From the NCBI GenBank assembly GCA_038065315.1, contig JBBTRF010000001.1:592458-656457 (forward strand): a stretch of DNA of 64,000 bases, written 5' to 3'. The notes beneath the pieces are model-generated. The model was not told the origin of the DNA. It was given only the letters and a program-made list of their open reading frames with translations, and made no database searches. Both the position numbers and the translations under genes were made by a program. Source of the DNA: Patescibacteria group bacterium. Its GTDB lineage: Bacteria; Patescibacteriota; Minisyncoccia; Phycocordibacterales; JBBTRF01. Shown here in pieces: positions 1-64,000 of the stretch. How positions within the stretch are numbered: the first letter of the stretch is position 1; the number at the start of each line of letters is the position of its first letter.

Positions 1-56
1 CACCGGCAAGGCATTGACGTTTGTGGAGTAGGCGTATTTTTTGCGGAATGCTCAAA

Positions 57-86
57 GGCCCCGATCGAATATCGGGGTTTTTGTTT
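57..86 (+). terminator. rho-independent terminator-like hairpin (GGCCCCGAT..ATCGGGG + T-run)
   Basis: GC stem followed by TTTTTGTTT, read directly. Confidence 0.5.
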
Positions 87-150
87 GGCTCCGCGCTTTT
101 GACACCCGCCCCGAATTTTGCTTCAATAGGGTCTAGGAAAGGTCAACTCT

Positions 151-504
151 ATGACAAATCATGCTCCTGTTGGTGTCGGGGAACGGGACGAGGAATTCTT
201 GGCCTGGCAGGTCGAGGATTCTGTAAACGGGATGCTCGGAAACGAGTCCCGCAAAGCAGGTTCGATTCAGGTCTGGCTGGACTTAGTTCAGACAGACTTC
301 GCTGGTGTGGTCAGGGCTCTCAAGGCAGATCTCAAGCACAACAAAGGCCTGGCCGAACTCGAGCTGGATCGGCGAGTGCAGCTGCTCGGCACCGACGAAG
401 AAGCGCAGATCGTGCTCTGGGCGGTGCATGGCCGACTACTGCAGCACATCGAGCCGCGCAATGTGGCGGCCTCGCTGGAGCCTCAGGCAGCACTCGCGGC
501 GTAG
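151..504 (+). CDS. hypothetical protein (117 aa)
   Basis: ORF in GC-rich region followed by strong terminator; no recognizable motifs. Confidence 0.35.
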   Translation: MTNHAPVGVGERDEEFLAWQVEDSVNGMLGNESRKAGSIQVWLDLVQTDFAGVVRALKADLKHNKGLAELELDRRVQLLGTDEEAQIVLWAVHGRLLQHIEPRNVAASLEPQAALAA

Positions 505-531
505 CGTCCTAGGACGCTCTCGCTAGACTCT

Positions 532-565
532 CACACCCGGCTGAAAGGTCGGGTGTTTGTTTTTT
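532..565 (+). terminator. rho-independent terminator (CACACCCGGC..GTCGGGTGTTTGTTTTTT)
   Basis: perfect 9-bp stem + T-run right after ORF 151-504. Confidence 0.7.
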
Positions 566-630
566 GTCGAGTATTACCGCGTATTAGTAAGTAGCTTACA
601 ATTATCAAAGTACCCCGAACGAGTTATCCC

Positions 631-658
631 AAGGGTTCGAACCCCTTCATCTCCGCCA
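631..658 (+). pseudogene. tRNA 3'-end fragment (T-arm GGTTCGAACC + acceptor 3' strand + CCA), possible att-site remnant
   Basis: AAGGGTTCGAACCCCTT then CATCTCCG-CCA; no matching 5' acceptor upstream so not an intact tRNA. Confidence 0.4.
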
Positions 659-727
659 GATGTCCAAGTTTGAACCTGGGTAAAATCAGGTTGTTTTGCC
701 TAAAAACACCCTGTTGAAAACTCACCC

Positions 728-745
728 TTGTGAAAATTTTCACAA
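728..745. promoter_or_regulatory. 18-bp perfect palindrome TTGTGAAAATTTTCACAA about 20 bp upstream of RM gene start; putative operator
   Basis: read directly; overlaps -35/-10-like TTGTGA / TAATAT region. Confidence 0.4.
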
Positions 746-762
746 ATTGTTAATATTATGGT

Positions 763-2934
763 ATGACATCTTTTTTAGAATCAAAAAATGAGTTTGATGA
801 GAAGTATCAAATCAAACTTTTTCTCGAGAAATCACCAATTACTGTTGATGGTAAATATATTGAAAATATTTCTCTTAAGGGGAAAAAGGGATTAGGAAAC
901 GAAGAATACTACAAATGGCAATTTTTCCATGCTCTTATCAATAGTGGTTTATGTGCAAAAGATTTTGTAGGCGCAGAAATATACCTTCCCAAAGGAAATA
1001 AAAGTTCGGCACCAATTAAAATTGACGGTGTCATTTTTGACGAGCCTGATTGGTTAGATTGGTACGGAAAATGGCGCATAGATAAAAATCAGGAAGCCTT
1101 AGACTGGCTCAGGGCGCATATAATTGGAACAATTGAATTCAAAAATGAAAACTCGAGAGATGTAGAAACTGTATACAATCAACAACTAAAATCTGCCATG
1201 AAAGAAACAGAAAATAATTTCTGTTTGGGAATTCTGTATGACACTGAAAGGATGTATCTATTTCAAAAAAGAGATGGAAAGTTTCTCAGATTAGATGAGG
1301 GCTATAACCTTCGCGGGGAGCAAAGTACAACAAAAGATTTATCTCTCCATCTACCAGATGCATATAATAAATTACCATCTTTCGAACAACTTAAGAAAAG
1401 GATTTTAAATATAAAAGTTGATCGGTCAAAGAGAACTATCGATGATCTGGATGTAATTACAGGTATTTATAATGCTCAACTAAAAGATGGTGTATCCAGC
1501 ATCCTTAGGGTGATGGACAAGGTAAGTATGAAGGATCGCCGGGGGTACGAAATACTTATTCAAATCATGGCCCTCAAGATCTTTGATGAAAAGAGAAGCG
1601 CAAAAGTAAATTCATTCCTTGATTTCTACAAAAAAGATGAGGAAAAAGAAAAATTGGATTTGTTATTTTATATAACAGAGAAAGAGAGAAATTTTTCCTC
1701 TTTAAGTGATAAAGAAATACAATCCTTTATAAAAAGGATGCGGGATCTCTATAATGAAGCGTCGCAAGAATACCATTTTATATTAAACAGAGATGATACA
1801 GAGACTATTGCGTGGAAAAAGCCCGATCATATACGCATCATCAGTGAAATTGTTGAGCAATTTCAAGATTATAGTTTTGTTAAATCACACAAGACTGATC
1901 TTTATCAGATTGTTTTCTATAAATTTGCTAACGAGTTCTCTAAAACAGACAAGGGGCAATTCATCACTCCTATCCCTTTAATTGATTTTTTGGTTCGTAT
2001 AGTAAATCCTAGAAGCACGGAAAAAATCATAGATCCTACTTCGGGTATCGCTGATTTTCTTTCCGTTTCTTATGTAAATTCGAATAGCAAATTAGATGAT
2101 AAAAATATATATGGTCTAGATAATGACGATAAAATGATCATGCTGGCTCAGTTGAATATGCTACTTAATGGGGATGGGAATGCCATTTTGAGATATAAAG
2201 CTGACAAGGGGTCTATTACCTGGAAATTTGATGATAGGGATGAGTTAGTAGAACTTAATCCAAAAATACACAAGGACGGAAAGTGGGATCATTGGGACGA
2301 TGAAACAAAATTAAAAAAATTTGATGTCGTTTTGACTAACCCTCCTTTTGGTGAAGATAGGAAGTATGAGCCTTCAACACAAAAAGATAAGGAAATTATT
2401 GAGATGTACGAGTTGTGGAATAAGGCTCGTAGTAGTAACTGGATTGATCTTGGTTTAGTATTTCTTGAAAATGCCTACCGTATTCTTAAGGATAACGGAC
2501 GCATGGGCATTGTACTTTCAAATTCTCTTGCTTCTATTGATCGATGGGAAGATGCTAGGAAGTGGTTATTTGAGAAAATGAGAATAGTTGCTTTATTTGA
2601 TCTTCCCGCGAATGTTTTTGCTGATACTGGTGTAAATGTAACCATTGTCGTTGCATATAAACCTCCCGAGGAAGAACTTAAAGAACTTCAAAAAGGAAAT
2701 TACAATATTTTTGTAAAAGATATTAAAAAAGTCGGATATGAAATTAGGACTCTAAAACGAGTAAAGTTTTTTCATCAAATCTACAAAATCAACGAGGAAA
2801 CATTCGATATTGAGCAAGACAAAGAAGGGCGTCCTCTACTAGATGAAGAATTTACTGATACAGTCACTGAATTTAAAAAATGGTGTCTTAGTCAAGAGAA
2901 GACGCTTCAAGATCTCTTCGTAAAAGACCGATGA
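763..2934 (+). CDS. restriction-modification enzyme subunit: N-terminal putative PD-(D/E)xK-like region fused to N6-adenine gamma-class methyltransferase (BcgI-A-like / unusually long HsdM-like)
   Basis: MTase motif I (FITPIPLIDFLVRIVNP...IIDPTSGIADF) and motif IV TNPPFG; about 390 aa N-terminal extension with IDGVIFDE...IEFK; AT-rich. Confidence 0.75.
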   Translation: MTSFLESKNEFDEKYQIKLFLEKSPITVDGKYIENISLKGKKGLGNEEYYKWQFFHALINSGLCAKDFVGAEIYLPKGNKSSAPIKIDGVIFDEPDWLDWYGKWRIDKNQEALDWLRAHIIGTIEFKNENSRDVETVYNQQLKSAMKETENNFCLGILYDTERMYLFQKRDGKFLRLDEGYNLRGEQSTTKDLSLHLPDAYNKLPSFEQLKKRILNIKVDRSKRTIDDLDVITGIYNAQLKDGVSSILRVMDKVSMKDRRGYEILIQIMALKIFDEKRSAKVNSFLDFYKKDEEKEKLDLLFYITEKERNFSSLSDKEIQSFIKRMRDLYNEASQEYHFILNRDDTETIAWKKPDHIRIISEIVEQFQDYSFVKSHKTDLYQIVFYKFANEFSKTDKGQFITPIPLIDFLVRIVNPRSTEKIIDPTSGIADFLSVSYVNSNSKLDDKNIYGLDNDDKMIMLAQLNMLLNGDGNAILRYKADKGSITWKFDDRDELVELNPKIHKDGKWDHWDDETKLKKFDVVLTNPPFGEDRKYEPSTQKDKEIIEMYELWNKARSSNWIDLGLVFLENAYRILKDNGRMGIVLSNSLASIDRWEDARKWLFEKMRIVALFDLPANVFADTGVNVTIVVAYKPPEEELKELQKGNYNIFVKDIKKVGYEIRTLKRVKFFHQIYKINEETFDIEQDKEGRPLLDEEFTDTVTEFKKWCLSQEKTLQDLFVKDR

Positions 2935-4421
2935 TGAAATACGTAAAAGTTCCACAATCAATAACTGCTAGTGAGTTGATGGGGAATCATTATTATTATG
3001 CTCCGTCTAAATATTCAGCTTTTTACCCTAAAGATAAGTCTCGATTCGAAATTCTTGCAAAGTTAGTAGACGTAAAGAATGAAAGAGAAGTTGTAAGTAG
3101 TGATTTAAAGTACAGATATGTTGAAATTGGAGATGTCGATACAAATACAGGGAGTATTGATTACAAGGAAGTTTTTGGTATTTTTGTTCCAAACAAAAGG
3201 CCACTAAAAATCTCAAAAGGTGATATTTTGGTCTCCACAGTTAGGACTTACAGGAAAGGTATCGGATACGTAAATTCCTCAGCAAGTAATATAGTCTCAA
3301 CGTCTGCTTTTTTGGTTTTTCATCAGCTTAAAAAAGGTTTAACTCCAGAATACTTGTTAGCTGTTTTAAGAAGCGATTTTTTTGTAGAGCAAATCTTGTC
3401 TTTTCAAAATAGAGGCATGTACCCACGTTTAGATGGAGAAACGATCGATTCTGTATATATTCCATTACCAACAAAAAACCAACTAGATTATTTAACTGTC
3501 TTGCAACGAGCTTTGATTAATAAGCAAGAGGAGCTTAAGAGGAAACACGCTTCGATCTTAGAAATAATTGAGAAGGAGCTTTTAGGCAATCAAGAAAAAG
3601 AAAAATTTGTTTATACACAACCTGATATTAAGGAACTAGAAAAATCAATCAGATTTGATGCTGGTTACTATTGCGAATCTTATAAGCACAAACAGTTTTT
3701 ACTAAAGAATTATATTTATTCTGCAAAACCAATTGAGGGTAAGGAGGGGTGGGGATACGAAATTAAACGAGGACAGAATTTACAAGAAAGTGCTATAGGA
3801 AAGATACTAGAATCAGATACCGCTAAAACAGGATTCTATAAAGTTATCAGACCGACAAATTTTTCTGATTTCGGTACAATTTCTTATTATAGTTACTTAG
3901 GTAATTCTAATCAGCTTTCCGTTCTTGAGCCAGGAGATATCGTTTTTTCAGGCGAAGGCACAGTCGGTAAATGTGTATTATTTGTAAATCCAAGTGATAA
4001 GGCTATAACAAATATTCACGGAATAGTCCTTAACAAAAAAGATCACAACGTAGAGGAAAGTTCATATGTTGCTTGTTTTCTTCGATTCCTCAAGCAGTGG
4101 GGATTTTTTGAATATATTTCTGTGGGTGGACAAGGAGGTAGTCTTGCTATGCGATATTGGAAAGATGTACAGATTCCTATTTTCCCACCAACAAAACGAA
4201 AGGAAATTGCAAAGTTATATTGCAATAATGTTGACTATGAAAGTGTAGCCGTTGATGAGATCACATCATTTTTAGAACTTGATGATAAGTGGAATCAAAA
4301 GGCAGGAGTAATTCAAATAGATGAAATGTCTAAGAAAATACAAGCAGAAATAGATCAGGTTATAAATCAGATCGTTTTAGGAGCTGAGATTAACCCCAGT
4401 TTTAAATTTTTATTGGATTAA
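2931..4421 (+). CDS. restriction-modification specificity (S) subunit, HsdS-like with two target-recognition halves
   Basis: two repeated halves each with GDI(L/V)xS and IP(L/I)xP motifs; 4-nt overlap with upstream MTase gene. Confidence 0.75.
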   Translation: MMKYVKVPQSITASELMGNHYYYAPSKYSAFYPKDKSRFEILAKLVDVKNEREVVSSDLKYRYVEIGDVDTNTGSIDYKEVFGIFVPNKRPLKISKGDILVSTVRTYRKGIGYVNSSASNIVSTSAFLVFHQLKKGLTPEYLLAVLRSDFFVEQILSFQNRGMYPRLDGETIDSVYIPLPTKNQLDYLTVLQRALINKQEELKRKHASILEIIEKELLGNQEKEKFVYTQPDIKELEKSIRFDAGYYCESYKHKQFLLKNYIYSAKPIEGKEGWGYEIKRGQNLQESAIGKILESDTAKTGFYKVIRPTNFSDFGTISYYSYLGNSNQLSVLEPGDIVFSGEGTVGKCVLFVNPSDKAITNIHGIVLNKKDHNVEESSYVACFLRFLKQWGFFEYISVGGQGGSLAMRYWKDVQIPIFPPTKRKEIAKLYCNNVDYESVAVDEITSFLELDDKWNQKAGVIQIDEMSKKIQAEIDQVINQIVLGAEINPSFKFLLD

Positions 4422-4602
4422 GTAACTCACTGCGTTTTGTCTCTTATCTGACTTAGGTTTTGGCACCTCAAACCATTGTGGGTGTTGCTTGAACATAGCT
4501 CGTAATTCGCACATGCTCTTATCAAGATCCTTGAATCTGAGCCACGCTTTCGGTTCAAACTTCGGGACATCATCCCCGCCTGTAGTTTTGAAAATAGAGA
4601 GA

Positions 4603-6525
4603 CTAAATCCCTTTGTTGGAGGGTCTCGATTCTTTCATTAATCCCCCTTGTAATTTTTTCGTGAATCTCACAAAAGATCTTTCGATGCTGTAGCTTCTCA
4701 GCATGAGATCAAGTTCTTTTTCTGGTCTACACAACATCTCGCGCACCTCATTTTTAAAAATCTTAGAATCTTTTTCCATACGGCGAAGCACCATCGCTGC
4801 TTTTTCAGTGAGAGTACGCATCCTGCGCGTCACTTCGGCGTTGCTTCTTCCTGATGCAAGATTTCGGAAGTTTCGGTCATTGTCGTCTTGTTTATCCCGG
4901 ATATCATCTCCAAGTTGGCGCGCGGTCAGATAGTACTTAAAAAATTTCAAAACTGTCTTGTTAACTTTAGGTCGATTTTCGCCTGCCCCAGAGATTATCA
5001 TTGGACCAATGGAGTGAGCAATTGACTTTTCTTGTAAATTATCAGCTTTTTTGCTAATCATCTCTCTTGCAATGGCTGATTCCATGAGCTGTAAGGTGGT
5101 TTTTATAGACTCATCAATGCCTTTTGAATTGTTTAGAAAAGTTGCGAAAGCTTCGTAAATGCAAAGGTTAGCAATAGGTAATCGCCTAACCGATTTCATA
5201 TCGGCCTTATCTAGGCAATCATCATAGATTCGGTAAGCAGCCCAACCAAGAATGTTCGCATAGGACAGATCAACAGCTTTTTTGTTAGTTACATTATTGC
5301 TCCACCAAAACGGTAAAAGCCAGATCTCTCTTTGATTTTTCCCGTTTAGTATTCTTCCGCAAATATTACTAATTTGTTCGCGTACCTGCGGTATCTGTTT
5401 TTCTATAAAACGCGCGATCTCCTTCTTGACCAGGCGCAAGTGGAAGCTCTCGATAGACCCTTGATATTTACGATTTCGTAAATTCAAAAAGCTACTCAAG
5501 GCCTCCATTTCAATTATGCATGTCACGGCACTAGATTGATTACAGTAGGGAATACCGTTGCGTTTTGGGTCATTACAAAACGCTTGCGGTTCAGGGTTCT
5601 TGAGGGGCAAAGACCTTGTTATTTTTTGAAAGTATAGTCTAAGCCAACTTTCCCAGTCATCTAACGGTACTCCAACCGCTCCTTTTTTGGTGAGATTGTT
5701 TACGCAGTTTAATAGGGCGCAGACAAGAAGACTGCAGTCTAGACCATGTTGAACATTTTTTAACCTCTCCAGTATTTGATTCCCAAACTTGATTAAAAAT
5801 TCTCCACTATAGTGCCGCGACATGAAGTACACTGTCGTCGCCTCGCTAGGGTAGTATTTTGAACTGAAATTGTTATTTTGGATTTTTTCTTCAAAAATCT
5901 TCTCTAAGGATTTTATCTTCAGATCATGTTGGTTAAGTAAATTCGCAATGTTCGACTGTACGGCGATATCGACATCTCTCCATGCAGAGGATCTCCTCGA
6001 TTCTTCCATGACCCATGTTCTATAAGGTCCATTTTGGCCAATCTTTTGTTCATTGAGTGTATTTACGAAATGAGCCAATCCCTCTCCCTCTTTTTTCGTC
6101 ATTCCTTCTGCTCTAAAATAGCCTACTAATCCAAACAGTGCACAGCTCGTGTCGTCCAGGTCATCTGGGTAGGGGAGCTGAGTGTGTTCGAGAGAATCTT
6201 TTCGCCAGTAGTTCCAAGTCCATCTAGGGCTTTTTTCAGAAAGAAGTATCTCCGCAGCCTCATTCCGGACTCTCCGCAGTACCTTCGTGTAAGGCTCTGT
6301 TGGTCTGATGTTGTCTAGTATTTTATTAATTACACCTAATATTATTGAAACGGAAAACGTTGTACGGTAAACATGATCTACTTGGTGGGGGGTCTTTTTT
6401 CTGGGCACAGAGACGCTATCAAAAATATGCGAGCCGCTTTTTCTAAGAAATCCCGCCCGATCCTTCAAAATAGCTGAAACTCTACAGCATAACTCTATCT
6501 CGCTACGTTTTCTCGTTCGATTCAT
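4603..6525 (-). CDS. hypothetical 640-aa protein; C-terminal half has isoprenoid-synthase-like DDxxD motifs (YRIYDDCLDKADMKSVRRLP and ARQLGDDIRD)
   Basis: long ORF in AT-rich island; motif resemblance to trans-prenyltransferase FARM/SARM, tentative. Confidence 0.55.
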   Translation of the reverse strand: MNRTRKRSEIELCCRVSAILKDRAGFLRKSGSHIFDSVSVPRKKTPHQVDHVYRTTFSVSIILGVINKILDNIRPTEPYTKVLRRVRNEAAEILLSEKSPRWTWNYWRKDSLEHTQLPYPDDLDDTSCALFGLVGYFRAEGMTKKEGEGLAHFVNTLNEQKIGQNGPYRTWVMEESRRSSAWRDVDIAVQSNIANLLNQHDLKIKSLEKIFEEKIQNNNFSSKYYPSEATTVYFMSRHYSGEFLIKFGNQILERLKNVQHGLDCSLLVCALLNCVNNLTKKGAVGVPLDDWESWLRLYFQKITRSLPLKNPEPQAFCNDPKRNGIPYCNQSSAVTCIIEMEALSSFLNLRNRKYQGSIESFHLRLVKKEIARFIEKQIPQVREQISNICGRILNGKNQREIWLLPFWWSNNVTNKKAVDLSYANILGWAAYRIYDDCLDKADMKSVRRLPIANLCIYEAFATFLNNSKGIDESIKTTLQLMESAIAREMISKKADNLQEKSIAHSIGPMIISGAGENRPKVNKTVLKFFKYYLTARQLGDDIRDKQDDNDRNFRNLASGRSNAEVTRRMRTLTEKAAMVLRRMEKDSKIFKNEVREMLCRPEKELDLMLRSYSIERSFVRFTKKLQGGLMKESRPSNKGI

Positions 6526-6770
6526 GTTCCAAAATAGTTATGCCAAAATGGGTTGCGGAAAATGTCAGCAACCCATTTTGACTAATTATCCCAAGGGGTC
6601 ATCATTTTCGAGTTTGGTCCTGATGCCAGGGCCAAGCTCACTTTCGGTGATCTGAGAGCTTTCTCTAGGAGCTTTTTCATGTAAGAGTTCACGAATTTTC
6701 ATTAAAAAGAGGTTCGACCTTATTTCCTCTACCATAATTATAGGGTTTCTAGTCTATTTTTCAAAGGCTT

Positions 6771-7118
6771 GTGAGACTACCCACTGTTATCGGACTGCGC
6801 TATACTTACCCCATGTCCACCCTCATCCACGCAGACATCTTTTTCTTCATTACCACCATTGCTGTCGTATTTTTCACGATCGGCTTCATCATCTTCACGG
6901 TATATTTCGTCCGGATTCTCGCCGACCTCAAACACATCTCGCAGACCATGCGTGCAGAAGGCGACAGGATCATCGAAGATGTGGGAACGCTCCGCGAAAA
7001 GGCGAAAGAGGAGGGGACGAAGATCAAAACCGTGCTAGACCTCTTTCTCGAATTGTTCACTCGCCGGCAAAAGCTACGGGGCGGCACTCGAAAGTCTGGA
7101 CACAGCAAGGTGGAATAA
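6771..7118 (+). CDS. small membrane protein (DUF948-like); real start may be Met at 6813
   Basis: N-terminal TM helix then charged coiled region; TAATG overlap with next gene. Confidence 0.5.
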   Translation: MRLPTVIGLRYTYPMSTLIHADIFFFITTIAVVFFTIGFIIFTVYFVRILADLKHISQTMRAEGDRIIEDVGTLREKAKEEGTKIKTVLDLFLELFTRRQKLRGGTRKSGHSKVE

Positions 7119-7567
7119 TGCAGCACACTTCTTGTAATAATTCTCGCAACAATCCGGCAGTACTTTTGGCACAGTCTCTCGATTATTCATATATCCATAA
7201 CCACAATCAAGTGAAAAAAACATCACACGCCGGCAAGCAGAATAAGCAGAGCAAGAAGAGCGGTGTTTCAAAGACCGGTATGGCCGTCGGTGCAGCGACA
7301 CTCATTGCCGCCGCTGCTGGGGCATATTTCCTCTACGGTACCGAGAAAGGTGCCAAGACCCGCAAGCAGATCAAGAGTTGGTCTTTAAAGGCAAAGGGGG
7401 AAGTCCTCGAGCAGCTCGAAGGACTCACTGAGGTGAGCGAGGAGGCATACGCAGGGATTGTGAAAAAGGTGGCGGCCGGGTATCAGAAAGCCAAGAAGCT
7501 CGACCCTTCAGATGTCGCCGACTTCGTCTCCGAAATGACCGGGTATTGGAAGCATTTGGGGAAGTAG
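7118..7567 (+). CDS. YtxH-like small membrane-associated protein
   Basis: MAVGAATLIAAAAGAYFLYGTEKGAKTRKQI motif typical of YtxH family; followed by terminator. Confidence 0.5.
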   Translation: MQHTSCNNSRNNPAVLLAQSLDYSYIHNHNQVKKTSHAGKQNKQSKKSGVSKTGMAVGAATLIAAAAGAYFLYGTEKGAKTRKQIKSWSLKAKGEVLEQLEGLTEVSEEAYAGIVKKVAAGYQKAKKLDPSDVADFVSEMTGYWKHLGK

Positions 7568-7595
7568 GCTGGAAACGGCCAGAAAAGTGCAAAGG

Positions 7596-7624
7596 AAAAA
7601 CCGCTCGTTAAGAGCGGTTTTTCC
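7596..7624 (+). terminator. rho-independent terminator (AAAAACCGCTCGTTAAGAGCGGTTTTTCC)
   Basis: stem CCGCTC/GAGCGG + T-run. Confidence 0.7.
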
Positions 7625-7781
7625 TCACCAGTATCAGCGCGTCCACCACCTCTCCGGAGGGTAAAAAATTATTGAATCATCAAGTGAAACAATACCGGAG
7701 ATAGAAAGTACGCTGCTCCTGAATGATATATGATTCCGACAAGGCTTGTCAAAGAAAACGCCCGTCTTTGGCCGCTAAAAG

Positions 7782-7810
7782 TTGACACTCTCCCTCCTGT
7801 CGTGTAGTAT
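7782..7810 (+). promoter_or_regulatory. sigma70-like promoter TTGACA-17-TAGTAT immediately upstream of rpsT (near-leaderless)
   Basis: -35 7782-7787, -10 7805-7810, ATG at 7818. Confidence 0.55.
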
Positions 7811-7817
7811 CTCTCGC

Positions 7818-8090
7818 ATGGCAATCACATCATCAGCAAAGAAAGCGCTCCGCGCATCGGAGAAAAAGGCGGTGTTCAACACCCGCCGCGACGAGGCAAT
7901 GAAGGCCGCTATCAAGCAGGTCAAGAAGCTCGTGGCCGACAAGAAGGTAAAAGAGGCGCAGACCGCTCTCTCTTCTGCATACCAGGCGATCGACAAGGCC
8001 GTGAAGACCAACTTCCTCAAGGCCAATGCCGGTGCTCGCAAGAAGTCTCGATTGTCAGCAATGATTGTCCGAGCGAAGGCGGCGAAGTAA
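7818..8090 (+). CDS. rpsT: 30S ribosomal protein S20 (bS20)
   Basis: MAITSSAKKALRASEKK...; basic, Ala/Lys-rich about 90 aa. Confidence 0.85.
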   Translation: MAITSSAKKALRASEKKAVFNTRRDEAMKAAIKQVKKLVADKKVKEAQTALSSAYQAIDKAVKTNFLKANAGARKKSRLSAMIVRAKAAK

Positions 8091-8104
8091 GCGTTCCTAG
8101 CGGA

Positions 8105-8144
8105 GACCAGACTAAAAGCCCCGAAAGGGGCTTTTAGTCTGGTC
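8105..8144. terminator. long perfect hairpin AGACCAGACTAAAAGCCCC-GAAA-GGGGCTTTTAGTCTGGTC after rpsT
   Basis: 18-bp stem read directly. Confidence 0.6.
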
Positions 8145-8205
8145 AGTAAAAACGTGTACCGAAGGATGGGCAATTGATGGAGTGTAAAAGCTGAGATTCA
8201 TACGT

Positions 8206-8233
8206 TTGACAAAAGAGCCACTTTGGCTATAAT
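8206..8233 (+). promoter_or_regulatory. consensus sigma70 promoter TTGACA-16-TATAAT; TA operon start codon 8 nt after -10 (leaderless)
   Basis: -35 8206-8211, -10 8228-8233. Confidence 0.6.
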
Positions 8234-8241
8234 AGCTCATT

Positions 8242-8502
8242 ATGATCACATCATTTTTCACCGCAAAGGATGCGAAGAACAACTTCGGACGGCTTTTAGA
8301 GGAAGCACGGCAGTCTCCTGTGGCCGTTCTTAAAAACGGTCGACAGGTGGCTGTGGTCATGTCAACCGAGGAATACCGCGAATTTGAGACTCGAAGAGAC
8401 ATCTATTGGGGCGAGCTTTCTGTGCGTGCACACAAGAAGGGGTATATTGGAACGGCTAAGAGCGCCAAGCTTTTAAAAGAGGCTCTCCATGCTCGAGATT
8501 GA
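8242..8502 (+). CDS. type II antitoxin, Phd/YefM family
   Basis: AKDAKNNFGRLLEEARQSPVAVLKNGRQVAVVMSTEEY; overlaps downstream toxin gene. Confidence 0.8.
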   Translation: MITSFFTAKDAKNNFGRLLEEARQSPVAVLKNGRQVAVVMSTEEYREFETRRDIYWGELSVRAHKKGYIGTAKSAKLLKEALHARD

Positions 8503-8764
8503 TCTCTCAAAAGTTTCTGAAAAGTTTCTAAAAAAACTGCCGCCCAAGCAGCGTCGCCAAGTGGCTGAGAAAGTGTATACTCTTGCCGAAAATCCGCAGG
8601 CATCGGATACGAGCCTTTTGCGCGGATATGAAGAATATTATCGTGCAGATATTGGCGAGTACAGAATCATTTATCGCTGGTCTAAAGAATGTTTGCATGT
8701 GACGTTAATAGGGAAGAGAAATGACGGTGACGTGTATAGAAAGTTAAAACGAATGAGAGGTTAG
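8489..8764 (+). CDS. relE: type II toxin, RelE/ParE family
   Basis: KKLPPKQRRQVAEKV...EYRIIYRWSKE..LHVTLIGKRND; 14-nt overlap with antitoxin. Confidence 0.8.
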   Translation: MLEIDLSKVSEKFLKKLPPKQRRQVAEKVYTLAENPQASDTSLLRGYEEYYRADIGEYRIIYRWSKECLHVTLIGKRNDGDVYRKLKRMRG

Positions 8765-8901
8765 ATATCATTTTCCCAAACGAGAAGATTCGGTGGAGAT
8801 TGCTGGTGATGTTCAACCTATCGATTTTTCCGCAAAGTATGCTAGAGTAATCCGGTCGGAGTCGGTAGCCGCGTGCACAGCCGGTGGCGTGGCAAAAACA
8901 T

Positions 8902-8973
8902 CCTTTCGTCGTTCAATGGATAGGACATAAGTTTGCGGAACTTAAAATCTAGGTTCGATTCCTAGCGAGAGGA
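8902..8973 (+). tRNA. tRNA-Arg, apparent anticodon GCG (unusual for bacteria)
   Basis: manual fold: acceptor CCTTTCG/CGAGAGG, anticodon stem TAAGT/ACTTA, loop TTGCGGA, T-arm CTAGG-TTCGATT-CCTAG. Confidence 0.6.
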
Positions 8974-8993
8974 CAAGAGGCAGGGCATTTTCT

Positions 8994-9497
8994 CTAGAAC
9001 CCCAAATACTCCAAGATCATCTGCGTCAAAGACTCGGAGAGCTGTTCTTCTTGCACGTGCTGGAGCATGGCCTGGCGCGCTTCGTCGATGGTGACATCGC
9101 CGAGAGGAATCACGATGAGCGGCATCAGGGTCTTGAGAGATTTGATCAGCAGTCGAGGTTCGCCTTCGCCGATCTGTTGCACCCAAAAAGATTCGAGGGA
9201 ATTGTGCAGATACAGGCTGCCGTGGCTCACCACGCCTTTTTCATTGATCTCAAATTCCACAATACGCGGCGGTCGTTTCGAGAGAATCGTGAGAGACGCG
9301 CCGGCGATCACCATGAGGATGGCGAGCATGGTGTTGTCGAGCAACACCGAGGTGGCCGCGATCGCTACGATAATAATCCACAACGCCCAATACCAATCAG
9401 TCGTTTTGGGCTGGTATGAATACTCATAGGCTTGCCAGCGGAGCGTTTGCGGGGCGTAGCTAGGCAGGGAGTTGGCTGTGTGGCTGGCTGTCTGCAT
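8994..9497 (-). CDS. hypothetical membrane protein (167 aa)
   Basis: two TM helices; overlaps VKOR gene start in operon arrangement. Confidence 0.5.
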   Translation of the reverse strand: MQTASHTANSLPSYAPQTLRWQAYEYSYQPKTTDWYWALWIIIVAIAATSVLLDNTMLAILMVIAGASLTILSKRPPRIVEFEINEKGVVSHGSLYLHNSLESFWVQQIGEGEPRLLIKSLKTLMPLIVIPLGDVTIDEARQAMLQHVQEEQLSESLTQMILEYLGF

Positions 9498-9921
9498 TGA
9501 GCAATTTTATCACAAAAAGTCCGAGCACAAACAAAGCGGTCGAAGTGATGGCTGAACCCATGCACCACAGGCAGATTGCTTTGAGCACGAAAAGTTGGAT
9601 GCCGACGAAGTAGAGGGAAGCGAGGAAGCCGGACCAGGTGAGGTAGCTCGTGTATCGAAGCAGCCGTCGGTCCGCTTTTTCGATGGAGACGATCGAGAGG
9701 ATGAGGATGGCGAGGTAGTAGAGTGCGCCAAGAAGGGCCACGGGTACGCCGGCGATCTCGGAATAGGTGCTGGTGGTCACGACATCACAACCCTCTACCA
9801 GGCCGCACGGGATTGGCGTTTTTAGATAGTGGGCGACGGTGAGATAGCTCGCATCGAGAAAGCCGAGGATGGCCACGATGATGAGCGCCCAGACATATTT
9901 TTTGAGAGAAGGGGAAAGCAT
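9460..9921 (-). CDS. vitamin K epoxide reductase (VKOR) family protein
   Basis: TPIPCG..GCD and CLWC (CxxC) motifs, 4 TM helices. Confidence 0.8.
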   Translation of the reverse strand: MLSPSLKKYVWALIIVAILGFLDASYLTVAHYLKTPIPCGLVEGCDVVTTSTYSEIAGVPVALLGALYYLAILILSIVSIEKADRRLLRYTSYLTWSGFLASLYFVGIQLFVLKAICLWCMGSAITSTALFVLGLFVIKLLNADSQPHSQLPA

Positions 9922-9953
9922 GGGATGAAAGGTACTATTGGTCGGTTGGCGGA

Positions 9954-10646
9954 TTATTTTGTCGCAGCGGTGCTCGTGCTCATGCCAGCCGCGGCAAAGA
10001 TCGCATCGCGGAATTCGCCGTAGCTGCGGGGCGAAAGCTTGGTGTTGTTGAGGAAGAAGCTCGGGGTGGAATCCACACCGAAGCCGACGCCCTGGTCGAA
10101 GCTGTCCTCGATCTTGTCGATGATCGCGTTGTCGTTGATATCCTTGCCGAAGGTGTCAATGTTGAGCTTGAGCTTCTGTGCGTAGCCGGCAAAGATGGCG
10201 ATCGCGTCGGTCTTCGACTTTTCAGACCAATCACGCTGATGTTCGTAGATCATGTCGTGCATCTCCCAAAACTTGTCCTGCTTGCCAGCAGCTTCGGCCG
10301 CCTGTGCAGCGATGCGAGCATTGGCATGCTGTTGGAGCGGGAAGTGTCGGAAGATTACGCGGAGATTGTCGCCCAGCTCTTTTTCGATCGAAAGTACGAC
10401 CGTGTGAAAGGTGGCGCAGGCCGGGCACTGGAAGTCGCCGTATTCAATGAGGGTGGTGGAGGCGTTTGGATTGCCGCGAATCCAATCGGACGAGCTGACA
10501 GAGGGGAGGATGTTCACTGTCTGCACAGGGTTTGGCGTGCCGGAATTGGTGACCGACGCGAGCTTCACCATGGCCGCTACGACGCCGACGAGAACGACGC
10601 CGACAAACACCCAGAGCCAGATCGTGTAGTTTTGTTCTTGTTTCAT
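9954..10646 (-). CDS. DsbA-family thiol:disulfide oxidoreductase (thioredoxin fold, FQCPAC active site)
   Basis: CPxC motif, N-terminal TM anchor; TATAAT 8 nt upstream of ATG at 10646 (ORF could extend to 10667). Confidence 0.8.
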   Translation of the reverse strand: MKQEQNYTIWLWVFVGVVLVGVVAAMVKLASVTNSGTPNPVQTVNILPSVSSSDWIRGNPNASTTLIEYGDFQCPACATFHTVVLSIEKELGDNLRVIFRHFPLQQHANARIAAQAAEAAGKQDKFWEMHDMIYEHQRDWSEKSKTDAIAIFAGYAQKLKLNIDTFGKDINDNAIIDKIEDSFDQGVGFGVDSTPSFFLNNTKLSPRSYGEFRDAIFAAAGMSTSTAATK

Positions 10647-10674
10647 GAGGGGATTATAGCAGTGCATGACGCGC

Positions 10675-10704
10675 TTGACAAAATGGTATCAAGTGGTGTA
10701 TAAT
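10675..10704 (+). promoter_or_regulatory. consensus sigma70 promoter TTGACA-18-TATAAT upstream of DGR target gene
   Basis: -35 10675-10680, -10 10699-10704. Confidence 0.5.
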
Positions 10705-10834
10705 ACATCCAGCTAAGAAGCGCTCATTTACAGGCTTTTTGCGAACGCTATGGCGATAAGGTAGCCCTCTAACGTGCAGCCAACAAAAACAAGCGTGCCC
10801 TCGAAAGAGCGGCATTCATACTGGAGATATCCAC

Positions 10835-11506
10835 GTGAATAGCAACGACACCACAGTCCCCGCAACAGCAGCTTACACCACCGAACAGCGCGAGAAATTC
10901 GAACTCCTTCTGCAGCAGAAGGGTATCGTGCCCGTCACCTTCCAGCTCCGCCTGGAATGCGGCATTCTGGCCGATCTCCTCGACCCTCGCGCGGACCTCA
11001 CCAAGCGCCTCGCGGTCCGTGCAGCGCTCGGCCTCGGTCCGCTGCCCTCAGAACCCGGCTCCCACATCGTGGACTACAGCCAGGCGCTCGAGGTCATGGT
11101 CGCGGCTGGCAACTACGACTGGACGAACGACGGCATCACGCCCAAGTGCTTCCCGATCGTTGGCGAAGGCAAGGTTGAATTCGAAGACGCCCTCTTCCAC
11201 TTCGACAAGGACGTCTCCTCGGCGGCTGCGATCGCGCAGATCTGCGCCGCCGACCCGGCCAATCCCTGGGAGCCAGCCAAGATCGAAAACATCCTCGCTT
11301 ACGGGGCCAAGAACCCCGAGGAGCAGCGGAAGTTCCCGATAATCGCGCTCGGCTCCGTCGCGGAGGTCCGTGGCGGCCGCCGCGTGCCGTATCTCGGCGG
11401 GGACGGTTCCGTGCGCAGCCTCGACCTCGGATGGTTCGACGGCGGCTGGGGTGCCAACGACCGTTTCCTAGCGGTTCGCAAAAAGTCTCGGACCTCGGTT
11501 TCTTGA
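10835..11506 (+). CDS. DGR target (variable) protein; C-terminus encoded by VR
   Basis: GTG start with GGAGA RBS; 3' 129 bp matches TR with adenine-specific differences. Confidence 0.8.
   Translation: MNSNDTTVPATAAYTTEQREKFELLLQQKGIVPVTFQLRLECGILADLLDPRADLTKRLAVRAALGLGPLPSEPGSHIVDYSQALEVMVAAGNYDWTNDGITPKCFPIVGEGKVEFEDALFHFDKDVSSAAAIAQICAADPANPWEPAKIENILAYGAKNPEEQRKFPIIALGSVAEVRGGRRVPYLGGDGSVRSLDLGWFDGGWGANDRFLAVRKKSRTSVS
11351..11479 (+). repeat. DGR variable repeat (VR)
   Basis: 129 bp aligned to TR 11873-12001: 22 differences at TR adenines, 1 at a TR thymine, 0 elsewhere. Confidence 0.85.
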
Positions 11507-11513
11507 TCCCTCG

Positions 11514-11525
11514 GCAAGCGCTTGC
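11514..11525. promoter_or_regulatory. perfect palindrome GCAAGCGCTTGC about 35 bp downstream of VR (possible DGR homing hairpin/cruciform)
   Basis: read directly; position analogous to hairpin downstream of VR in characterized DGRs. Confidence 0.4.
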
Positions 11526-11586
11526 GCTTCAGGCCCTTGGCCCCTTGGAATCTTGGACCCTTCGGCCCCGGACAGTCAGTTTCATC

Positions 11587-11627
11587 CCGTGCGTGTGCTT
11601 CAGAGCTACGCACGGTTTTTTCTTTTT
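11587..11627 (+). terminator. rho-independent terminator (CCGTGCGT..ACGCACGG + TTTTTTCTTTTT)
   Basis: 8-bp stem + T-run after target gene. Confidence 0.65.
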
Positions 11628-11872
11628 CGACTTTCGTATATACTATCCAGCGACAAGTGAAAAATCTAAGGTTACGGCTTTGGGTAATTTGTCCGCAACC
11701 CGCGGGGCGAGAGTTCGGGTGGTCACGGCTGTCCGAAGAGTGCCTTGCGGTGTGTCCTTAAAAAATTAGAGACAGTTGGTGCGAGAAACTGGGTGATAGA
11801 ATAATGTCACGAATTCGATACAGTCCCTGCGAAGCTATCGGGGGACAGTGCCACAGATGGTCTCTCGCACAA

Positions 11873-12001
11873 GGCTCCGTCGCGAAGGTCAATGGCAACC
11901 GCAACGTGCCGTATCTCAACAAGGACGGTTCCAAGCGCAACCTCAACCTCAAATGGTTCGACAACGACTGGAATGCCAACTACCGTTTCCTAGCGGTTCG
12001 C
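11873..12001 (+). repeat. DGR template repeat (TR), rich in AAC/AAG/AAT codons
   Basis: see VR; ORF 11804-12022 in the six-frame track is a by-product of TR, not a gene. Confidence 0.85.
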
Positions 12002-12006
12002 TACTT

Positions 12007-12375
12007 TCACGATTTCTCCTGAGAAACTATCTCGGGAGTTTTTTGTAACAGCTGCCGTTTCCAGCCGCCGAGCATCTTGCCGATCTCGGCGAACTTCTCA
12101 GCGAGCACAGCGTATTTTTTGTTGTCCAGAGCCTTTATTTCCCAGGCCAATTGCATTAGCAGCTTGATGAGGTCAACCTTGGAGATACCCCTGTTCAACA
12201 GGGCCTGTTTTTCCGTCGTGTGGGTGTAGCTTGCCATGAAGGTGTACTCGATCGCTTCGAGAAATAGTATGTCTATCTTCGAGCCGATGGTGAAGCGGTT
12301 GGCTTTCGGGAAATGGGTGAGATATTCTTGCCAGATACTATAAACATCCTTGAGCTTCAGTACGACCGGGATCAA
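12007..12375 (-). CDS. Avd-like four-helix-bundle protein (DGR accessory variability determinant family), antisense to RT
   Basis: 122 aa, FPK...EK..L..LA.E...L pattern resembling four-helix-bundle family (TIGR02436); AT-rich. Confidence 0.45.
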   Translation of the reverse strand: MIPVVLKLKDVYSIWQEYLTHFPKANRFTIGSKIDILFLEAIEYTFMASYTHTTEKQALLNRGISKVDLIKLLMQLAWEIKALDNKKYAVLAEKFAEIGKMLGGWKRQLLQKTPEIVSQEKS

Positions 12376-12440
12376 TCTTGGAGATGAGGGGGGGGGTCTT
12401 AACAGGTTGCATTTTGGTTTTTGAATTAAAATAGATAAAC

Positions 12441-13427
12441 GTGTACAACCATATCATTTCTATCGAAAATTTGCTCGAAGCGTGGAAGGAGTTTCTAAAA
12501 GGGAAGCGTCGCAAGAAAGACGTGCAGGATTTTCAATACAGGCTCTCAGATAATATTTTCGCACTTCATCTCGAACTCAAAAACAAGACCTATGTCCACG
12601 GTGGATACCATGCGTTTAACATTTCCGATCCGAAGCCGAGAAATATTCACAAGGCGAGCGTGAGAGATCGACTGTTGCATCATGCTGTCTATCGTCAGCT
12701 TTACCCATTTTTCGATCCGACATTCATCCATGATTCGTATTCGTGCCGCAAGTTGCGGGGTACCCATCGAGCGCTAGAAAGATTCAGGCGTTTTGCCTGG
12801 CAGGCAAGCAAAAATAACACGAAAACTCTTTGGATGTTGAAATGTGATGTGCGGAAATTCTTCGCCTCTATCGATCAAAAAATACTTCTCGACACTTTGC
12901 GGCAGTATCTTCCTGATAAAAATGTTATCTGGCTCATCGGAAGGGTGGTCGAGAGTTTTCAAAGCACTGCTCCGGGGAAGGGGTTGCCACTCGGAAATCT
13001 CACGTCGCAGCTATTGGTGAATGTGTACATGAACGCATTCGACAAGTTCATGAAACAGGGATTGAAAGGGAAATACTACATCCGATACGCGGATGACTTT
13101 GTGGTCATGGACACCGACAAGGAGCGGCTTCATTGGGTGCTGGAAGAAACCGAACATTTCTTGCGAGAAAAATTGGCACTCACTCTCCATCCTGACAAAA
13201 TCAGTATCAGCACGTTTGCCTCGGGTGTCGATTTTCTCGGCTGGGTGCATTTCCCCGATCATCGAGTGCTGCGAACGGCCACGAAGAAGCGGATGTTCAA
13301 GAAGTTGAAAGCCGCTGGACCCGAGTCAAGAATGTCCTACTTGGGAATGCTGAAGCATGGAAATACATTTCGATTGAAGCAGAAAATAGAAACCCCGCCG
13401 TTTGGCGGGGTTTCTCGAAGCCTGTGA
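12441..13427 (+). CDS. DGR reverse transcriptase
   Basis: RT motifs incl. YIRYADDFVV (YxDD) and DGR-diagnostic LPLGNLTSQ (vs QGxxxSP in group II introns). Confidence 0.85.
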   Translation: MYNHIISIENLLEAWKEFLKGKRRKKDVQDFQYRLSDNIFALHLELKNKTYVHGGYHAFNISDPKPRNIHKASVRDRLLHHAVYRQLYPFFDPTFIHDSYSCRKLRGTHRALERFRRFAWQASKNNTKTLWMLKCDVRKFFASIDQKILLDTLRQYLPDKNVIWLIGRVVESFQSTAPGKGLPLGNLTSQLLVNVYMNAFDKFMKQGLKGKYYIRYADDFVVMDTDKERLHWVLEETEHFLREKLALTLHPDKISISTFASGVDFLGWVHFPDHRVLRTATKKRMFKKLKAAGPESRMSYLGMLKHGNTFRLKQKIETPPFGGVSRSL

Positions 13428-13437
13428 AGGCACTGTG

Positions 13438-13522
13438 CGGAGGGGGTGAGATTCGAACTCACGATGCCTTTCGGCATGCCGCATTTCAAGTGCGGTACGT
13501 TAGACCACTCTGACACCCCTCC
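13438..13522 (-). tRNA. tRNA-Ser (anticodon TGA), type II with long variable arm; D-arm pairs poorly
   Basis: manual fold of reverse complement: acceptor GGAGGGG/CCCCTCC, anticodon stem CCGCA/TGCGG loop CTTGAAA, T-arm GTGAG-TTCGAAT-CTCAC. Confidence 0.6.
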
Positions 13523-14496
13523 CTGATACGCTTGTGCTGCCTATGTCGTTGTGGATTTGAACTCCCGACAACCTCCATATACTTGCATATTTCATTGAGA
13601 TTTTCAAGCTGTACGGCCTTGCCGCCCCTCCGGATCTTTGGATGTAAATCGAGAGAGGAAAGTATTTCGTAAAGCTGCTCGATGAGCCCGGGTATATAAA
13701 TGGTGATGTTTAATCTCGCGTAAGAATACTTCCTGTTTTTGTACGAAGAATGAGTCTCCAAAAAGATGCATCCGTCGGTGTCCAGGGCACCCCGCAGGCA
13801 AGCTTTTCGATACTCTTGATTCGCCATAATCCATTCCGGAATTCGCGCATCAGATGTTATTTTACTTCCTACCGAAAAACCACATTCTTTCATGAAAAAG
13901 AGTACGCATTCTCGGCTCGATATTCGGACGTCGCAAGCGCCGTGATTTTCTCGATCGTGCAGGCTGACAGGGATTCCGAAAAGATCTTTGGATAGCGTTT
14001 GAACATATTTTGCATAAGCTCGTTCCTCTTTTGAAAGGGTAATAGTGATCTGATACGGGTTTATGCCGCCGTCACCCAGGATGATTCCTGCGAGTTCGGC
14101 AAGACGGGTGCTATGCTCGGGAGTCTTCATGGTGTGTTTGAAACGCTTTTCGTGCCGACCCTTTCTTTGCCACCAGTCCACCCACGCTTGTTTTCGAACG
14201 GTCTCGCTCACCGGTACGCGGGAGTACTTGGCGATCAAGCCTTCTCCGCCTTTGCTTGAAATGCTCGCTAGATGTTTCTTTTGGTCGAAGGAGGGAAGCC
14301 CTTTTGGCGCAGCTACACCACTCACTATTTCGATTTGTTTTGCTCTAGCTGCATATAGTGGGTAGCGGCCTTCGCGGTATTCTCCCAGTGTTCGTGGATG
14401 GACACCGAGTCGGTGTGCGAATTCGAACAGACTGCCTTTAAATTCAGCCAAAGCTTTTGCGACAAACCTCTTCTGTATATTAGATATATCAGCCAT
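13486..14496 (-). CDS. LAGLIDADG-family homing endonuclease-like protein with N-terminal HTH
   Basis: LAELAGIILGDGG and GALDTDGCIF motifs; 3' end overlaps tRNA-Ser by about 37 nt. Confidence 0.7.
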   Translation of the reverse strand: MADISNIQKRFVAKALAEFKGSLFEFAHRLGVHPRTLGEYREGRYPLYAARAKQIEIVSGVAAPKGLPSFDQKKHLASISSKGGEGLIAKYSRVPVSETVRKQAWVDWWQRKGRHEKRFKHTMKTPEHSTRLAELAGIILGDGGINPYQITITLSKEERAYAKYVQTLSKDLFGIPVSLHDRENHGACDVRISSRECVLFFMKECGFSVGSKITSDARIPEWIMANQEYRKACLRGALDTDGCIFLETHSSYKNRKYSYARLNITIYIPGLIEQLYEILSSLDLHPKIRRGGKAVQLENLNEICKYMEVVGSSNPQRHRQHKRIREGCQSGLTYRT

Positions 14497-14541
14497 GCAT
14501 CCTATTATACCAAAATCATCAGGATGGAGTAGAATGGTCGC

Positions 14542-14925
14542 ATGCGTCACCTAGGTATCGATTTCGGCAAAAAGCGAGTGGGGGTGGCCCTTTCGGACGA
14601 GGCAGGCAATTTTGCTTTGCCGCATAGTGTGCTGGCCAACGATGCGCACCTCGTCGAGCAATTGAAGGCCTTGTGTGCCGAGCAGTCTGTTGGGACGATT
14701 GTGATGGGGGAGTCGAAGGATTTCAAGCAGGTGGCCAATCCAATCATGAAGGCGGCGCTGGTGTTCAAGGCCGAGTTGGAAAAGGCGACTGGCTTGCCGG
14801 TGCATCTGGAGCCGGAATTCATGACCTCGGCCGAAGCGGAGCATCTCCAAGGGAAAAATGCGATGCTCGACGCTTCGGCCGCTGCTCTCATCCTGAAAAG
14901 CTACCTAGAAAAGCATCGGGGCTAA
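14542..14925 (+). CDS. ruvX: Holliday junction resolvase-like protein YqgF/RuvX
   Basis: MRHLGIDFGKKRVGVALSD... RNase H-like fold signature. Confidence 0.8.
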   Translation: MRHLGIDFGKKRVGVALSDEAGNFALPHSVLANDAHLVEQLKALCAEQSVGTIVMGESKDFKQVANPIMKAALVFKAELEKATGLPVHLEPEFMTSAEAEHLQGKNAMLDASAAALILKSYLEKHRG

Positions 14926-14946
14926 TCGGGTATAATATTCACTACT

Positions 14947-15354
14947 ATGGATCCAAAACCAATCACATCGACCGCGGCCACAACTCCCGTACCGACCCCT
15001 GCAGCAGTAGCGCCAAAACCCGTTTTCGCCACCTTCGATGATTTCAAAAAGATCGAAATCCGCTCCGGCAAGATTTTGAGCGCAGAAAAGATTCCAGAGA
15101 CCGACAAACTTTTGAAACTTTCGGTGGACTTTGCTGAAGCGGCACCACGACAGATCGTCTCAGGTATTTCCACATACTTTCCCGACCCGGCCGTGCTCGT
15201 GGGGAAGACATGTATGTTTGTTGCCAATCTCGAGCCGCGCACAATCCGCGGTTTTCAGAGCAACGGCATGTTGTTTGCGGTGTCGACGGCTGATGGAAAG
15301 TTTTCTCTTCTTGAGCCAAACGGCGATATTCCGCCAGGCACTATTGCGAAATAA
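14947..15354 (+). CDS. free-standing tRNA-binding domain protein (Trbp111/CsaA/MetRS C-terminal-like)
   Basis: IEIRSGKILSAEKIPETDKLLKLSVDFAE... OB-fold tRNA-binding signature. Confidence 0.7.
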   Translation: MDPKPITSTAATTPVPTPAAVAPKPVFATFDDFKKIEIRSGKILSAEKIPETDKLLKLSVDFAEAAPRQIVSGISTYFPDPAVLVGKTCMFVANLEPRTIRGFQSNGMLFAVSTADGKFSLLEPNGDIPPGTIAK

Positions 15355-15395
15355 GGGCCGTCGTTTTTTGCGTTCACTTAAACATTTATCTACCC

Positions 15396-16007
15396 ATGGA
15401 ATCATTTCTTTTCCTCCTCGATCCGACATTTCTGGTGAAGACTGCTGGCTTGGCGGGCGTGATTGCTATTGTATTTGCTGAATCCGGTCTGTTTTTCGGC
15501 TTCTTTTTTCCTGGCGATTCGCTCCTCTTCACAGCCGGACTGCTCTCTTCGCAGGGATTGTTGCCGATCGGCTGGTTGCTCATCGGGACGGCGATCGCGG
15601 CGATCCTCGGTGACTCTGTTGGGTATTGGTTTGGCAAAAAGACGGGGCCGGCGATCTTTTCGCGCGAGGATTCGCTATTTTTTCACAAGAAGCATGTTGA
15701 GCGGGCGCAGCGATTTTATGAACTCCACGGCAAGAAGACCATCATCCTCGCGCGATTCATCCCGATTGTCCGCACCTTCGCCCCAATCCTCGCCGGGGTG
15801 GGGAAGATGGACTATCGCACCTTCCTCTCGTACAACATCATCGGAGGCCTCGCGTGGTCGCTCGGCCTCACTTCCCTCGGCTACTTCCTCGGCGGCTTGA
15901 TCCCATCGATCGACCGTTACCTCCTGCCGATCGTGCTTGGCATCATCGCCATCTCCTTCATCCCCATCATTCGCGAGTACCTCCGCTCTCGACGGAACTC
16001 CCAATAG
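15396..16007 (+). CDS. DedA/SNARE-associated family membrane protein
   Basis: FPGDSLLFTAGLL motif, multiple TM helices. Confidence 0.75.
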   Translation: MESFLFLLDPTFLVKTAGLAGVIAIVFAESGLFFGFFFPGDSLLFTAGLLSSQGLLPIGWLLIGTAIAAILGDSVGYWFGKKTGPAIFSREDSLFFHKKHVERAQRFYELHGKKTIILARFIPIVRTFAPILAGVGKMDYRTFLSYNIIGGLAWSLGLTSLGYFLGGLIPSIDRYLLPIVLGIIAISFIPIIREYLRSRRNSQ

Positions 16008-16112
16008 TCCTCTCGACGCTCGCGAGACACGGCGGTATACTAGTAGTGCATGTTGTCCTTTTCTCGATCCTCATTTCTTGGCCGGTATTTTCCGCCGCCG
16101 ACCTTCCTCACG

Positions 16113-17183
16113 ATGCCCGCCGCTGGCGTGGATCTTTCGTATCACTCGATGCGCGTAATTACGTTTAGTCGATCGCACAAAGGCCTCGCCCTCGACAAAG
16201 CCATCACTCGGAGCATTCCGGGCGGCGCTATTTATGGCGACGAAGTGCAATCGAACAAAGAGCTGAAGGACGCGCTCATTGCGGCCAAGAAAGAGCTCGG
16301 CCTATCTTTCGTTCGCGTGACTCTTCCAGAGGACAAAGCCTATATTTTCCGAACCAGCTTGCCACAGATGCCAGCTGCACAGGCCCGACAGGCGATCGAA
16401 TTTCAGCTCGAAGAGAATGTCCCACTTTTGCCGGCCGAAGCGGTGTTTGATTTTGTTATTTTGCCCCCATCTTCAAAATTGGCTACATCTGCACCGAATG
16501 CGACAACGATTGATGTCGTCGTTGCTGTCTTCCCAAAAAAGTTTATCGAAGGTTATGTCGAACTGTTTCGCTCTGTTGGCTTGGTACCTACGGCGTTCTA
16601 TATGAATGCCGATGCCATTGCGCGTTCGATTGTGCGAGAGGGTGACATGGGGACGTATCTTATTACCAATATCGGTACGAAGACCACCGGTATCTATGTG
16701 GTGAGTGAGGGGGCAGTACAATTTACCGCCACCCTGTCTTTTGGCGGAGAGTCACTCACCAAAGCCATCGAAAAACATCTTTCGGTGACTCATGAAGAGG
16801 CCCTGAAGATCAAGCGTGGGGAAGTGATGATGAAGAATCGCGAGGCAGTGGATCTCTTCTACTCGCTCGCGAACACTGCTTCGGCTTTGCGCGACGAAAT
16901 GAATCGCATCGTGTCGTATTGGCAGAGTCATAAAGACAAGAGCGGGGCAGTGGGCAAACCGATCCAGAAGATCTATCTCTGCGGCAGCGGGGCGCACCTG
17001 TCCGGTTTCGATGAATATATTTCTACCACCATGAAGATCGAGACCGAGGTCGGCAATGTCTGGCAGAATGCATTTGCCTTCGAAGATGCTATTCCGCACA
17101 TCACGCGGCCAGACGCCTTGAGCTACGCTTCGGCGATCGGTTCGGCTTTGGCGTCGTTCAATTCTCCCCAATCCCATGTTTAA
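16113..17183 (+). CDS. pilM: type IV pilus assembly protein PilM
   Basis: actin-like ATPase fold signatures; first gene of pilMNO. Confidence 0.75.
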   Translation: MPAAGVDLSYHSMRVITFSRSHKGLALDKAITRSIPGGAIYGDEVQSNKELKDALIAAKKELGLSFVRVTLPEDKAYIFRTSLPQMPAAQARQAIEFQLEENVPLLPAEAVFDFVILPPSSKLATSAPNATTIDVVVAVFPKKFIEGYVELFRSVGLVPTAFYMNADAIARSIVREGDMGTYLITNIGTKTTGIYVVSEGAVQFTATLSFGGESLTKAIEKHLSVTHEEALKIKRGEVMMKNREAVDLFYSLANTASALRDEMNRIVSYWQSHKDKSGAVGKPIQKIYLCGSGAHLSGFDEYISTTMKIETEVGNVWQNAFAFEDAIPHITRPDALSYASAIGSALASFNSPQSHV

Positions 17184-17727
17184 TCTTCTCCCACTCGCTT
17201 CACAAAAATCGGTCTCCAACGAATATCGCTTCCGCGTCGCTTCGGCCTGTATTATTGCATTGGCGGTATTGGTGTTTTTGGCGGGAGTGTCGCTGATCCC
17301 GGCCTATGTTTCCTCGATCAACCAGGCGAAGTTGTTTCAGGCACAATATGATTCGGTGCATGAGGTGGCGGGGCAGAAGGTGGATGATTCCATGGCCAAG
17401 CTGCTTGGTGCGACGAAGGCCAAGCTCGATCTCTCCCAACCATATCTCGAGACTTCGGCGGCGAGCGAGATGGTGTCGCGGGTGGTGGAGCATCAGACTG
17501 CCGGGATCGCCCTCACCGCCTTCCGCTTCGGGGCCGACGAGGTCGCGGAAGGGGTTCGGGCGAGGAAGATCACGATTGCCGGTCGCGCAGCAGACCGGCT
17601 CTCCCTCCTCCATTTCTATCAAAGCCTCCAGGCCGAGAAGAAATTCAAATTGGTCGTGTTGCCGGTACCGGATTTCCAGAAACCGACCAACATCGACTTT
17701 AGCATCTCGTTTATTTCATTGATGTAA
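17176..17727 (+). CDS. pilN: type IV pilus assembly protein PilN-like
   Basis: single N-terminal TM + periplasmic domain, overlaps pilM stop. Confidence 0.6.
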   Translation: MFNLLPLASQKSVSNEYRFRVASACIIALAVLVFLAGVSLIPAYVSSINQAKLFQAQYDSVHEVAGQKVDDSMAKLLGATKAKLDLSQPYLETSAASEMVSRVVEHQTAGIALTAFRFGADEVAEGVRARKITIAGRAADRLSLLHFYQSLQAEKKFKLVVLPVPDFQKPTNIDFSISFISLM

Positions 17728-17731
17728 TCCC

Positions 17732-18286
17732 ATGCGAACCGCTACGCTAAAACTCGCTCTCACCATCTCCGCCGTTCTTTGTGTCGTGGCTGCCGCCGTA
17801 TTGTGGTACGGCTTGTATGAAGTAGGGCAGAAGACCGGGACGATCACGCAGCTCTCCGAACAGATCAAGCAAGAGCAGCACAAAGTCGATCATTTTCAAG
17901 CGTTGAAAAAATTGGCTTCAACCACGGTGGATGAGCGCCTGCGCTTGGACAAGGCATTTTTGAAGAGCACGGAGGTCGCTTCGTTTGCGAGCTATCTCGA
18001 AAAGCTTGCGTCTTCTGTTGGTGCGACGGCCAAGATCACTAGCTACACCACCAGCCAAAATGGCGATGCGGTGTTTGGTACGGAAAATCTCGTCGCCACT
18101 TTGAGCGTGGCGGGATCGTGGTCGGCGGTGACCAACTCGATCCGCCTCCTCGAGCGTCTGCCGTATGTTTCGGCGATCGACAGCGTCGCGTATACCAAGG
18201 GCGCTTCGGAAGATGCGGGCAAGGTGCTCAGCAATGCTCCGTGGACAGCCGTGGTGACATTGCGGGTGGTAAAATACAAGCAATAA
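17732..18286 (+). CDS. pilO: type IV pilus assembly protein PilO-like
   Basis: N-terminal TM, coiled coil, position after pilN. Confidence 0.55.
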   Translation: MRTATLKLALTISAVLCVVAAAVLWYGLYEVGQKTGTITQLSEQIKQEQHKVDHFQALKKLASTTVDERLRLDKAFLKSTEVASFASYLEKLASSVGATAKITSYTTSQNGDAVFGTENLVATLSVAGSWSAVTNSIRLLERLPYVSAIDSVAYTKGASEDAGKVLSNAPWTAVVTLRVVKYKQ

Positions 18287-18318
18287 AAGCGTCGCGCACG
18301 AGCGCGCCACAAACATAC

Positions 18319-18591
18319 ATGAAACACCCCTCACACAACCCATCGCGCGACTGGTACCTGGTGCTCGGCATCACGAGCCTTTTGGCCGTCTCGGTGTTTG
18401 CGTGGGCGTACTGGTTTCACTCGACAGTGAGCCAGCCGGACCCTATCGAAGGCAATGTCGGCACCGTGTCTACGAGTGATGTCCTGGACGGCAAAGTACT
18501 CGACAAGACCAATCGACAATTTCTCGAACGCGCGAGCGAATTCGACAGAGTCCGCTACAGCGCGCCCGTCTCGGTTGACCCAGCCGAGTAA
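18319..18591 (+). CDS. small membrane protein (possible PilP-like), 90 aa
   Basis: ORF with TM helix following pilO. Confidence 0.4.
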   Translation: MKHPSHNPSRDWYLVLGITSLLAVSVFAWAYWFHSTVSQPDPIEGNVGTVSTSDVLDGKVLDKTNRQFLERASEFDRVRYSAPVSVDPAE

Positions 18592-18650
18592 ACGGGTAGT
18601 ATGGGGAAACGCAGTCGGGAAGAGCGGCGCTGGTGCCGCGCAAAAAGCAC

Positions 18651-18722
18651 GCTCCTGTAGTTTAATGGATAAAACTGCGGACTTCTAAGCCGCTGATGCA
18701 AGTTCGATTCTTGCCGGGAGCA
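18651..18722 (+). tRNA. tRNA-Arg (anticodon TCT)
   Basis: manual fold: acceptor GCTCCTG/CGGGAGC, D-arm GTTT/AAAC, anticodon loop CTTCTAA, T-arm GCAAG-TTCGATT-CTTGC. Confidence 0.65.
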
Positions 18723-18828
18723 CATAGAGAGCAAAATCGTGAAAATAGATGAAAAAAGACGTTTTTTCACGATTTTGGGTGATAAAACAGTGAATAGGAG
18801 GCACTTTATGGGTACTATTCACTAAAGA

Positions 18829-18857
18829 TTGACTTTTATAGGTAAATAGACTATACT
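18829..18857 (+). promoter_or_regulatory. sigma70-like promoter TTGACT-17-TATACT upstream of fic
   Basis: read directly. Confidence 0.45.
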
Positions 18858-18883
18858 GTCACTATAAAGCATTATATACACCT

Positions 18884-19786
18884 ATGTCTATAACCAAACC
18901 AATCAAAGATCGCATTCAGGCTCTCAAGGCCGAATATGACGTCCTCCGCAAAGGTAAGGACTCGCTTTTGGCTATGATCGACGATGCCGAAGTGCCGGAA
19001 AGCGTCTACAACTCTAATGCCATCGAAAATTCGACACTCACGCTCAAGGAAACAGAGAAGATTCTTTTGGATATGGAAGTCGCTCGAGATGTTTCTTTGC
19101 GCGAAGTCTTTGAGGCAAAAAATCTTGCTCGAGTCATCGAATACATCCGTAACAAATCGAAAGAGACAGAAGTAAATCGCGAGCTTATTTTGCCTTTGCA
19201 TCAAATGCTGATCGGCGGCATTGACGACAAGATCGCTGGCCGCTTTCGTGGCTCGGGCGAATATGTCCGAGTCGGTACGCATATTGCTCCCGCTCCTGAA
19301 AAAGTTGAGAAGTTGATTGCCTCCAGTATCACTGAATACACGAGCGACATGTCTGCTTATTTTTTGGACAAGATCGCCAAGTTCCACTTGGATTTTGAAA
19401 CTACCCATCCGTTCTGCGATGGCAATGGCCGTATTGGTCGCGTGTTGATTTCTTACCAACTCCAACGTCTTGGCTTCCCGATCATTATCATTCGGGACCG
19501 TGAGAAAAAAGAATACTACAAATCCTTTGGTGACTACCGCGATGGTAAAAAGACCAAGACGCTTGAAAAGGTGATCTATCTTGGCCTGATGGAGTCGCTG
19601 CACAAGCGTATTACGTATCTCAAGGGAGACAAAATTATTCGACTCTCTGAATATACGAAAAGTCACGCTAAGTCTGCTTCAGCGATGACGAACGCCGCTC
19701 GTCGACAGAATATTCCGGCTTTCAGAGAGAAAGGTGTTTGGAAGATCGGCGAAAGTTTTGAGTACACGCCCAGAGACGAAAAATAA
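18884..19786 (+). CDS. Fic family protein (AMPylation/filamentation induced by cAMP domain)
   Basis: Fic motif HPFCDGNGRIGR. Confidence 0.85.
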   Translation: MSITKPIKDRIQALKAEYDVLRKGKDSLLAMIDDAEVPESVYNSNAIENSTLTLKETEKILLDMEVARDVSLREVFEAKNLARVIEYIRNKSKETEVNRELILPLHQMLIGGIDDKIAGRFRGSGEYVRVGTHIAPAPEKVEKLIASSITEYTSDMSAYFLDKIAKFHLDFETTHPFCDGNGRIGRVLISYQLQRLGFPIIIIRDREKKEYYKSFGDYRDGKKTKTLEKVIYLGLMESLHKRITYLKGDKIIRLSEYTKSHAKSASAMTNAARRQNIPAFREKGVWKIGESFEYTPRDEK

Positions 19787-19790
19787 ACTC

Positions 19791-20645
19791 ATGGAACACA
19801 AAAAAGTACAACCAAACGCGACCGCAAAGCCTACTGCCAAGATCGTACCAAAAACCGGCACGCCGGGCGCACCAACATCATGGGGCGGGGTGGCGGATTG
19901 GTATGACGGCCTGCTTGGCGAGGAGGACACGTATCAGAAAGAGGTGATTTTGCCGAACCTGCTCAGGCTCATGGCGCCGAAGGCAGGCATGCATGTTCTC
20001 GACCTGGCTTGTGGACAAGGATTCTTTTCACGCGCCCTTGCTGCGTCTGGCGCCAAGGTGACGGGTGTCGATATTTCTCCCGAGCTCATCGATATCGCTC
20101 GCTCAAAGAGTCCGGTCTCCAAATCGGGCGTGCCGAGCTTTGCAGTGTCGCCAGCGGATCATTTGCCGAGAGTGGATGGCGCGACGTTCGATGTCGTTCT
20201 CATTTCTTTGGCCATTCAAAATATCGAAAATTTGCAGGGGACATTTGACGAATGTGCCCGCGTGCTGAAGCCGGGCGGCAAGCTCTTCATCGTGATGAAT
20301 CATCCGGCGTTTCGTGTGCCGAAGCGTTCCGGTTGGGGTTGGGATGATGCGACAAAGTCGCAGTACCGACGCGTGGATGCGTATCTATCGGAGTCGAAGG
20401 AGGAGATCGTGATGAATCCGGGGAAGGAGGCGGCAGGTGTGGCGCCGGCGGCGAAGACTGTTTCGTTCCACCGACCGCTCCAACTCTATTTCAAGAAATT
20501 GCAGAAGGCGGGGTTTGCGGTGTCGCGTCTCGAGGAGTGGAATTCGCACAAGGAGAGCCAGCCTGGTCCGCGCGGGGCAGAGGAGAATCGTATCCGCAAG
20601 GAGATCCCGATGTTTTTGTGTTTGGAGGGGGTGAAGGTTGTATAG
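19791..20645 (+). CDS. class I SAM-dependent methyltransferase
   Basis: VLDLACGQGFFS (motif I) and Rossmann-fold pattern. Confidence 0.75.
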   Translation: MEHKKVQPNATAKPTAKIVPKTGTPGAPTSWGGVADWYDGLLGEEDTYQKEVILPNLLRLMAPKAGMHVLDLACGQGFFSRALAASGAKVTGVDISPELIDIARSKSPVSKSGVPSFAVSPADHLPRVDGATFDVVLISLAIQNIENLQGTFDECARVLKPGGKLFIVMNHPAFRVPKRSGWGWDDATKSQYRRVDAYLSESKEEIVMNPGKEAAGVAPAAKTVSFHRPLQLYFKKLQKAGFAVSRLEEWNSHKESQPGPRGAEENRIRKEIPMFLCLEGVKVV

Positions 20646-20717
20646 TAAGTTTAACTTTCTAAATCAAGACATCTCTTCAGTTTGTCTGACATGAGAACTG
20701 AACGTTTTGTCACGAAG

Positions 20718-21119
20718 CTATCTGTAAAAAATTTGTAGTAAAACCTGAGCAGACGATGTTACAAGTTCAGGGTGATCTTTTGTGTAGTAAATAAATTTCT
20801 TAAACCATCCATCTGCAGCCGCTAGATCACCATTGCGCATGTCCCGATAAGAGTACTGAAGGTATTCTTTCGCGCTACCCTGCAGAGATCTTATCGCTTC
20901 CTCAAATAACGGGTACTGGTTCTCCGCGACGTAATCTTTTACGCTAAATGTTCCAGCGTTCACAACGCTACCAAGCACTTTCAGGTTTGCCTTGAGGTCG
21001 ATCTCAACACTACCCGTATTCTGAAAATCTCCACCAATTGTAACAGTGCCTCCACTGCCAAATTTTGCCGTTGTTCCCTCAGTGTTGTTCACCCCTTTTG
21101 AAGATACAATAAATGTCAT
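20718..21119 (-). CDS. hypothetical protein (133 aa)
   Basis: ORF only. Confidence 0.35.
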   Translation of the reverse strand: MTFIVSSKGVNNTEGTTAKFGSGGTVTIGGDFQNTGSVEIDLKANLKVLGSVVNAGTFSVKDYVAENQYPLFEEAIRSLQGSAKEYLQYSYRDMRNGDLAAADGWFKKFIYYTKDHPELVTSSAQVLLQIFYR

Positions 21120-21125
21120 GTATTG

Positions 21126-21198
21126 TGCGCCCTGAGGGACTCGAACCCCCGACCTTCGAAGTGTAAATTCGCCGCTCTACCAACTGAGCTAAGGGCGC
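21126..21198 (-). tRNA. tRNA-Val (anticodon TAC)
   Basis: RC fold: acceptor GCGCCCT/AGGGCGC, D-arm GCTC-AGTTGGTA-GAGC, anticodon loop TTTACAC, T-loop TTCGAGT. Confidence 0.7.
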
Positions 21199-21304
21199 AT
21201 GTTTTTCCTTGCTACCTGGAACACAATAGCTTGTTTTTTGTTTTTTATCAAGCTTGATTTCACGTCCTTGTAGAAGTATACTCCACATACAATACGTTCT
21301 CAAT

Positions 21305-21973
21305 ATGAAGCTCACAGAGAAACAAAAAGCGACACAACTACGAAAAGCTGGAATGTCCATGAAGGACATCTCGCGCGAGCTTGCTGTCTCGAAAAGCAGT
21401 GTCAGTCTTTGGGTTCGAGACGTTGTTTTGTCGGACAAGCAGCAAAAAAGGTTGGCTAAGAAGGGTTTCAAAAGGGAAGCTATTGAAAAGCGACGTCAAT
21501 CGAGGCTTCAGAACGAACAGAACAAGCGGGAGGTGTTCATTGAAGGCGGCCGCGACGAAGTTGATTCTATTTCAAAAAAAGATTTAAAGATCATCGGCAC
21601 GATGCTTTATTGGGCAGAAGGGGCGAAGACCAATCGGGGGATGGTTCGATTCACCAACAGCAATCCTCTCATTATTAAGGTGATGATGGAATTTTTTCGA
21701 AAAGAGTGCGCCGTTCCTGAAGAAAAGTTCAGAGGACACATCCATACCCACTCGCATTTGAATGCAAAAAGAGCAGAAGAATACTGGTCCGATGTCACTG
21801 GCATCCCTTTGAAACAATTTTTCAAAACATATTCACGGCCGAGTATTGCGAGCAAAAACAAGAAAGATTCTCTACCTTATGGTACGCTGGAGGTCTGTAT
21901 TTGCGATACCAAGCTTTTCCTGAGGATTCAGGGACTGACAGAAAAGCTCGCAAGTCTAGTAATAGGGCTCTAA
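21305..21973 (+). CDS. HTH-domain protein with degenerate LAGLIDADG-like region (paralogous in architecture to 13486-14496)
   Basis: N-terminal HTH (MSMKDISRELAVSKSSVSLWVRD); IIGTMLYWAEGAK resembles LAGLIDADG block. Confidence 0.5.
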   Translation: MKLTEKQKATQLRKAGMSMKDISRELAVSKSSVSLWVRDVVLSDKQQKRLAKKGFKREAIEKRRQSRLQNEQNKREVFIEGGRDEVDSISKKDLKIIGTMLYWAEGAKTNRGMVRFTNSNPLIIKVMMEFFRKECAVPEEKFRGHIHTHSHLNAKRAEEYWSDVTGIPLKQFFKTYSRPSIASKNKKDSLPYGTLEVCICDTKLFLRIQGLTEKLASLVIGL

Positions 21974-21978
21974 ATATA

Positions 21979-22746
21979 ATGAAAATAGAAATCCTCCACG
22001 AAGACAAGCAGTACCTGGTCATCAACAAGCCGGCCGGCCTTGTCGTGCATGCGGATGGCCGCACCGAAGAGCCGACGTTGGTGGATTGGATCCTCAAAAA
22101 GTACCCAAAAATGAAGAAAGTGGGGGAACCGATTCAGCTCGCCGACGGCACAGAATTGCTCCGTCCAGGCATTGTGCATCGTCTCGATCGTGACACCACC
22201 GGCGTGCTCCTGCTCGCCAAAACTCAGGAGGCTTTCTTGCACGCGAAAGAGCAATTTCAGAATCGCACCACCAAGAAGATCTATCGCGCTTTCGTCTTCG
22301 GCTTGGTGAAGGAGGATGTTGGACAGATCGACCGTCCGATCGGCCGTTCTCGCAGTGACTTCCGTCGATGGACAGCACAGCGTGGCGTACGAGGGGAGAT
22401 GCGCGAGGCGTCCACCCGATATCGCGTACTCGGCCGAGCGCGCGGAGTAGCGGGTGTTGGTCCGGAAATTCCACTCGGAGATTTTACCTATATTGAAGTA
22501 CGCCCGCTCACTGGCCGTACACATCAGATCCGCGTGCACATGAAGGCGATCAATCATCCGCTTGTCGAAGACGGCCTCTACACCGAAAATTTGGTGAAGA
22601 AATTTCCGCATGCGCTCGGCTTTCAGCGCCTCGCGCTCCACGCCTGCCAGCTCGAATTTGCTGATATGAATGGCAAAAAGCTGTCGGTATCCGCGCCACT
22701 ACCGGAAGATTTTCGCCAGGCGGAGGCGATATTTGCCAAAAAATGA
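21979..22746 (+). CDS. RluA-family pseudouridine synthase
   Basis: HRLDRDTTGVLLLAK catalytic motif. Confidence 0.8.
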   Translation: MKIEILHEDKQYLVINKPAGLVVHADGRTEEPTLVDWILKKYPKMKKVGEPIQLADGTELLRPGIVHRLDRDTTGVLLLAKTQEAFLHAKEQFQNRTTKKIYRAFVFGLVKEDVGQIDRPIGRSRSDFRRWTAQRGVRGEMREASTRYRVLGRARGVAGVGPEIPLGDFTYIEVRPLTGRTHQIRVHMKAINHPLVEDGLYTENLVKKFPHALGFQRLALHACQLEFADMNGKKLSVSAPLPEDFRQAEAIFAKK

Positions 22747-22771
22747 GGCCTGTGTTAGATTAAGCCCTACT

Positions 22772-23215
22772 ATGGAAATCAAAGGAATTACCGTTTCACC
22801 GGTTGATATGGCTCAGCGAAAGACCTGGGACATGCGCGGTGGCGACACTGTAAAAGTGACTCAGAAGATCAAGGAAAAGGGCAAGGTCCGACTTCAGGTC
22901 TTTGAGGGCATCGTTCTCGCTCGAAAGCACGGCTCCGATTCAGGCGCGACTTTCACCGTACGAAAGACTGCCAGTGGTGTCGGCGTTGAGCGAGTGTTTC
23001 CTCTCTATTCTCCAAACATCGACAGTCTCGAAGTGACCAAACGAGCCAATGTCCGACGAGCCAAGCTCTATCACATCCGACACAAGGCGACCAAGGAGAT
23101 CAACAAGCAGATGCGAAAGGTTCGATCTTCAAACGACGAAGCACTCGCAGAGACCGCTTCAAAGAATGCGCCGAAGGCCGAAAAGGCCGCTCCAGTCGTG
23201 GAAGCAAAGGCGTAA
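22772..23215 (+). CDS. rplS: 50S ribosomal protein L19 (bL19)
   Basis: GDTVKV...VFEGIV...TFTVRK...GVERVFPLYSP...RRAKLY pattern. Confidence 0.85.
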   Translation: MEIKGITVSPVDMAQRKTWDMRGGDTVKVTQKIKEKGKVRLQVFEGIVLARKHGSDSGATFTVRKTASGVGVERVFPLYSPNIDSLEVTKRANVRRAKLYHIRHKATKEINKQMRKVRSSNDEALAETASKNAPKAEKAAPVVEAKA

Positions 23216-23257
23216 TTCGTCACAATTCCCGCGGCCCGCTCGACTGCTGGCTACGAT

Positions 23258-23725
23258 GTGCACAGACACTCCCCGACAGGGGAGTTTTTGTTATATAATA
23301 CAAGGATGGTAGATGCTCTCAATCTCGGGACACAGTTTTCTGTACCAACCCTGCCTTCGGAGCCGGGCGTTGGTCGCAAGGGCTGGAAAGTCGTGTTCGA
23401 GGTGGTTGTCGTATTGCTCCTGGCTTCAGCGCTGATCGGTTGGTTTGCGATGACGCGCAACCAGACGTCGACCTCGTCGCTTTTGCCGAACAAAGAGGAG
23501 TTGTTGAGAAAGATGGCGGAGCGTCCGGCGGTGTCGCTCACTAATACCGAGAAGCAGTCATTGATGAATGCAATGGCGAATCCTGGACCAATCGAAACAA
23601 CAAGTGTGAAAGTGGTGAATGGCAAGACCACCACTGTGAAGACTTCAGTTGCAGCGGAGCCAAGCGTGACCCTCACAGATGCGCAGCGCGCGGATTTGTT
23701 GCAGAAAATGACGGAGGGGAAGTAG
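23258..23725 (+). CDS. hypothetical membrane-anchored protein
   Basis: ORF with one TM helix. Confidence 0.4.
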   Translation: MHRHSPTGEFLLYNTRMVDALNLGTQFSVPTLPSEPGVGRKGWKVVFEVVVVLLLASALIGWFAMTRNQTSTSSLLPNKEELLRKMAERPAVSLTNTEKQSLMNAMANPGPIETTSVKVVNGKTTTVKTSVAAEPSVTLTDAQRADLLQKMTEGK

Positions 23726-23767
23726 TTGATAAGCTGGAAGTTTTCGGGTATAGTGTCGGTTGTTGCA

Positions 23768-23849
23768 TGCGCGGGTGGTGTAATTGGTAAACATGTACGC
23801 TTGAGGTGCGTATGCCGTAAGGCGTGGAGGTTCAAGTCCTCTCCCGCGC
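23768..23849 (+). tRNA. tRNA-Leu (anticodon GAG), long variable arm
   Basis: acceptor GCGCGGG/CCCGCGC, anticodon stem TACGC/GCGTA loop TTGAGGT, T-loop TTCAAGT. Confidence 0.7.
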
Positions 23850-23862
23850 ACAGTATACAAAA

Positions 23863-23886
23863 AGGCCCGCTTTTGCGGGCCTTTTT
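23863..23886 (+). terminator. rho-independent terminator GGCCCGC-TTTT-GCGGGCC-TTTTT
   Basis: read directly. Confidence 0.75.
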
Positions 23887-23967
23887 GTATACCTGCGGAG
23901 CGGAAATTGTGAAGCAATTTTACGCGTGGCCAAGCCCGATGATGTATAATTGGCACTAATAACCACC

Positions 23968-24516
23968 ATGAAAAACAAGCTCTTCTTTCACGACTTTTTG
24001 ATCTTGGCTGTGAGTATCATCCTTGCGGTTCTCTTGGTGAAGACCGGAGTGCTCTCACAACTACTCATCTCCACGGGTCACGGCCAGTATCTTGGTAGTT
24101 TTGTCGCAGGACTATTTTTCACGTCAGTATTCACTACGGCACCAGCCATCGTCGCACTCGGACAAATTGCCGCGCTGAACACCATCATTCTCACCGCTTT
24201 TTTCGGCGCCATCGGCTCTACGATTGGCGATGTCATCATGTTCCGCTTCATTCGCGATCGTTTCTCGGAGCATTTGCTGGAAGTGGTGTCACACAACACT
24301 ACCACCAAGCGTGTCGGTGCCATCTTTCGTCGTCGCTCATTCCGCCTTTTCACTTTCTTTGTCGGGGGCATGATCATCGCTTCGCCCTTGCCGGATGAGC
24401 TTGGGATTGGCCTCTTGGGCATGTCGCATTTGAAGATGCGCCGGTTCGTGCCGATTTCGTTTGTCTGCAATTTCATCGGTATCGTCCTGATCGGCTTGGC
24501 TGCGCGGGCACTCTAG
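23968..24516 (+). CDS. hypothetical integral membrane protein
   Basis: multiple hydrophobic helices. Confidence 0.5.
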   Translation: MKNKLFFHDFLILAVSIILAVLLVKTGVLSQLLISTGHGQYLGSFVAGLFFTSVFTTAPAIVALGQIAALNTIILTAFFGAIGSTIGDVIMFRFIRDRFSEHLLEVVSHNTTTKRVGAIFRRRSFRLFTFFVGGMIIASPLPDELGIGLLGMSHLKMRRFVPISFVCNFIGIVLIGLAARAL

Positions 24517-24551
24517 AGAGTCGTAAAATCGAAATGGTATAATGAATCTCC

Positions 24552-25121
24552 ATGTTGTATACCCGAAAAGGCGATAAAGGCACGACCAAAACATACGGCT
24601 GCGACCAACGCATCTCGAAAGGCTCGGCTGTAGCCGAAGCGCTCGGCTCGCTCGATGAAGTGAATTCGTTTCTCGGTGTCGTGAAGGTACGGTCGTTCAC
24701 AGCGGGGGAGAAATTCCAATTGGAAAAGTGCAGCTTTGGCGAGATTGTGCATGGGATCCAGCAAACACTGTTCATGGTCCAGGCAGAAGTCGCCGGCTTC
24801 CCGATGCAGATGACCGGCGCGAAAGTAGTGGAGGCGGAAGCGTTGACCGATGCTGCAGAAAAACTCCTTCCGCCGATCAAGACATTTTTCATTTCCGGCG
24901 GGACAGAATTGGCTGCAAGTTTTGATGTGGCGCGCACTCTGGCCCGCCGCGCCGAGCGGCGGGTAGTGGCTGTCGCTGAAGATGTGGCGGAGGGGGGAGC
25001 GGTGAAAGTGTCTCCGGAAACCCTCGCGTACCTCAACCGTCTCTCCAGCCTCCTCTACGCTCTTGCTAGACTTTCTAATCACTTGTCTGGTATAAAGGAG
25101 GAGCCGCCGGCGTATAAGTAG
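24552..25121 (+). CDS. ATP:cob(I)alamin adenosyltransferase, PduO-type (MMAB family)
   Basis: MLYTRKGDKGTT N-terminus and family pattern. Confidence 0.7.
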   Translation: MLYTRKGDKGTTKTYGCDQRISKGSAVAEALGSLDEVNSFLGVVKVRSFTAGEKFQLEKCSFGEIVHGIQQTLFMVQAEVAGFPMQMTGAKVVEAEALTDAAEKLLPPIKTFFISGGTELAASFDVARTLARRAERRVVAVAEDVAEGGAVKVSPETLAYLNRLSSLLYALARLSNHLSGIKEEPPAYK

Positions 25122-25173
25122 CACCACAATACTTTCTATTTACATACGGGCACCCCTGATTTATACTAAGCAG

Positions 25174-25674
25174 ATGGAATCTGTTGTCTGTAGTTATTGT
25201 AAAAAACGATTCTCCAAAAAGAGATCTCAGATCAAGAGGTCACTAGTTTCATATTGCTCCGCTCAATGCCAGCATCAAGCGAGGAAGTCTGGCCGGCAAA
25301 TCTCATGCAGACTCTGCGGAAAAGCTGCATATAAAACAGTCAAATCGTTGAAAGTATCGAAATACAAAGAATACTTTTGCAGCCTAAAATGCAGTAATAT
25401 TGCCAAGGGCAAAAGATCCTTAGGTGAAAATCACCCGAATTGGATCACAGGAGAATATTCTTACAAGGCAAGGTTATCTCGAGAGACTGCCAGAAAACGA
25501 GCGTGCCTACTTTGTGATATAAAGAATCCTTCTGTTTTGGCGGTACACCACATTGATCAGAATAGAAAAAATAACGTGCTAGAAAACCTCGCCTGGCTTT
25601 GCCACAACTGCCATTTTCTCGTACACCATTATCCGGTCGAGAAAAAACGCCTCGCAGGAATTTTGAATAAGTAA
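25174..25674 (+). CDS. HNH endonuclease with N-terminal Cys-rich zinc-ribbon repeats
   Basis: AVHHIDQNRKNNVLENLAWLCHNCH HNH motif. Confidence 0.75.
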   Translation: MESVVCSYCKKRFSKKRSQIKRSLVSYCSAQCQHQARKSGRQISCRLCGKAAYKTVKSLKVSKYKEYFCSLKCSNIAKGKRSLGENHPNWITGEYSYKARLSRETARKRACLLCDIKNPSVLAVHHIDQNRKNNVLENLAWLCHNCHFLVHHYPVEKKRLAGILNK

Positions 25675-25681
25675 GACCAAC

Positions 25682-26167
25682 ATGCCAATTACTAACTGTG
25701 CACAGTGTCGAGGCGAATTTTATGCAAAACCCTATCACTTACGGAAGGGGCAGGGCAGATTTTGTTCTATCAAGTGCAAAGGTCGAGCAAGTGAAATTTC
25801 GATCCAATTCGATTGCGCTGTTTGCAAGAAAAAGATCGAGCGACTACCAAGCCGAGTGTCGCGCTCGAAAAGCGGTAAATTCTTTTGTACAAAATCTTGC
25901 CAGACGATCTGGAGAAATCAGGAGTTCTCAGGTGTTCGGCACAAGGGTTGGAAAGACGGGTCTTCACGATACCGAGAGATATTGCTCAGGAGTAACAGGG
26001 TGCAGAAGTGTGCAGGTTGTCATGTAACGGACGTACGGATTTTGGCCGTACATCATGTTGACCAAAACAGAAAAAATAACGTGCTCGGTAATCTAAGGTG
26101 GCTTTGCCACAATTGCCATTATCTGGCACATCATGATAGTCTAGGTATGTCGTCAAGAAAACACTAG
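25682..26167 (+). CDS. HNH endonuclease, tandem paralog of upstream gene
   Basis: AVHHVDQNRKNNVLGNLRWLCHNCH; same architecture. Confidence 0.75.
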   Translation: MPITNCAQCRGEFYAKPYHLRKGQGRFCSIKCKGRASEISIQFDCAVCKKKIERLPSRVSRSKSGKFFCTKSCQTIWRNQEFSGVRHKGWKDGSSRYREILLRSNRVQKCAGCHVTDVRILAVHHVDQNRKNNVLGNLRWLCHNCHYLAHHDSLGMSSRKH

Positions 26168-26184
26168 AAAATATTGACGTGTTA

Positions 26185-26259
26185 TGGTCTCTATGGTGTA
26201 GTGGTAGCACGGACCCCTGTGGAGGGTTAAGCTCGGGTTCGAACCCCGATAGAGACCCC
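26185..26259 (+). tRNA. tRNA-His (anticodon GTG) with encoded G-1 and 3' CCA
   Basis: G-1:C73, acceptor GTCTCTA/TAGAGAC, anticodon loop CTGTGGA, T-arm TCGGG-TTCGAAC-CCCGA. Confidence 0.75.
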
Positions 26260-26266
26260 AAGAAGT

Positions 26267-27595
26267 TTGTCAAAAGCGTTTGTCATGATCTATAAAAGAA
26301 TAATCATCACCGGAGATGCAGGAAGAGGGAAATCCACCCTCGCGGCGGAACTTTCGAGAAAGTTTGGAATACCGAGCCACTCTACCGATGACTATTTTTA
26401 CGAAGTAAAATTTTCGAAACCGAGAGATCGACAACAGGCTTTGGAACAGATCTCAGAGACGTTTAAGCAGGAGAAATGGATCGTTGAGGGTACAACAGCT
26501 TGGCTTTTGGAGCCGGGCATGGCATCCGCGGATATTATTCTGTATCTGCGATACAAAAACATACTATCGCAGTGGGGCACTTTGTTGAGACGTGGCCTGT
26601 CGAGAGAAAATGAAAGAATAAAGCAGACACTTTTCCTGATGAAGCACGTTTTTTACAAGCGATACAGTCTTGGATACAAGAAAGGTAAGATGACCCACCA
26701 AGAATTTATCGAGCCTCACAAACACAAGGTCGTGACGCTCTCATCTTTCAAGGAGATAGAGGATTTTTTGCGAATAGGTCTGCTGAGTCTCCTCTTTTTA
26801 TTCTGTCCGACGCATGTCTTCGCCGCCTCAACCTCGTCTGTCGACTTCGTCCGCAATCAGATTTGGTTTTCCAAACAGCCCTTCAGGGCGGGGGAGCAGG
26901 TGAAGATCTATACCAGCGTGCTCAATGGTGGCACGGCGGACACGCGCGGTTCGGTAGAATTTTACGACGACCAAACGTTGCTCGGTACGACGCAATTCTC
27001 CGTCCTTTCTGGCGGCTCGCAGATCGTCTGGGTGCGTTGGCTGGCAGCTTCTGGCGAGCACCGATTTCGAGCCAAGATTGTTTCGATTCATGCCACCTAT
27101 CCCGATGGGAGAGAGGAGGATCTTCCGGATATTGAGAGCCCGGCACCGATTGGCGTTTTTGTACTAGAAGCATTACCACCGCCGCCGAAAAGTCCCGAAC
27201 AGAGTGCCGCAGGTATTCTTTTGGGAAAGATCTCTAGCGGACCACTCTTTGCTACCTCGACTATTGTGGGCGTAGGCGTCCACGGAGCGGTGTCGGCGCT
27301 GTCTGCTACGGATAGTGTGCTCAATACACTGCAAGCGAGTCTCGAAAAAGAAAAGGGGAGAGTCGACGAGCGTGTAGCATCACCCACCACGAGTGTTGGA
27401 GGAAAAACAGGCCTCGCCTCTGTCTCTGCCGCCATATCTTCTCTCGACACGCCGTTTCACACCCTGTATTCCTACCTGCTCCACTTCCTCACGTTCATCC
27501 TCGACCACAAAACACTTATCTATCTCGTATCAGCCTACGTGCTCTATAAAGCGATCAGGTACGGTATCCGACGCTTTTCTCGACGTGCGGTATAA
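26267..27595 (+). CDS. chimeric-looking ORF: N-terminal P-loop NTPase/kinase-like domain (AT-rich DNA) continuous with a GC-rich region encoding signal-peptide-like segment, secreted domain and C-terminal TM
   Basis: Walker A IIITGDAGRGKSTL; abrupt composition change near 26790 with no intervening stop. Confidence 0.5.
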   Translation: MSKAFVMIYKRIIITGDAGRGKSTLAAELSRKFGIPSHSTDDYFYEVKFSKPRDRQQALEQISETFKQEKWIVEGTTAWLLEPGMASADIILYLRYKNILSQWGTLLRRGLSRENERIKQTLFLMKHVFYKRYSLGYKKGKMTHQEFIEPHKHKVVTLSSFKEIEDFLRIGLLSLLFLFCPTHVFAASTSSVDFVRNQIWFSKQPFRAGEQVKIYTSVLNGGTADTRGSVEFYDDQTLLGTTQFSVLSGGSQIVWVRWLAASGEHRFRAKIVSIHATYPDGREEDLPDIESPAPIGVFVLEALPPPPKSPEQSAAGILLGKISSGPLFATSTIVGVGVHGAVSALSATDSVLNTLQASLEKEKGRVDERVASPTTSVGGKTGLASVSAAISSLDTPFHTLYSYLLHFLTFILDHKTLIYLVSAYVLYKAIRYGIRRFSRRAV

Positions 27596-27603
27596 TACAG
27601 GGG

Positions 27604-29193
27604 ATGCCTGCCGTATCTCTCTTCATCCACAACGCCGGATATGTTCTCTCGTCGATCCTTATGACCGGCCTAATCGTCTCTGTCTACGTAAAGGATCACA
27701 AGACGCTGGCGAATCGGAAGATTATTGCCGCTTTTTTCGCGGTGGTGGTGTTCACCATCGCTCATGTGATTGGTGTGAATATCGCTGACCCGCACCTTTC
27801 TCGTCTCGCGCTGATGTTCACCAGCTCCGTCCTGCTCATCTCACCGTTCTTCGCGCATTGTGTCTTTGCACTCATCGGCCGAGCGGACAAAGAACGTGTC
27901 CCCCTTGCGATCGCATACCTCACCTCACTTATCTTGCTCGCTGTATTCGTGATCTTTCCAGACTCTTTTCTCCTGCCTTCCGAACCAAAACTCTATTTCC
28001 CGAACTACTACGTCGCCGGCTCGCTGTATTGGCTGATGGAGCTGATTTCCAATGGCCTCATCCCGGCATACTTTTTGTTTCGTATGATGCAGGCTTATCC
28101 CGCCGCTGACCCAGTGATGCGCAATCGTCTCAAGTACATGTTTGCAGCACTCTTTCTCGGGTATTCATTTGGCGTCACAGCGGTGCCCTTGGTGTTTGGT
28201 GTTGCGGTCAATCCCATCTGGTCAATCCTCTTTATCCCGTTTTTCACCCTGCCTTTTGCCTACGCTGTTTTGAAGTACGAACTCATGGATATCCGCGTGA
28301 TCGGAAAGCAAGCTTTTATCTATGCGGTGGTGGTGGGAGGAGTCAGCGTGCTCATCAGTATTCTCAATTATGCCAACAACCAGATTGTCGAAGTCGTTCC
28401 AGGTTTTCCGGTATGGGCTTTTCCGCTTGGTTCATCGCTGGTCGGTGTGTCGATCGGTCTCTTTATTTGGAGCAAGCTCCGCGAGACGGATTTTTTGAAA
28501 TACGGGTTTATCAATGTGGTCACGCACAAGTTTCGCACCCCGCTCACGCATATCAAATGGTCGGCCGATAGTCTTGGTGGCGTTAGTCTGCCGCCTGAGC
28601 AGCGAGAAAACGTGAAGACTATTCAGACGGCAGTGCAGCGACTCGTGGATCTCACCAATTTGCTGGTGAACCTTTCCGACGCGAATACAGATCGTGACGC
28701 GGCGGCTGTGGAGCCGGTGCGCCTCGATGTTTTGGCGCGAGAAGTGTTTGAAGAATATGACCGCCGCGTCAAAGAGAAAAAACTCGTTGTGACTTTCGAA
28801 GGGCTACTTCCTGGTACGACATTTCCTACCGTATCGGTGAATCGTGCAAAGATCGCCTACGCCCTGGAGATTTTCATTGACAACGCCATCAAATACACGC
28901 CTGCTGGCGGCGCGGTTGCTATTTCTTTTTATCACGACGGGCGTGTCGTGAAAGTGTCCGTAGCTGATACCGGGATGGGAATCGCTAAGGAGGATCTTGG
29001 TAGAATGTTCAACAAATTTTTCCGCACCCCAAAGGCGATGCGCGCCGATACGGAGGGTTTGGGCATTGATCTCTTCATGGCCCGCGAAGTGGTCCGAAAA
29101 CATGGCGGCGAAGTCTCCGTACATTCGGATGGCGAAGGGAGAGGGGCCACTTTCTCGATGTCGTTACCGATCAAGACAAAACCTTCGGCATAG
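27604..29193 (+). CDS. membrane sensor histidine kinase
   Basis: multi-TM N-terminus, H-box HKFRTPLTHI, HATPase_c (DTGMGI, GLGIDL). Confidence 0.8.
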   Translation: MPAVSLFIHNAGYVLSSILMTGLIVSVYVKDHKTLANRKIIAAFFAVVVFTIAHVIGVNIADPHLSRLALMFTSSVLLISPFFAHCVFALIGRADKERVPLAIAYLTSLILLAVFVIFPDSFLLPSEPKLYFPNYYVAGSLYWLMELISNGLIPAYFLFRMMQAYPAADPVMRNRLKYMFAALFLGYSFGVTAVPLVFGVAVNPIWSILFIPFFTLPFAYAVLKYELMDIRVIGKQAFIYAVVVGGVSVLISILNYANNQIVEVVPGFPVWAFPLGSSLVGVSIGLFIWSKLRETDFLKYGFINVVTHKFRTPLTHIKWSADSLGGVSLPPEQRENVKTIQTAVQRLVDLTNLLVNLSDANTDRDAAAVEPVRLDVLAREVFEEYDRRVKEKKLVVTFEGLLPGTTFPTVSVNRAKIAYALEIFIDNAIKYTPAGGAVAISFYHDGRVVKVSVADTGMGIAKEDLGRMFNKFFRTPKAMRADTEGLGIDLFMAREVVRKHGGEVSVHSDGEGRGATFSMSLPIKTKPSA

Positions 29194-29214
29194 TTGGCGT
29201 ATTTTTTCTCGCCA

Positions 29215-29673
29215 CTACTTCTTGCGCTTCTCTTTTTTGTCTTTTCCGTACAGATATTTCGATTCTCTCGTGAGAGCGAGAATGCCGACTACTACCACGT
29301 AGGTCGCGCGCACCTCAGCGGGCATCTCGTAGTGTTCTCGGTTGATGAAACCGGCGATGATCAGGCCGAAGATCAAGAGCGTCCAGGCAATAACATACAA
29401 TTCGCCTGGATGAATGGTTTCATGCTTGTCGTGCCAACGCTTGAATTCTTTTTCCGCACTGTAGATGGCGAGTGAGGCACCGTACAGCACGGCGATGATG
29501 AGGATGATTTCGTGGTGGTCAAGGATATTCTCGTGAAGATAGTCGTAGACGATGGCGGAGAAGAACACGAGCGTCCAAAAATCGGTCAGGATTCTCCAGA
29601 AAGACTCCTCGGCTCTTTTGCGGATCTGGTGTATCCTCATACATACACAGTATCTCATATTTTTATGAAACAA
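29215..29673 (-). CDS. hypothetical membrane protein
   Basis: ORF with 3 TM helices, Lys-rich C-terminus. Confidence 0.45.
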   Translation of the reverse strand: MFHKNMRYCVCMRIHQIRKRAEESFWRILTDFWTLVFFSAIVYDYLHENILDHHEIILIIAVLYGASLAIYSAEKEFKRWHDKHETIHPGELYVIAWTLLIFGLIIAGFINREHYEMPAEVRATYVVVVGILALTRESKYLYGKDKKEKRKK

Positions 29674-31356
29674 GCCCAGGCGCTCGAACTACTCAAAACC
29701 GGCAGAAATGTCTTCATCACTGGCGCGGCCGGCAGTGGCAAGACGCACCTGGTGAATTCGTACATTTCGTATTTGCGTGAGCGTGGAGTGGATATGGGCA
29801 TCACCGCCTCCACCGGTATCGCCGCGACACACATGGGCGGGGTTACGATTCATTCGTGGTCGGGCATGGGGATCCACGCGTTTCTTTCCGAATACGACAT
29901 CGAAGGGATGCGTGAGAAGCCGTATCTGGCGAAGCGTTTCGAACGGGTGAAGGTGCTGATCATCGACGAAGTTTCGATGCTTCATCATTTTCGCCTCGAC
30001 TTGGTGGACCAGATTTTGCGGACAATGAAAAAAGTCGATGATCCTTTCGGTGGAGTGCAGGTGGTGTTGTGTGGTGACTTTTTCCAGCTCCCGCCGGTAT
30101 CGCGCTTTGGCGAACAGCCGGCGCATTTTGTGTATCACTCCGAAGCATGGAAAAATGGTGATTTCTGCGTCTGTTATCTCGACGAACAATTCCGCCAAAA
30201 TGATCCCGAAGCCATCGGTCTGCTCAACGAGATCCGTTCCGGTGAGGTGTCGGCAAAGACACATGCGTTGCTCGAAAAACATTCGCATCCGCACAAAAAA
30301 GTGCTCATCACCGAGCCGACGCGCCTCTATACGCACAATGAAGATGTCGATGCGATCAACGAGCGCGAATTGGCGAAGCTCGTCGAGGCGGCCTCAGCGG
30401 AATATGCGATGGAGGAAAGAGGGAAGCCTTTTATTGTCGAAGCGCTCAAAAAGTCTTGCTTGGCGCAGCCGAACCTGAGGCTGAAGGTCGGTGCGCGGGT
30501 GATGTGTATTAAGAACAATTTTGAAGAGGGGTATGTAAACGGCACGCTTGGGGTGGTGGTGTCATGCAGCTTCAATGAAGATCCGGTGGTGAGGTTGTCG
30601 AGCGGTAAACGGGTGAGTATCGGCAAGGCTTCGTGGAAGATCGAGGAGGATGGGAATACGAAGGCCGAGCTGCTTCAGTATCCGCTGCGGTTGGCATGGG
30701 CGATCACCGTGCACAAGAGTCAGGGCATGAGCCTCGATGCGGCAGAGATGGATCTGTCGAAGTCTTTCGAGCCGGGTATGGGATATGTGGCATTGTCCCG
30801 CGTGCGGAGCTTGGCGGGGTTACGCATTTTAGGTTTGAACGCTAAGGCACTCGAAGTGAACCAGGAGGTGTTGGAATTCGATGGGCAGCTTCGGGAAGCG
30901 TCGGTCCGCGCTGAAGAGAAGTTGGGGGGTATGTCACCGGCCCAGCTTGCGGCTGAACAAAAAGATTTCATGGAATATTGTGTGCCGGAGCGTGCGGCGG
31001 GGAAGAAAGCTCCGAAAATACCAACGCACGAGATCACCGCCGCGCTCATCGACAAGAAAAAAACGCTCGCCGAGATCGCCCGCGAGCGCGGCCTCACCAC
31101 GGAGACGATTGTCGATCATATTGAGAAGCTCATCGAAGAGGACTATGGCACCGACATTGCGTATCTCAAAAAAGATATTTCAAGGACCCATTGGTTGAAG
31201 ATCGATAAAGTATTCGAAGAGATGTTGGCCGATGAAAAGTGTGACGGTATTTTCCTTGCGCCGGCCAAAAAGAAGCTTGGCGCCAATATCTCGTACGTCG
31301 AGATCCGCCTCGCCCGCGCTCTGAAAGGTCTGGTACCAAAGCAGAAAAAGTCGTAG
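29665..31356 (+). CDS. PIF1/RecD-like ATP-dependent DNA helicase (AAA_30 + UvrD_C-like) with C-terminal HTH
   Basis: Walker A GAAGSGKTH, Walker B LIIDEVSM, ITVHKSQG motif. Confidence 0.8.
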   Translation: MKQAQALELLKTGRNVFITGAAGSGKTHLVNSYISYLRERGVDMGITASTGIAATHMGGVTIHSWSGMGIHAFLSEYDIEGMREKPYLAKRFERVKVLIIDEVSMLHHFRLDLVDQILRTMKKVDDPFGGVQVVLCGDFFQLPPVSRFGEQPAHFVYHSEAWKNGDFCVCYLDEQFRQNDPEAIGLLNEIRSGEVSAKTHALLEKHSHPHKKVLITEPTRLYTHNEDVDAINERELAKLVEAASAEYAMEERGKPFIVEALKKSCLAQPNLRLKVGARVMCIKNNFEEGYVNGTLGVVVSCSFNEDPVVRLSSGKRVSIGKASWKIEEDGNTKAELLQYPLRLAWAITVHKSQGMSLDAAEMDLSKSFEPGMGYVALSRVRSLAGLRILGLNAKALEVNQEVLEFDGQLREASVRAEEKLGGMSPAQLAAEQKDFMEYCVPERAAGKKAPKIPTHEITAALIDKKKTLAEIARERGLTTETIVDHIEKLIEEDYGTDIAYLKKDISRTHWLKIDKVFEEMLADEKCDGIFLAPAKKKLGANISYVEIRLARALKGLVPKQKKS

Positions 31357-31640
31357 GGCGGAAGTGTTCCGCCGCGTACCTCGTCTGTTATACTTCCTTT
31401 GTGGGCAAGGTCAGAACGTTTTTGCAGAAGATCCCCAAGCCGCTCCGCTGGGCGGCCGGTGCCTTTTGTATTGTTGCCGGCATCTTCAGTATTCTCACAC
31501 CGCTTACTCCGTGGGGCATTTTGTTCTTTGTCGGCCTCGAGTTGATTGGCATCCGCCTCCTCTTTGTCGAAAAAGGGAAGGCGCACGTTTTGCATTGGTA
31601 CCAGCGTGTTAAGATAGCATATATAAAATACTCTCAACGT

Positions 31641-32264
31641 ATGAATGACTCCACATTTCTTTCGAATCTGCAGTGGCGCTACGCGACCAAAAACTTTGAT
31701 GGTTCAAAACTCTCAGACAAGCAGCTCGAGGCGATCTTGGATGCAGTTCGCTTCGCACCGACTTCGTATGGCCTGCAGCCATTCCATGTGACTGTCGTCT
31801 CCGACGCGGCTCTCCGTGAACAAATGAAAAAAGCATCGTGGGATCAGCCACAGCTCACCTCGTCTTCGCATGTGTTGGTATTTTCCGCACGCACCGACCT
31901 GAAGGATCGCATCGAAGCCCATCTCATGAATACTGCCGGCGGCAATCCAGAGATTCGCGCGAAGCTTGCCGGTTTTGAGGGTATTTTGAAAGAATTTTCA
32001 ACAGACATGACCGACGCGGCGGTGCAGGAGTGGGCGAGCAAGCAGGCCTACATCGCTCTCGGCTTTGGCTTGGCGGCTTGTGCCGAGTTGCAGATCGATT
32101 CGTGTCCGATGGAAGGTTTCGATCCTGTGCAAATGAAGCAGATCCTCGCCTTACCGGCTCACCTCTATCCGTGTGTCATGCTGGCTGTGGGGAAGCGTGC
32201 TGCGAGTGAGGTACTGAAGCCGAAAGTTCGATTCGACAAGGCGGATCTTTTTGACACGCGATGA
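31641..32264 (+). CDS. nitroreductase family protein (NAD(P)H-flavin oxidoreductase); in-frame GTG at 31401 would add a 2-TM N-terminal extension
   Basis: RYATKNFDG...TSYGLQPFH nitroreductase signature. Confidence 0.65.
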   Translation: MNDSTFLSNLQWRYATKNFDGSKLSDKQLEAILDAVRFAPTSYGLQPFHVTVVSDAALREQMKKASWDQPQLTSSSHVLVFSARTDLKDRIEAHLMNTAGGNPEIRAKLAGFEGILKEFSTDMTDAAVQEWASKQAYIALGFGLAACAELQIDSCPMEGFDPVQMKQILALPAHLYPCVMLAVGKRAASEVLKPKVRFDKADLFDTR

Positions 32265-32815
32265 TCATCGGTATTACAGGAACAATTGGTGCTGGCAAGG
32301 GCACGGTAGTGGAGTATCTGGTGCAGAAGAAAGGGTTCGTACATTTTTCTGCGCGGGCGCTTATTTTGGAAGAAGTGAAAAAGCGCGGATTGGAAGTGAT
32401 ACGAGAAAATACGACGCTGGTCGCCAATGATCTCCGCGCGGCGTTCGGCCCAGACTACATTGCCAAAGAGCTGTGCCGCCGCGCGGCCGAGGTCCAGAAG
32501 CAAGGCAAGAATGCTGTGGTGGAGTCGCTTCGCAGTATTGGCGAGATTGAATTCATCCGTGCTATTCCCGGCAGCAAGGTCTTCGCCGTGGATGCCGATC
32601 CAAAGATTCGCTATGAACGTGTTCAGTCCCGAAAATCCGAACTCGATCAGATCACCTTTGAGCGGTTTGCCGCTCAGGAAAAAGCGGAGATTAATCCTGA
32701 TGATCCAACCAAAGGGAACCTATCAGCTTGCATCGCCATGGCCGACGTTGTGTTTATGAACAACGGAAATTTTGAAGAGTTGAGCAAACAGGTCGAAAAA
32801 GCCCTCGCTCGATAG
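32261..32815 (+). CDS. P-loop nucleotide kinase (dephospho-CoA kinase/dNMP kinase-like)
   Basis: IIGITGTIGAGKGT Walker A. Confidence 0.6.
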   Translation: MIIGITGTIGAGKGTVVEYLVQKKGFVHFSARALILEEVKKRGLEVIRENTTLVANDLRAAFGPDYIAKELCRRAAEVQKQGKNAVVESLRSIGEIEFIRAIPGSKVFAVDADPKIRYERVQSRKSELDQITFERFAAQEKAEINPDDPTKGNLSACIAMADVVFMNNGNFEELSKQVEKALAR

Positions 32816-32826
32816 GGTGGGGTGAA

Positions 32827-34419
32827 GTGCGGTATACTACCAGTATGAAACACATGACGAAGTATTTTTCTGTCTTTAAAACGCCTAAGGGCTATATTTC
32901 AGCGGCCATTGTGTTGCTCGTGTTAGCGGGTTGGGGGTTGTCCGGCGAAAAGACCCCGCTTTTTAGCGGTACACTCACCGTGGTGAAGCGCGATATCGCT
33001 CAGAAAGTGAGCGTCACTGGTCGCGTGAAGTCGGTGTCCGATGTTGCGTTGGCTTTTGAAAAATCCGGCCGTGTGAGTCGCGTGTATCACGAAGTGGGCG
33101 CTGAGGTAAAGCCTGGCGATGCTTTGGTGTCTCTGGAAAATGCCGATTTGTATGCCCAGCTTCAGCAGACGCAAGCTGCTGTGAAGGTGCAACAGGCCAA
33201 GCTCGATGCACTGAAGGCGGGCAGTGCCGCGTCGGATATTCGCATTGCCGAGATATATGTCATCAATGCGAAAGCAGCTCTCGAGGATACTCGTCGCGCC
33301 GCCGTCGATGCTCTGACGGCGGCGCAGACCAATGCCGACGATGCTCTGCACAATAAAGTCGACGCATTCTTCAGTAATCCTCGGACTTCGACCCCGCAAT
33401 TCAATCCTCAAACCGACGGTCAATTGCGCACATCGATCCAGGGCGCGCGAGTGGGGCAGGACGATGCTCTGATCGCTTGGAAATCTCTTTTGTCGCAGAT
33501 GTCGGTCGATCTTGAGAAAGTGGCCTTTCCAACATACTTTACCGATGCAAAGACCCGTCTGTCGACGCTTAAAATGCTTGTAGACTACATCGCCGAAGCA
33601 GTAAATGCCCTCTCCTCCGGCACCGGCCTGACTCAGACGACTATCGATACATACAAAGCGGCTATTCTGGCTGCCCGCACCGCTATTTTGACCCAGCAGG
33701 CGGCGATCACAAGCGCGGAACAGGCACTCCGCGCGGCCGAGGCGACGCTCGCCTTGAAGCAGTCTCAATATGATCAGGCTAAAGCTCCTGCGCGCTCTGA
33801 AGACATTCGCGCGCAGGAGGCCAATGTAGAGTCCGCTTCAGCAAGCGAAGCTGCGGCATACGCGGCGCTCGAAAAGACGATCTTGCGCTCACCTATCGTC
33901 GGCGTTGTGACTGCGAAGAATATCGAGGTGGGGGAGATTGTGCCGGCGAATACTGCAGCGGTGTCCGTGATGTCTCGAGGTGTGTACAAAATCGAAGCGA
34001 GTGTTGCTGAGTCGGATATCGCCAATGTTCGTGTCGGCAACAAAGCCGATGTCACTCTCGATGCATATCAAGATGCACACTTTGATGCCGTGGTGACGGC
34101 CGTCGATCCTGCAGAAGTGATCATTGAGGGCGTGCCGACATACAAAGTGACACTCAATTTTGTGAAGAAGGACGAGCGGATCCGATCTGGCATGACCGCA
34201 AACACTGACATCATCACCGCCGAGGTGAAAGGGGCTATTTTGGTACCGTCACGTTCTTTGTATAGCAAGGACGGTAAGCGCTATGTGAAGGTGAACGGCG
34301 CGGACGGTGTAGTTGTCGAGCGAGCTGTGGAGGTAGGTATTAAAGATGGCGAAGGGAACACACAAATCGTCTCCGGAGTGAATGAGGGGGATGTGGTGGT
34401 CACATCGTCGGTGCAATAA
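32827..34419 (+). CDS. HlyD-family periplasmic adaptor (membrane fusion protein) of efflux system
   Basis: N-terminal TM, long coiled coil, beta-barrel C-terminus. Confidence 0.75.
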   Translation: MRYTTSMKHMTKYFSVFKTPKGYISAAIVLLVLAGWGLSGEKTPLFSGTLTVVKRDIAQKVSVTGRVKSVSDVALAFEKSGRVSRVYHEVGAEVKPGDALVSLENADLYAQLQQTQAAVKVQQAKLDALKAGSAASDIRIAEIYVINAKAALEDTRRAAVDALTAAQTNADDALHNKVDAFFSNPRTSTPQFNPQTDGQLRTSIQGARVGQDDALIAWKSLLSQMSVDLEKVAFPTYFTDAKTRLSTLKMLVDYIAEAVNALSSGTGLTQTTIDTYKAAILAARTAILTQQAAITSAEQALRAAEATLALKQSQYDQAKAPARSEDIRAQEANVESASASEAAAYAALEKTILRSPIVGVVTAKNIEVGEIVPANTAAVSVMSRGVYKIEASVAESDIANVRVGNKADVTLDAYQDAHFDAVVTAVDPAEVIIEGVPTYKVTLNFVKKDERIRSGMTANTDIITAEVKGAILVPSRSLYSKDGKRYVKVNGADGVVVERAVEVGIKDGEGNTQIVSGVNEGDVVVTSSVQ

Positions 34420-34426
34420 TGAGCCA

Positions 34427-35146
34427 ATGTCTCTGATTGAAGTAAAAAATGTTACGAAGATATACACCAACGAAGGTGTAGAGACGCCGGCGTTGCGCGG
34501 CGTCTCATTCGGCGTGAAGAAAGGCGAATTCGTGGCGATCATGGGTCCGTCGGGCTCTGGCAAGTCAACGTTACTGCACATCTTAGGTTTTCTCGATGAA
34601 CACACTGGCGGTGAATATCATTTCGAGGGCAAGAATGTAAAGTCGTATGCTCCGGAAGAGGTTTCGAAAATTCGCAATGGTCGGATGGGTTTTATTTTTC
34701 AGGCGTTCAATTTATTGCCACGTACCACCGTGCTCGAGAATGTGAAATTGCCGTTACTGTATTCTGATGTGCCGCCGGAAAGTTGGGATGCACTGGCGAA
34801 AAAGGCCCTGGAGTCGGTTGGGATGCTGCATCGCTTAGAACACGAGCCGGCCCAGCTTTCCGGCGGCGAAAAGCAGCGCGTGGCTATCGCCCGCGCGCTC
34901 GTCTTGGAGCCGTCGGTCATTTTTGCCGACGAACCGACCGGCAACCTCGACTCAAAATCCGGAAGAATGGTGATCAAGACCATTCAAGATCTCAATGAGA
35001 AGCACGGTCACACGATCATCCTCATCACCCACGAGACGAGCACGGCTGAACATGCCCAGCGCATTATTCGCGTCATGGACGGCAGTATCGAGAGCGATAC
35101 CAAGGTCGCGCACCAGCGCCGCGCGGACGAGGGGTATGCGAAATAA
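34427..35146 (+). CDS. ABC transporter ATP-binding protein (MacB/LolD-like)
   Basis: [37 protein letters not shown]. Confidence 0.85.
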
Positions 35147-35172
35147 TATCAGTCAGACAAATCAAATAGGAT

Positions 35173-36009
35173 ATGAAAAAACTACGATCACAAAAAGATA
35201 TGATGCCGGCGATTTTTGAGGCAAAAGAGGTTCGCCGCGTTTGGCACGATGAGCAGTGGTATTTTGTCGTCGAAGACACAGTGCAGGTACTCATTGATTC
35301 TGAAAACACAAAACAGTACATTCAAAAAATGAAACAACGTGATATCCATCTCAGTCAAGGGTGGGTACAAATTGTCCACACCCTTGACGTGCCGACGAAA
35401 GGTGGTGTTCAGAAGATGAACTGTGCGAGTCTGCAGGGAATTTTTCGCATTATTCAATCGATCTCATCACCCAAAGCAGAACCTTTCAAGCAGTGGCTTG
35501 CGAAGGTAGGACAAGAGCGGATTAGTGAAATGATGAATCCTGAGATTGCACTCAATCGCTCGAGAGAATATTGGCAGAAGCATGGTAGAAGTGAAAAGTG
35601 GATACAGCAAAGAATGATGGGGCAGGAGACCCGCAACAAGCTTACGGATTACTGGAAAGAATCAGGTGTAGAAGAGGGTAAAGAATATGCTATCTTAACC
35701 AATATCATTCACCAGGAATGGAGCGATCTTGGTGTGCAGGATCATAAAAAAGTAAAAGGGTTGGGAAAAGGTACAAATTTGCGTGACCACATGTCTGAAG
35801 CCGAATTGATCTTTACGGCTCTCGCAGAACTTTCTACCAGACAAATCGCAGAGAGTATGGAGACAAAAGGACTTGAAGAAAATAAAGTACCAGCAAAACG
35901 CGGCGGGAAGATTGCAAAAGATGCCAGAATTGCGCTCGAAGAAAAAACGGGTAAAAAAGTTGTGACAGGTGAGAATTATCTGCAGTCAGGTAAAAAGAGA
36001 TTGGAATAA
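35173..36009 (+). CDS. DNA-damage-inducible protein D (DinD)-like, Bro-N domain protein; AT-rich insertion between ABC ATPase and permease
   Basis: Bro-N pattern IFEAKEVRRVWHDEQWYFVVEDTVQVL; C-terminal DHMSEAELIF...KDARIALEEKTGKKVVT similar to DinD. Confidence 0.6.
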   Translation: MKKLRSQKDMMPAIFEAKEVRRVWHDEQWYFVVEDTVQVLIDSENTKQYIQKMKQRDIHLSQGWVQIVHTLDVPTKGGVQKMNCASLQGIFRIIQSISSPKAEPFKQWLAKVGQERISEMMNPEIALNRSREYWQKHGRSEKWIQQRMMGQETRNKLTDYWKESGVEEGKEYAILTNIIHQEWSDLGVQDHKKVKGLGKGTNLRDHMSEAELIFTALAELSTRQIAESMETKGLEENKVPAKRGGKIAKDARIALEEKTGKKVVTGENYLQSGKKRLE

Positions 36010-36017
36010 TATTTATC

Positions 36018-37256
36018 ATGATTTTTTCCTACAGCCTCAAAACTGCCGTCACTGGACTCAAGACGAATCGCTCTCGTTCACTTTTGACGATCCTCGGCAT
36101 TGTTATTGGTATTGCGGCAATCATTCTCATCATGTCTTTGGGGCAGGGGGCGCAGCAGCTGATCCTCAATCAAGTGCAGGGCATGGGTTCGAAAACGATC
36201 GTGGTCATCCCCGGTCGCGAGCCGAAAGGTCCGTCGGATGCAGCGCAAGTGTTTAGCGATTCCCTAAAAATCCGCGACCTCGAGCTCCTTCAGAACAAAG
36301 AAAATGTGCCGACACTCGGCAGCGTCATGCCCCTCCTTTTCACTGGCGTGAGTGCTTCGTATGGCAGCGAGACGTATCGTCCGACGATCTTTGGTGTCTC
36401 GCCGCTTATTCAACAGATTTTTGATCTCGATGTTTCCGAAGGCGAATTTTTTAGTAATGACGATGTGCGTGCGCGGGCGGATGTGGTGGTGATCGGCTCA
36501 AAGGTGAAGGAGCAACTCTTTGGTGACAGTCCCGCCCTCGGTGAGAAGATCAAGATCAAGGACCGCAATTTCCGCGTGATCGGTATCATGCCGTCGAAAG
36601 GGCAGGTGTCATTTTTCAATTTTGACGAAGCGGTGATTGTGCCATATACCACGGCGCAGCAGTATGTGCTTGGTATTAAATATTTTCATCGATTCATCGC
36701 TGAGGCTACTTCGCAGGACTTGATCGCGCAGACGGTGACGGATATTAAAGCCACCTTGCGTGAGAGCCACAAGATCACAGACCCGGACAAAGATGACTTC
36801 TTTGTGCAAACGCAGGAGGATCTCGCCGCTCGTTTGGGCCTCATTACCCAAGTCCTCACCCTGTTCCTCGCGGCCGTCGCTGCCATCTCTCTAGTGGTGG
36901 GCGGTATCGGCATCATGAACATCATGCTCGTGTCGGTGACCGAACGTACTCGCGAGATCGGCCTGCGAAAGTCTATCGGCGCAACAGACCGCGATATTCT
37001 GATGCAATTCTTGCTCGAAGCAGTGCTACTCACCGGCACAGGTGGGGTAGCGGGCATCATCATCGGCGGCACGCTCTCCGTGATATGCGCCCTCATCCTC
37101 ACCAATTTTGTCGGTCTCGATTGGAGCTTCCAATTTCCATTCTTTGGCGCCTTCCTCGGTATTGTGGTGTCTGGCGTGATCGGCCTCGTGTTCGGTATTT
37201 ATCCGGCAAAACAAGCCGCGCGCAAAAGCCCGATGGAGGCATTGCGGTACGAGTAG
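36018..37256 (+). CDS. ABC transporter permease, FtsX/MacB family
   Basis: N-terminal TM, periplasmic domain, C-terminal 3-TM FtsX domain. Confidence 0.8.
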   Translation: MIFSYSLKTAVTGLKTNRSRSLLTILGIVIGIAAIILIMSLGQGAQQLILNQVQGMGSKTIVVIPGREPKGPSDAAQVFSDSLKIRDLELLQNKENVPTLGSVMPLLFTGVSASYGSETYRPTIFGVSPLIQQIFDLDVSEGEFFSNDDVRARADVVVIGSKVKEQLFGDSPALGEKIKIKDRNFRVIGIMPSKGQVSFFNFDEAVIVPYTTAQQYVLGIKYFHRFIAEATSQDLIAQTVTDIKATLRESHKITDPDKDDFFVQTQEDLAARLGLITQVLTLFLAAVAAISLVVGGIGIMNIMLVSVTERTREIGLRKSIGATDRDILMQFLLEAVLLTGTGGVAGIIIGGTLSVICALILTNFVGLDWSFQFPFFGAFLGIVVSGVIGLVFGIYPAKQAARKSPMEALRYE

Positions 37257-37373
37257 GCGAGTGTGCCGCACGCTGTAATAGTGACGACCGACAGACGGCA
37301 ATGGTATACTAGAGGTCCATTATTAGGGATACCCTTTATTTATTAAACGCTTTAGTCCTAACCAACCACACAT

Positions 37374-38192
37374 ATGTTTTCTTCACTCACCGAAACCCAA
37401 TCAAAGCGCCTTTTTCAGGCCTTCCACGTGCTCCTTATCGTCGGCTCTCTCTATCTTTTGGCCCGAGTGATCACTGAGGTGAAGACCTCGGCGAACATCG
37501 GCAAGACACCAGTCCAGAGCCAGATCTCTGTCACTGGCAAAGGTGACGCGTATGCTATCCCAGATATCGCGACCGTCTCATATGATGTGAGCCATGAAGC
37601 CAAGACCGTCTCCGAAGCTCAGGAAAATGTCACGAAGCGTGCAAATGACATCCTCGCGTACCTCAAGGAGGCAGGTATCGAGGATGTGGATGTGAAGACC
37701 ACCAACTATCAGATCTATCCGCACTACGAATACAGCAATCGACCGGTGGTTTGTTACGACGCTGCGAGCTGTCAGCCAAAGGACAGCCGATACTTTATTG
37801 GCTACAACGTCACCAGCTCCTTCCTCGTGAAGATTCGCAAGGTGGAGGATGCAGGAAAGATACTCGCGGAGATTGGTAACCGAAAGGTGACCAACTTGAG
37901 CGGTCTCTCTTTCACTGTTGAAAATGAAGATGCGACCAAGGCACTGGCTCGCAAGAATGCGATCGAGGATGCACAGCGCAAGGCAGAAATACTCGCGAAA
38001 GATCTCGGTGTTTCTCTCGGCAAGATCAGTAGTTTCTCTGAATCAGGCAACGGCTACTATCCAATGTACTACAGCAAGGAAATGGCAATGAGTTCGGACG
38101 CTGGCGGAATGGGCGGAGCACCGGCGCCTGAGCTTCCAGCAGGCGAGAACAAGACCACTAGCCAGGTCACGATAACCTACGAAATCAACTAA
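37374..38192 (+). CDS. SIMPL-domain (DUF541) periplasmic protein
   Basis: family pattern ...YQIYPHYEYSN...GYNVTSS...AIEDAQRKAEILAKDLG. Confidence 0.65.
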   Translation: MFSSLTETQSKRLFQAFHVLLIVGSLYLLARVITEVKTSANIGKTPVQSQISVTGKGDAYAIPDIATVSYDVSHEAKTVSEAQENVTKRANDILAYLKEAGIEDVDVKTTNYQIYPHYEYSNRPVVCYDAASCQPKDSRYFIGYNVTSSFLVKIRKVEDAGKILAEIGNRKVTNLSGLSFTVENEDATKALARKNAIEDAQRKAEILAKDLGVSLGKISSFSESGNGYYPMYYSKEMAMSSDAGGMGGAPAPELPAGENKTTSQVTITYEIN

Positions 38193-38296
38193 CAGATAGG
38201 CCGTTTTGGCCCGTCGGTTGACGCTAAAGCCCAAAAGGAGTATTATAATAAATGAGGCCGAGGGGGCCTTTTTTACTAAGCGAACAACGCATCATT

Positions 38297-38479
38297 ATGA
38301 ACATCGTTGAATACATCAAAGAAACTCGTTCAGAAATGGCCCATGTCAGCTGGCCAACCCGCCGACAGGCCGTGATCTACACGGTCGTCGTGATCGTGAT
38401 TTCTCTCGTGACCGGTCTTTTGCTCGGTCTCTTTGATTCCGGATTCGCTCTCGCCATGAAATCGTTCTTGCTCCAGTAA
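38297..38479 (+). CDS. secE: preprotein translocase subunit SecE
   Basis: 60 aa, IKETRSEMAHVSWPTRRQ + single TM; precedes nusG. Confidence 0.75.
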   Translation: MNIVEYIKETRSEMAHVSWPTRRQAVIYTVVVIVISLVTGLLLGLFDSGFALAMKSFLLQ

Positions 38480-38497
38480 ATCCCCCCAACCACATCT

Positions 38498-39043
38498 ATG
38501 TCAAAACAAAAACTCGAAGAAGTGCGAAATTGGTACGCCATCCACACCTACGCAGGGTATGAGAATGCCGTGGCACGAAATCTCAAACAGCGTATTGAGT
38601 CTCTCGGTATGGAGAACAAGATTTTCAACGTGCTCGTGCCGACCGAGAAGATGATCAAGGTGAAGGCGGGGAAACGTGTCGAGGAGGAAGAGAAGATCTA
38701 TCCTGGATACATCCTCGTGGATATGATCGTCACCGACGACTCATGGTACGTGGTCCGAAACACTCCTCGCGTGACCGGCTTCGTCGGCTCTGGCGTGTAC
38801 CCGGTACCATTGGAGAAGGCAGAAGTGGAAACAATCTTCAAGCGCATGAATTCCGACAATGTGATGCACAACATCGACCTCGCACTCGAAGATGCGGTCA
38901 TCATTGCCGACGGTCCGTTCAAGGACTTCGAAGGTAAGGTGAGCGAAGTGGATGCGTCTCGAGGCAAGGTGAAGGTACTCGTGTCGATGTTCGGCCGCGA
39001 AACCCCGGTAGAGCTCGATTTCTTGCAAGTAAAGAAGATTTAA
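38498..39043 (+). CDS. nusG: transcription termination/antitermination factor NusG
   Basis: WYAIHTYAGYENAV NGN domain; KOW C-terminus. Confidence 0.9.
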   Translation: MSKQKLEEVRNWYAIHTYAGYENAVARNLKQRIESLGMENKIFNVLVPTEKMIKVKAGKRVEEEEKIYPGYILVDMIVTDDSWYVVRNTPRVTGFVGSGVYPVPLEKAEVETIFKRMNSDNVMHNIDLALEDAVIIADGPFKDFEGKVSEVDASRGKVKVLVSMFGRETPVELDFLQVKKI

Positions 39044-39070
39044 GGTAACCTGTAATTTCTATAAAACACC

Positions 39071-39493
39071 ATGGCTAAAAAACTCGTAAAATCACTCAAA
39101 TTGGTCATTCCAGCAGGGAAGGCAACCCCAGCTCCCCCTATTGGCCCTGCGCTTGGTCAGGCCAAGGTGAACATCGGCGAATTCGTGACTCGTTTCAACG
39201 CGGGCACCAAGGACCGAATGGGCGACCTCGTCCCGACGATTATCAACACCTACGATGACAAGTCTTTCGAGCTTGTCTTCAAGACGTCTCCGGCTTCGAG
39301 CCTCATTTTGAAGGCGATCGGCAAGGAGAAGGGTTCAGGCAAGGCACCGACAGAGAAGGCAGGTACTATCAGCAAAGCGAAGGTTCGCGAAATCGCTGAG
39401 AAGAAGATGGTTGATTTGAATGCGAATACTATTGAGGCAGCGATGAAGATTATTGAGGGATCTGCACGATCGATGGGGGTGGACGTGAAGTAA
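39071..39493 (+). CDS. rplK: 50S ribosomal protein L11 (uL11)
   Basis: [17 protein letters not shown] signature. Confidence 0.9.
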
Positions 39494-39496
39494 AAG

Positions 39497-39603
39497 AAAA
39501 ACAAAGCACCCTTTCTTGGGGTACGCATAAATCCTCACTAGGATTTTGCTCCGGCTCGCGCCAGTCGCGCTCCGCAGTCCCCAAGAAAGGGTGCTTTGTT
39601 TTT
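39497..39603 (+). ncRNA. 107-nt structured element: 25-bp inverted-repeat arms enclosing two smaller hairpins, ends in T-run; terminator and/or regulatory RNA after rplK
   Basis: AAAAACAAAGCACCCTTTCTTGGGG ... CCCCAAGAAAGGGTGCTTTGTTTTT read directly. Confidence 0.45.
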
Positions 39604-39757
39604 CCATATTTATCTTCACACCACGCATCTCTCGCATAGTTGACTTTTTATGATATTCGTGATAGTAAGATAGACAGATTCCCTTCGGGAATGCTCCTTG
39701 CCACGGGTCAGTGGTGTTCGGTCGGCTCCACCTCGGTTTCAACACAGGAGGCTCATT

Positions 39758-40540
39758 ATGTCGGAAGAAAATCATCTTAAGATCGTCCAACTCAACATCT
39801 GCCGCGGGAAACACCCGCAGGCGATGGAGTTCATCAAAGCCAATCGCGACAAGTTCGACGCATTCCTCCTCCAGGAGGTCGTTGAGCACAACCAGATCCA
39901 GCTTGCTCGGGACTTTCGGAACGCATACTTTGTTCCAATGACGAAGGTCTGGGACGGTATCAGTGAAACCCAGGGCCGCTGGACTACCTCGGGTGTCGGC
40001 ATCTACACCAACCTGCCGATGACTTCCGTTGCCGCCCACTATTATGTCGGCGAATACGGCCGGCTTCAGCATCTCGACGACACCTCGCTTGAGCGCATCG
40101 ATGCGACAAAGAGTCGCGTCGTCGCTGTTTGCGACATCGCGATAGGGAGTATCGGTTATCGCCTCGCCACTACGCATTTCACTTGGGTGCCGAAAGGGGA
40201 GCCAAGCGACTTTCAGCGTGCTGATGTTTGGCGGATGGCGCAGATCTTGAACGGCCTGGGAGAGTTCGTTTTTTGTGGGGACTTCAACTTTCCCCGCGGC
40301 GGCGAGATCTATCAGAAGCTGCTTGCCTTGACGAGTCTGCACGCCGCAGTGCCGGCCAGGTTCGACAATACCCTCGATCCAGAACTTCACAAGCTGAATG
40401 GGAAGGTGAAAGCGATGATTGACCACATCTTTGTGGGCGTCGTCGGGTATGAGGTTTATGATGTCGAGCAGGTGTTCGGTCTCAGTGATCACGGCGCATT
40501 CACCGCGAAGGTGCGCGAACGTGTCGGCTCGATGCCTTGA
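39758..40540 (+). CDS. endonuclease/exonuclease/phosphatase (EEP) family protein
   Basis: AGGAGG RBS; LKIVQLNI N-terminus and SDHGAF C-terminal motif. Confidence 0.75.
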   Translation: MSEENHLKIVQLNICRGKHPQAMEFIKANRDKFDAFLLQEVVEHNQIQLARDFRNAYFVPMTKVWDGISETQGRWTTSGVGIYTNLPMTSVAAHYYVGEYGRLQHLDDTSLERIDATKSRVVAVCDIAIGSIGYRLATTHFTWVPKGEPSDFQRADVWRMAQILNGLGEFVFCGDFNFPRGGEIYQKLLALTSLHAAVPARFDNTLDPELHKLNGKVKAMIDHIFVGVVGYEVYDVEQVFGLSDHGAFTAKVRERVGSMP

Positions 40541-40572
40541 GCTACGCGACATCGTCAGTAGTTTTTCAACAA

Positions 40573-40605
40573 GCCGCGCCCTTAAATGGACGCGGTCTTC
40601 TTTTT
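40573..40605. terminator. bidirectional terminator hairpin CCGCGC..GCGCGG + T-run
   Basis: between convergent genes. Confidence 0.5.
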
Positions 40606-41296
40606 ATAACACCGAATCGATATCTTTGAACGAGGTAAGTTGCGGACAGTCGATGTTGGCGTCCTGCGCTTTGCAATACACAAGTATAGAATCGATACCC
40701 AGAGACTTCGGCACCTCGTAGTCGGAGCGCGGGCGATCACCGATGTAGAGGAAATTCTCTGGCGAGAGGTCGGGGTAGAGGGCCATCCATTGTTTGTAGA
40801 GGTCGCCGTTTGGCTTTGAGCCGTCGTCGTTGGTAAGGATGTGCCCGAATAGGCCGTGGCTCATGTCGAGCTTGCCGAGCTTTTTGTTGGCGTTGGTACG
40901 GTTTGATCCTGTGAGGATGTCGATGTTTTGGTATTTTGCTTTCAGACGCTTCAAGATATTGAGGGTTTCTTGATCCGGCACGAGATAGTCGTCGATATCG
41001 GCGCGCTCGAGGGCTTCCTGAACGATGTCTTGGTGATTAGGAACCCCAAGCATTTTCAGTGTTGTTGAGCCGCCGAGGCCGCGACCTTCTTTGTACAGGT
41101 CTTTGAACATTTTCTCCGCTTCGGTGAGTGAGACGCCCTTGTGTTCGCTGATCTTGTGGTAAATATAGATCTGAATCGCCTCGTCGATAAAGCTCGACTT
41201 GGGGTAGAGGGTCTGGTCGAGGTCGAAGCCGATGACTTTGATTTTTGAGTAGTCTTTTCTCATTTCGCCTTTCATGCTATTTAGTATACCCGACAT
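40604..41296 (-). CDS. HAD-superfamily hydrolase (phosphatase), subfamily IA-like
   Basis: GFDLDQTLY motif I; start may be 41275. Confidence 0.7.
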   Translation of the reverse strand: MSGILNSMKGEMRKDYSKIKVIGFDLDQTLYPKSSFIDEAIQIYIYHKISEHKGVSLTEAEKMFKDLYKEGRGLGGSTTLKMLGVPNHQDIVQEALERADIDDYLVPDQETLNILKRLKAKYQNIDILTGSNRTNANKKLGKLDMSHGLFGHILTNDDGSKPNGDLYKQWMALYPDLSPENFLYIGDRPRSDYEVPKSLGIDSILVYCKAQDANIDCPQLTSFKDIDSVL

Positions 41297-43721
41297 AAAA
41301 CACCGTGAGGTTGCCAGTCTTCGCCTTGAGCTGCTTTGAAAATTGGCCGCAGAGGTAGTTGAGTGCTTCGGTGTCCGCTTTCTGCTTGGCGAGCGCGCGA
41401 TTCATGAAGACCGCCGTGGCATGGAGCTTGTTGCCAAGGACGTTGGCCTGGAAGAAGGCGAGCTGATCGGCTTGGGGGTCGCTTTTGCCGGCTTGGTATT
41501 CGGAAAGGACGGGGTTGTTGTGCATCACGCCCTTCTGCTTGTAGTAGTCGATGGCGCGGGCAACGGTGTCGACGCCTTCGAAGTCATAGAGTCGGTCGAG
41601 GAAAGACTTTTTTGGTCGCTTGGCGACGGGCTTGATAGGGGAATAGCTGTACGCGACCACGCCGCTGGTCATGTCGGGTTTTGTTACGGCCGTTTTTGTT
41701 TTGCCCGTATTTTTTGCTTCGCCAAGACTATATGGCCCGCTTTTGGTGTCGAGGTCGTCGGTCGGCTTCGAAGGCTCCATGAGGATCTTCTTGGTGCGCT
41801 GTTCTTCGGTCAAAAGGAGAATGTTGCCGCGATTGGAAAGCATGTACATGTCGCCGGACTTCAGCTTCAGGGCTGTGCGAATCGCGGTGACATAGGCGTC
41901 GTGTAGGCCAAAGATGTTTTCCGGGTAGGCGTTGACCATGTTGTGAGCACGGGCGATGTGGAAGGAATGCATTTTGCCCTTCTTGGGAATGAAAATGTCA
42001 TACACGAGACACGGGTCGTGGGTGTATTTGCGTTTCCCACTGCCTGGGTCGATGTAGCTGCCCATGTCAACGGTCGGGTCGAAGCGGGCGATGATCGAGG
42101 CCTTTCGCGGGTTTTTCTTGAGCGTCTTTTTGGTTTCCAATAGCTGATCCACGCCAAAGTGCTGGCGGGTGCGCTCACCGTAGCTATAATCGCCATCGTG
42201 GTCGAAGCGGAGCAGCTGTTTTTTGTAGTTGGCGCGCATCTCCGCGGTAGACTGGTCGCCTTGTTTGTAGAAAGCGGGGAGGGTGGTGAGGGATTTTGCA
42301 GAATTGCGATAGATCGCCAGAGCGACACCGCTGCGCGCGGTACCTTTCTGCCTGTCTCCGTGTTCGTGGGTGAGACCTTCGGTGTAGATCTTCATGAGGA
42401 TGTTTTTGTGCACGCCGAGGAATGAGTCGCCGTCGGATACCAAAAGAGGGAGGTCGGTCTTGTTGATTCGGAAGATGCCTGAAAAGTCCTGGATGAAGGC
42501 GTAGTTGAGCTTTGCGGCGAGTGTGGCGCGACCGATCTGTCCGCCGACATCCACACGGTGGAGGAAGTCCATCTCGTAGTCCTCAAAACGGTTTTTCTCG
42601 GCGAGCCAGGTGAAAATCGCGCCGATCGACTTCGAGCGCAGGTCGAACACCTCCTCGCAAACATCGAAGGCGAGACACATCACTGAGACGCCGCCATCGC
42701 GCACGCTCATTTTGTAATAATATTTCTTGTCCGTGACCAGCGACATGTTGGACTCGATCGGGATCTGCTTTTTGCTGATGATTTTCGCGGTCTGGAAGCT
42801 CGATTTGAGGGAGATGCGGTTTTTGATTTCGGTGTCGACGCGCGCGATCTCGGCGCCGAGCACGAGCTGTTGAAGTGGGCTCAACAGGCGCTTGTCGGCG
42901 CCGAGAAAACGCATGATCGAGTATTCGAGGCGGAATTCATCGGCTCCGACCACGAAAAATGTCTTGCCACCCACTTCGAGGTCGACACGAATCTGCCCCT
43001 TCTCCGCACTCACGCAGAAAGGCATTTTTTCAGAAACAGTTGCCTCGCCGAGCGCGATCTTTGGCGGCTGCAGGTGTTGGAACTCCTTTGGGTCGAGGTC
43101 AATGAGCCCTTTTTTCTTGCTTGGCTCTTTGGCGAGCAGGGAGATGAGCTGGTTGAGGGTGTCGTAGTAGATGGATTTCTTCTCAGAAGCTGTCTTCAGA
43201 AACGTATGTACCTCAGCACTTACTTTTGGCTTTAGCCATTCCAGATAGTCAGTAACGACTTGCTTTGAATAATCATTTCGATACATGAAAAGCGGCAGCA
43301 CAATGATATTTTCGCGGAAGGCATCGATGATCTTCTTCGATAAATTGGGAAAATGAGCCGAAGCCGCCTTGCCACCGACAATATAGTTGCCGGGCTTTTG
43401 CGCATCGACACCATTCTGGATTGCGAGAAGGAGGTTGGTGCTCGGCGAGAAGGTGAGTGACTCTTCGGAGAAGAGTACGAGGAAACGGATGGTCGGATGG
43501 GCGAGACAATTCAACACCATGCGCTCCGTGCCGTCGCGGCTCACAATCAAAGCCCCTAGTGCCGAGACGTGCGCACGATTTTTCTCTTCGATCTCGTTGA
43601 ACACCTGTCCGGGTGCGGAGGTGTTGGTGCAAATGCCGATCTGTCCCTCAGCGCCTTCGCCTGGGGTCACGAGGATCGCGTCGACAATCGGGAATTGAGT
43701 TGTGGCGGGTTTGGTTACCAT
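41277..43721 (-). CDS. 814-aa multidomain protein; C-terminal half is a truncated thymidylate synthase/dNMP hydroxymethylase (ThyA)-family fold; N-terminal about 450 aa unknown
   Basis: by eye vs E. coli ThyA: GERTRQHFGVDQLLETKK ~ DRTGTGTLSIFGHQMRF..LVTTKR; LKKNPRKASII ~ LKNDPDSRRIIV; DPCLVYDIFIPKKGKMHSFHIARAHN ~ [26 protein letters not shown]; region between TTKK and NPxxR blocks deleted. Confidence 0.6.
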   Translation of the reverse strand: MVTKPATTQFPIVDAILVTPGEGAEGQIGICTNTSAPGQVFNEIEEKNRAHVSALGALIVSRDGTERMVLNCLAHPTIRFLVLFSEESLTFSPSTNLLLAIQNGVDAQKPGNYIVGGKAASAHFPNLSKKIIDAFRENIIVLPLFMYRNDYSKQVVTDYLEWLKPKVSAEVHTFLKTASEKKSIYYDTLNQLISLLAKEPSKKKGLIDLDPKEFQHLQPPKIALGEATVSEKMPFCVSAEKGQIRVDLEVGGKTFFVVGADEFRLEYSIMRFLGADKRLLSPLQQLVLGAEIARVDTEIKNRISLKSSFQTAKIISKKQIPIESNMSLVTDKKYYYKMSVRDGGVSVMCLAFDVCEEVFDLRSKSIGAIFTWLAEKNRFEDYEMDFLHRVDVGGQIGRATLAAKLNYAFIQDFSGIFRINKTDLPLLVSDGDSFLGVHKNILMKIYTEGLTHEHGDRQKGTARSGVALAIYRNSAKSLTTLPAFYKQGDQSTAEMRANYKKQLLRFDHDGDYSYGERTRQHFGVDQLLETKKTLKKNPRKASIIARFDPTVDMGSYIDPGSGKRKYTHDPCLVYDIFIPKKGKMHSFHIARAHNMVNAYPENIFGLHDAYVTAIRTALKLKSGDMYMLSNRGNILLLTEEQRTKKILMEPSKPTDDLDTKSGPYSLGEAKNTGKTKTAVTKPDMTSGVVAYSYSPIKPVAKRPKKSFLDRLYDFEGVDTVARAIDYYKQKGVMHNNPVLSEYQAGKSDPQADQLAFFQANVLGNKLHATAVFMNRALAKQKADTEALNYLCGQFSKQLKAKTGNLTVFYVGYTK

Positions 43722-44641
43722 TTTTTGCTGCCCCAGCTGTTTGGCAGGAGGGTTTCTATCGAATACGTATTATACACGGGCTGCTTTTTGGCGAAGCAAT
43801 ACACTTGGAGCTTCCAGCCGTAGCGCTTTGAAAGTTCGGTGATAAATTGTCGGCACGGGCCGCAGGTTTGGCAGGGTTCGGCCTCGAATTTGTCGGAGAC
43901 GACGGCGAGATGAGTGAGCTTTTCTTCTTTGGCCATCAATGCGGCGAGGATAGCGCCCATCTCGGCGTGCACCATGAGGCGTTTGTCCGGCGAGGAATAT
44001 TGGCCGGAATAGAAGATTTTGCCGCTTTCGGTGAGAACGGCTGCGCCATATGAGCTAGCACCTTGGTAGGTGGTGAAGGCAAGCTCGAGACCTTTCAGAG
44101 CGTATTTTTTCAGTGCCTGCGCGATGGCGGCCTCATCGGTGTTTTTGCTATTCTTGGCAACCTTTGCCCAATTGGCTTTCGGTGCGACTTTTTTCAATTT
44201 CAAATCGCTTGGCTCCGGGTGGTAGAAGGGGATGGCATCGAGGACATTTTTCACCTTGAAGACAGTCGTACCTTCGGCATCGAGGACGCTGTAGGCGATC
44301 TTGGTGCCAGTGCGGTTGGCGAAATCGGCCATGACTTTGAGTGCGAGCGGCGAAATGATCGGCTTGGTTGAGTCGATGAGAGTGGCCACTTCGACGATCT
44401 GGAAATCGCGATGCTGCACCGCGATGAGCAGAGCCGTCTGTTCCGAAGTGACATCTAGGAGGTTGGTGTCCGACTCAGCCTTTCCGCCGAAGTAGCTCTT
44501 GCCGCTCTTCGAGATCGCGACCGATGCGGCATTGCCATTACCATCCGTGCGCGCCTTTTTGGTGACCGAAAGGAAGAGCGCCTCGTGGAGCGACTTCGCA
44601 AGCTTGTTTGCTGCGGCAGGTTTGTTAATAGATTTCGACAT
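43715..44641 (-). CDS. tandem-domain cytidine/deoxycytidylate deaminase-family protein
   Basis: zinc motifs HAEMGAI ... PCQTCGPCRQF; two CDA-like halves. Confidence 0.7.
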   Translation of the reverse strand: MSKSINKPAAANKLAKSLHEALFLSVTKKARTDGNGNAASVAISKSGKSYFGGKAESDTNLLDVTSEQTALLIAVQHRDFQIVEVATLIDSTKPIISPLALKVMADFANRTGTKIAYSVLDAEGTTVFKVKNVLDAIPFYHPEPSDLKLKKVAPKANWAKVAKNSKNTDEAAIAQALKKYALKGLELAFTTYQGASSYGAAVLTESGKIFYSGQYSSPDKRLMVHAEMGAILAALMAKEEKLTHLAVVSDKFEAEPCQTCGPCRQFITELSKRYGWKLQVYCFAKKQPVYNTYSIETLLPNSWGSKKW

Positions 44642-45524
44642 TGCTTCGGAGCTTGCTGACCATGAGGCCGACAGTCTCCCAATCGTAATGGAGGATCTTC
44701 TTGAGGAAATCGTTCAAAAGGTGAATCTTGTCGCGTTCAAGTCGATAGAACATTTTTTCAGCTTTCTTGCTCGAGAGGCGGATGGTCGGGCGCAGCGGCG
44801 TCGGAAAGGCGTAGTAGGGGATGAGTGGCTGACGCTTGTCTTTGGCTTCGACGACGATCACCGTGATCGGCTTGTTGAGGGTTTCGAGGGCATAGTCGAG
44901 ACGATGTGCACCATCGCAAATAATATGAAAAGAATGCGGACCAGTGTAAGGGAGGCCGTAGTTGATGATCGGTGCGTTGGAGTTGAAGGTTGGCAGGTGA
45001 GTGATCTTGCTCACTTCATCGATATAGAAATTGTGCAGCTCCATGTTGCCGAGGTGGTGCATGTTGCTCTGCGCGTCGCGTGCGTAGGTGCCACTGAAGC
45101 GTTTTGAAAGTTTCTCAAGGTCGATGAAGCCATTTTGCAGATCGTACGTGTGTCTCTCAATAATCGGCGGGAGCACGTGGTAGACACCGCGATCTTTCCA
45201 GGTGTACTCGACTGCTCCCTTCAGATTGGTAATCGACATCTTTTGCTTTTTCAGGAATCGATCCACTTCGGCCATAATCTCGATTTGGTTTTGGTAGATA
45301 GTGGGCTGAGGGGTGAAGAGTGGCTCACGTCCCTTGCCGACTTGAATCTCGGCCGGCATACCGATGTGCTTTGGCGGATAGACGGTGGCGAGGCGAAACG
45401 TCGCATTCCGATACGGCTTCACTTTCTCGCCATTCGAAGCGTAGAGACCTCGAAAGACGATGTTTTGCATCATTTTTTCCAACTCTTTGAATGGGATGAT
45501 TTTTTCGAGTTTGAGGCTATGCAT
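44625..45524 (-). CDS. hypothetical protein with ParB/Srx-like motif (HIICDGAHRLDYA)
   Basis: first gene of overlapping minus-strand operon; motif resemblance only. Confidence 0.45.
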   Translation of the reverse strand: MHSLKLEKIIPFKELEKMMQNIVFRGLYASNGEKVKPYRNATFRLATVYPPKHIGMPAEIQVGKGREPLFTPQPTIYQNQIEIMAEVDRFLKKQKMSITNLKGAVEYTWKDRGVYHVLPPIIERHTYDLQNGFIDLEKLSKRFSGTYARDAQSNMHHLGNMELHNFYIDEVSKITHLPTFNSNAPIINYGLPYTGPHSFHIICDGAHRLDYALETLNKPITVIVVEAKDKRQPLIPYYAFPTPLRPTIRLSSKKAEKMFYRLERDKIHLLNDFLKKILHYDWETVGLMVSKLRSNVEIY

Positions 45525-45583
45525 GTGCTCACACTATAGCTTTTTCACTTGGAGGGGGCAACTTGACAGACAGGGGTGAATAA

Positions 45584-46852
45584 GTGACATTGTACACACG
45601 ACATTTGAAAGACACCGAGATCAAAAAGTTGCTGAAAGCCGAGAAAACCCGCCAAAAGAAGGTGGTGAACTTGATTGCTTCTGAAAATTATGTTTCCAGC
45701 GACGTTTTGAAGGCGCTCGGCTCCGAGCTCACCAATAAATATGCTGAGGGCTATCCAGGGAAGCGTTATTATGGCGGCAATGAATATGTCGACCAGATCG
45801 AGACGCTTTGCAAGGAACGCGCACTGAAGCTTTTTGGTCTTGATGCAGGTTCTGTTGGTACGCAGGCGAGAAAGTGGCATGTGAATGTGCAGCCGCTTTC
45901 CGGCTCGCCGGCCAACTTGGCGGTGTTTCTCGGACTGGTGCCTCCGGGCGGCAAAATCATGGGCATGTCCCTCGCGCATGGTGGCCACCTCACTCATGGG
46001 CAGAAGGTTTCGATCACAGGAAAGATGTGGACGCCCGTACATTTTGGTGTTGATCAAAAGACCGAGCTCATCGACTACGCTGCGCTCAAAGCACAGGCTA
46101 TTGCTGAAAAACCGGCAATTATTGTGGCGGGCTTCACGGCGTATCCGCGCATTGTTGATTTCAAACAGTTTCGCGCTGTCGCTGATGCCTGTGGTGCCAT
46201 CCTCATGGTGGACATGTCGCATTTCGCTGGCCTCGTGGCAGGTGCTGTGTACCCGAGTCCGTTTGCATACGCTGATGTCGTGACAACCACCACGCACAAG
46301 ACGCTCCGCGGTCCGCGTGCGGCGCTCATTTTTGTACGCAAGGACAAAAGCGGGCTCAATCCTAAAGGCGAGTCCGTCTCTTTTGCCGATCTCATCGACA
46401 AGGCGGTGTTCCCAGGCTTGCAGGGCGGTCCACATCTCAACCAGATTGCCGCGGTGGCCGTCGCACTGAAAGAAGCCGCTACTCCCGCATTCCAAAAATA
46501 TGCTGCCCAAGTGGTGCAGAATGCCAAAGCCCTCGCCAATGAACTCTCCTCGCTCGGCTGGCGCGTGATCTCCGGTGGTACCGATTCGCACCTTGTGTTG
46601 ATCGATACGTGGATGGGCGGAAAAAAGGGAGGTGCCGACGGCAAGATGGGCGGTATCACCGGCGAAGAGGCGAGCGAGCGATTGGAAAAAGCCGGCATCA
46701 TCGTGAACAAGAATGCGATTCCATTCGACACGCGACCACCGATGGATCCATCAGGTATTCGCCTCGGAAGTGCTGCTGAAACTACTCGTGGCAAGAAAGA
46801 AAAAGACTTCCGCGCGTTGGCCCAAAAGATAGACAAGATTCTCAGAAAGTAG
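45584..46852 (+). CDS. glyA: serine hydroxymethyltransferase
   Basis: PLP/THF enzyme signature LIASENY...HLTHGQ...TTTHKTLRGPR. Confidence 0.9.
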   Translation: MTLYTRHLKDTEIKKLLKAEKTRQKKVVNLIASENYVSSDVLKALGSELTNKYAEGYPGKRYYGGNEYVDQIETLCKERALKLFGLDAGSVGTQARKWHVNVQPLSGSPANLAVFLGLVPPGGKIMGMSLAHGGHLTHGQKVSITGKMWTPVHFGVDQKTELIDYAALKAQAIAEKPAIIVAGFTAYPRIVDFKQFRAVADACGAILMVDMSHFAGLVAGAVYPSPFAYADVVTTTTHKTLRGPRAALIFVRKDKSGLNPKGESVSFADLIDKAVFPGLQGGPHLNQIAAVAVALKEAATPAFQKYAAQVVQNAKALANELSSLGWRVISGGTDSHLVLIDTWMGGKKGGADGKMGGITGEEASERLEKAGIIVNKNAIPFDTRPPMDPSGIRLGSAAETTRGKKEKDFRALAQKIDKILRK

Positions 46853-46968
46853 TACTATTCACCTCGGTCAAATCAGCTCTAAAACACAGTAAATGCAACA
46901 CGACTGGGCGGCTGCTGCCGTTCGGTCATTCAACCAAAACCGAGCTGGTTTGGGTGGAAGCAATCGTT

Positions 46969-47367
46969 ATGAAAGTCATTCCTCGTCTCACGGCGACAGC
47001 GTTTCGTCGCCTTTTTTCCAAGTTGGCAAAAACGTGGCGGCAACAACGGGGTCAGTTCGCCAAGCAGCTCGAATCGTTGCTGGGCCAGATCAGTGACGGC
47101 GGGCAGTTCCGACAGATCTTCGCATTCTGCATCAATGTGGCCGCCGGCCCAGCGATCATCCGGGCCGTCATCCATGCTTGGGATGCCGCCATGGAATTCC
47201 GCCTCTTCGTGGTCGAGATTCGCAAGCGTTTTGTCGCCACCTTCAGCTGGCTCGTGGCGAATGCCGAAAAATACGCCGAGGTGTATCGGCAGTGCGCTCC
47301 TGGCGCAGCGGTGGCTCGCCGGATCAAGCACCTCTTCGAGGCTGCCGGTTATCCGCTTCCGGCGTAG
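46969..47367 (+). CDS. hypothetical protein (132 aa)
   Basis: GC-rich ORF followed by terminator. Confidence 0.4.
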   Translation: MKVIPRLTATAFRRLFSKLAKTWRQQRGQFAKQLESLLGQISDGGQFRQIFAFCINVAAGPAIIRAVIHAWDAAMEFRLFVVEIRKRFVATFSWLVANAEKYAEVYRQCAPGAAVARRIKHLFEAAGYPLPA

Positions 47368-47409
47368 CGACTGCTCCGGCCGCGATGGTTGCAAGTTTCG
47401 ATCAAAGTA

Positions 47410-47444
47410 GGGACGCTCTTCGTGGGCGTCCCGCTTTTATTTTC
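47410..47444 (+). terminator. rho-independent terminator GGGACGC..GCGTCCC + TTTTATTTT
   Basis: read directly. Confidence 0.65.
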
Positions 47445-47702
47445 CCTAAAATACCTCGGGAGCTGCAGGCCCCCCAACCGCGCAAAAATTGACAAGTACT
47501 ATCAAGATGTGTAGTATTCCGTCCAGACTGTTTTTTCGAAATATTCAGCAAAAAGCCAGTTAGTTGGGCGTTTTTTGTGTTGTGAGTCATGTCGGCCGAT
47601 GAGTATTCAATGGACGTCCTTTGAACCCTCCTTGGCCGACGCGACTCCCATAGGGGGTGTATTTGCCGAGCTCCGATCGAGAGCTTTTCCAATCAGTCGA
47701 TC

Positions 47703-48674
47703 ATGTCGGTTGTCGGTAGAGAGAAGACCACTCTTAAAAAACACCACGCACAAATGACACACCAAGTTGTTCCCAACATCGCCGCATCAATGCCGTGCCC
47801 ACTCACTGGATTGCCCTTCGCGCTCCGGTTCTACCTCACCATGGTGGCCGAGACGAAAGGCGTCCTCGCCGCCGGCTACACCGGCATCCACGGCCAGGGC
47901 TATGCCGCCGCCTTCCTGAAACTCATCGGTGCCACGGCACAGGAGGTGCAAGACTTCTTCGCATCCCAGCCCAGCTACCTGGCTTACGCGCAGTGGCTCC
48001 GGCAGCGTTTGCAGGCCGGTAGCGTGTCCAAGCTGGCGATCCGCAAATTCGGGATCCTGGTCAGGACCTACCAGCATCGCGGATCTGCCCTCGAAGAAGC
48101 CTTGGCGGATGCCGGCATGACGGCTGAATCTGCGGGGACGGCCACGGCCGATATCCTGAACAGCCTTGGTGACATGCGGACCCGCTTCAGTCTCGGTCAA
48201 GGTGGCGCGCCGATCGCTGTTTACGGCATCCCCCTGACGCCCGCCAACAAGCGCTGTCCCTTTACCGGCCTGCTGGTCGCCGAGCGCTTCTACGAGGTTG
48301 CCCGGCTTGAGTCGGAAGGATACCTCGCCGAAGGCTACACTGGCGTTCACGGCAAGGGCTTCGCCGCGGTCTTCCTTGCGGCCATCAACCGCACGGCTGA
48401 CGAGGCCGACGAATTCTTCGCCGACGCTCCCAGCTACGATGCCTACGCCAACTGGGCCGCCGAGAAGCCACCTACCCGCAGTGCGCGCATCACCTTGGAA
48501 CTGGTGGTGGCCACCTACGACCACACGGGGGAGGCCCTCACCAATGCGCTCGCCGCCGCCGGTATGACGGCGGAGGAGTTGGGCAGCGAATCGGCCGAAG
48601 ACGTCAACCTCATGGAGGATGTGGCGACTTGGACTGCCGCGGTTCGTGCCATCACGCTCCCCGCCGCTGAATAG
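47703..48674 (+). CDS. high-GC hypothetical protein built from two ~150-aa internal repeats (CP(L/F)TGL...EGY(T/L)..GYTG(I/V)HG(Q/K)G(Y/F)AA(A/V)FL)
   Basis: internal duplication visible in translation; GC about 62%; start may be 47754. Confidence 0.5.
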   Translation: MSVVGREKTTLKKHHAQMTHQVVPNIAASMPCPLTGLPFALRFYLTMVAETKGVLAAGYTGIHGQGYAAAFLKLIGATAQEVQDFFASQPSYLAYAQWLRQRLQAGSVSKLAIRKFGILVRTYQHRGSALEEALADAGMTAESAGTATADILNSLGDMRTRFSLGQGGAPIAVYGIPLTPANKRCPFTGLLVAERFYEVARLESEGYLAEGYTGVHGKGFAAVFLAAINRTADEADEFFADAPSYDAYANWAAEKPPTRSARITLELVVATYDHTGEALTNALAAAGMTAEELGSESAEDVNLMEDVATWTAAVRAITLPAAE

Positions 48675-48695
48675 TTCCGACCTCGCGTTCTTCAA

Positions 48696-48730
48696 GACCG
48701 CAGCCCCCCAGGCTGCGGTCCTTTCTTTTT
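48696..48730 (+). terminator. rho-independent terminator GACCGCAGCC..GGCTGCGGTC + T-run
   Basis: read directly. Confidence 0.7.
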
Positions 48731-48764
48731 CCTAAAATACGTCGAAAATGCTAGAATGCTTTTT

Positions 48765-50489
48765 ATGAAAGTCCGACTCGAAAAAGCTTTTGCTTCTGTC
48801 CTCACCGACCTTGGCGTCTCTGCGCCGAAGGCATCTTTTGAGCATCCTGAGGTGATCGCGCACGGCGACTACGCCACTGGTGTTGCGCTCGCATATGCGA
48901 AACAACTTGGCATGAAGCCACGCGATCTCGCGGAGAAGATCGTCGGCGCTCTAAAGCTCGGACCGCTGGTAGAGAAGATCGACATTGCCGGTCCAGGGTT
49001 CATCAATATCCACTTGTCGAAGCAGTTTTTTGCCGAGGCTTTGGCGACCATTGAAAAGCAGGGCGAGACTTTTGGTACGAATGCACGTCTGAAAGGGCAG
49101 AAGGTGCTAGTGGAATACACCGACCCGAATCCGTTCAAGGTGTTTCATATTGGGCACTTGATGTCGAATGCGGTCGGCGAATCGGTCGCGCGCTTGATGG
49201 CGGCGAGCGGCGCAAAGACCGTCCGCGCGAACTATCAGGGTGATGTCGGGCTCCACGTGGCGAAGGCGGTGTGGGGGATGCAATCCCTGAATGCGACGGC
49301 GAAGCTCGCTCAATTGAAGCAGCTTCCGGCAGCCGAGCAGGTGGCGTTCATTGGCAAAGCGTATGTACACGGTTCGGAGCAATATGAGGCCGACAAATCG
49401 GCTGAAGCAGAGATTCAGCTCATCAATCAGGCTGTTTTCGATCGGAAAACTGCGGAGGTAAATATACTATACGATTGGGGGAGGAAAGTGACCCTAGATC
49501 ATTTTGAATTGATCTACAAAAAACTTGGCACAAAATTCGACCATTACTTTTTCGAGAGCGAAGTGGCGCAGGATGGGCTGGAGATGGTTCGTGGTGGACT
49601 CGGGAAGAGTGTGTTTGTGGAAAGCGAGGGTGCGATTGTATTCAAGGGTGAGGAACATGGCTTGCATACACGCGTGTTCATCACTTCTCGTGGCTTGCCG
49701 ACGTATGATGCGAAAGAGCTTGGATTGGCCAAGCAGAAATTTGAATTGATCAAACCAGATTTGTCGATTGTGGTGACGGCGAATGAGCAGAGTGAATATT
49801 ACAAAGTGTTCATGCGAGCTTTGTTTTTGTTGCGTCCGGAGATCGCGGAGCGCACCAAGCATGTCAGCCACGGCATGATGCGTTTTGCGAGCGGGAAGAT
49901 GTCGTCGCGAAAGGGCAATGTGGTGGCGGGGGAGGCGTTGCTCGCTGATGCTGAAGCAATGGTGGCGGAGAAGATCAAGGATCGCGGTTTCGATGCGCCG
50001 ACCGCGGCCGAGGTGATGGAGAAGGTTGCTGTTGGTGCGGTAAAGTATTCAGTCTTGAAGTCCGCCGCCGGCAGCGACATCGTGTACGACCCAGAAAAAG
50101 CTGTTTCTTTTGACGGCGATTCTGGTCCGTATCTCCAATATTCATATGCTCGCGCTCTGTCGGTGCTCCGCAAGCCGGAAGCGGTGGCGTTGTTAAAAAA
50201 CAGCACTTCAGACATTGCGACGGGTACCGAGATCGGTCAACTCGAAAAACTTCTCTACCGTTTTCCGGAAGTGGTGGACCGTGCCGCCGGCTCGTTTGAA
50301 CCGCATTTTGTCACCGACTACCTCACGCAGCTCGCCGGCGCCTTCAATGCCTTCTATGCGAACAATCAGATCATCAACCCCGAAGATGCCACCACCTCGG
50401 CATACCGCCTCCGCCTTGCTCGTGCTTTTACGACCGTGATGAAGAACGGCCTCAACCTACTCGCCATTCCGGCGGTGGAGAGGATGTAA
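48765..50489 (+). CDS. argS: arginine--tRNA ligase
   Basis: class I HIGH (FHIGHL) and family-wide similarity. Confidence 0.85.
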   Translation: MKVRLEKAFASVLTDLGVSAPKASFEHPEVIAHGDYATGVALAYAKQLGMKPRDLAEKIVGALKLGPLVEKIDIAGPGFINIHLSKQFFAEALATIEKQGETFGTNARLKGQKVLVEYTDPNPFKVFHIGHLMSNAVGESVARLMAASGAKTVRANYQGDVGLHVAKAVWGMQSLNATAKLAQLKQLPAAEQVAFIGKAYVHGSEQYEADKSAEAEIQLINQAVFDRKTAEVNILYDWGRKVTLDHFELIYKKLGTKFDHYFFESEVAQDGLEMVRGGLGKSVFVESEGAIVFKGEEHGLHTRVFITSRGLPTYDAKELGLAKQKFELIKPDLSIVVTANEQSEYYKVFMRALFLLRPEIAERTKHVSHGMMRFASGKMSSRKGNVVAGEALLADAEAMVAEKIKDRGFDAPTAAEVMEKVAVGAVKYSVLKSAAGSDIVYDPEKAVSFDGDSGPYLQYSYARALSVLRKPEAVALLKNSTSDIATGTEIGQLEKLLYRFPEVVDRAAGSFEPHFVTDYLTQLAGAFNAFYANNQIINPEDATTSAYRLRLARAFTTVMKNGLNLLAIPAVERM

Positions 50490-50503
50490 TTTATAATAAA
50501 TGC

Positions 50504-51464
50504 ATGTCAGTTTTATCTGAGAAACACAAAAAAGTTTTAAAATATCTTGTAGATACGTTCGATAATGCCGGAATTTTATTCCAAGCTACAAGCGGATTGG
50601 CGGCTAACGTCTACGGATCTTCTAGATCACTCTACGATATTGATATAGATGTGTACAAAAAAGATATTCCTAAAGCACAGGAACTTTTCAGGAAGCATGT
50701 CGTTTCTGATTTTGTACATGAGCAGAATGAATCATTTGATCTTTACGAATTCACGCTCAAGATTGATGGCGTTACTGTTGATGTAAGCCAAGCAGAAGAA
50801 AGTTACGCGATAGGGAAGGATGGGACAAAGATTTTAGTAATGAATGACATTAAAAATGCATCAAAACATACCTTTGAAGGGATTGCTTTCAGGGTACTCG
50901 ATAAGGGGCAGTTAGTCCGGTATAAGACTCATGTTGCAAGGAGTACTGATTTGAGTGATGTGAAAGAGATAACAGCTCTTGCTAGCAAAGTACACATCTA
51001 CATTGATGGGAATAACCTCTATCGTGGCGCAAAAGAACTTGGTTTCACTATTGATTATAAAAAGTTCAGAGGTTGGCTTCGCCAAAAATATAATCCAACG
51101 AGCGTTTATCTATATCATCGGTCTTGTTCCTGATAGGGTAAAATTCTACGAATACTTGCAGGAATGTGGTTTCATCTTGATTTTTAAGCAGACTGTTTCT
51201 GTGGGAGGGGTAGTGAAGGGTAATTGCGACGCGGAATTAGTACTCAAGACTATTTCAGATTTTTATACGAAAGCGTTCGATAAATGTATGCTTGTAACGG
51301 GCGATGGTGACTTTGGTTGCGTGGTTGAATTTCTAGCGGGTAATTCGGCATTGGGTGGCATAATCGCTCCAGATAGGAAAAAGTGCTCAATTTTGCTTAA
51401 GAATAAAAATATTGAAATTACTTTCCTCAACGAACATTATCACAAGTTCTCAACCCCTTTATAA
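50504..51464 (+). pseudogene. nucleotidyltransferase-like N-terminus fused to NYN-domain (LabA-like) RNase, interrupted by a frameshift near 51100
   Basis: frame 1 HIYIDGNNLY... ends at 51133; continuation of NYN fold (LVTGDGDFGCVVEFL) in +1 frame 50979-51464; AT-rich. Confidence 0.5.
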
Positions 51465-51635
51465 AAGAAAAAGCCCCCGATGCAGACGAATCTGCATAAG
51501 GGCCTTCTTCATGGTGATACTAGTATAATACATGATTGATCATTGGATGCAAGCACAGTGGCTTGCTGTATGGAATTGTATCAGTATGTTTATTGGTGCT
51601 AGAATAGCCACATTCGGCCCAATTTCCGAGATTTT

Positions 51636-54600
51636 ATGAACGAGACTCCTAAAACCCCTCCCGCAAGCCCAAAAAGCCCCCACGCTGAGCGCGAGGAGAA
51701 GGTGCTGTGTTTGTGGGCGCAAGAACAAATCTTTGCTAAAAGCCTCGAAAAGGCCTCGCCAAAGGGTGAATTTGTCTTCTATGACGGCCCGCCATTTGCC
51801 ACCGGTCTGCTTCATTATGGCCACATTTTGGCAGGTACGATTAAGGACGCGATCCCGCGATACAAGACGATGCAAGGCTTCCACGTGCCGCGCCGTTGGG
51901 GCTGGGATTGCCACGGTTTGCCTGTCGAAAATATTGTCGAAAAAGAGATTGGTTTGAAGTCGAAAAAAGATATTCTCGACTACGGTATCGACCGTTTCAA
52001 TCAAGCGGCCCGCGACACCGTGCTCCGTTATGCGCACGTGTGGGAAGAGCAGGTGCCACGTCTTGGTCGCTGGGTGGATATGAAGAACGAGTATCGCACC
52101 ATGGATACTTCATACACCGAATCCGTCTGGTGGGTGTTTAAACAGCTTCATGAAAAGGGTCTGGTGTACGAGGGTTTCAAAAGCATGCACCTGTGTCCGC
52201 GCTGTGAGACGACCTTGTCGAATTTCGAAGTGAATCTCGGGTACAAGGACGTCACCGATATTTCAGTGTACGCAAAGTTTGAATTGAAAAGCGAGCCGGG
52301 AACATTTTTTGTTGCGTGGACGACGACACCGTGGACCTTGCCGGGCAATGTTGCCCTCGCTGTTGGTCCGGAGATTATGTATGCGAAGGTGAAAGTGACC
52401 GACGCAAAGACTGGCGCGGTTTCGCGAGTGATCGTGGCGAAGGAAAAGCTTGTAGCCGTGATGAAGGATGTGCCGTACGAAGTGCTTGCTGAGATGAAGG
52501 GCGCGGAATTGGTCGGCAAAGAATACACGCCGGTATTTTCATACTATATTAGCGACGAAAAGTTGAAAAATGTGCAGAACGCCTGGAAAGTATACGCGGC
52601 AGATTTCGTGACCCTCGAAAAGGGCACTGGCATCGTGCATATCGCGCCGGCGTTCGGCGAAGATGACTACCAGCTCAGTCTAAAGATGCAGCTGCCATTT
52701 ATTCAGCATGTCGGCATGAATGGCGCGTTCAAAAAAGAGGTGGCGGATTTTGCCGGCCAACAGGTGAAGCCGAAGTCAAGCGAGACCGAAAAAGACGCGC
52801 ATCAGAAGACAGACATCGAGATCATCAAATATCTGGCACAGAAGGGCACACTGTTTGCGAAGGAAAAGATCATTCACTCGTATCCACATTGTTGGCGTTG
52901 CGAGACACCGCTGCTCAACTACGCGTCTTCGTCGTGGTTTGTACGCGTGACCGATTTCAAAGACAAGCTCGTCGCGGAAAACAAAAAGGTGAAGTGGGTG
53001 CCACGAGAGGTGGGCGAAAACCGTTTTGGCGATTGGCTCGAAAATGCTCGCGATTGGGCGATCTCACGTTCGCGATTCTGGGGAGCGCCGCTGCCGGTGT
53101 GGAAGTGTCAGTCTTGTGAGCAGGTGAAGGTATTTGGCAGCACTGCGGAACTCAAGAAGGCATTGAAGCCGCGCAATACCTACTACGTGATGCGCCATGG
53201 CGAGGCGGAACACAATGTTCAGCGCATCATGAGCACTGATCTGGCAGACTGTCATCATCTCACGGAGAAGGGTCGGCGACAGGCGCTTGAGGCCGGCGAG
53301 GTTTTGAAGGACAAAAAGATCGACGTCATTTTTGCCTCACCTTTTTTGCGCACACAGGAGACCATGAAGGAGGTTTGCGAGGTGATTGGCTTTGATCACA
53401 AGAAGATTGTGAAGGATCCACGTATTGGAGAGATTCGTGCCGGCGTATTCAACGGTCGGCCGGTGGGCGAGTACCATGGCTTTTTCGGCACGGGAGAATA
53501 CGCACGCTACGTGAAGCGTCCACAAGGCGGCGAAAACTACACCGATGTTCGGGCGCGCGTCGCGGAGTTTCTCTACGACATCGATGCACGATATGAAGGG
53601 AAAAATATCTTGGTCGTGACGCACGATTCACCAGCGTGGTTCTTGTCTGCTGAAGCTGAGGCGATGAACAGTGAGCAGGCAAACACGCTCCGCGGCACAA
53701 CACCATTTTTCCTAAAGAATGCCGAAGTGCGACCGCTGCCTTTCGCGGCGCTATCTTGCAATGCCGAGCGTAAAGTGGATCTGCATCGACCGTTTATCGA
53801 CGGTGTCGCTTTGTTGTGCGCCTGCGGCGGCGACATGAAACGCGTGGCGGAAGTGTTTGATTGCTGGTTTGAGTCCGGCTCAATGCCATATGGCGAAGCG
53901 CGTTATCCGGCGGAGCAAAAGAATGGTTTCCGACCGGCGCGAAACGTGTTTGATCGATGGTTTGGCCGATTCACTGGCCGCGTGAAAAGATATCCAGCTG
54001 ATTTTATTGCCGAAGGTCTCGACCAGACCCGCGGCTGGTTCTACTCGATGCTCGTGCTCGGTGTCGCTCTGTTCGGCAAGTCGCCATACAAGCAGGTGGT
54101 GGTGAACGGTCTCATCCTCGCGGAAGATGGTCGCAAGATGTCGAAGAGCCTGAAGAATTATCCCGATCCGATGAAGGTTGTCGATGCGTATGGTGCCGAC
54201 GCCCTGCGTTTTTATTTGCTCAACTCGCCGGTAGTGCGCGGCCAAGATCTCTGCTTCTCGGAGAAAGGGGTCGATGAAGTGGCAAAAAAGCTCCTTGGTC
54301 GTCTCGACAATGTCCGTTCTTTCTATGAGCTCTACGCCGATGCTTCTGTCGTCGCTTCTCGAAATTCAACAAACGTCCTCGACCGCTGGATCCTCGCACG
54401 TCTCGCAGGGCTGGTCAGCGAAGTCACTGATGCGTTTGAAGGGTACGAGCTCGACAAGGCTTGCCGACCATTCAATGGTTTTGTCGATGATCTGTCGACT
54501 TGGTATCTGCGCCGATCTCGCGATCGTTTCAAAAATACCGATGGCGCTGCTGCTCCGGAGGCCGTGGCCGACAAAAAAGCTGCACTCGAGACCACTCGTT

Positions 54601-55262
54601 TTGTATTGCGAGAAGTGGCCAAAGTCCTCGCGCCTATCATGCCGTTCTATGCAGAGTCGCTGTATCAGTCTTTGAAGGCTACTGGTTGTGTCGATGATAT
54701 TTCTCTCCTGAGTGTGCATCTCGAGAGCTGGCCGTCAGTCGCTGAGGTTTGTAAGCAATCGACAAAGGCGCAGGCACAGATTGTGGCCGACATGGCCGAT
54801 GTTCGCTCGACAGTTTCTCTTGGTCTCGAGGCACGTATGCAAGCGAAGATCAATGTTCGACAGCCGCTTGCGCGATTGTCGGTGAAGAAATTGCCAAAGG
54901 GTGTCGATGCGGCGGAACTCATCGAACTCGTGAAAGATGAAGTGAATGTAAAGAAGGTCGATGAGAGTGTGTCGATAGACGGCGCAGTACTTCTCGATAC
55001 CGTACTTACTCCGGAGCTCAAGGAAGAGGGTATTGTTCGCGACATGATTCGATCGGTGCAAGATCTTCGCAAGCAGTCTGGTCTCAATCCAAACGATCGA
55101 GTGGATCTCTTTGTTGATACCGATGAGGCAGGCAAGCGCTTCCTCGAGAAGTACCAGGGGGTCTTGTGCAAAGTGACCGGCGTGAAGCAGGTGCGATGGG
55201 AGATCGTACAGCAAGGAGTTCATTTGGAGTTCGACGGATTGAGGTTTGGTTTGAAGCTGTAA
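51636..55262 (+). CDS. ileS: isoleucine--tRNA ligase (type 2) with inserted histidine-phosphatase (PGAM-like) domain
   Basis: GPPFATGLLHYGH HIGH, KMSKS; about 200-aa insert with RHGEAEHN between the conserved zinc-ribbon region and DLHRP block. Confidence 0.85.
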   Translation: MNETPKTPPASPKSPHAEREEKVLCLWAQEQIFAKSLEKASPKGEFVFYDGPPFATGLLHYGHILAGTIKDAIPRYKTMQGFHVPRRWGWDCHGLPVENIVEKEIGLKSKKDILDYGIDRFNQAARDTVLRYAHVWEEQVPRLGRWVDMKNEYRTMDTSYTESVWWVFKQLHEKGLVYEGFKSMHLCPRCETTLSNFEVNLGYKDVTDISVYAKFELKSEPGTFFVAWTTTPWTLPGNVALAVGPEIMYAKVKVTDAKTGAVSRVIVAKEKLVAVMKDVPYEVLAEMKGAELVGKEYTPVFSYYISDEKLKNVQNAWKVYAADFVTLEKGTGIVHIAPAFGEDDYQLSLKMQLPFIQHVGMNGAFKKEVADFAGQQVKPKSSETEKDAHQKTDIEIIKYLAQKGTLFAKEKIIHSYPHCWRCETPLLNYASSSWFVRVTDFKDKLVAENKKVKWVPREVGENRFGDWLENARDWAISRSRFWGAPLPVWKCQSCEQVKVFGSTAELKKALKPRNTYYVMRHGEAEHNVQRIMSTDLADCHHLTEKGRRQALEAGEVLKDKKIDVIFASPFLRTQETMKEVCEVIGFDHKKIVKDPRIGEIRAGVFNGRPVGEYHGFFGTGEYARYVKRPQGGENYTDVRARVAEFLYDIDARYEGKNILVVTHDSPAWFLSAEAEAMNSEQANTLRGTTPFFLKNAEVRPLPFAALSCNAERKVDLHRPFIDGVALLCACGGDMKRVAEVFDCWFESGSMPYGEARYPAEQKNGFRPARNVFDRWFGRFTGRVKRYPADFIAEGLDQTRGWFYSMLVLGVALFGKSPYKQVVVNGLILAEDGRKMSKSLKNYPDPMKVVDAYGADALRFYLLNSPVVRGQDLCFSEKGVDEVAKKLLGRLDNVRSFYELYADASVVASRNSTNVLDRWILARLAGLVSEVTDAFEGYELDKACRPFNGFVDDLSTWYLRRSRDRFKNTDGAAAPEAVADKKAALETTRFVLREVAKVLAPIMPFYAESLYQSLKATGCVDDISLLSVHLESWPSVAEVCKQSTKAQAQIVADMADVRSTVSLGLEARMQAKINVRQPLARLSVKKLPKGVDAAELIELVKDEVNVKKVDESVSIDGAVLLDTVLTPELKEEGIVRDMIRSVQDLRKQSGLNPNDRVDLFVDTDEAGKRFLEKYQGVLCKVTGVKQVRWEIVQQGVHLEFDGLRFGLKL

Positions 55263-55287
55263 CGCACGATTTCATCGCTGCATCTAT

Positions 55288-55881
55288 ATGGCTCACCACA
55301 TGTATCACACGCCGGGGTTGGTGCTGAGCTCTCGCGGAGTGGGCGAGGCCAATTCGCTGTTCAGCATTTTCACTCGTGAGCTCGGCATGATTGAGGCCTC
55401 TGCGCAGGCTGTCCGGGAGGTGAAGTCGAAGCTGCGATTTTCGTTGCGTGACTTTTCGCTTTCGGAATTGTCACTGGTGCGCGGCAAGCAGGGGTGGAAG
55501 ATCACGAGTGCCGTGCTCGAAGGCAATTTTTCTGATACCTATGGCCCTGGCTCATCTTCACTCCTCGTCGCCGCTCGTATCTCGAGCTTGTTGCAGCGCC
55601 TCGTGGCCGGCGAGGAGAAAAATGACCATCTTTTTGACACGGTGAGTACAGCACTCCACTTTCTTTCTGCCGAAACCTTATCAGAGGAAGAGCTCGCGAA
55701 TGCCGAATGTATTCTTGTACTCTCTATTCTCCACGAACTCGGGTATCTGCAAGACGAATCCGCTTTTCAGCCTTTTGTCGGCGACGTGCAATGGAGCCGT
55801 GACCTGGTCCGATCGGCTGCACCGCTACGTACGAAGATTATTGCGCAGATCAACACCTCACTTCGAGAGAGCCAAATGTAG
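55288..55881 (+). CDS. recO: DNA repair protein RecO-like
   Basis: N-terminal OB-fold pattern GLVLSSR..GE...FSIFTRELG. Confidence 0.55.
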   Translation: MAHHMYHTPGLVLSSRGVGEANSLFSIFTRELGMIEASAQAVREVKSKLRFSLRDFSLSELSLVRGKQGWKITSAVLEGNFSDTYGPGSSSLLVAARISSLLQRLVAGEEKNDHLFDTVSTALHFLSAETLSEEELANAECILVLSILHELGYLQDESAFQPFVGDVQWSRDLVRSAAPLRTKIIAQINTSLRESQM

Positions 55882-55902
55882 TCTGTGGTATGATATATCT
55901 CT

Positions 55903-57840
55903 ATGAAGCCGTCTTTTGATAAGGGTCGGATCGAAAATGCCAAAAGGAAGCTCGATTCCCGGTTGGTTCAAGATATTCAAGAAGTTGAGCCGTCTTTGGC
56001 AAAAGACGAGGCCTTGAGTGTGAGGCATGATTGGGGTACGCAGCAGGCGGGAGGCTCGCCAGTGGCACCGATGGCACTCTTTCCGCAACAACACGCCAGC
56101 GTGCCCAAGAAGATTCTCATAGCCTCAGTTGCTTTTTTCATCGTCGCGGCCGGTATTTCCGCGACGCTCATCTTTGGCGGCCACAATAACATTTCTTCTG
56201 ACAATATTGGTATCGAAATTTCGGGCCCGATCACTGTCGATGGTGGCAAAGAACTGGCTCTCGAGGTCACTGTTTCCAACAACAACAAAATCGATCTTCA
56301 GCTTGCGGACCTCCGCATCGTATTTCCGGAGGGTACTCGCAAAGCCGACAATCTTGGCGAAGAGCTCAAGCGTCTGACCGATCCGATTGGTGATTTGGCG
56401 GCCGGTCAGTCGGTAAAGAAGCAAGTTCGCTCAGTCTTGTTTGGACAACAGAATGAAAAGAAGCAGATCTTGTTCGAAGTTGAGTATCGAGTCGCCGGTT
56501 CTAATGCGATCTTCACTAAAGACAAGACACTCGACGTCATTGTCACGTCATCGCCAGTGAGTCTCACTGTCTCTTCGCTAAAGGAAGTGAATTCAAAGCA
56601 AGATCTGGAATTCACTATCGATCTCGTCTCAAATTCTTCACAGATTCTAAAGGGTGTCATTGTGCGTGGGGATTACGGCTTCGGCTTTACCTACACTGGT
56701 GCCGATCCAAAGCCCTTCCTCGGTCAAAATGTGTGGCGTATTGGTGACCTCCAGCCTGGAGAGAAGCGCTCAATCCGCGTGCGTGGTCGTCTTGAGGGGC
56801 AGGATGGCGAAGATCGGGCCTTCCATTTTTCGGTAGGTGTTCAGGGTGCGGGTGATCCAAAGACGATGCAGCCAGAGTTTTTGTCGGTGGCCCAGACCGT
56901 TTCTATCAAAAAGCCTTTTGTCAGCCTCGATCTAACTCTCGACGGCTCTAGTGGGCAATTGTTGGCTGCGACAGCCGGTCGCCCTGTCCGCGGCGAGATC
57001 GCTTGGGCAAATAATTTGCCGACCAAGGTGCGCAATGTGAAAGTTGTCCTAAAGCTTAGCGGTATGCTCATCGACAAGTCTTCCGTAAAGGTCACGGATG
57101 GTTTCTATAATTCAGTCGACAACACGATTGTCTGGGATCAGAAGAATACGAAAGCCTTTATTGAAATGAGTCCGGGCGACGCTGGGCAACTCACTTTCTC
57201 TTTTGCAAGTATTGCTCAGGATATCGGCGCCCTTGATCAGTTTAAGAACGCTGAGATCTCTCTAGAGGTTGGTGTACAGGGGAGTCGTACCGACGGTGTG
57301 GATGCTTCAGAGGTGCTTGCTACACCGGTCACCAAAAAGGTACGCTTCGCTTCGGACCTGGCCGCCCTCGCTCGCTCCACTCGCTCGGTCGGCGTCTTCT
57401 CCAACACCGGTCCGATCCCACCGAAAGCTGAAACACAGTCTACATATACGATCATTTGGTCGCTCACCAATACCACGAACACCATCGACGGCGTGCAGGC
57501 TGTCGCGACCATCCCTTCGTATGTCACCTGGCTTGGCAACGTGAATCCGCCTTCTGAAAATGTGGCTTTTGATTCGACCACCGGTACGATCACATGGAGC
57601 GTCGGTGAAGTGAAGTCTGGTGTCGGTTTCTCTTCAGCGCCGCGGCAGCTACAATTCCAAGTCTCTCTTGTGCCGAGCGTGAGCCAGGTCGGTTCCGCGC
57701 CTGTGCTGGTGAATGACCTAATGGTGCAGGGCACCGACCGCTATACTGGTACGCCGCTTCAGGTGAGTCGCCCGGCAGTGACGACCCGCATTAATTCCGA
57801 TCCGACCTACGTCAACGGATCGGAGACAGTGGTGCAGTAG
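55903..57840 (+). CDS. large membrane-anchored surface protein with Ig-like/CARDB-like repeats
   Basis: one TM near N-terminus; beta-rich repeats. Confidence 0.55.
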   Translation: MKPSFDKGRIENAKRKLDSRLVQDIQEVEPSLAKDEALSVRHDWGTQQAGGSPVAPMALFPQQHASVPKKILIASVAFFIVAAGISATLIFGGHNNISSDNIGIEISGPITVDGGKELALEVTVSNNNKIDLQLADLRIVFPEGTRKADNLGEELKRLTDPIGDLAAGQSVKKQVRSVLFGQQNEKKQILFEVEYRVAGSNAIFTKDKTLDVIVTSSPVSLTVSSLKEVNSKQDLEFTIDLVSNSSQILKGVIVRGDYGFGFTYTGADPKPFLGQNVWRIGDLQPGEKRSIRVRGRLEGQDGEDRAFHFSVGVQGAGDPKTMQPEFLSVAQTVSIKKPFVSLDLTLDGSSGQLLAATAGRPVRGEIAWANNLPTKVRNVKVVLKLSGMLIDKSSVKVTDGFYNSVDNTIVWDQKNTKAFIEMSPGDAGQLTFSFASIAQDIGALDQFKNAEISLEVGVQGSRTDGVDASEVLATPVTKKVRFASDLAALARSTRSVGVFSNTGPIPPKAETQSTYTIIWSLTNTTNTIDGVQAVATIPSYVTWLGNVNPPSENVAFDSTTGTITWSVGEVKSGVGFSSAPRQLQFQVSLVPSVSQVGSAPVLVNDLMVQGTDRYTGTPLQVSRPAVTTRINSDPTYVNGSETVVQ

Positions 57841-57891
57841 TTTGCCCAAAAGTCTTATTTCGCATAGGATAAAGCACATACATCACTTCCC

Positions 57892-59277
57892 ATGGCCGAC
57901 ACACACACCACAATGGAATCCATCATCTCGCTCTGCAAGCGCCGCGGTTTCATCTACCAAGGTTCCGAGATCTACGGCGGCCTCGCCGGCACTTGGGACT
58001 ACGGTCCGCTCGGCGTGACCCTCCGCAATACGATCAAGCAGCTCTGGTGGAAGCGTTTTGTCGATGACCGCGAAGACATGTACGGCGTCGACGCTGCTAT
58101 TTTGATGAATCAGAATGTTTGGAAAGCGAGCGGGCATGTTGGTGGTTTCTCCGACCCGTTGGTGGAGGATCTCAAGACCAAGAAGCGTTTCCGCGCCGAC
58201 CACTTACTCGAGGAAAAGGGGATTGACCCAAAGGGTATGACTCCAGCGCAGATGGATGCGCTGATCAAAGAGCAGAAGCTCAAGAGTCCTGAGGGCAACG
58301 CACTTGGTGAAGTCCGCCAGTTCAACATGATGTTCAAGACGCATGTCGGTGCGATCCAAGACGACACCTCTATTTCATACCTTCGACCGGAGACCGCGCA
58401 GGGCATGTTCGTAAACTTCAAGAATATCGTCGACACTTTTCATCCGAAATTACCGTTCGGCCTCGCACAGATCGGCAAAGCCTTCCGCAACGAGATTGCA
58501 CCTCGAGATTTCATCTTCCGTTTGCGAGAGCTCGAGCAGATGGAGATCGAATATTTTGTTGATCCTCGCGATACCAAGCAGGTGAATGAGACCTTTGATG
58601 CGCTCTACGCTGAGCAAGTCGCTTTTTTGAAAGACCTCGGTCTTGCTAGCTCGAAGATCCACAAGGTGGAGATTCCAGATGCCGACCGCGCGCACTACTC
58701 GAAGCGCAGTGTTGATACTGAATTTGATTTTCCATTCGGCCAGAAGGAGTTGCTCGGTCTCGCATATCGCACCGACTACGACCTCAAGGCGCACACTGAC
58801 AAGAGCGGGGTAGACCTCTCGTATTTCGATGAAGAGACCAAGACACGCTTTACGCCGCATTGCATCGAGCCGACTTTCGGTGTTGACCGACTTACCTTGG
58901 CCCTGCTTTCCGATGCCTACACCGTCGACGAGCTCGGCGGCGAGAAGCGCGAGTTTTTGAAGCTCTCCCCGAAAGTGGCACCGATTCTCGTGGCGGTCTT
59001 TCCTTTGCTGAAAAACAAACCTGTGCTCGTTGACAGGGCTCGCGAGATCTACCTCAGCCTCAAAAAGCAGCTCGGCCGCACCGCCTTCGACGACAACGGC
59101 AACATCGGCAAGCGCTACCGACGTCAGGACGAGATCGGTACGCCATTTTGTGTGACTGTCGATTTTGATACTGTCGAAAAGCCAGAGCAGGAGGTGACCG
59201 TGCGCCATCGCGATACCGGTGCTCAGGAGCGGGTGAAGATCAGCGAATTGGCAGCGTATCTTTCGGCTCGAGTCTAA
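57892..59277 (+). CDS. glyQS: glycine--tRNA ligase (alpha2 dimeric type)
   Basis: class II motifs; N-terminus SLCKRRGFIYQGSEIYGGL. Confidence 0.85.
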   Translation: MADTHTTMESIISLCKRRGFIYQGSEIYGGLAGTWDYGPLGVTLRNTIKQLWWKRFVDDREDMYGVDAAILMNQNVWKASGHVGGFSDPLVEDLKTKKRFRADHLLEEKGIDPKGMTPAQMDALIKEQKLKSPEGNALGEVRQFNMMFKTHVGAIQDDTSISYLRPETAQGMFVNFKNIVDTFHPKLPFGLAQIGKAFRNEIAPRDFIFRLRELEQMEIEYFVDPRDTKQVNETFDALYAEQVAFLKDLGLASSKIHKVEIPDADRAHYSKRSVDTEFDFPFGQKELLGLAYRTDYDLKAHTDKSGVDLSYFDEETKTRFTPHCIEPTFGVDRLTLALLSDAYTVDELGGEKREFLKLSPKVAPILVAVFPLLKNKPVLVDRAREIYLSLKKQLGRTAFDDNGNIGKRYRRQDEIGTPFCVTVDFDTVEKPEQEVTVRHRDTGAQERVKISELAAYLSARV

Positions 59278-59314
59278 GTGTGTGGACATTTGTCCTGCGT
59301 GATATGATGGTGAT

Positions 59315-60400
59315 ATGGAGAAGAATTCTCGCAATGTCGTCATCAATATCTCTACATCCACGATCGCTAAATCGGTGATTGTCCTTTTTCTTTTTGTCCT
59401 GCTCTTTCAGGTACGCGACGTTGTGCTTGTTGCGTTGGCAGCTGTAGTGCTTGCTTCGGCGATCGAGCCGGCGACTCGTTGGTTCCAGAGACATCATTTT
59501 CGCCGCTTGTTCGCAGTGATTATTACCTACGTACTCTTGGGCTCGGCTTTTTTCGGCCTGATTTTCTACTTCGTGCCGATCATGTTCAGCGAGCTTTCGA
59601 ACTATCTCGCCAATCTGCCAAAATATCTCAACATTGCCCAGGCTTGGCTGCCGCTCGACAACCCGAACTTTCTCGAAGGCTCGGCGACCATCCAGCACAT
59701 TTCCAACACGAGCTTTTCTTTGAGCAAGGCGCTGAGCGATGCCGGCGTGGCGCTCTCCAGCCCTTCCCAGAGCTTCATCCAAACAGTCCAGCTGATCTTC
59801 GGCGGCTTGCTCAGCTTCATTTTGATCGTCGTCCTCTCTTTCTATCTCGCGGTGCAGGAAAACGGTATTCGTGATTTCCTCCGGATTATTACGCCGGTGA
59901 AGCATGAGAAATACATCATCGATCTCTGGACGCGTTCGCAGAACAAGATCGGCCTGTGGATGCAAGGTCAACTCCTGCTCGGCCTCACCGTCGGCGTGAT
60001 GGTGTTTTTGGCGATGTCGATCGCGGGGATCAAACATGCCTTGTTGCTGGCGATCATCGCGGCCGCGCTCGAGCTTATCCCTGTTTTTGGCCCGATCCTC
60101 TCGGCGATCCCTGGTGTTCTCATGGCCGTCGGCGAGAAGGGGATTACTTTCGGCTTGATTATCGCTGTCGTGTACATCGTGATCCAGCAATTCGAAAACC
60201 ACCTTTTCTATCCGCTGGTGGTGAAGAAAATCGTCGGTATTTCACCAATTGTGGTGATCCTCGCTCTCGTGGTGGGCGGAAAATTGGCCGGCTTTCTCGG
60301 CGTCTTGCTTTCCGTGCCGCTCTCGACTACTCTTATGGAATATCTGAGAGACGTCGAGCGTGAAAAGTATCACGACAAAGAATTACTCGGGACACAGTAG
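59315..60400 (+). CDS. AI-2E family transporter (PerM/UPF0118)
   Basis: 8-TM topology and family pattern. Confidence 0.7.
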
Positions 60401-60402
60401 CC

Positions 60403-61893
60403 ATGAAACCGATTTATTTGACCACCACGCTGCCGTATGTGAATGCTGATCCGCATATCGGTTTTGCGTTGGAGATTGTGCACGCGGATATTTTCGCTCG
60501 ATATAACCGCCAGAAAGATGGCGGCGCCACGCAGGTCTTTTTCAATACCGGCACGGACGAACACGGCCAAAAGATCTTTGATGCGGCCAAGAAAGCCGGC
60601 CTAGATACCCAGGCATATGTTGATGGCTATGCCGAGAGTTTTCGGGGCTTGAAAACTGCCCTCGGCCTGCTTGACGATGTCCACTTTATTCGTACTTCGA
60701 GTGCCAACCACAAGGCCGCCGCACAGGCCTTTTGGCGATACTGCATGAAGGCTGGTGACATCTACAAAAAGAAGTACGTCACGAAGTATTGCGTCGGCTG
60801 CGAGCTCGAGAAGACCGATTCCGAGCTGGAAAATGGTAAGTGTACGATCCATCCGAATATGGAGATCCAGCATATCGACGAGGAAAACTATTTTTTCCGA
60901 TTTTCGAAGTATCAGGCAGCGTTGCTGGAATTGTATGAGGGAAAGGGTCCAAATCCACGGCCGAATTTTGTCGTGCCGGATTTTCGTTTCAACGAGATCA
61001 AAGCTTTTGTTGCTCGCGGTCTTGAAGATTTCAGCATTTCGCGTCTGAAGAGCAAGATGTCGTGGGGTGTCGCAGTGCCAGATCAGCCGGCCGGTGAGCC
61101 GGAGCAAGTGATGTATGTGTGGTTCGACGCTCTCGTGAGCTACATTTCCACGCTAGGCTGGCCGACAGATCAGGATAATTTCAAGCATTTGTGGACAAAG
61201 AGCGGTGGCGTTATCCATTTTGCCGGCAAAGATCAGACGCGGATGCAGGCGGCGATGTGGCAGGCGATGCTCATGTCGGCCCATGCTGGCGGTGCGGCAG
61301 AGCTTATTCCGTCAAAGCAGGTGGTGATCCACGGATTCATCACCAGTGGCGGACAGAAGATGAGCAAGTCTTTGGGCAATGTCATCAATCCATATGATGT
61401 GGTGAAGGAATACGGCACCGATGTGTTGCGGTACTTTTTGGCACGCGAAGTGCACCCTTTTGAGGACAGTGACGTGACCCCGGCACGTATCAAAGATGCC
61501 TACAATGCCAATCTTGCCAACGGCTTGGGCAATCTCGTGAGTCGTGTGATGAAAATGGCTCAGGATAATCTCGACGTACCCGTGACGATCCCTGAGTGGG
61601 AAGATATGTCGACATATTTCGCTCTTTTGGAAAAATACGAAGTGAGCAAGGCGGCAGACTATGTTTGGGCCGAGATCGCGGAGATGGACAAGTTTATCCA
61701 GGCCAATCAACCGTTCAAATTGGTGAAGACCGACAAAGCGGCAGGGCAGAAGATGATCTCCGACCTCGTCGTACGGCTCTATTCTGTCGCGCGCATGCTC
61801 AATCCGCTGATGCCGGAGACAATGGTGAAGATAAAGGAGGCAATCAAGGCTAACAAGGCACCCACCGCGCCACTCTTTTTGCGTAGGGATTAA
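60403..61893 (+). CDS. metG: methionine--tRNA ligase (short form lacking C-terminal tRNA-binding domain)
   Basis: HIGH ([11 protein letters not shown]), KMSKS. Confidence 0.9.
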
Positions 61894-61927
61894 AATAATT
61901 CGATTTCTAGGTGTAATATCACCTCGG

Positions 61928-61957
61928 TTGGCACGGCTGAATGTATGGGTGTATAAT
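61928..61957 (+). promoter_or_regulatory. sigma70-like promoter TTGGCA-18-TATAAT
   Basis: read directly upstream of 62001 gene. Confidence 0.5.
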
Positions 61958-62000
61958 CACTAGACGTTTCCCGTTATCATTTTAATTTTCAGAATCCTAT

Positions 62001-62939
62001 ATGTGGAATAAATATACAAAAGAGGTCATTTCAGGGGTCATTTCATTCGGCATTCTCTTTTCGGGCGTAGCCGTGTTCGCTCAGGAGGGCGGCGTGATGA
62101 GCGATGACGCTACGGCAGGTGAGCCGCCAATGAAGCCACGCCCAGCCCTCTATCAGCAGCGCGAAGAAATGCGCGATGAAGTGAAGACAATACGTGTCGA
62201 CACCCGAAAGGAAGTCGGAGAGATGCGCAAAGAGAAGCGCGAGGATGTAAAGGAAAATCGAGAAGAGGTTCGAAAAGATGTCCGCGATATGCGAGAAGAC
62301 ATGCGCGAGAATGCCTCCTCGACCATGAGCTCGACTACTCGCCGAGAAATGATGGACAAGGCTCGCGACATGCGCGAGGACATGCGTGCCGATATGGAGG
62401 TCCGCCGAGAGCAGTTCAAGAAGGACGCGGAGGTAAAGCGCGAGGAGACCAAAAAGATGGTAGAGGAAAAGCGCGCGCAGTTTGCCGAGAAAGTAAAGAC
62501 GATCAAGGATGAAAAGAAGAAGGCGTCCGTCGAGAAGTTGAACGAAAATCTCATCAAGATCAACGCCAACAGCATCGAGCATTTCACCGAGGTATTGAAC
62601 AAGCAGGATTCGATTGCGGCAGACATTTCGTCTCGAATTTCAAAGATTGAGACTGAAGGAGCTTCGACCACTGTCTCTGTGGCGACAATGAAGGCGGATC
62701 TCGCCTCCGCTCAGGTCGCGATCGCTGTTGCTCGGGCAGCGGTAGTCGCTCAGACAGCCAAGGTGTACAGTGTGGCTATTACCACCGAGGCCAACCTCAA
62801 AATGGATGTTTCGACCGTCAGGAAAGCCCTCGAGACCGACCTTAAGGCCGTTCGAGACACTGTAAAGACGTCCCAGGATGCGCTTCGCAAAGTGGCTCGT
62901 GAGCTTGCACCGGCCCCAGCAGCTAATACTCAAAACTAA
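62001..62939 (+). CDS. secreted charged coiled-coil repeat protein (DMRED/KRE repeats)
   Basis: signal peptide then low-complexity repeat region. Confidence 0.5.
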   Translation: MWNKYTKEVISGVISFGILFSGVAVFAQEGGVMSDDATAGEPPMKPRPALYQQREEMRDEVKTIRVDTRKEVGEMRKEKREDVKENREEVRKDVRDMREDMRENASSTMSSTTRREMMDKARDMREDMRADMEVRREQFKKDAEVKREETKKMVEEKRAQFAEKVKTIKDEKKKASVEKLNENLIKINANSIEHFTEVLNKQDSIAADISSRISKIETEGASTTVSVATMKADLASAQVAIAVARAAVVAQTAKVYSVAITTEANLKMDVSTVRKALETDLKAVRDTVKTSQDALRKVARELAPAPAANTQN

Positions 62940-62947
62940 TCATTCCC

Positions 62948-63160
62948 ATGAAAAAAACTCTTTCAATCATCATCGTCGTTGCAGTGCTCGGTGCGATCGC
63001 ATATTTTGCATCGACCGCCAAAGCACCGGCCGTTGATCAGGAGCAGGCCCCAGCCGCGACCGACACTGCGGCAGCAATCAATTCTTCTGTTGACTCTATC
63101 GAACTCGCAGATCCTAGTACGGACTTGAATGCGCTCGATGCAGACATCAATGCTCTCTAG
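62948..63160 (+). CDS. small secreted/membrane protein (70 aa)
   Basis: signal-anchor + Ala/Asp-rich tail. Confidence 0.4.
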   Translation: MKKTLSIIIVVAVLGAIAYFASTAKAPAVDQEQAPAATDTAAAINSSVDSIELADPSTDLNALDADINAL

Positions 63161-64000
63161 CACTAGTGACAGTCATAGTCGGCCGCAATTTGTTGATGTT
63201 CATGCCCACGCCAATTTCGCCGCGTACGATGCCGATCGTGACGCGGTGATTCGGCACGCGCTAGACGCCGGCGTGTGGATGATGAATGTCGGTACGCAGA
63301 AAGACACTTCGACTTCGGCAGTTGCATTGGCGGGGCAGTATGAGCAAGGTGTGTATGCCACCGTCGCGATTCACCCAGTGCACACCTGCGCGTCACATCA
63401 TGATGAAAAGGAATTCGGCAGCGGGGAAACGGGCAAAAGCTTTGTCACGAAGGGTGAAGTATTTGATCCTGCTGTCTATCGCGCCCTTGCGGCCGATCCA
63501 AAGGTGGTGGCGATCGGCGAATGCGGTCTCGACTACTTTCATCTCGATGAACAGTCATTGAAGACGCAGAAGGAGGTCTTTGTGAGGCATATTGAGCTGG
63601 CCAACGAGCTTGGCAAGCCGCTGATGCTTCATGTTCGTGATGGGGCAAAGATGGGAACGGGGAACACGCTCGGTGGTTCCGCGGCGCCCATCTCCGCCTA
63701 CGCCGACGCATATGAGCTACTCAAGCAGCACGCAAAGGTAAAAGGCAATGTCCACTTCTTCGCCGGCACCTGGGAGGAGGCGCAGAAGTTTTTCGAGCTC
63801 GGCTTCACTATTTCTTTCACCGGCGTTATCACCTTTGCCAAGGAATACGCCGAGGTGGTGCGGAAAGCGCCGCTCGAGATGATCCATGCCGAGACGGACT
63901 GTCCATACGTCACGCCGGCGCCGTATCGCGGCAAGCGCAACGAGCCAGCTCATGTGCGCGAGGTGGTCAAAAAGATCGCTGAGATCCGCGGCGAGGACTT
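63150..64000 (+). CDS. tatD: TatD-family metal-dependent hydrolase, 3'-partial (runs off window)
   Basis: FVDVHAHANF...GECGLDY...HVRDG... TatD motifs; not in ORF track because no stop within window. Confidence 0.75.
   Translation, partial: MLSSTSDSHSRPQFVDVHAHANFAAYDADRDAVIRHALDAGVWMMNVGTQKDTSTSAVALAGQYEQGVYATVAIHPVHTCASHHDEKEFGSGETGKSFVTKGEVFDPAVYRALAADPKVVAIGECGLDYFHLDEQSLKTQKEVFVRHIELANELGKPLMLHVRDGAKMGTGNTLGGSAAPISAYADAYELLKQHAKVKGNVHFFAGTWEEAQKFFELGFTISFTGVITFAKEYAEVVRKAPLEMIHAETDCPYVTPAPYRGKRNEPAHVREVVKKIAEIRGED

Follow-up and report, generated by a model that had tools for sequence, protein, structure and literature searches.

The cassette at positions 10,835 to 13,427 of the window (the whole 64-kb stretch of DNA analyzed here, from a Hainich groundwater Patescibacteria MAG) raises the question of whether it constitutes a complete diversity-generating retroelement (DGR), and, if so, how its template RNA is organized and how its activity may be controlled. 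The genes are arranged in the order target with VR (+), TR (+), avd (−), RT (+), and the same cassette order is common to ca. 40 related loci.

Reverse transcriptase, repeats and architecture

The reverse transcriptase (RT) gene occupies positions 12441–13427 of the plus strand, starts with GTG, and codes for a 328-amino acid protein. DGR-clade RTs were recognized by a motif 4 of the form [LIV]GxxxSQ together with a YxDD catalytic motif. The initial annotation had reported a YADD motif and a DGR-diagnostic GNLTSQ motif, and both were recovered: LGNLTSQ corresponds to IGSLTSQ, and YADD to YMDD, in the alignment with the Bordetella phage enzyme, bRT. When the RT was compared with DGR, group II, and retron RTs, using similarity scores and curated cut-offs, it grouped with bRT. 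The best relative of solved structure was BPP-1 bRT (8ub7_A; 146.8 bits, E = 9e-42), which was 80 bits ahead of group II-like and retron-type RTs (66.8 bits or less, E = 2e-17 or weaker). A candidate RT promoter (TTGCAT at 12407 and TAAAAT at 12427) was dropped, its spacer being only 14 nt long.

The core of TR (11873–12001) was aligned without gaps to the core of VR (11351–11479), and substitutions were tallied by TR base. As had been claimed, the two differ at 23 positions, 22 of which are adenines in TR, so that 22 of the 33 adenines of the TR core are changed in VR (19 A>G, 2 A>C, and 1 A>T). The only non-adenine mismatch is TR 11981 T, which corresponds to G at VR 11459. The hypergeometric probability of at least 22 of 23 mismatches falling on 33 adenines among 129 positions is 1.1e-15. 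The homology probably reaches 8 nt further in the 5' direction (TR 11865–12001 and VR 11343–11479, both on the plus strand); this extension adds three A>N changes and matches at all five non-A positions, bringing the count to 25 of 26 mismatches at TR adenines. The final 19 nt (CCGTTTCCTAGCGGTTCGC) are identical between TR and VR, with divergence starting right after this segment, and in relatives, mutated adenines reach no further 3' than the equivalent of position 11982, 19 nt from the TR end. Within the repeat, no distinction between IMH and IMH* is possible. No GC-rich inverted repeat was found directly 3' of VR, the terminator-like hairpin 108 nt downstream being the sole exception, and neither strand of the 64 kb contains a further VR-like copy. 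Among 37 related loci, TR/VR differences comprise 750 A>N and 19 non-A changes, while at non-A sites the VR of each lineage tracks its own TR. The recurrence of the adenine pattern, and the fact that each VR follows its own TR, thus provide independent comparative support for a DGR.

As an alternative, the RT could be assigned to a group II intron, to a retron, or to a DRT/UG-type defence system, with repeats that result from an unrelated partial gene duplication, given that the top NCBIfam match is the group II RT/maturase model TIGR04416 (146.8 bits) and that many PADLOC models of DRT/UG RTs match at 50–100 bits. However, these scores are far below curated cut-offs (300 bits for TIGR04416; 50.5 vs. 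235 for Retron St85, 70.9 vs. 200 for Drt3a, and 55 vs. 390 for Drt2), the PADLOC hits are generic RT matches only, and Rfam matched neither a group II intron nor a retron RNA in the window. The 80-bit lead of bRT, the adenine-specific divergence (P = 1e-15, ungapped, and recurring in 37 loci), and the presence of an Avd homologue between TR and RT likewise speak against this explanation, which we regard as effectively refuted. PADLOC had no match for either Avd or the target.

The window contains an intact DGR-clade RT, an Avd homologue, and a 129–137-bp TR/VR pair, in the core order TR (11865–12001, +), avd (12007–12375, −), RT (12441–13427, +). We estimate at about 93% the probability that this is a DGR in the chromosome of a groundwater Patescibacteria member, with the B3 architecture typical of CPR. 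The earlier description of the element as complete has to be amended: the parts list that went with it lacked the minus-strand avd, the structured RNA, and the stem-loop with a U tract, all three of which were found here; the cassette thus also includes an opposite-strand avd, a TR RNA unit of ca. 400 nt, and a simple-sequence tract. Wu et al. (2018, NAR 46:11, PMC5758913) assign architecture B3, TR-(avd)-RT, to 90% of CPR DGRs. As far as their text was searched, the CPR-set B3 elements have the same gene order and orientations, a similarly small RT (ca. 330 amino acids), an opposite-strand avd that separates TR from RT, a groundwater Patescibacteria host, targets devoid of Pfam domains with a C-terminal VR, and occasional non-A substitutions; the core anatomy of the window element presents no difference. 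The text searched makes no mention of a 220-nt folded RNA 5' of TR or of an avd simple-sequence tract. As a DGR, the element is ordinary, a further example of a kind common in CPR bacteria, and adds one more well-resolved member to the CPR B3 class. DGRs of the CPR set reportedly also figure in work by Paul et al. that appeared in Nat Microbiol in 2017.

The target gene and its product

The target (variable protein) gene spans positions 10835–11506 (+) and codes for 223 amino acids. The proposal that a consensus promoter precedes it agrees with a putative σ70-type promoter at 10675–10704 (+), in which all 12 consensus positions of TTGACA-18-TATAAT are matched. A divergently oriented promoter-like site of the dsbA-like gene overlaps this segment. 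Downstream of the gene, at 11587–11627 (+), a hairpin (CCGTGCGT/ACGCACGG, 13-nt loop) followed by T6CT5 resembles a terminator and may act as one.

VR corresponds to codons 173–215 of the 223-codon reading frame. It had been taken for the last 129 coding bp of the target gene; in fact, the open reading frame continues for 27 nt (9 codons) past VR, to position 11506. The related statement that the C-terminal ~43 amino acids are hypervariable is correct in that VR spans 43 codons, but only ca. 18 of the 43 are variable, corresponding to ~1e18 protein variants.

No Pfam or NCBIfam match was obtained for the target protein and no transmembrane segment was predicted; it is apparently a small cytoplasmic protein. 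A C-type lectin or Ig fold had been suggested for its C-terminus, and the C-terminal domain is indeed predicted to adopt the C-type lectin fold. VR lies within this predicted domain, and the variable residues would be displayed on the lectin fold. The target family comprises at least 493 homologues of ca. 210 amino acids, in which C-terminal alignment columns alternate between invariant and hypervariable. This assigns a family hitherto unannotated in Pfam to the DGR targets with a lectin fold. The target's own 90% protein cluster contains one sequence only.

The template RNA and the proposed mechanism

TR is located 440 nt upstream of the RT gene, within a structured non-coding RNA. Directly 5' of TR, a domain of ca. 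220 nt (11648–11870, +) folds into six helices: P1 (11664–11673/11676–11685), P2 (11700–11706/11744–11750), P3 (11714–11723/11728–11737), P4 (11781–11790/11859–11868), which abuts TR, P5 (11793–11797/11806–11810), and P6 (11823–11827/11842–11846). Across ca. 40 related loci, compensatory changes were observed in 42 of the 47 base pairs, and 94.5% of cells were paired, compared to 40–48% in slid controls. The domain of the window scores 204 bits, among the best of the family. No Rfam family matched it at threshold. The P2/P3 hairpin (GAGAGU..GGUCACGGC..AGAGUGC, 11707–11747) aligned weakly to the first hairpin of RT-7 (RF03028). RT-7 and RT-10, the latter being the BPP-1 spacer, are RNA motifs adjoining RT genes (Weinberg et al. 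2017, PMC5737381), as is the domain described here. Membership in RT-7 was rejected, because the alignment scored 26.9 bits, where the gathering score is 116.8, and left out 143 of the 191 positions in the model, and because none of 17 related loci reached the threshold; at most, one module is shared.

A −10-like TATACT is found at 11639–11644 (+). While it was not called by a promoter scan, related loci keep TATAnT on the 5' side of the RNA domain at a constant spacing, which makes it a putative promoter of the TR RNA. On the other side, 15 nt 3' of TR, a 9-bp stem-loop (12016–12024/12030–12038) is followed by T6 (12016–12044, +); it is antisense to the 3' end of avd, which it overlaps. All 37 loci compared have this stem-loop, with covariation in the stem, and past its U tract variation occurs at every third base, as coding constraint alone predicts. 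The stem-loop is a candidate Avd-binding element and/or a candidate intrinsic terminator of the TR RNA. For both ends of this RNA, we infer the promoter and terminator assignments from sequence features. A covariation scan of the 5' domain against TR, the linker, and the stem-loop, looking for the strand that primes at the TR 3' end, produced only weak candidates of 4–6 bp. Of these, a UGGUG/UACCG pairing was rejected because it conflicts with mutation of the adenine at 11982, and a GGGAG/UUUCC pairing was put down to the fact that the TR tail resembles the stem-loop's 5' strand.

The Bordetella phage BPP-1 system serves as the model for the mechanism proposed here. A non-coding RNA of ca. 400 nt (~11648–12044), consisting of the folded 5' domain, TR, and the 9-bp stem-loop with its U tract, would be transcribed and bound by RT and Avd. 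cDNA synthesis would start ~19 nt short of the TR 3' end, place random bases across from adenines, and proceed to the P4 duplex, which borders TR on the 5' side. The cDNA would then replace VR by way of the adenine-free, GC-rich 3' homology, so that 18 codons of a ligand-binding surface could be recoded into ~1e18 variants.

The analogy extends to several parts of the BPP-1 element (mtd-avd-TR-brt). The RTs, both 328 amino acids long, are homologous over their full length (E = 9e-42), and BPP-1 also has an Avd homologue, a C-type-lectin-fold target with a C-terminal VR, and an AAC/AAG-rich TR; in both elements, mutagenesis appears to reach its limit ~17–19 nt before the TR 3' end. In the BPP-1 ribonucleoprotein structure (Handa et al., bioRxiv 10.1101/2023.10.23.563531), the Avd-binding stem-loop resembles the ~9-bp stem-loop just 3' of TR in the window, and the cPRT Stop resembles the duplex at the TR 5' boundary, which is preceded by a stem-loop and an A-run. 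The differences are as follows. In the window, avd is inverted and located between TR and RT. The 140-nt spacer (Sp) downstream of TR in BPP-1 is lacking in the window, where a U tract comes after the stem-loop, and the covarying duplex on the 5' border of TR is made with upstream, rather than downstream, sequence. The window also lacks the GC-rich inverted repeat after VR. Finally, the BPP-1 element is phage-borne and diversifies a tail-fibre protein, while the window element is chromosomal and has a small, apparently cytoplasmic target.

The avd tract and the activity of the element

The body of avd (accessory variability determinant; 12007–12375, −) codes for 122 amino acids from a TTG at 12375. 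It matched Pfam PF22296 (bAvd) with 50.6 bits (cut-off 40) and NCBIfam DivGenRetAVD with 63.4 bits, under the cut-off of 80. A leader ATG at 12410–12412 (−) is out of frame with avd in the window, and between the two lies a simple-sequence tract at 12388–12396, which reads C9 on the avd strand and G9 on the plus strand. Nowhere else in the 64 kb does a homopolymer reach 8 bases. Across ca. 40 related loci, the 5' coding end of avd has kept a poly-C/G or (GA)n tract, and 26 of the 27 G/C runs of at least 8 bases in 589 kb of these loci are situated at this very position. In 27 of 34 tract-bearing loci, the stretch that separates the tract from the avd body contains no ATG, GTG, or TTG. The avd gene is in frame with the leader in 8 of 26 poly-C loci, where ca. 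one-third would be expected for a freely slipping coding tract, and it is in frame with the conserved upstream ATG in all four loci whose tract is absent or interrupted (L010, L067, L069, and L070). Tract length varies between close relatives: two loci with G10 (L096 and L099) and one with G11 (L098) show no other mismatch over 3.9 kb, and L029 has G9 where L037 has G10. The four contigs of an interrupted-tract species are identical, and all five assemblies of the window strain carry G9.

In Campylobacter, Neisseria, and Haemophilus, phase-variable contingency loci have tracts of poly-G/C or of dinucleotides within the 5' part of the coding sequence. The avd tracts are alike in being 8–13 nt long and located just past the start codon, in varying by one unit between otherwise identical strains, in placing the gene in frame in ca. 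one-third of genomes, and in being fixed in frame when interrupted. Judged from sequence, avd thus appears to share two defining features of contingency genes, a tract in the 5' coding region and length polymorphism between otherwise identical sequences. The gated gene in phase-variable loci encodes a surface structure or a restriction-modification system, whereas here it would encode an accessory protein of a hypermutation machine, in a CPR host. By this mechanism, a hypermutable poly-C tract would gate Avd production, and C9, which puts the leader ATG out of frame in the window, would be consistent with the invariant VR across assemblies of this strain.

VR heterogeneity is seen between relatives, near-identical ones among them, and not among assemblies of the window strain. 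In the comparison of L029 with L037, 23 of 25 mismatches in 2.7 kb fall in VR. Between the window and L006, TRs are 96.9% identical, compared to 84–89% for the flanking genes, and the VRs differ at 16 of 30 A sites vs. 4 of 99 other sites, 3 of those 4 mirroring TR differences. The same holds for the related genomes (ca. 40), in which TR is conserved and VRs differ at A sites. Three mismatches inside TR at the contig end of L003 were treated as contig-end or repeat-collapse artefacts. In the window strain, VR is identical in every one of the five assemblies, which come from several Hainich samples. Since this is so, and since the 90% protein cluster holds a single sequence, no VR heterogeneity is visible at the consensus level. 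A TR pattern with N at every A had 0 matches to VR variants of this strain in a metagenome contig collection that does not include Hainich data.

This invariance could mean that the DGR is frozen or decaying in the window strain, VR being a fossil of past homing with nothing diversified at present. The out-of-frame avd leader and the one non-A change in VR (T>G) would fit such a state, and decay does occur in this family, since L025, L041, L051, and L053 have lost TR, avd, and RT and retain the 5' RNA domain alone. Yet the RT, avd body, TR, and RNA domain of the window (204 bits) are all intact, TR is more strongly conserved than the neighbouring genes, and minority VR variants would be invisible in consensus assemblies. 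Moreover, the avd frame is regained by a one-nucleotide tract change, as in L006, and the TTG after the tract could also be used. We consider a frozen element unlikely.

A reading to be taken more seriously, if still less likely than not, is that the tract is no on/off switch: it may belong to a 5' UTR or a shared promoter, transcriptional or ribosomal slippage may yield some Avd from every genotype, or its length differences may be sequencing or assembly errors. Homopolymers of 9–13 nt are prone both to RNA polymerase slippage and to sequencing error. A TTG start is available 3' of the tract in the window and in L006, an ATG follows the tract in some loci of the (GA)n subclade (L007), and no obvious Shine-Dalgarno sequence precedes avd or RT. 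On the other hand, most tract-bearing loci offer no start codon past the tract, and the loci in which the tract is missing or interrupted are all in frame with the upstream ATG. The in-frame fraction matching free slippage in a coding tract, the concentration of long G/C runs at one position, and tract length as the sole difference over 3.9 kb, set beside the identical contigs of the interrupted-tract species, also argue for a switch.

A broader reading, to which we give somewhat less than even odds, is that both of the following hold. The DGR machine would be under a heritable stochastic switch, the poly-C or (GA)n tract of avd, so that only part of the population diversifies the lectin-fold protein at a given moment. 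At the same time, the TR RNA would be organized unlike that of BPP-1, with RT positioning and cDNA arrest served by elements (stem-loop, A-run, and TR 5'-edge duplex) that reside in the 220-nt 5' domain rather than in a 3' spacer, and with the RNA ending at the stem-loop and U tract. No published description of either the conserved folded TR-RNA leader or the slippery avd tract was found, and these comparative by-products are of more interest than the DGR itself. For the regulation of DGR activity, the conserved hypermutable avd tract offers a testable mechanism. For the priming and stopping of cDNA synthesis in the many DGRs without a BPP-1-like spacer, the covariation-supported 5' RNA domain provides concrete constructs for in vitro reconstitution of a CPR DGR.

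The adenine signature and the gene complement of the element

In an ungapped comparison, the variable repeat (VR, 11351–11479) and the template repeat (TR, 11873–12001) of the element differ at 23 of 129 positions. Template adenines account for 22 of these mismatches (19 A>G, 2 A>C, and 1 A>T), and the single remaining one is a T at TR position 11981 that reads G at VR position 11459. The probability of such a concentration, given 33 adenines in 129 positions, is 1.1e-15, which confirms the substitution pattern described in the initial annotation. The VR is in frame with the target ORF (10835–11506, 223 aa), where it forms codons 173–215. Since the ORF runs nine codons past the VR end, the VR is not, as had been stated, the last 129 coding bp of the target. 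In the 8 nt located further 5′, all five non-A positions agree and three more adenines differ; therefore, the repeat is probably 137 bp long (TR 11865–12001, VR 11343–11479). No further VR-like copy was found on either strand of the 64-kb window. The TR contains 18 recodable codons, corresponding to about 1e18 protein variants, and a stop codon is reachable by mutation from four of them (three AAG and AAA). The adenine substitutions were strongly A>G (19 of 22 in the window; 469 of 750, with 163 A>T and 118 A>C, in 37 related loci), a bias that may come from selection, from RT misincorporation, or from both, and that makes the VR rich in Gly, Arg, and Asp codons.

The RT gene (12441–13427, plus strand, 328 aa) matches Pfam RVT_1. 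The closest solved structure is chain 8ub7_A (E 9e-42, 146.8 bits, residues 4–289 aligned), whose sequence is 100% identical to brt of Bordetella phage BPP-1; the runners-up, group II-like and retron-type RTs, scored 66.8 bits or less. With BPP-1 bRT as the best solved relative, and with scores that fall far short of the curated thresholds set for group II, retron, and DRT models, the earlier assignment of this protein as a DGR RT stands. PADLOC returned nothing specific for the locus. The initial annotation had recognized the DGR but overlooked the avd ORF (12007–12375, minus strand), whose product scored 50.6 bits with Pfam bAvd (cut-off 40), and 63.4 bits, under the cut-off of 80, with NCBIfam DivGenRetAVD.

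The target protein had no match in Pfam, NCBIfam, or PDB sequences. Its family comprises at least 493 homologues of ~210 aa, nearly all from Patescibacteria metagenomes, and an identical protein is present in GenBank (AAB391_03310, Patescibacteria group MAG). In an alignment of 45 homologues, invariant and hypervariable columns alternate over the C-terminal ~45 residues, following the pattern GSVxxVxGxRxVPxLxxxxSxRxLxLxWWxxxWxxxxRFLAVRK. The consensus promoter that had been noted before the target gene was recovered as a perfect sequence match (TTGACA-18-TATAAT, 10675–10704).

Upstream of the locus, at 8242–8764 (plus strand), genes for a PhdYeFM-type antitoxin and a ParE-type toxin form a pair (Pfam labels, gene table of L001). 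A tRNA-Ser(UGA) gene (13437–13522, minus strand) directly follows the RT gene, and the 3′ end of a LAGLIDADG/WhiA-like ORF (13486–14550, minus strand) overlaps it by ~37 nt. Both neighbours are kept in the related locus L006, where a gene for a 540-aa ice-binding/PG-binding protein is inserted between the RT and tRNA genes. Elsewhere in the window, ARAGORN called a tRNA of 93 nt whose anticodon has four bases (ttcc) at 32621–32713 (minus strand), which is below threshold in the Rfam tRNA model.

Homing in related loci

GCA_964355935.1 and several assemblies from Hainich groundwater contain the same genome segment with an identical VR, and no VR heterogeneity was detected at the assembly level in the window's own strain. 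One Hainich assembly (L003) has three TR mismatches, at window positions 11901, 11908, and 11909, ~40 nt or less from the contig end; they probably arose during assembly at the TR/VR repeat, with minority variation as the less probable alternative.

Locus L006 has the same synteny and encodes a target 83% identical to that of the window. The two TRs are identical at 125 of 129 positions, compared with 84–89% identity for the upstream part of the target, avd, and RT. Between the VRs, 16 of the 30 TR-A sites common to both loci are changed, but only 4 of the 99 remaining sites. Of these four differences, three mirror differences between the TRs; TR-to-VR information flow has therefore taken place in each lineage since the split of L006 and the window. 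The remaining one, T>G in the window, arose on the VR side, since T is found in both TRs and in the L006 VR.

Using one genome per species, a scan for target homologues yielded 80 loci across Patescibacteria, and ~40 of them have exactly the window's layout, target(+)-TR(+)-avd(−)-RT(+). Over 37 of these, 750 A>N and 19 non-A differences were counted between TR and VR, and the mutated adenine nearest the 3′ end usually sits 19 nt short of the point where homology stops (window 11982). Contigs L029 and L037, which come from different studies, are 99.0% identical over 2.7 kb and have identical TRs; 23 of their 25 mismatches fall inside the VR at TR-A sites, which is direct evidence that homing took place recently in this clade of DGRs.

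Some 40 loci (among L017–L086) contain target-family homologues with no RT or avd within 4 kb; a distant DGR may act on them in trans, they may be paralogues that are not diversified, or they may stem from cassettes that have decayed. At locus L074, a single TR serves two adjacent targets.

Conserved RNA structure around the template repeat

The distance from the VR end to the TR start is 260–480 nt, mostly 320–400, in 36 of 37 loci. The ~220 nt immediately upstream of the TR (11648–11870 in the window) are conserved, starting past a conserved TATAnT (TATACT, 11639–11644). RNAalifold analysis of a MAFFT alignment of 18 sequences predicted six helices (P1–P6), with compensatory changes in 37 of 47 pairs. 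A covariance model built from this alignment (R1) was searched in 82 sources and found exactly one copy in 49 of them, always on the target strand and ending at the TR wherever a TR is present. In the 49-sequence alignment, which was fitted to the model, 94.5% of cells were paired, compared with 40–48% with slid partners, double changes were seen in 42 of 47 pairs, and none of 500 shuffles reached any observed measure; the independent MAFFT-based result agrees. No Rfam family reached its threshold in the window or in 17 relatives, and the domain is absent from Rfam save for a weak match of the P2/P3 hairpin alone to the first hairpin of RT-7 (26.9 bits vs. a gathering score of 116.8). Some RT motifs besides RT-10 have been speculated to serve DGRs (Weinberg et al. 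2017, PMC5737381).

Helix P4 (11781–11790/11859–11868), which can be extended to 12 bp, places a duplex exactly at the 5′ edge of the TR, and a long P2/P3 stem-loop and an A6 run lie upstream of it. The arrangement is similar to that in the BPP-1 RNP, where the “cPRT Stop” combines a duplex at the 5′ boundary of the TR with a stem-loop and with adenosines in A-minor contacts (Handa et al., bioRxiv 10.1101/2023.10.23.563531). Unlike in P4, however, the duplex partner strand in BPP-1 is downstream of the TR. At 15 nt past the TR, a stem-loop of 9 bp precedes a U tract (12016–12044), and 37 of 37 loci have this stem-loop with covarying stems. It overlaps the last avd codons in antisense; past the U tract every third base varies, as expected from avd coding constraint alone. 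In 207 DGRs, some of them from candidate-phyla-radiation (CPR) bacteria, putative stem-loops for Avd binding, most often 9 bp long, were described immediately 3′ of the TR (bioRxiv 10.1101/2023.10.23.563531). The DGR RNA may be a ~400-nt unit (about 11648–12044) with accessory structure mainly 5′ of the template. Scanning for covarying pairs that join the 5′ domain to the 3′ end of the TR gave no convincing primer.

The 5′ RNA domain was also observed downstream of target homologues in L025 (4533–4749; full length and top-scoring), L041, L051, L053, L017, L058, L052, and L071, but neither a TR/VR pair nor avd nor RT was detected in their vicinity. Unrelated sequence directly follows the domain in the five that were inspected (L025, L041, L051, L053, and L017). 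Such lone domains seem to be left over from cassettes that were deleted; alternatively, the RT may be elsewhere in the genome.

A simple-sequence tract in avd

In nearly every locus, the gap that separates the divergent avd and RT genes contains a simple-sequence tract, which on the avd strand is poly-C of 8–13 nt, (GA)n (one subclade), or (CA)5 (a single locus). The tract of the window (12388–12396; G9 on the plus strand, C9 on the avd strand) is the sole homopolymer of at least 8 bases, of any base, in the 64 kb, and 26 of 27 G/C runs of at least 8 bases in 589 kb of related loci are at the avd tract position. The tract separates a conserved leader ATG (peptide M-x-[EQ]-L-N-x-H...) from the four-helix body of avd, and an alternative start codon after it is absent in 27 of 34 loci. 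All four loci with a missing or interrupted tract are in frame with the leader ATG, compared with only 8 of 26 poly-C loci. The C9 of the window (out of frame) corresponds to C8 in L006 (in frame), the 64-nt intergenic region being otherwise 100% identical; L029 has C9 and L037 has C10; contigs L096 and L099 have G10 and L098 has G11, with no other difference over 3.9 kb. In a species with an interrupted tract, four contigs are identical.

A length-variable tract of this kind is a classical signature of a slipped-strand contingency locus, and here it affects the gene for the accessory protein that BPP-1 requires for cDNA synthesis. Situated at the 5′ end of the avd coding sequence, with about one third of the loci in frame, the tract is a candidate phase-variation switch of DGR activity. 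The leader-ATG frame of the window reaches a stop after 23 codons, and Avd production would have to rely on the TTG at 12375 or on slippage. G9 was present in five of five assemblies of the window's strain, and the out-of-frame leader fits their invariant VR. Alternatively, the tract may work in a 5′ UTR or promoter, it may cause constitutive transcriptional slippage, or its length differences may be homopolymer sequencing errors. In an incomplete literature search, no paper was found that connects homopolymeric tracts or phase variation to DGRs or avd.

In many loci (L023, L044–L048, L057, L066, L067, and L069), avd and RT appear to overlap head-to-head on opposite strands through the first ~seven codons of each, in a near-palindromic ATG...CAT segment (ATGAACCAATTGAATTTTCAT in L067). 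Part of the conservation of the avd leader peptide may hence be due to coding constraint on the RT.

Both the initial observation and its interpretation as a DGR hold. The B3 architecture of Wu et al. 2018 (PMC5758913), TR-(avd)-RT, is reported there for 90% of CPR DGRs; on that account, an inverted avd is expected for a CPR DGR and is no novelty. According to that study, most CPR DGR targets are without recognisable domains, and non-A substitutions are frequent in CPR DGRs. The element is a typical CPR (B3) DGR with a predicted lectin-fold target, and so is ordinary in kind. Beyond a routine DGR call, the 5′ RNA domain and the hypermutable avd tract are the family-wide features that deserve follow-up.

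What the first reader, a model, noticed from the sequence alone, without database searches (positions are those of the whole stretch)
40604..46852. Candidate pyrimidine C5-modification operon with a giant ThyA-like fusion protein
Four minus-strand genes with overlapping stops and starts, divergent from glyA (SHMT, source of 5,10-methylene-THF): a ParB/Srx-motif protein, a tandem-domain cytidine/dCMP-deaminase-family protein, an 814-aa protein, and a HAD phosphatase. The C-terminal half of the 814-aa protein aligns block-by-block to thymidylate synthase (DRTGTGT-like, TTKK, NPxxRR-like, PC(H)-QFYV-GKLSCQ-YQRS-D-PFNI blocks). It retains the catalytic Cys but lacks the ~70-residue segment of ThyA containing folate-contacting residues. 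It also carries a ~450-aa unknown N-terminal region. This resembles gene sets used for 5-hydroxymethyl/5-methyl pyrimidine nucleotide synthesis (e.g. phage dCMP hydroxymethylase pathways). It may be an unusual thymidylate or modified-base route in a genome with minimal metabolism.
Basis: partly seen in the sequence, partly recalled or inferred. Interest (0 to 1): 0.75.

Follow-up and report, generated by a model that had tools for sequence, protein, structure and literature searches.

The report
Giant thymidylate-synthase-like operon of ultra-small microbes
This is a real, strongly conserved four-gene operon, shared by ultra-small bacteria (Patescibacteria/CPR) and ultra-small archaea (DPANN), built around an 814-residue thymidylate-synthase-like fusion protein; it probably makes thymidylate (or a related 5-substituted uracil nucleotide) by a route nobody has tested.

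Summary
Four translationally coupled minus-strand genes lie divergent from glyA: a ParB/Srx-fold protein (Pfam ParB-CE), a tandem cytidine deaminase, an 814-aa protein and a HAD phosphatase.

The same four-gene cassette occurs in almost every one of about 57 loci from Patescibacteria and DPANN archaea. dUTPase and SHMT genes are often adjacent. In a distant relative the cytidine deaminase is replaced by a dCTP deaminase. ParB-CE accompanies even remote relatives of the big protein.

Best reading (about 0.45): a self-contained module that turns deoxycytidine compounds into dUMP and then dTMP, using a non-canonical TS. The product (methyl, hydroxymethyl or hydroxyl), the cofactor and the ParB-CE role are inferred, not shown. 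Whether these genomes also carry thyA or thyX could not be tested.

No paper describing the system was found. It is a new variant of a known kind.

The parts
44625..45524 (-). Gene 1: ParB/Srx-fold protein of the Pfam ParB-CE family (299 aa). It has an N-terminal beta-rich domain and a ParB/Srx nucleotide-binding core with an invariant CDGxHR motif (C203-R208). Predicted NTP-dependent phosphotransferase or NTPase.
43715..44641 (-). Gene 2: tandem cytidine-deaminase-fold protein (308 aa). The N-terminal half (aa ~15-150) is a degenerate pseudo-domain without zinc ligands. The C-terminal half (aa ~170-308) is catalytic, with H224-A-E226 and PCxxCGxCRQF.
   Evidence: PF00383, E 2.7e-10. TIGR01354, E 4e-15, below the cut-off. 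Best PDB sequence matches are tetrameric cytidine deaminases. Motif conservation in 52 orthologues. N-half against C-half by hhalign: 96%, E 2e-9.
41277..43721 (-). Gene 3: 814-aa multidomain thymidylate-synthase-like protein (sub-domains listed below).
   Evidence: 144 full-length homologues, 50-93% identical. AF2 pLDDT 82.8. 129 near-invariant positions across 53 orthologues, including archaeal ones.
43227..43685 (-). MtrA-like Rossmann-type domain (aa ~13-165) of gene 3. The cobalamin ligands of true MtrA (His84, Glu54) are replaced by invariant Phe91 and by Ser/Asn61.
42807..43076 (-). Middle domain M1 (aa ~216-305) of gene 3: a beta-meander followed by two long helices. No recognisable family.
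   Evidence: AF2 secondary structure, pLDDT about 90. No significant hhalign match to the other domains or to DUF4346.
42477..42743 (-). DUF4346 domain (Pfam PterinBD-DUF4346, aa ~327-415) of gene 3.
   Evidence: hhalign 98.5%, E 2.8e-15, to the DUF4346 segments of relatives that hit PF14251 directly. Only 1 of 27 orthologues hits PF14251 itself, at E 0.028.
41742..42422 (-). Catalytic thymidylate-synthase-fold domain (aa ~434-660) of gene 3. Equivalents to E. coli ThyA: Cys571 = C146, Arg591 = R166, Asn602 = N177, Tyr514 = Y94, Gln/Glu502 = E58 (by eye), His568 = L143, Asn594 = D169, Glu601 = F176. The W80/W83 loop is deleted.
41280..41657 (-). C-terminal domain (aa ~689-814) of gene 3. Its topology (helix, beta-hairpin, long helix, strand) mirrors the TS core, but 'DPQxD' stands where 'HDPCL' would be. 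Possibly a degenerate second TS half acting as an intramolecular pseudo-dimer partner. This is an inference.
   Evidence: AF2 secondary structure, pLDDT above 90. Colinear but weak hhalign to aa 493-634 (E 0.008, probability 5%). Invariant H734, N735, N736, Q758, N760, D783.
40604..41296 (-). Gene 4: HAD-IA phosphatase (230 aa). Its nearest characterised relatives are nucleoside-monophosphate phosphatases.
   Evidence: PF13419, E 1.5e-12. TIGR01993 pyrimidine 5'-nucleotidase, E 2e-15, and TIGR02254 YjjG, E 2e-8, both below their cut-offs. PDB sequence matches to XMP phosphatase 7ef6 and SSM1 3onn. Catalytic motifs conserved in 51 orthologues.
45525..45583 (.). 59-nt divergent intergenic region between gene 1 and glyA. 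It must hold both promoters and is too short for a riboswitch.
   Evidence: No Rfam match there.
45584..46852 (+). glyA (serine hydroxymethyltransferase), source of 5,10-methylene-tetrahydrofolate. A divergent neighbour here and in about 17 of 57 related loci.
   Evidence: PF00464, E 1.8e-157. Synteny.

Best explanation
The four genes form a self-contained deoxypyrimidine conversion module that supplies thymidylate in genome-reduced, nucleotide-scavenging cells.

**Proposed steps.**
1. The tandem cytidine deaminase converts deoxycytidine (or cytidine) to the uracil nucleoside. In other lineages a dCTP deaminase and/or a neighbouring dUTPase provide the uracil nucleotide instead.
2. The ParB/Srx-fold protein uses a nucleoside triphosphate to phosphorylate a pathway intermediate. 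The substrate would be deoxyuridine (giving dUMP) or the product monophosphate. Its constant pairing with the big protein also fits a role as an obligatory partner subunit.
3. The TS-fold domain of the 814-aa protein attacks C6 of dUMP with Cys571 and transfers a one-carbon unit to C5.
4. The carbon donor is a reduced pterin, plausibly 5,10-methylene-THF from the neighbouring SHMT. It would be held not by the classical ThyA folate pocket, which is largely gone, but by the fused MtrA-like and DUF4346 domains.
5. The HAD enzyme is a pyrimidine (deoxy)nucleoside-monophosphate phosphatase. It would either feed the deaminase (dCMP to dC) or oppose the kinase in a substrate cycle that sets the dTTP pool.
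6. The most likely product is dTMP.

**Shown here:** the folds, the catalytic residues, their conservation and the gene linkage.

**Inferred:** substrates, cofactor, product, and the role of ParB-CE.
For: **TS fold and chemistry**
- TIGR03283, E 2.4e-12. PHROG thymidylate-synthase families.
- The hhalign register places C571, R591, N602 and Y514 on ThyA C146, R166, N177 and Y94. All four are invariant in 53 orthologues from bacteria and archaea.
- Asn at the N177 position specifies uracil rather than cytosine (rule quoted in PMC13326640).

**Unit of function**
- The order ParB-CE, deaminase, big protein, HAD is kept in almost all of about 57 loci. These include 11 or more DPANN archaeal loci in otherwise unrelated surroundings.
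- The genes are translationally coupled here.

**Substrate-supply context**
- dUTPase (PF00692, E 3e-17) is adjacent in 19 of 57 loci, including archaeal L050 and the rearranged L022.
- SHMT is adjacent in about 17 loci.
- NUDIX-, MazG- and HAD-like genes are inserted or adjacent in others.
- In the distant relative L063 the cytidine deaminase is replaced by an unrelated dCTP deaminase (PF22769, E 2e-42), while HAD and ParB-CE stay. This is non-orthologous displacement of the C-to-U step.

**Family background**
- Shorter MtrA-TS(-DUF4346) proteins stand alone in archaeal genomes. NCBI and JGI name them thymidylate synthase.

**Housekeeping character**
- Identity is high: 50-67% for the big protein and 47-59% for ParB-CE, even between domains of life.
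- The cassette sits among secE-nusG-rplK, argS and ileS.
- It was not found in viral contigs.

**ParB-CE as an NTP-using enzyme**
- ParB/Srx fold, with sulfiredoxin, SbnI and free serine kinase (all phosphotransferases) among the best matches.
- Invariant DGxHR-type motif.

**HAD**
- The nearest families are pyrimidine or XMP nucleotidases.
Against: - No experiment exists, and no genome-wide check shows that thyA and thyX are absent from these organisms.
- The window protein does not reach the Pfam PF00303 threshold, nor the TIGR03283 cut-off (46.8 against 174.55 bits).
- Residues ThyA uses for folate binding and hydride transfer are missing or changed: the W80/W83 loop, F176 to Glu, L172 to Asn, D169 to Asn.
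- The water-excluding L143 is an invariant His. Polar residues at that position are typical of hydroxymethylases, so the product may not be a methyl group.
- The R126/R127 pair and Y209 are not conserved (my reading).
- The closest solved structure is a flavin-dependent hydroxylase.
- A plain thymidylate synthase should need neither a dedicated ParB/Srx partner nor a phosphatase.
- The SHMT and dUTPase adjacencies are partly inherited gene order within one bacterial class, so the counts overstate independent events.
- The deaminase is of the nucleoside (CDA) type in most loci but of the dCTP type in L063. No single role for ParB-CE and HAD fits both cleanly.
Confidence: 0.45

Rival explanations
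1. dUMP hydroxymethylase module. The TS-like domain hydrates the exocyclic methylene intermediate and makes 5-hydroxymethyl-dUMP. ParB-CE is the dedicated kinase that carries the unusual monophosphate towards the triphosphate. The deaminase and dUTPase supply dUMP. HAD and NUDIX enzymes remove competing dTMP/dTTP or dUMP. Thymine in the DNA of these cells would then be partly or wholly replaced by 5-hydroxymethyluracil or a derivative, as in Bacillus phage SPO1.
For: - The L143 equivalent is an invariant polar His568, followed by invariant Asp569, and the hydride-transfer/folate pocket is lost. The rule that a polar residue at this position goes with hydroxymethylation is quoted.
- The enzyme set (deaminase, TS homologue, NTP-dependent partner, nucleotidase, sometimes NUDIX or MazG) matches the logic of phage base-replacement systems (my knowledge of SPO1/PBS2 enzymology).
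- A dedicated ParB-CE partner is kept with the TS homologue in distant relatives too.
Against: - No relatives were found in viral contigs.
- The housekeeping location and very wide vertical conservation fit an essential canonical product better.
- The standalone short relatives lack any partner genes.
- No glycosyltransferase, DNA kinase or other downstream hypermodification gene recurs nearby.
- Many of these genomes were assembled from nanopore reads (contigs of 0.5-0.96 Mb). That argues weakly against wholesale base replacement.
Confidence: 0.2
2. Corrinoid- or flavin-dependent C5 chemistry. The MtrA-like Rossmann domain carries a prosthetic group other than a pterin. With methyl-cobamide, a methyl cation equivalent would go directly to the Cys-activated C5 of dUMP, giving dTMP without any pterin oxidation. 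With a flavin, the enzyme would reduce the methylene intermediate as ThyX does, or hydroxylate C5 as the phage 5-hydroxy-dCMP synthases do.
For: - Some short MtrA-TS relatives (P0172, P0169) keep the His84-type motif 'GxESxGHRSGEAL'.
- The best structural match of the TS domain is the flavin-dependent dCMP 5-hydroxylase 9iqc/9iqu, a compact TS fold of 217-234 residues.
- A PduO-type cobalamin adenosyltransferase recurs within 10 kb in 6 loci.
- A DHO_dh flavoprotein follows the relative in L066.
Against: - The cobalt ligand His84 and its Glu54 partner are replaced by invariant Phe91 and by Ser/Asn61. The GAIPFxEN meander motif is also lost.
- The phage hydroxylases carry Asp at the N177 position and act on dCMP, whereas this family has Asn.
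- SHMT adjacency points to methylene-pterin chemistry.
- The adenosyltransferase is more simply explained by B12-dependent ribonucleotide reductase (my knowledge).
Confidence: 0.12
3. Ribonucleotide-level or small-molecule pathway. The enzyme modifies UMP or CMP (like the CMP hydroxymethylase MilA), and the HAD phosphatase releases a modified nucleoside or base. That product would be used as a metabolite, signal or antimicrobial rather than as a DNA precursor.
For: - The deaminase is of the nucleoside type.
- Y209, which reads the deoxyribose 3'-OH in ThyA, is Leu635 (my reading).
- A terminal phosphatase fits release of a nucleoside.
Against: - The neighbours dUTPase and dCTP deaminase are specific to deoxynucleotides.
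- No glycosidase (of the MilB/BcmB type), transporter or tailoring enzymes recur nearby.
- A secondary-metabolite cluster would not be expected as a near-universal, highly conserved feature of minimal genomes in two domains of life.
Confidence: 0.08

Closest known systems
Thymidylate synthase ThyA (EC 2.1.1.45; Pfam PF00303)
   Same: - Same Pro-Cys nucleophile, R166, N177, Y94 and D105-Q equivalents, in the same order.
- Same likely substrate, dUMP, judged from Asn602 and the dUTPase/dCTP-deaminase neighbours.
   Different: - About three times longer, with MtrA-like, DUF4346, M1 and C-terminal domains added.
- The W80/W83 loop is deleted. F176, L172, D169, L143 and Y209 are replaced, and the R126/R127 pair is not kept.
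- Below the Pfam threshold.
- Always encoded with a ParB/Srx protein, a deaminase and a phosphatase.
Short archaeal thymidylate synthase (NCBIfam TIGR03283, 'thy_syn_methano', MJ0757 type)
   Same: - Best-scoring curated family for the catalytic domain (E 2.4e-12, aa 437-608).
- Also a compact TS lacking the classical folate-binding insert (my knowledge of that family).
   Different: - The score (46.8 bits) is far below the equivalog cut-off (174.55).
- The archaeal enzyme is a roughly 200-aa single-domain protein.
MtrA-TS(-DUF4346) fusion proteins of about 420-540 aa (e.g. P0173 from Nanoarchaeota, named thymidylate synthase by NCBI; P0161, P0165, P0166)
   Same: - Same three domain families, with clear Pfam hits to PF04208, PF00303 and PF14251.
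- Asn at the N177 position and a polar residue three positions before the Cys.
- One of them (L066) also has a ParB-CE neighbour.
   Different: - Domain order is MtrA-TS-DUF4346 rather than MtrA-M1-DUF4346-TS-C.
- No M1 or C-terminal domains.
- Most stand alone, without deaminase, HAD or ParB-CE.
- Some keep the MtrA cobalt-ligand His.
- None is characterised.
Phage and antibiotic-pathway TS homologues: T4 dCMP hydroxymethylase, SPO1-type dUMP hydroxymethylase, MilA CMP hydroxymethylase, 5-hydroxy-dCMP synthases (HY126 AfhB 9iqc/9iqu, RB69 gp48)
   Same: - They work together with dedicated kinases, deaminases and nucleotidases to reshape a pyrimidine nucleotide pool (my knowledge).
   Different: - Those acting on cytosine have Asp at the N177 position. 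This family has Asn.
- They are single-domain proteins.
- They are viral or secondary-metabolic, whereas this cassette is chromosomal, housekeeping-like and was not found in viral contigs.
Deoxycytidine salvage route Cdd-Tdk-ThyA of enterobacteria, and the kinase/5'-nucleotidase substrate cycles of animal cells
   Same: The proposed reaction order is the same: dC to dU to dUMP to dTMP, with an opposing nucleotidase. This rests on textbook knowledge.
   Different: - Here all steps would be encoded in one operon.
- The kinase would have a ParB/Srx fold instead of the thymidine-kinase fold.
- None of the activities has been shown.
ParB/Srx-fold phosphotransferases (sulfiredoxin; free serine kinases SerK and SbnI) and ParB CTPases
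   Same: - A DGxHR-type phosphate-binding motif.
   Different: - An extra N-terminal beta-rich domain and a C-terminal helical tail.
- No DNA-binding helix-turn-helix was detected.
- The Pfam family ParB-CE is otherwise found fused to calcineurin-like phosphoesterases (L063), and its activity is unknown.

Membership tests
Thymidylate synthase / dCMP hydroxymethylase superfamily (PF00303) | TS alpha/beta fold | tested here: met
   [not shown]
Thymidylate synthase / dCMP hydroxymethylase superfamily (PF00303) | Catalytic nucleophile Cys in a Pro-Cys motif, at the start of the central beta-hairpin | tested here: met
   C571 aligns with ThyA C146. P570-C571 is invariant in 53 orthologues.
Thymidylate synthase / dCMP hydroxymethylase superfamily (PF00303) | Score above the curated family threshold | tested here: not met
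   No PF00303 hit for the window protein at E up to 0.1. 6 of 27 orthologues hit weakly, best 3.6e-5. TIGR03283 scores 46.8 bits against a cut-off of 174.55.
Thymidylate synthase ThyA (methylating, folate-dependent) | Folate-binding and hydride-transfer elements: the W80/W83 loop, L172, F176, D169, the C-terminal lid, and hydrophobic L143 | tested here: not met
   ThyA residues 65-90 have no counterpart. F176 is Glu601, L172 is Asn597, D169 is Asn594 and L143 is His568, all invariant or nearly so.
Thymidylate synthase ThyA (methylating, folate-dependent) | Uracil-specifying Asn (N177) and phosphate-binding R166 | tested here: met
   N602 and R591 are invariant. Specificity rule.
Thymidylate synthase ThyA (methylating, folate-dependent) | Arg126'/Arg127' pair donated across an obligate homodimer | tested here: inconclusive
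   The 'NPxRAxII' block holds one conserved Arg, shifted by one position (my reading). A degenerate second TS-like half at the C-terminus may replace the partner subunit (E 0.008 only). The oligomeric state cannot be tested here.
Thymidylate synthase ThyA (methylating, folate-dependent) | Converts dUMP and 5,10-methylene-THF to dTMP and dihydrofolate | not testable with these tools
   Needs enzyme assays or complementation.
MtrA (PF04208), cobalamin-binding subunit of the methyl-H4MPT:CoM methyltransferase | MtrA-type Rossmann fold and family score | tested here: met
   [not shown]
MtrA (PF04208), cobalamin-binding subunit of the methyl-H4MPT:CoM methyltransferase | Cobalt ligand His84, its partner Glu54, and the GAIPFxEN motif | tested here: not met
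   His84 aligns with invariant Phe91 and Glu54 with Ser/Asn61. The motif reads 'AASAHFPN'.
PterinBD-DUF4346 (PF14251) | Sequence membership | tested here: inconclusive
   A direct Pfam hit occurs in only 1 of 27 orthologues, at E 0.028. However, hhalign gives 98.5%, E 2.8e-15, to the DUF4346 segments of relatives that do hit PF14251.
ParB/Srx superfamily, Pfam ParB-CE (PF24392) | Family score, ParB/Srx fold and DGxHR-type motif | tested here: met
   [not shown]
ParB/Srx superfamily, Pfam ParB-CE (PF24392) | Nucleotide binding, hydrolysis or phosphotransfer | not testable with these tools
   Needs biochemistry.
Cytidine deaminase (CDA, PF00383) | (H/C)AE and PCxxC zinc and catalytic motifs | tested here: met
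   H224-A-E226 and PCxxCGxCRQF are conserved in 52 orthologues. PF00383, E 2.7e-10. The equivalog cut-offs are not reached (56 against 113.65 bits). The N-terminal domain lacks the zinc ligands.
HAD-IA pyrimidine 5'-nucleotidases (TIGR01993, TIGR02254) | HAD catalytic motifs, and a family-level score | tested here: inconclusive
   Motifs I-IV are conserved. Scores of 57 and 34 bits are below the cut-offs of 143 and 160. The substrate is unknown.
Phage thymine-replacement systems (SPO1-type hydroxymethyluracil DNA) | Encoded by a virus, together with a TS-fold dUMP hydroxymethylase and pool-reshaping enzymes | tested here: not met
   No relative of the big protein or of ParB-CE was found in IMG/VR by pattern scan plus tblastn. 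No PHROG hit for the three partner proteins. The resemblance in enzyme logic remains.

The most novel reading that the evidence does not exclude
Many Patescibacteria and DPANN archaea lack ThyA and ThyX and depend on this cassette instead. One possibility is a third mechanistic class of thymidylate synthase: a TS-fold core whose one-carbon cofactor is held by MtrA-like and DUF4346 domains, and which needs an NTP-dependent ParB/Srx partner. The other is a system that makes 5-hydroxymethyl-dUMP, so that these cells carry a non-canonical base in place of thymine. In both cases the module has moved between the bacterial and archaeal domains.
Probability: 0.25. Interest if true: 0.9.

Novelty: new variant of a known kind. 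Interest (0 to 1): 0.72.

Why it matters
**An essential step.** Thymidylate synthesis is essential for DNA replication, and only two enzyme families (ThyA and ThyX) are known to do it. This locus encodes a deeply divergent TS-fold enzyme with a new domain architecture and three fixed partner enzymes. It is conserved in two large radiations of ultra-small, host-dependent microbes.

**Annotation.** Automatic pipelines call the protein either "thymidylate synthase" or "hypothetical". Metabolic reconstructions of these organisms may therefore be silently wrong in either direction.

**What working it out would reveal.**
- How minimal cells make or alter their thymine nucleotide.
- Which one-carbon cofactor they use.
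- What a ParB/Srx-fold enzyme does in nucleotide metabolism.
- How a four-gene metabolic module came to be shared between bacteria and archaea.

**Practical use.** It could also provide a lineage-specific target or marker for CPR and DPANN organisms.

Tried and rejected
- **Internal repeats.** hhalign between the six segments of the 814-aa protein gave nothing significant. The only suggestive result was a weak, colinear match of the C-terminal domain to the TS core (E 0.008). I report it as an inference only.
- **Cobalamin-binding MtrA.** Considered and set aside as the main reading, because His84 and Glu54 are not conserved.
- **Defence system or phage element.** No PADLOC hits. No PHROG hits apart from TS. 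No relatives in viral contigs.
- **Riboswitch or RNA element in the glyA intergenic region.** The gap is only 59 nt, and there is no Rfam match in the operon.
- **Literature.** Seven full-text searches found no paper describing the fusion, the cassette, ParB-CE or DUF4346. The library is limited to open-access papers and bioRxiv.
- **Canonical thyA/thyX.** This covers only 2-3% of each genome, so it says little.
- **ParB-CE against PDB sequences.** Only chance-level matches. The fold comparison was needed.
- **Scan of other window genes.** It showed typical Patescibacteria housekeeping genes and no further nucleotide-metabolism genes.


Full report
**1. What is in the sequence**

Region 40604-45524 holds four minus-strand ORFs of 299, 308, 814 and 230 codons. 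Their stops and starts overlap by 17, 7 and 20 nt. glyA starts 59 nt from the first gene on the opposite strand. The gap is too short for a riboswitch, and Rfam finds only tRNAs elsewhere in the window. The surrounding genes (secE, nusG, rplK, argS, ileS, recO, pilM and others) and the homologue names identify a Patescibacteria (CPR) genome.

**2. The partner proteins**

- *Gene 1* passes the Pfam threshold for ParB-CE (PF24392, 24.8 against 23 bits).
  - Its orthologues are highly conserved and share an invariant CDGxHR motif.
  - Several of these are ATP-dependent phosphotransferases.
- *Gene 2* is a tandem cytidine deaminase.
  - The C-terminal half has the HAE and PCxxCGxCRQ motifs. It resembles tetrameric cytidine (nucleoside) deaminases.
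  - The N-terminal half is a degenerate copy without zinc ligands (hhalign 96%).
- *Gene 4* is a HAD-IA phosphatase with intact catalytic motifs. Its nearest characterised relatives are nucleoside-monophosphate phosphatases.

**3. The 814-aa protein**

Evidence that it belongs to the thymidylate synthase superfamily:
- TIGR03283 (methanogen-type TS), E 2.4e-12 over aa 437-608.
- PHROG thymidylate-synthase families, E 4e-7.
- The AlphaFold model (pLDDT 82.8) gives only TS-fold proteins among the 50 listed top Foldseek hits.

Residue equivalences to E. coli ThyA, from profile alignment:

| This protein | E. coli ThyA |
|---|---|
| C571 | C146 |
| R591 | R166 |
| N602 | N177 |
| Y514 | Y94 |
| H568 | L143 |
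| N594 | D169 |
| E601 | F176 |

All of these are invariant or nearly so in 53 full-length orthologues. ThyA residues 65-90, the W80/W83 folate loop, have no counterpart.

The rule that Asn at position 177 selects uracil, and that a hydrophobic L143 excludes water, is quoted from PMC13326640. So the nucleophile and the uracil-reading residue are kept. The machinery ThyA uses to hold folate and to pass a hydride is largely gone.

The rest of the protein is not featureless:
- aa ~327-415 is a DUF4346 domain (hhalign 98.5% to relatives with direct PF14251 hits).
- aa ~216-305 (M1) matches nothing.
- The C-terminal domain (aa ~689-814) has the same helix, hairpin, helix, strand order as the TS core. 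It aligns with it colinearly but weakly (E 0.008). I read it, tentatively, as a degenerate second TS half that could stand in for the partner subunit of the normally dimeric enzyme.

**4. Comparative genomics**

- The protein has 144 close homologues of about 800 aa. All are from Patescibacteria, and they are named "hypothetical" by NCBI or "thymidylate synthase" by JGI.
- A scan of one genome per GTDB species found 56 loci. At least 11 are from DPANN archaea (Woesearchaeota, Nanoarchaeia, Iainarchaeum) at 41-45% identity.
- tblastn and ORF clustering show the order ParB-CE, deaminase, big protein, HAD in almost every locus with enough flank. This includes the archaeal loci, whose surroundings are otherwise unrelated.
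- These four are by far the most recurrent gene families in the neighbourhoods: 50-59 loci each, against 29 or fewer for anything else.
- ParB-CE is 47-59% identical across the two domains of life.
- Recurrent immediate neighbours:
  - a dUTPase (PF00692, E 3e-17) in 19 of 57 loci, including archaeal L050;
  - SHMT in about 17 loci;
  - a NUDIX-like gene after HAD in about 15 loci.
- Archaeal loci sometimes carry NUDIX-, MazG- or HAD-like genes inserted in the cassette.
- Part of the dUTPase and SHMT signal is inherited gene order within one bacterial class, so these counts are not independent events.

**5. Distant relatives**

An exhaustive profile search found 327 proteins. Beyond the core family there are two groups.

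- *Divergent proteins of 810-906 aa.* Their contexts keep the theme:
  - P0151 has ParB-CE upstream (E 4e-42).
  - P0145 has HAD and ParB-CE alongside.
  - P0157 is followed by a dCTP deaminase (PF22769, E 2e-42), a HAD, a ParB-CE and a Metallophos-ParB-CE fusion.
- *Many proteins of 420-540 aa with clear MtrA, Thymidylat_synt and DUF4346 Pfam hits*.
  - The 487-aa P0166 has a ParB-CE neighbour and a dihydroorotate-dehydrogenase-family neighbour.
  - Others (P0173, P0162, P0169) stand alone. One, from Nanoarchaeota, is named thymidylate synthase by NCBI.

Replacement of the cytidine deaminase by an unrelated dCTP deaminase is the strongest single argument that the pathway needs a cytosine-to-uracil deoxynucleotide step.

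No relative of the big protein or of ParB-CE was found in viral contigs. There were no defence-system hits.

**6. Interpretation**

What the evidence shows:
- a TS-fold enzyme with intact covalent-catalysis residues that reads uracil;
- enzymes alongside it that make uracil deoxynucleotides (deaminase, dUTPase, dCTP deaminase);
- an enzyme that makes methylene-tetrahydrofolate (SHMT);
- a nucleotide phosphatase and an NTP-binding ParB/Srx protein.

The most economical reading is a thymidylate-supply module for cells that scavenge nucleosides and nucleotides: dC to dU to dUMP to dTMP. ParB-CE would be the kinase or an obligatory partner. HAD would be the feeding or balancing nucleotidase. The MtrA-like and DUF4346 domains would take over cofactor binding. 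I give this about 0.45.

It remains uncertain for these reasons:
- The polar His at the L143 position, and the loss of the hydride-transfer pocket, fit a hydroxymethylase at least as well.
- The nearest solved structure is a flavin-dependent hydroxylase.
- A plain thymidylate synthase should not need a dedicated ParB/Srx partner.

The main rivals are:
- a 5-hydroxymethyl-dUMP pathway (about 0.2);
- corrinoid- or flavin-based chemistry on the same substrate (about 0.12);
- a ribonucleotide or metabolite pathway (about 0.08).

**7. What could not be done**

I could not test whether the genomes carrying the cassette lack thyA and thyX. tblastn over the roughly 1.2 Mb of sequence in hand found neither, but that is only a few per cent of each genome. 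I had no access to model coordinates, so domain packing is unknown.

Seven literature searches found no description of the fusion, the cassette or its domains. The existence of the curated Pfam families ParB-CE and PterinBD-DUF4346 shows that the individual domains have been noticed by curators.

**8. Verdict**

It is a new variant of a known kind: a thymidylate-synthase-superfamily enzyme with a new architecture and a fixed set of partner enzymes. It is shared by CPR bacteria and DPANN archaea and is uncharacterised. Interest 0.72.

Noticed in passing
window 51636-55262 (+): The isoleucyl-tRNA synthetase (1208 aa) carries a histidine-phosphatase domain (PF00300, E 1.4e-31, aa 517-685) inserted within its catalytic domain.
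   Followed up: no
window 47703-48674 (+): A 323-aa ORF between glyA and argS has no Pfam match. It consists of two similar ~150-aa halves, each with a 'GYTGxHGxGxAAxFL...SYxAYAxW' pattern. Function unknown.
   Followed up: no
window 12441-14550: A reverse transcriptase ORF (PF00078, 12441-13427, +) lies next to a tRNA (13438-13522, -) and a LAGLIDADG-domain ORF (13486-14550, -) whose listed start region overlaps the tRNA. Possibly a retroelement or intron remnant.
   Followed up: no
window 763-4421 (+), extending to ~6500: Type I restriction-modification methylase and specificity genes sit in a stretch of low G+C (34-41%, against about 52% elsewhere). This suggests a horizontally acquired island.
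   Followed up: no
window 39698-40540 (+): An endonuclease/exonuclease/phosphatase-family ORF (PF03372, E 1.2e-10) lies convergent with the HAD gene. It is not conserved next to the cassette in any related locus.
   Followed up: partly
related loci, e.g. L023 7676-8104, L050 6207-6632: A dUTPase gene sits directly beside the cassette in 19 of 57 related loci. It is absent from this window, where tblastn found no copy in the 64 kb.
   Followed up: yes
L040 17436-18026 and 5 other loci: A PduO-type cobalamin adenosyltransferase (PF01923, E 1e-42) recurs within 10 kb of the cassette in six Patescibacteria loci. This is probably conserved gene order, but it is relevant to the corrinoid hypothesis.
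   Followed up: partly
L061 7001-8569: A 522-aa MtrA-TS fusion from a Thermoprotei archaeon retains the MtrA cobalt-ligand His motif. It sits among a resolvase gene, a PD-(D/E)XK gene and many small unknown genes, which looks like a virus or a mobile island.
   Followed up: partly
L063 11642-14569: A 975-aa protein fuses a calcineurin-like phosphoesterase (Metallophos) domain to a ParB-CE domain. It lies directly after a standalone ParB-CE gene in the cassette of a distant relative. This hints that ParB-CE generally works with a phosphoesterase.
   Followed up: partly

Follow-up and report, generated by a model that had tools for sequence, protein, structure and literature searches.

A histidine phosphatase nested in the isoleucyl-tRNA synthetase of Paceibacteria and encoded directly upstream of ileS in sister lineages

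The window, as we call the whole 64-kb stretch of DNA analysed here, carries an argS-ileS-recO-glyS gene block (Table 1), whose ileS product, an essential enzyme of translation, is the subject of this analysis. This protein matches the ileS equivalog model TIGR00392 of NCBIfam at 877.7 bits (cut-off 621.4) in two stretches on either side of an insert, and Pfam assigns to it tRNA-synt_1, also split into two stretches, Anticodon_1 and DUF5915. Class I and CP1 editing motifs are present (HYGH at aa 60, TTTPWT at aa 229, GTGIVHIAP at aa 330 and KMSKS at aa 834), and a type-2 C-terminal domain (DUF5915, aa 1117-1205) takes the place of the bacterial zinc-binding domain. Alignment to structures gave eukaryotic IleRS, Priestia IleRS2 and Thermus IleRS as the best solved relatives. 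The mupirocin-resistance enzymes MupA and MupB were rejected as assignments, since the protein reached 687 and 711 bits on their exception models, which require 1900. Judged from these sequence features, ileS encodes a complete, functional-looking type-2 (eukaryote-like) IleRS. Its 1208 aa compare with 939-976 aa in insert-free relatives, which bears out the excess length that had been noticed in a sequence-only reading of this DNA. NCBI names many of its homologues only 'class I tRNA ligase family protein', so that IleRS may get scored as missing in metabolic reconstructions of Patescibacteria genomes with the nested form.

Table 1. Positions of the ileS gene, its nested phosphatase domain and the neighbouring block members in the window.
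Feature	Position	Strand	Basis
argS (ArgRS, 577 aa), upstream block member	48756..50489	+	Pfam; synteny
ileS, type-2 (eukaryote-like) IleRS, 1208 aa with nested phosphatase	51636..55262	+	continuous ORF, TIGR00392, Pfam, motifs
IleRS N-terminal part, aa 1-508: first Rossmann half, CP core, CP1 editing domain, CP2, first half of CP3	51636..53159	+	aligns to human IleRS 14-490, yeast IleRS 12-496
HIGH signature (HYGH), aa 60-63	51813..51824	+	
First Cys pair of the CP3 zinc ribbon, C491 and C494	53106..53117	+	
Nested histidine phosphatase domain with C-terminal linker, aa 509-712 (His_Phos_1 core aa 517-685, nt 53184-53690)	53160..53771	+	Pfam, alignment boundaries, AF2 model, Foldseek
RHG motif: R520, nucleophile H521, G522	53193..53201	+	invariant in 121/121 close homologues; R and H in 104/107 IleRS-embedded copies, remaining 3 are gaps
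R572, second phosphate-binding arginine (SPFLRT motif)	53349..53351	+	121/121 close homologues; 107/107 embedded copies
E599, general acid/base	53430..53432	+	121/121 close homologues; E or D in 106/107 embedded copies
H663, second catalytic histidine (VVTHDSP, aa 660-666)	53622..53624	+	121/121 close homologues; 105/107 embedded copies
IleRS C-terminal part, aa 713-1208: rest of CP3 (DLHRP, C728/C730), second Rossmann half (CWFESGS, KMSKS), anticodon-binding domain, type-2 C-terminal domain	53772..55259	+	aligns to human IleRS 496-883; Pfam Anticodon_1, DUF5915
KMSKS signature, aa 834-838	54135..54149	+	
recO, downstream block member	55288..55881	+	Pfam
DUF11/CLIPPER-like protein gene, downstream block member	55903..57840	+	Pfam
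glyS, downstream block member	57892..59277	+	Pfam

The sequence-only reading had placed a histidine-phosphatase (PGAM-superfamily) domain inside a bona fide IleRS, between positions 53130 and 53780. Pfam and NCBIfam scores, the alignment to solved IleRS, the conserved catalytic residues and a confidently predicted fold all agree with this proposal, and the measured insert falls within that segment. Residues 18-508 of the window protein align to human IleRS 14-490 and the match resumes at residue 713 with human residue 496, while the yeast enzyme pairs query residue 514 with yeast 496 and query 714 with yeast 498; by these two alignments, therefore, ~200 aa (aa 509-712) stand in for one to five residues of CP3 (domain names after PMC7191050). 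The Pfam family His_Phos_1 (PF00300) matches the insert with an E-value of 1.4e-31, over profile positions 2-169 of 194. Because its score of 110.1 bits compares with a gathering score of 21.7, and given the alignment boundaries, the segment cannot be a normal part of IleRS in which RHG occurs by chance. The RHGEAEHN signature picked out earlier lies at aa 520-527, and the downstream HD-S segment corresponds to VVTHDSP. The insert had been located near the zinc ribbon, which is correct, and after it, which is not, for it lies inside the CP3 ribbon, between C491/C494 and C728/C730. Likewise, DLHRP does follow the insert, but ~115 aa upstream of KMSKS rather than directly before it. All four ribbon cysteines are kept in only 38 of the 121 close homologues. 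Base composition of the insert (G+C 0.544, GC3 0.618) was taken as equal to that of the rest of ileS (0.527 and 0.605).

Conservation was scored in these 121 close homologues of the window IleRS (56-83% identity) and in 153 domain copies from 150 cluster representatives (clusters at 50% identity). The catalytic residues are kept in about all of the 153 copies, with R and H of the RHG motif in every copy that covers these columns, and the positions around them vary freely in both sets. Among the close homologues, N527 is kept in 120 of 121, E633 and R641 are invariant, the cap has conserved basic and aromatic residues (K608, F617, R/K624 and F625), and the linker behind the domain is conserved as well, with PLPHN in at least 109 of 121. 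The AF2 model of the phosphatase domain (pLDDT 91.8, pTM 0.89) has the alpha/beta/alpha fold of the superfamily, and a Foldseek search with it retrieved PspA, PhoE, GpgP, CobC and TIGAR at TM 0.70-0.77 and probability 1.00. The insert is a branch-1 histidine phosphatase of ~200 aa, in frame and of the short PhoE/PspA kind, whose catalytic residues are intact, and it is apparently an active enzyme; that it represents an active phosphatase partner of IleRS is, in our view, very probable.

What is new here is that in sister lineages the phosphatase is a separate 190-aa gene immediately upstream of an insert-free ileS, lying between argS and ileS inside the argS-ileS-recO-glyS block. The free gene was found upstream of insert-free ileS in 11 of 11 contigs. 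It is directly 5′ of ileS in all five contigs that were looked up, with spacings from a 4-nt overlap to a 58-nt gap, and six further GTDB loci have the free phosphatase and then insert-free ileS on the same strand, abutting in four of them; at two loci (L068 and L069) it lies 0.85-1.4 kb upstream of ileS. The block has the same gene order as in the window at L001, L003-L005 and L007-L009, and at L006, where an R-M system displaced argS, the phosphatase-ileS pairing is kept. Conversely, no free copy was found near the nested form at 64 insert-bearing loci, the window included, and a six-frame phmmer search detected no second copy within the 64-kb window. Free and nested forms are mutually exclusive. 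Since sister lineages encode the same phosphatase directly before ileS and the two forms exclude each other, the phosphatase is a long-standing, dedicated gene partner of IleRS that is hard-wired into the synthetase in the window genome. The free proteins are more basic than their own IleRS (median +5.6 net charge per 100 aa), which the nested domains are not (−0.2; Mann-Whitney p = 0.004, without correction for phylogeny), and free forms reach up to +13.5 net charge per 100 aa; L006 has an acidic free phosphatase, so that this charge contrast is not universal.

The IleRS-phosphatase architecture is widespread in Paceibacteria/Parcubacteria. PF00300 is present in each of the 120 best IleRS homologues, the insert profile retrieved 80 GTDB species loci of which 73 have the nested domain at the identical CP3 site, and the same architecture recurs on independent contigs from NCBI, JGI, ENA and Logan. 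Surveying IleRS in relatives thus revealed the insert as clade-wide in Paceibacteria and not as a peculiarity of the window genome. We found no description of a phosphatase nested in IleRS in the searchable literature, where a catalytically intact phosphatase in the catalytic core of an aaRS, conserved over a large part of Patescibacteria, is apparently undescribed. Rare relatives carry two to four catalytically intact copies at other IleRS loops, namely in CP2, in the loop before YPADFIAEG and at the anticodon-binding-domain junction. In one Patescibacteria IleRS (P0214) the phosphatase coexists with a GNAT domain, the latter inserted in the loop before YPADFIAEG. An ArgRS fused to its neighbour phosphatase (P0250) was set aside as special evidence, being accounted for by the simple adjacency of both genes. 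Fusion partners of patescibacterial TsaC are Ogt-like, TruB, CPDase (2H cyclic phosphodiesterase), NUDIX and GNAT proteins and, in rare cases, this phosphatase; with only four clusters and many unrelated TsaC partners, this fusion was downgraded as independent Rosetta-stone evidence. Indeed, fusion alone is weak evidence of coupling, because gene fusions are promiscuous in Patescibacteria.

Neighbour-joining trees indicate that free and nested states have interchanged at least two or three times. In the IleRS tree, where the prefixes E_ and S_ denote an embedded phosphatase and a separate phosphatase gene, respectively, state changes occur inside well-supported clades ({E_L080, S_L003}, 100%; {E_L076, E_L084, S_L004}, 98%), and the free protein of L001 and the domain nested in IleRS at L084 share 58% identity. 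In S-type IleRS the CP3 loop reads SGKKI[D/E]DLHRP and is similar to the native loop of eukaryotes (SGAKISDLHR), a point in favour of repeated insertion, and the common linker motif LP(H/Y)N favours a single insertion with later excisions. A further idea was that the post-domain linker LDFxPLPHNxEYEL is left over from the N-terminus of IleRS (MEFNLPKIEEKIL), which would have spoken for a permutation route; an ungapped PSSM scan did not support it, placing the N-terminal windows no higher than ranks 7 to 77 in 10 of the 11 S-type IleRS.

By analogy with the chemistry of the family, H521 would attack a terminal phosphoryl group held by R520, R572, H663 and N527, E599 would protonate the leaving group, and the phospho-histidine intermediate would then be hydrolysed. 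Branch-1 histidine phosphatases are phosphomonoesterases. The hydrolysis of aminoacyl-adenylate, contemplated in the sequence-only reading beside editing and nucleotide hydrolysis, is chemically unlikely for this class because an aminoacyl-adenylate is no phosphomonoester. The domain hangs on CP3, a subdomain with a pair of stems alongside the synthetic active site; residues of the CP3 stem flank the active site of IleRS (PMC12077802; PMC7191050). So placed, the phosphatase could act as an extra hydrolytic site of IleRS for a phosphate-bearing ligand of the aminoacylation cycle. We regard a real coupling of this kind to IleRS catalysis, be it chemical or functional, as possible, though somewhat short of probable. 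As for what it might act upon, a by-product of the reaction that bears a terminal phosphate (PPi foremost, after it AMP or another nucleotide) is an unlikely candidate, a phosphate-blocked 3′ end of tRNA-Ile a very unlikely one, and a regulatory or sensing role is more improbable still. IleRS consumes much ATP through valine editing, and we know of no branch-1 histidine phosphatase that is an inorganic pyrophosphatase. A search with an approximate E. coli PPase query gave no match in the window, a result without weight for a 64-kb piece of the genome, and the literature search on PPase in Parcubacteria/CPR returned nothing usable.

The two to four intact copies at other IleRS loops argue against one precise geometry, and the adjacency of phosphatase and ileS may be inherited rather than selected, because the whole argS-ileS-recO-glyS block is conserved. 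On the side against coupling stands, too, that nothing explains why IleRS rather than every aaRS needs such a site. In its fullest and distinctly unlikely form, coupling would make the paceibacterial IleRS a three-site enzyme of synthesis, editing and a phosphatase acting in cis on the aminoacylation cycle, the phosphatase being nested in CP3 in most lineages and a separate, docked subunit in some others; it would unblock phosphorylated or pyrophosphorylated 3′ ends of tRNA-Ile before charging, or destroy PPi at its source. If so, the switching between upstream gene and nested domain would document an operon partner becoming an insertion where it was already docked.

Nearly as likely as coupling is an uncoupled phosphatase, a housekeeping phosphomonoesterase for small molecules (PhoE-like, of broad or unspecified specificity) that works independently and is linked to ileS by no more than a common operon. 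Such an enzyme would have become nested in a permissive CP3 loop by neighbour duplication and deletion (P-NC -> P-NC-P-NC -> N::P::C) and been kept as both activities are needed. A small-molecule substrate would be equally reachable for a free or a nested domain, which would explain the interchange of states, the copies in other loops and the fusion of the same domain to ArgRS and TsaC. That Patescibacteria freely fuse unrelated housekeeping genes, that the whole gene block is conserved beyond the phosphatase-ileS pair, and that the fold is that of capped small-molecule phosphatases fit such an uncoupled enzyme as well. It sits less easily with the pairing to ileS in all 11 free cases, mostly as overlapping or abutting ORFs and even with argS displaced, or with the use of one CP3 site by 73 of 73 embedded GTDB loci although other sites are evidently tolerated; the conserved post-domain linker and the unusual positive charge of the free forms, gone on nesting, also speak against it. 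Coupling through tRNA end-healing, the most distinctive sub-case of the coupling reading, would have the domain strip a blocking 2′/3′-phosphate or a toxin-added (pyro)phosphate from the 3′-terminal nucleotide of IleRS-bound tRNA-Ile before charging, so that the flexible CCA end would visit three catalytic sites, the third in analogy to CP1 editing. The strongly basic free forms and the nested ones that match the charge of their host are consistent with a free protein needing its own RNA-binding surface, although this pattern is not universal and its statistic is uncorrected for phylogeny. The conserved basic and aromatic cap residues, the RNase H/acid-phosphatase family as second-best NCBIfam match and the 2H cyclic phosphodiesterase among TsaC partners point the same way, and the HD domain of the E. 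coli CCA-adding enzyme, with phosphatase and 2′,3′-cyclic phosphodiesterase activity, is a precedent. Set against this, a general enzyme of tRNA repair would through nesting serve a single tRNA, copies at the anticodon-binding-domain junction lie far from the acceptor end, and the cap is of the small-molecule type, in contrast to the open site of the macromolecule-directed SixA and PGAM5. We know, moreover, of no tRNA-Ile-specific lesion of the 3′-phosphate kind, which counts against end-healing.

The remaining explanations carry far less weight. CP3 is the most variable IleRS subdomain, its topology differing among Thermus, Staphylococcus and Candida (PMC7191050), which would suit a non-catalytic scaffold or pseudo-enzyme, that is, a structural CP3 expansion of which the fold alone is kept; with all catalytic residues invariant in the 121 homologues and nearly so in the 153 copies, while neighbouring positions are free to vary, this is hardly credible. 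Even less so is a glycolytic cofactor-dependent phosphoglycerate mutase (dPGM) fused to IleRS. The top NCBIfam match by name is indeed dPGM_arch, but at 76.7 bits against a cut-off of 225; pgm_1 scores 31 against 81.7, all PRK dPGM models fall far below their cut-offs, the domain of ~190 aa has neither the dPGM-specific extra segments nor the C-terminal tail, and its nearest solved relatives are phosphatases. The earlier label of PGAM-like holds for the superfamily, whereas the enzyme is a phosphatase of the short PhoE/PspA-like type and not a phosphoglycerate mutase. An assembly chimera, an intein or a recent mobile insertion, for which nothing speaks beyond the unusual architecture, has a negligible chance, given the continuous ORF, the independent contigs from four sources and a G+C and GC3 equal to those of the host gene. 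The junctions lack the splice residues of inteins, for which Cys, Ser or Thr would have to come first and His-Asn to precede Cys, Ser or Thr at the far end: the N junction reads K-P-R-N-T-Y, the linker runs HN and then a variable A/D/S/E/Q/I (CN-A in the window), and His_Phos_1 is the sole Pfam family found in the insert, with no intein match.

Aminoacyl-tRNA synthetases are among the best-studied enzymes, and the accessory modules known in them serve editing, tRNA binding or protein interaction. Were the phosphatase to act on the aminoacylation cycle, an aaRS would have gained a new kind of catalytic site, and coupling might indicate a translation-linked need of ultra-small symbionts, for example product clearance or tRNA end repair. 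Even an uncoupled enzyme would leave a natural series in which the same two proteins occur as separate abutting genes, with one nested insertion or with several inserted copies, and in which the state has changed several times; it would be useful for studying the origin of domain insertions from neighbours in an operon and the aaRS loops that can accommodate them.

Among characterised enzymes, the insert most resembles PhoE of Geobacillus stearothermophilus (1EBB/1H2E) and PspA/iPSP1 of Hydrogenobacter thermophilus (4IJ5), in structure (TM 0.76 to PhoE and 0.77 to PspA, rmsd 2.3-2.5 Å over ~192 columns) and sequence (E-values to 6e-14 and 1.4e-12), with ~200 aa, the R-H...R...E...H set and an alignable cap region in common. 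Identity is only 26-28%, however, and both are free-standing enzymes with defined or broad small-molecule substrates, unlike the insert, which is nested in IleRS or genetically tied to it. Membership in the PspA phosphoserine phosphatases (64.4 bits, cut-off 350), the CobC alpha-ribazole phosphatases (TIGR03162; 64.1 bits, cut-off 162.9) and SixA (37.9 bits, cut-off 74.5) was rejected. With dPGM the insert has the superfamily and the RHG phospho-histidine chemistry in common, although it is shorter and without mutase-specific elements. The RNase H/acid phosphatase Rv2228c/RnhC (NF005567) similarly joins a CobC/PhoE-like His_Phos_1 domain covalently to a nucleic-acid-acting enzyme, but as an end-to-end fusion with RNase H, a domain that the window protein lacks; the insert scored 74.6 bits against a cut-off of 326, through the phosphatase half only (profile positions 172-337), and was not assigned to this family. 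Another IleRS that gained an accessory enzyme domain is the one with GNAT (NF040702, ileS_w_GNAT), to which the window protein was not assigned either (331 bits, cut-off 1999; no acetyltransferase domain by Pfam). The HD phosphohydrolase domain of the bacterial CCA-adding enzyme, a phosphatase on a tRNA-3′-end enzyme that is proposed to heal the end, offers a conceptual likeness only, its metal-dependent fold being unrelated and its host enzyme another. Finally, the CP1 editing domain is universal in IleRS, ValRS and LeuRS, has a different fold and hydrolyses mischarged aminoacyl esters, whereas the phosphatase is clade-specific, sits in CP3, belongs to phospho-histidine chemistry and is a separate gene in sister lineages.

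The ileS gene of the window encodes an intact isoleucyl-tRNA synthetase (IleRS) of type 2. Its product passed the curated TIGR00392 model for ileS (877.7 bits; cut-off 621.4) and shows HYGH at aa 60 and KMSKS at aa 834, the signatures of class I enzymes, the CP1 editing-domain motifs TTTPWT and GTGIVHIAP, and Pfam matches to Anticodon_1 and the type-2 C-terminal DUF5915; in a neighbour-joining tree it clustered with Taylorbacteria sequences. Pfam split the tRNA-synt_1 domain in two, with a His_Phos_1 domain (PF00300; E 1.4e-31; 110 bits, gathering score 21.7) in between at aa 517-685, which bears out the claim of a sequence-only reading that a histidine-phosphatase domain is inserted in this enzyme. 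Alignment to solved IleRS structures defined the boundaries of the insertion: residues 14-490 of human cytoplasmic IleRS correspond to aa 18-508 of the window protein and the alignment restarts at human residue 496 (aa 713), while yeast residues 496 and 498 match aa 514 and 714. Thus, ~200 residues stand in place of one to five. The CP3 connective-peptide subdomain spans residues 473-534 in Candida IleRS (PMC7191050), and by this definition the insert lies within CP3, between the cysteine pairs C491/C494 and C728/C730. Its G+C and GC3 are those of the remaining ileS gene.

Coordinates of the features (nt, window positions; aa, residues of the protein named)
Feature	Position	Strand	Remark
argS	48756-50489		upstream of ileS
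ileS ORF	51636..55262	+	1208 aa
zinc-ribbon Cys of CP3	53106-53117 (C491/C494) and 53817-53825 (C728/C730)	+	window protein
nested phosphatase insert	aa 509-712, nt 53160-53771	+	alignment to solved IleRS
recO	55288-55881		downstream of ileS
glyS	57892-59277		downstream of ileS
regions of P0214	aa 340-461 and 935-1063		representative library; IleRS with Y1 transposase, phosphatase and GNAT domains

The surroundings of the insert showed some further peculiarities. All four zinc-ribbon cysteines are present in the window protein and are retained by only 38 of 121 close homologues, which indicates that zinc binding in CP3 is dispensable in this clade and the phosphatase is not. The linker after the phosphatase (aa 705-709; region of window 53772-53777) is strongly conserved, reading P-L-P-H-N in at least 109 of the 121 homologues, and the window's own version (L-S-C-N) departs from it; neither free phosphatases nor insert-free IleRS have an equivalent segment. 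A 17-aa clade-specific extension, RNVFDRWFGRFTGRVKR, occupies the catalytic-domain loop before YPADFIAEG (window 53940-53990, aa 769-785).

The inserted histidine-phosphatase core is intact, well folded and under strong purifying selection. Residues R520, H521, G522, R572, E599, E633, R641 and H663 are invariant among the window protein and its 120 best homologues (56-83% identity), and N527 is conserved in 120 of the 121 sequences; positions adjacent to these residues vary freely. The residues also persist in essentially every one of 153 domain copies from 150 representatives (clusters at 50% identity). AlphaFold modelled the domain alone with pLDDT 91.8 and pTM 0.89, and the insert region within the full-length model at pLDDT 84-95. 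Top Foldseek matches in the PDB (TM 0.70-0.77) were phosphoserine phosphatase PspA (4IJ5/4IJ6; best, TM 0.77), PhoE (1H2E), glucosyl-3-phosphoglycerate phosphatase Rv2419c, TIGAR, a riboflavin-pathway histidine phosphatase (9MMH) and CobC, in agreement with the PDB sequence search (PhoE, E 6e-14; PspA, E 1.4e-12). All curated NCBIfam equivalogs (dPGM, PspA, CobC, SixA and RNase H/acid phosphatase) fell far under cut-off. From these matches and failures, we conclude that the insert is a short, capped histidine phosphatase of small-molecule type belonging to no named subfamily. It shows every superfamily feature that could be tested, and it is not a phosphoglycerate mutase.

The survey of related genomes agreed with an insertion typical of the lineage. 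PF00300 was found in all 120 best whole-protein homologues (1150-1247 aa), which came from Patescibacteria, Taylorbacteria and Paceibacterota MAGs (NCBI, JGI, ENA, Logan), many labelled by NCBI only as 'class I tRNA ligase family protein'. With the insert alone as query, the number of cluster representatives retrieved was 9007 for E <= 1e-3, falling to 848 for E <= 1e-10. Its profile matched at least 154 species when run over GTDB species genomes; in 73 of the 80 loci kept (Taylor-, Yonath-, Nomura-, Zambryski-, Campbell- and Staskawicz-bacteria, Paceibacterota, Parcubacteria or Minisyncoccia), IleRS harbours the domain at the identical CP3 position.

The insert also matched ~40 free proteins of 190-210 aa among the representatives, and querying with one of them, P0246, recovered a family of free Patescibacteria 'histidine phosphatase family proteins'. 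In all five long contigs examined, the free gene lies directly 5' of an insert-free IleRS gene (939-976 aa), the two genes overlapping by 4 nt at one extreme and lying 58 nt apart at the other, and in four of the contigs it is also directly 3' of argS. Six further free cases in GTDB have an insert-free ileS next on the same strand, four abutting and two (L068 and L069) separated by 0.85-1.4 kb. The resulting order, argS-[phosphatase]-ileS-recO-CLIPPER/DUF11 protein-glyS, is that of the window, and in three insert-bearing genomes the block is unchanged with ileS directly after argS. tblastn on both strands found no second phosphatase copy flanking any of 64 insert-bearing loci, among them the window, so that the free and nested forms are mutually exclusive versions of one partnership. 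This genetic partnership of phosphatase and ileS is long-standing. At the insertion point, insert-free enzymes have a short loop, e.g. ELSKKSGKKIEDLHRP, similar to the native eukaryotic loop ELSGAKISDLHR.

The slot of the free gene in sister lineages is exactly filled in the window by a 1.1-kb low-GC segment (50504-51464; 38-40% vs ~53%), and the argS-ileS distance in other insert-bearing genomes is only 29-39 bp. The segment holds two overlapping ORFs, resembling one gene with a frameshift near 51100-51130, with a nucleotidyltransferase-like N-terminal part and an NYN domain in the remainder (PF01936, E 3.5e-8); no flanking repeats were found around it. Elsewhere in the window, G+C rises to 64% at 48000-48700 (otherwise ~52%) over a 323-aa ORF (47703-48674) that has no Pfam match and is opposed by a long ORF on the other strand. 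An ARAGORN 'tRNA-???' with a four-base anticodon at 32621-32713 (-) is probably a false positive, since Rfam reported nothing there at the gathering threshold.

The two states are interleaved in the trees. With the insert removed, a neighbour-joining IleRS tree (72 sequences, 887 columns, 100 bootstraps) grouped insert-bearing (E_) with insert-free (S_) loci in {E_L080, S_L003} and {E_L080, S_L001, S_L003}, each at 100%, and in {E_L076, E_L084, S_L004} at 98%. In the phosphatase tree, the nested L084 domain clustered with two free proteins, those of L001 and L004 (89%); it shares 58% identity with L001 vs <=45% with any other nested copy, and contains the free-family signatures RHGETIYQ and SHGDPLWLLEG. 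These distance-based trees thus indicate at least two or three transitions between free and nested states. The native-looking loop of free-state enzymes favours repeated insertion into ileS, and the linker motif LP(H/Y)N common to nested copies favours one insertion with later excisions. Nesting could have proceeded by tandem duplication of the neighbours (P-NC to P-NC-P-NC) and two in-frame deletions yielding N::P::C.

Other arrangements are tolerated in rare relatives. Four IleRS of the representative library carry two to four catalytically intact copies, in CP2, CP3, the loop before YPADFIAEG or the junction with the anticodon-binding domain: P0171 (four, one in CP2), P0186 (three), P0213 (two) and P0177 (two at non-canonical loops, CP3 having none). 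P0214, also an IleRS, has its editing domain interrupted in frame by an IS200-like Y1 transposase domain and bears a phosphatase and a GNAT domain besides. The loop before YPADFIAEG accommodates extra His_Phos_1 copies in P0177 and P0186, and GNAT in P0214. Patescibacteria IleRS therefore seems a hot spot for domain accretion. Beyond IleRS, the phosphatase is joined to the C-terminus of an ArgRS (P0250), as the genes are adjacent, and of a TsaC/Sua5 protein (P0225); catalytic residues are retained in all copies of these variant architectures. We dropped the TsaC fusion as independent functional evidence, as it is rare (four clusters) and TsaC has many unrelated partners: an Ogt-like PF01035 domain is the most common in Patescibacteria, besides TruB, 2H cyclic phosphodiesterase, NUDIX, GNAT, DNA glycosylase and, rarely, the insert-type phosphatase.

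Very probably, the domain is catalytically active as a phosphatase and genetically dedicated to IleRS as its partner. By family chemistry, H521 would accept a terminal phosphoryl group, with R520, R572, H663 and N527 holding it and E599 as the acid, and the phospho-enzyme would then be hydrolysed. In IleRS, the synthetic active site is bordered by residues of the CP3 stem (PMC12077802), and by its position the phosphatase would hang on this subdomain. The insert junctions are 20-30 residues away from DWAISR...PVW and CWFESGS, two motifs of the active site. Compared with its own IleRS, a free form usually is the more basic protein (median difference +5.6 net charge per 100 aa; > +3 in 7 of 11), whereas nested domains match their host (-0.2; Mann-Whitney p 0.004, phylogeny ignored). 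Extreme basicity is frequent among free phosphatases (net charge per 100 aa as high as +13.5, pI ~10); those at L001-L006 and GTDB loci L055, L062, L068, L069, L072 and L089 often exceed the adjacent ArgRS and IleRS, L006 being an acidic exception. This charge fits, without being decisive, an electrostatic handle of the free protein on RNA or on a complex.

Functional coupling of the phosphatase to the IleRS reaction cycle is a tentative reading, to which we give slightly less than an even chance. PPi, AMP or another nucleotide by-product is unlikely to be the coupling substrate, a phosphate-blocked tRNA-Ile 3' end is more doubtful still, and coupling through regulation or sensing is very improbable. 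Coupling leaves the specificity for IleRS unexplained, and it is at odds with the variants with multiple sites and copies and with the promiscuous fusions in the phylum; moreover, we know of no branch-1 histidine phosphatase that acts as a pyrophosphatase. The domain might instead be a passenger, that is, an uncoupled housekeeping phosphatase nested through near-neutral duplication-deletion, which we deem nearly as likely as coupling. Points against a passenger are the ileS pairing kept in 11 of 11 free cases, even with argS displaced (L006), the single CP3 site used by every embedded GTDB copy sampled, the conserved linker and the charge shift upon nesting.

The nested phosphatase is an accessory catalytic domain on an aminoacyl-tRNA synthetase. 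We found no description of this architecture in the full-text literature, the AARS Online paper included, although such sequences have been public for years under automatic annotation only. Its nearest conceptual analogues are the CP1 editing domain, which is likewise a hydrolase lodged within the Rossmann fold of the synthetase, the RNase H/acid-phosphatase fusion of mycobacteria and the NCBIfam IleRS-with-GNAT family; new here are the complementary upstream gene and the repeated switching between free and nested states.
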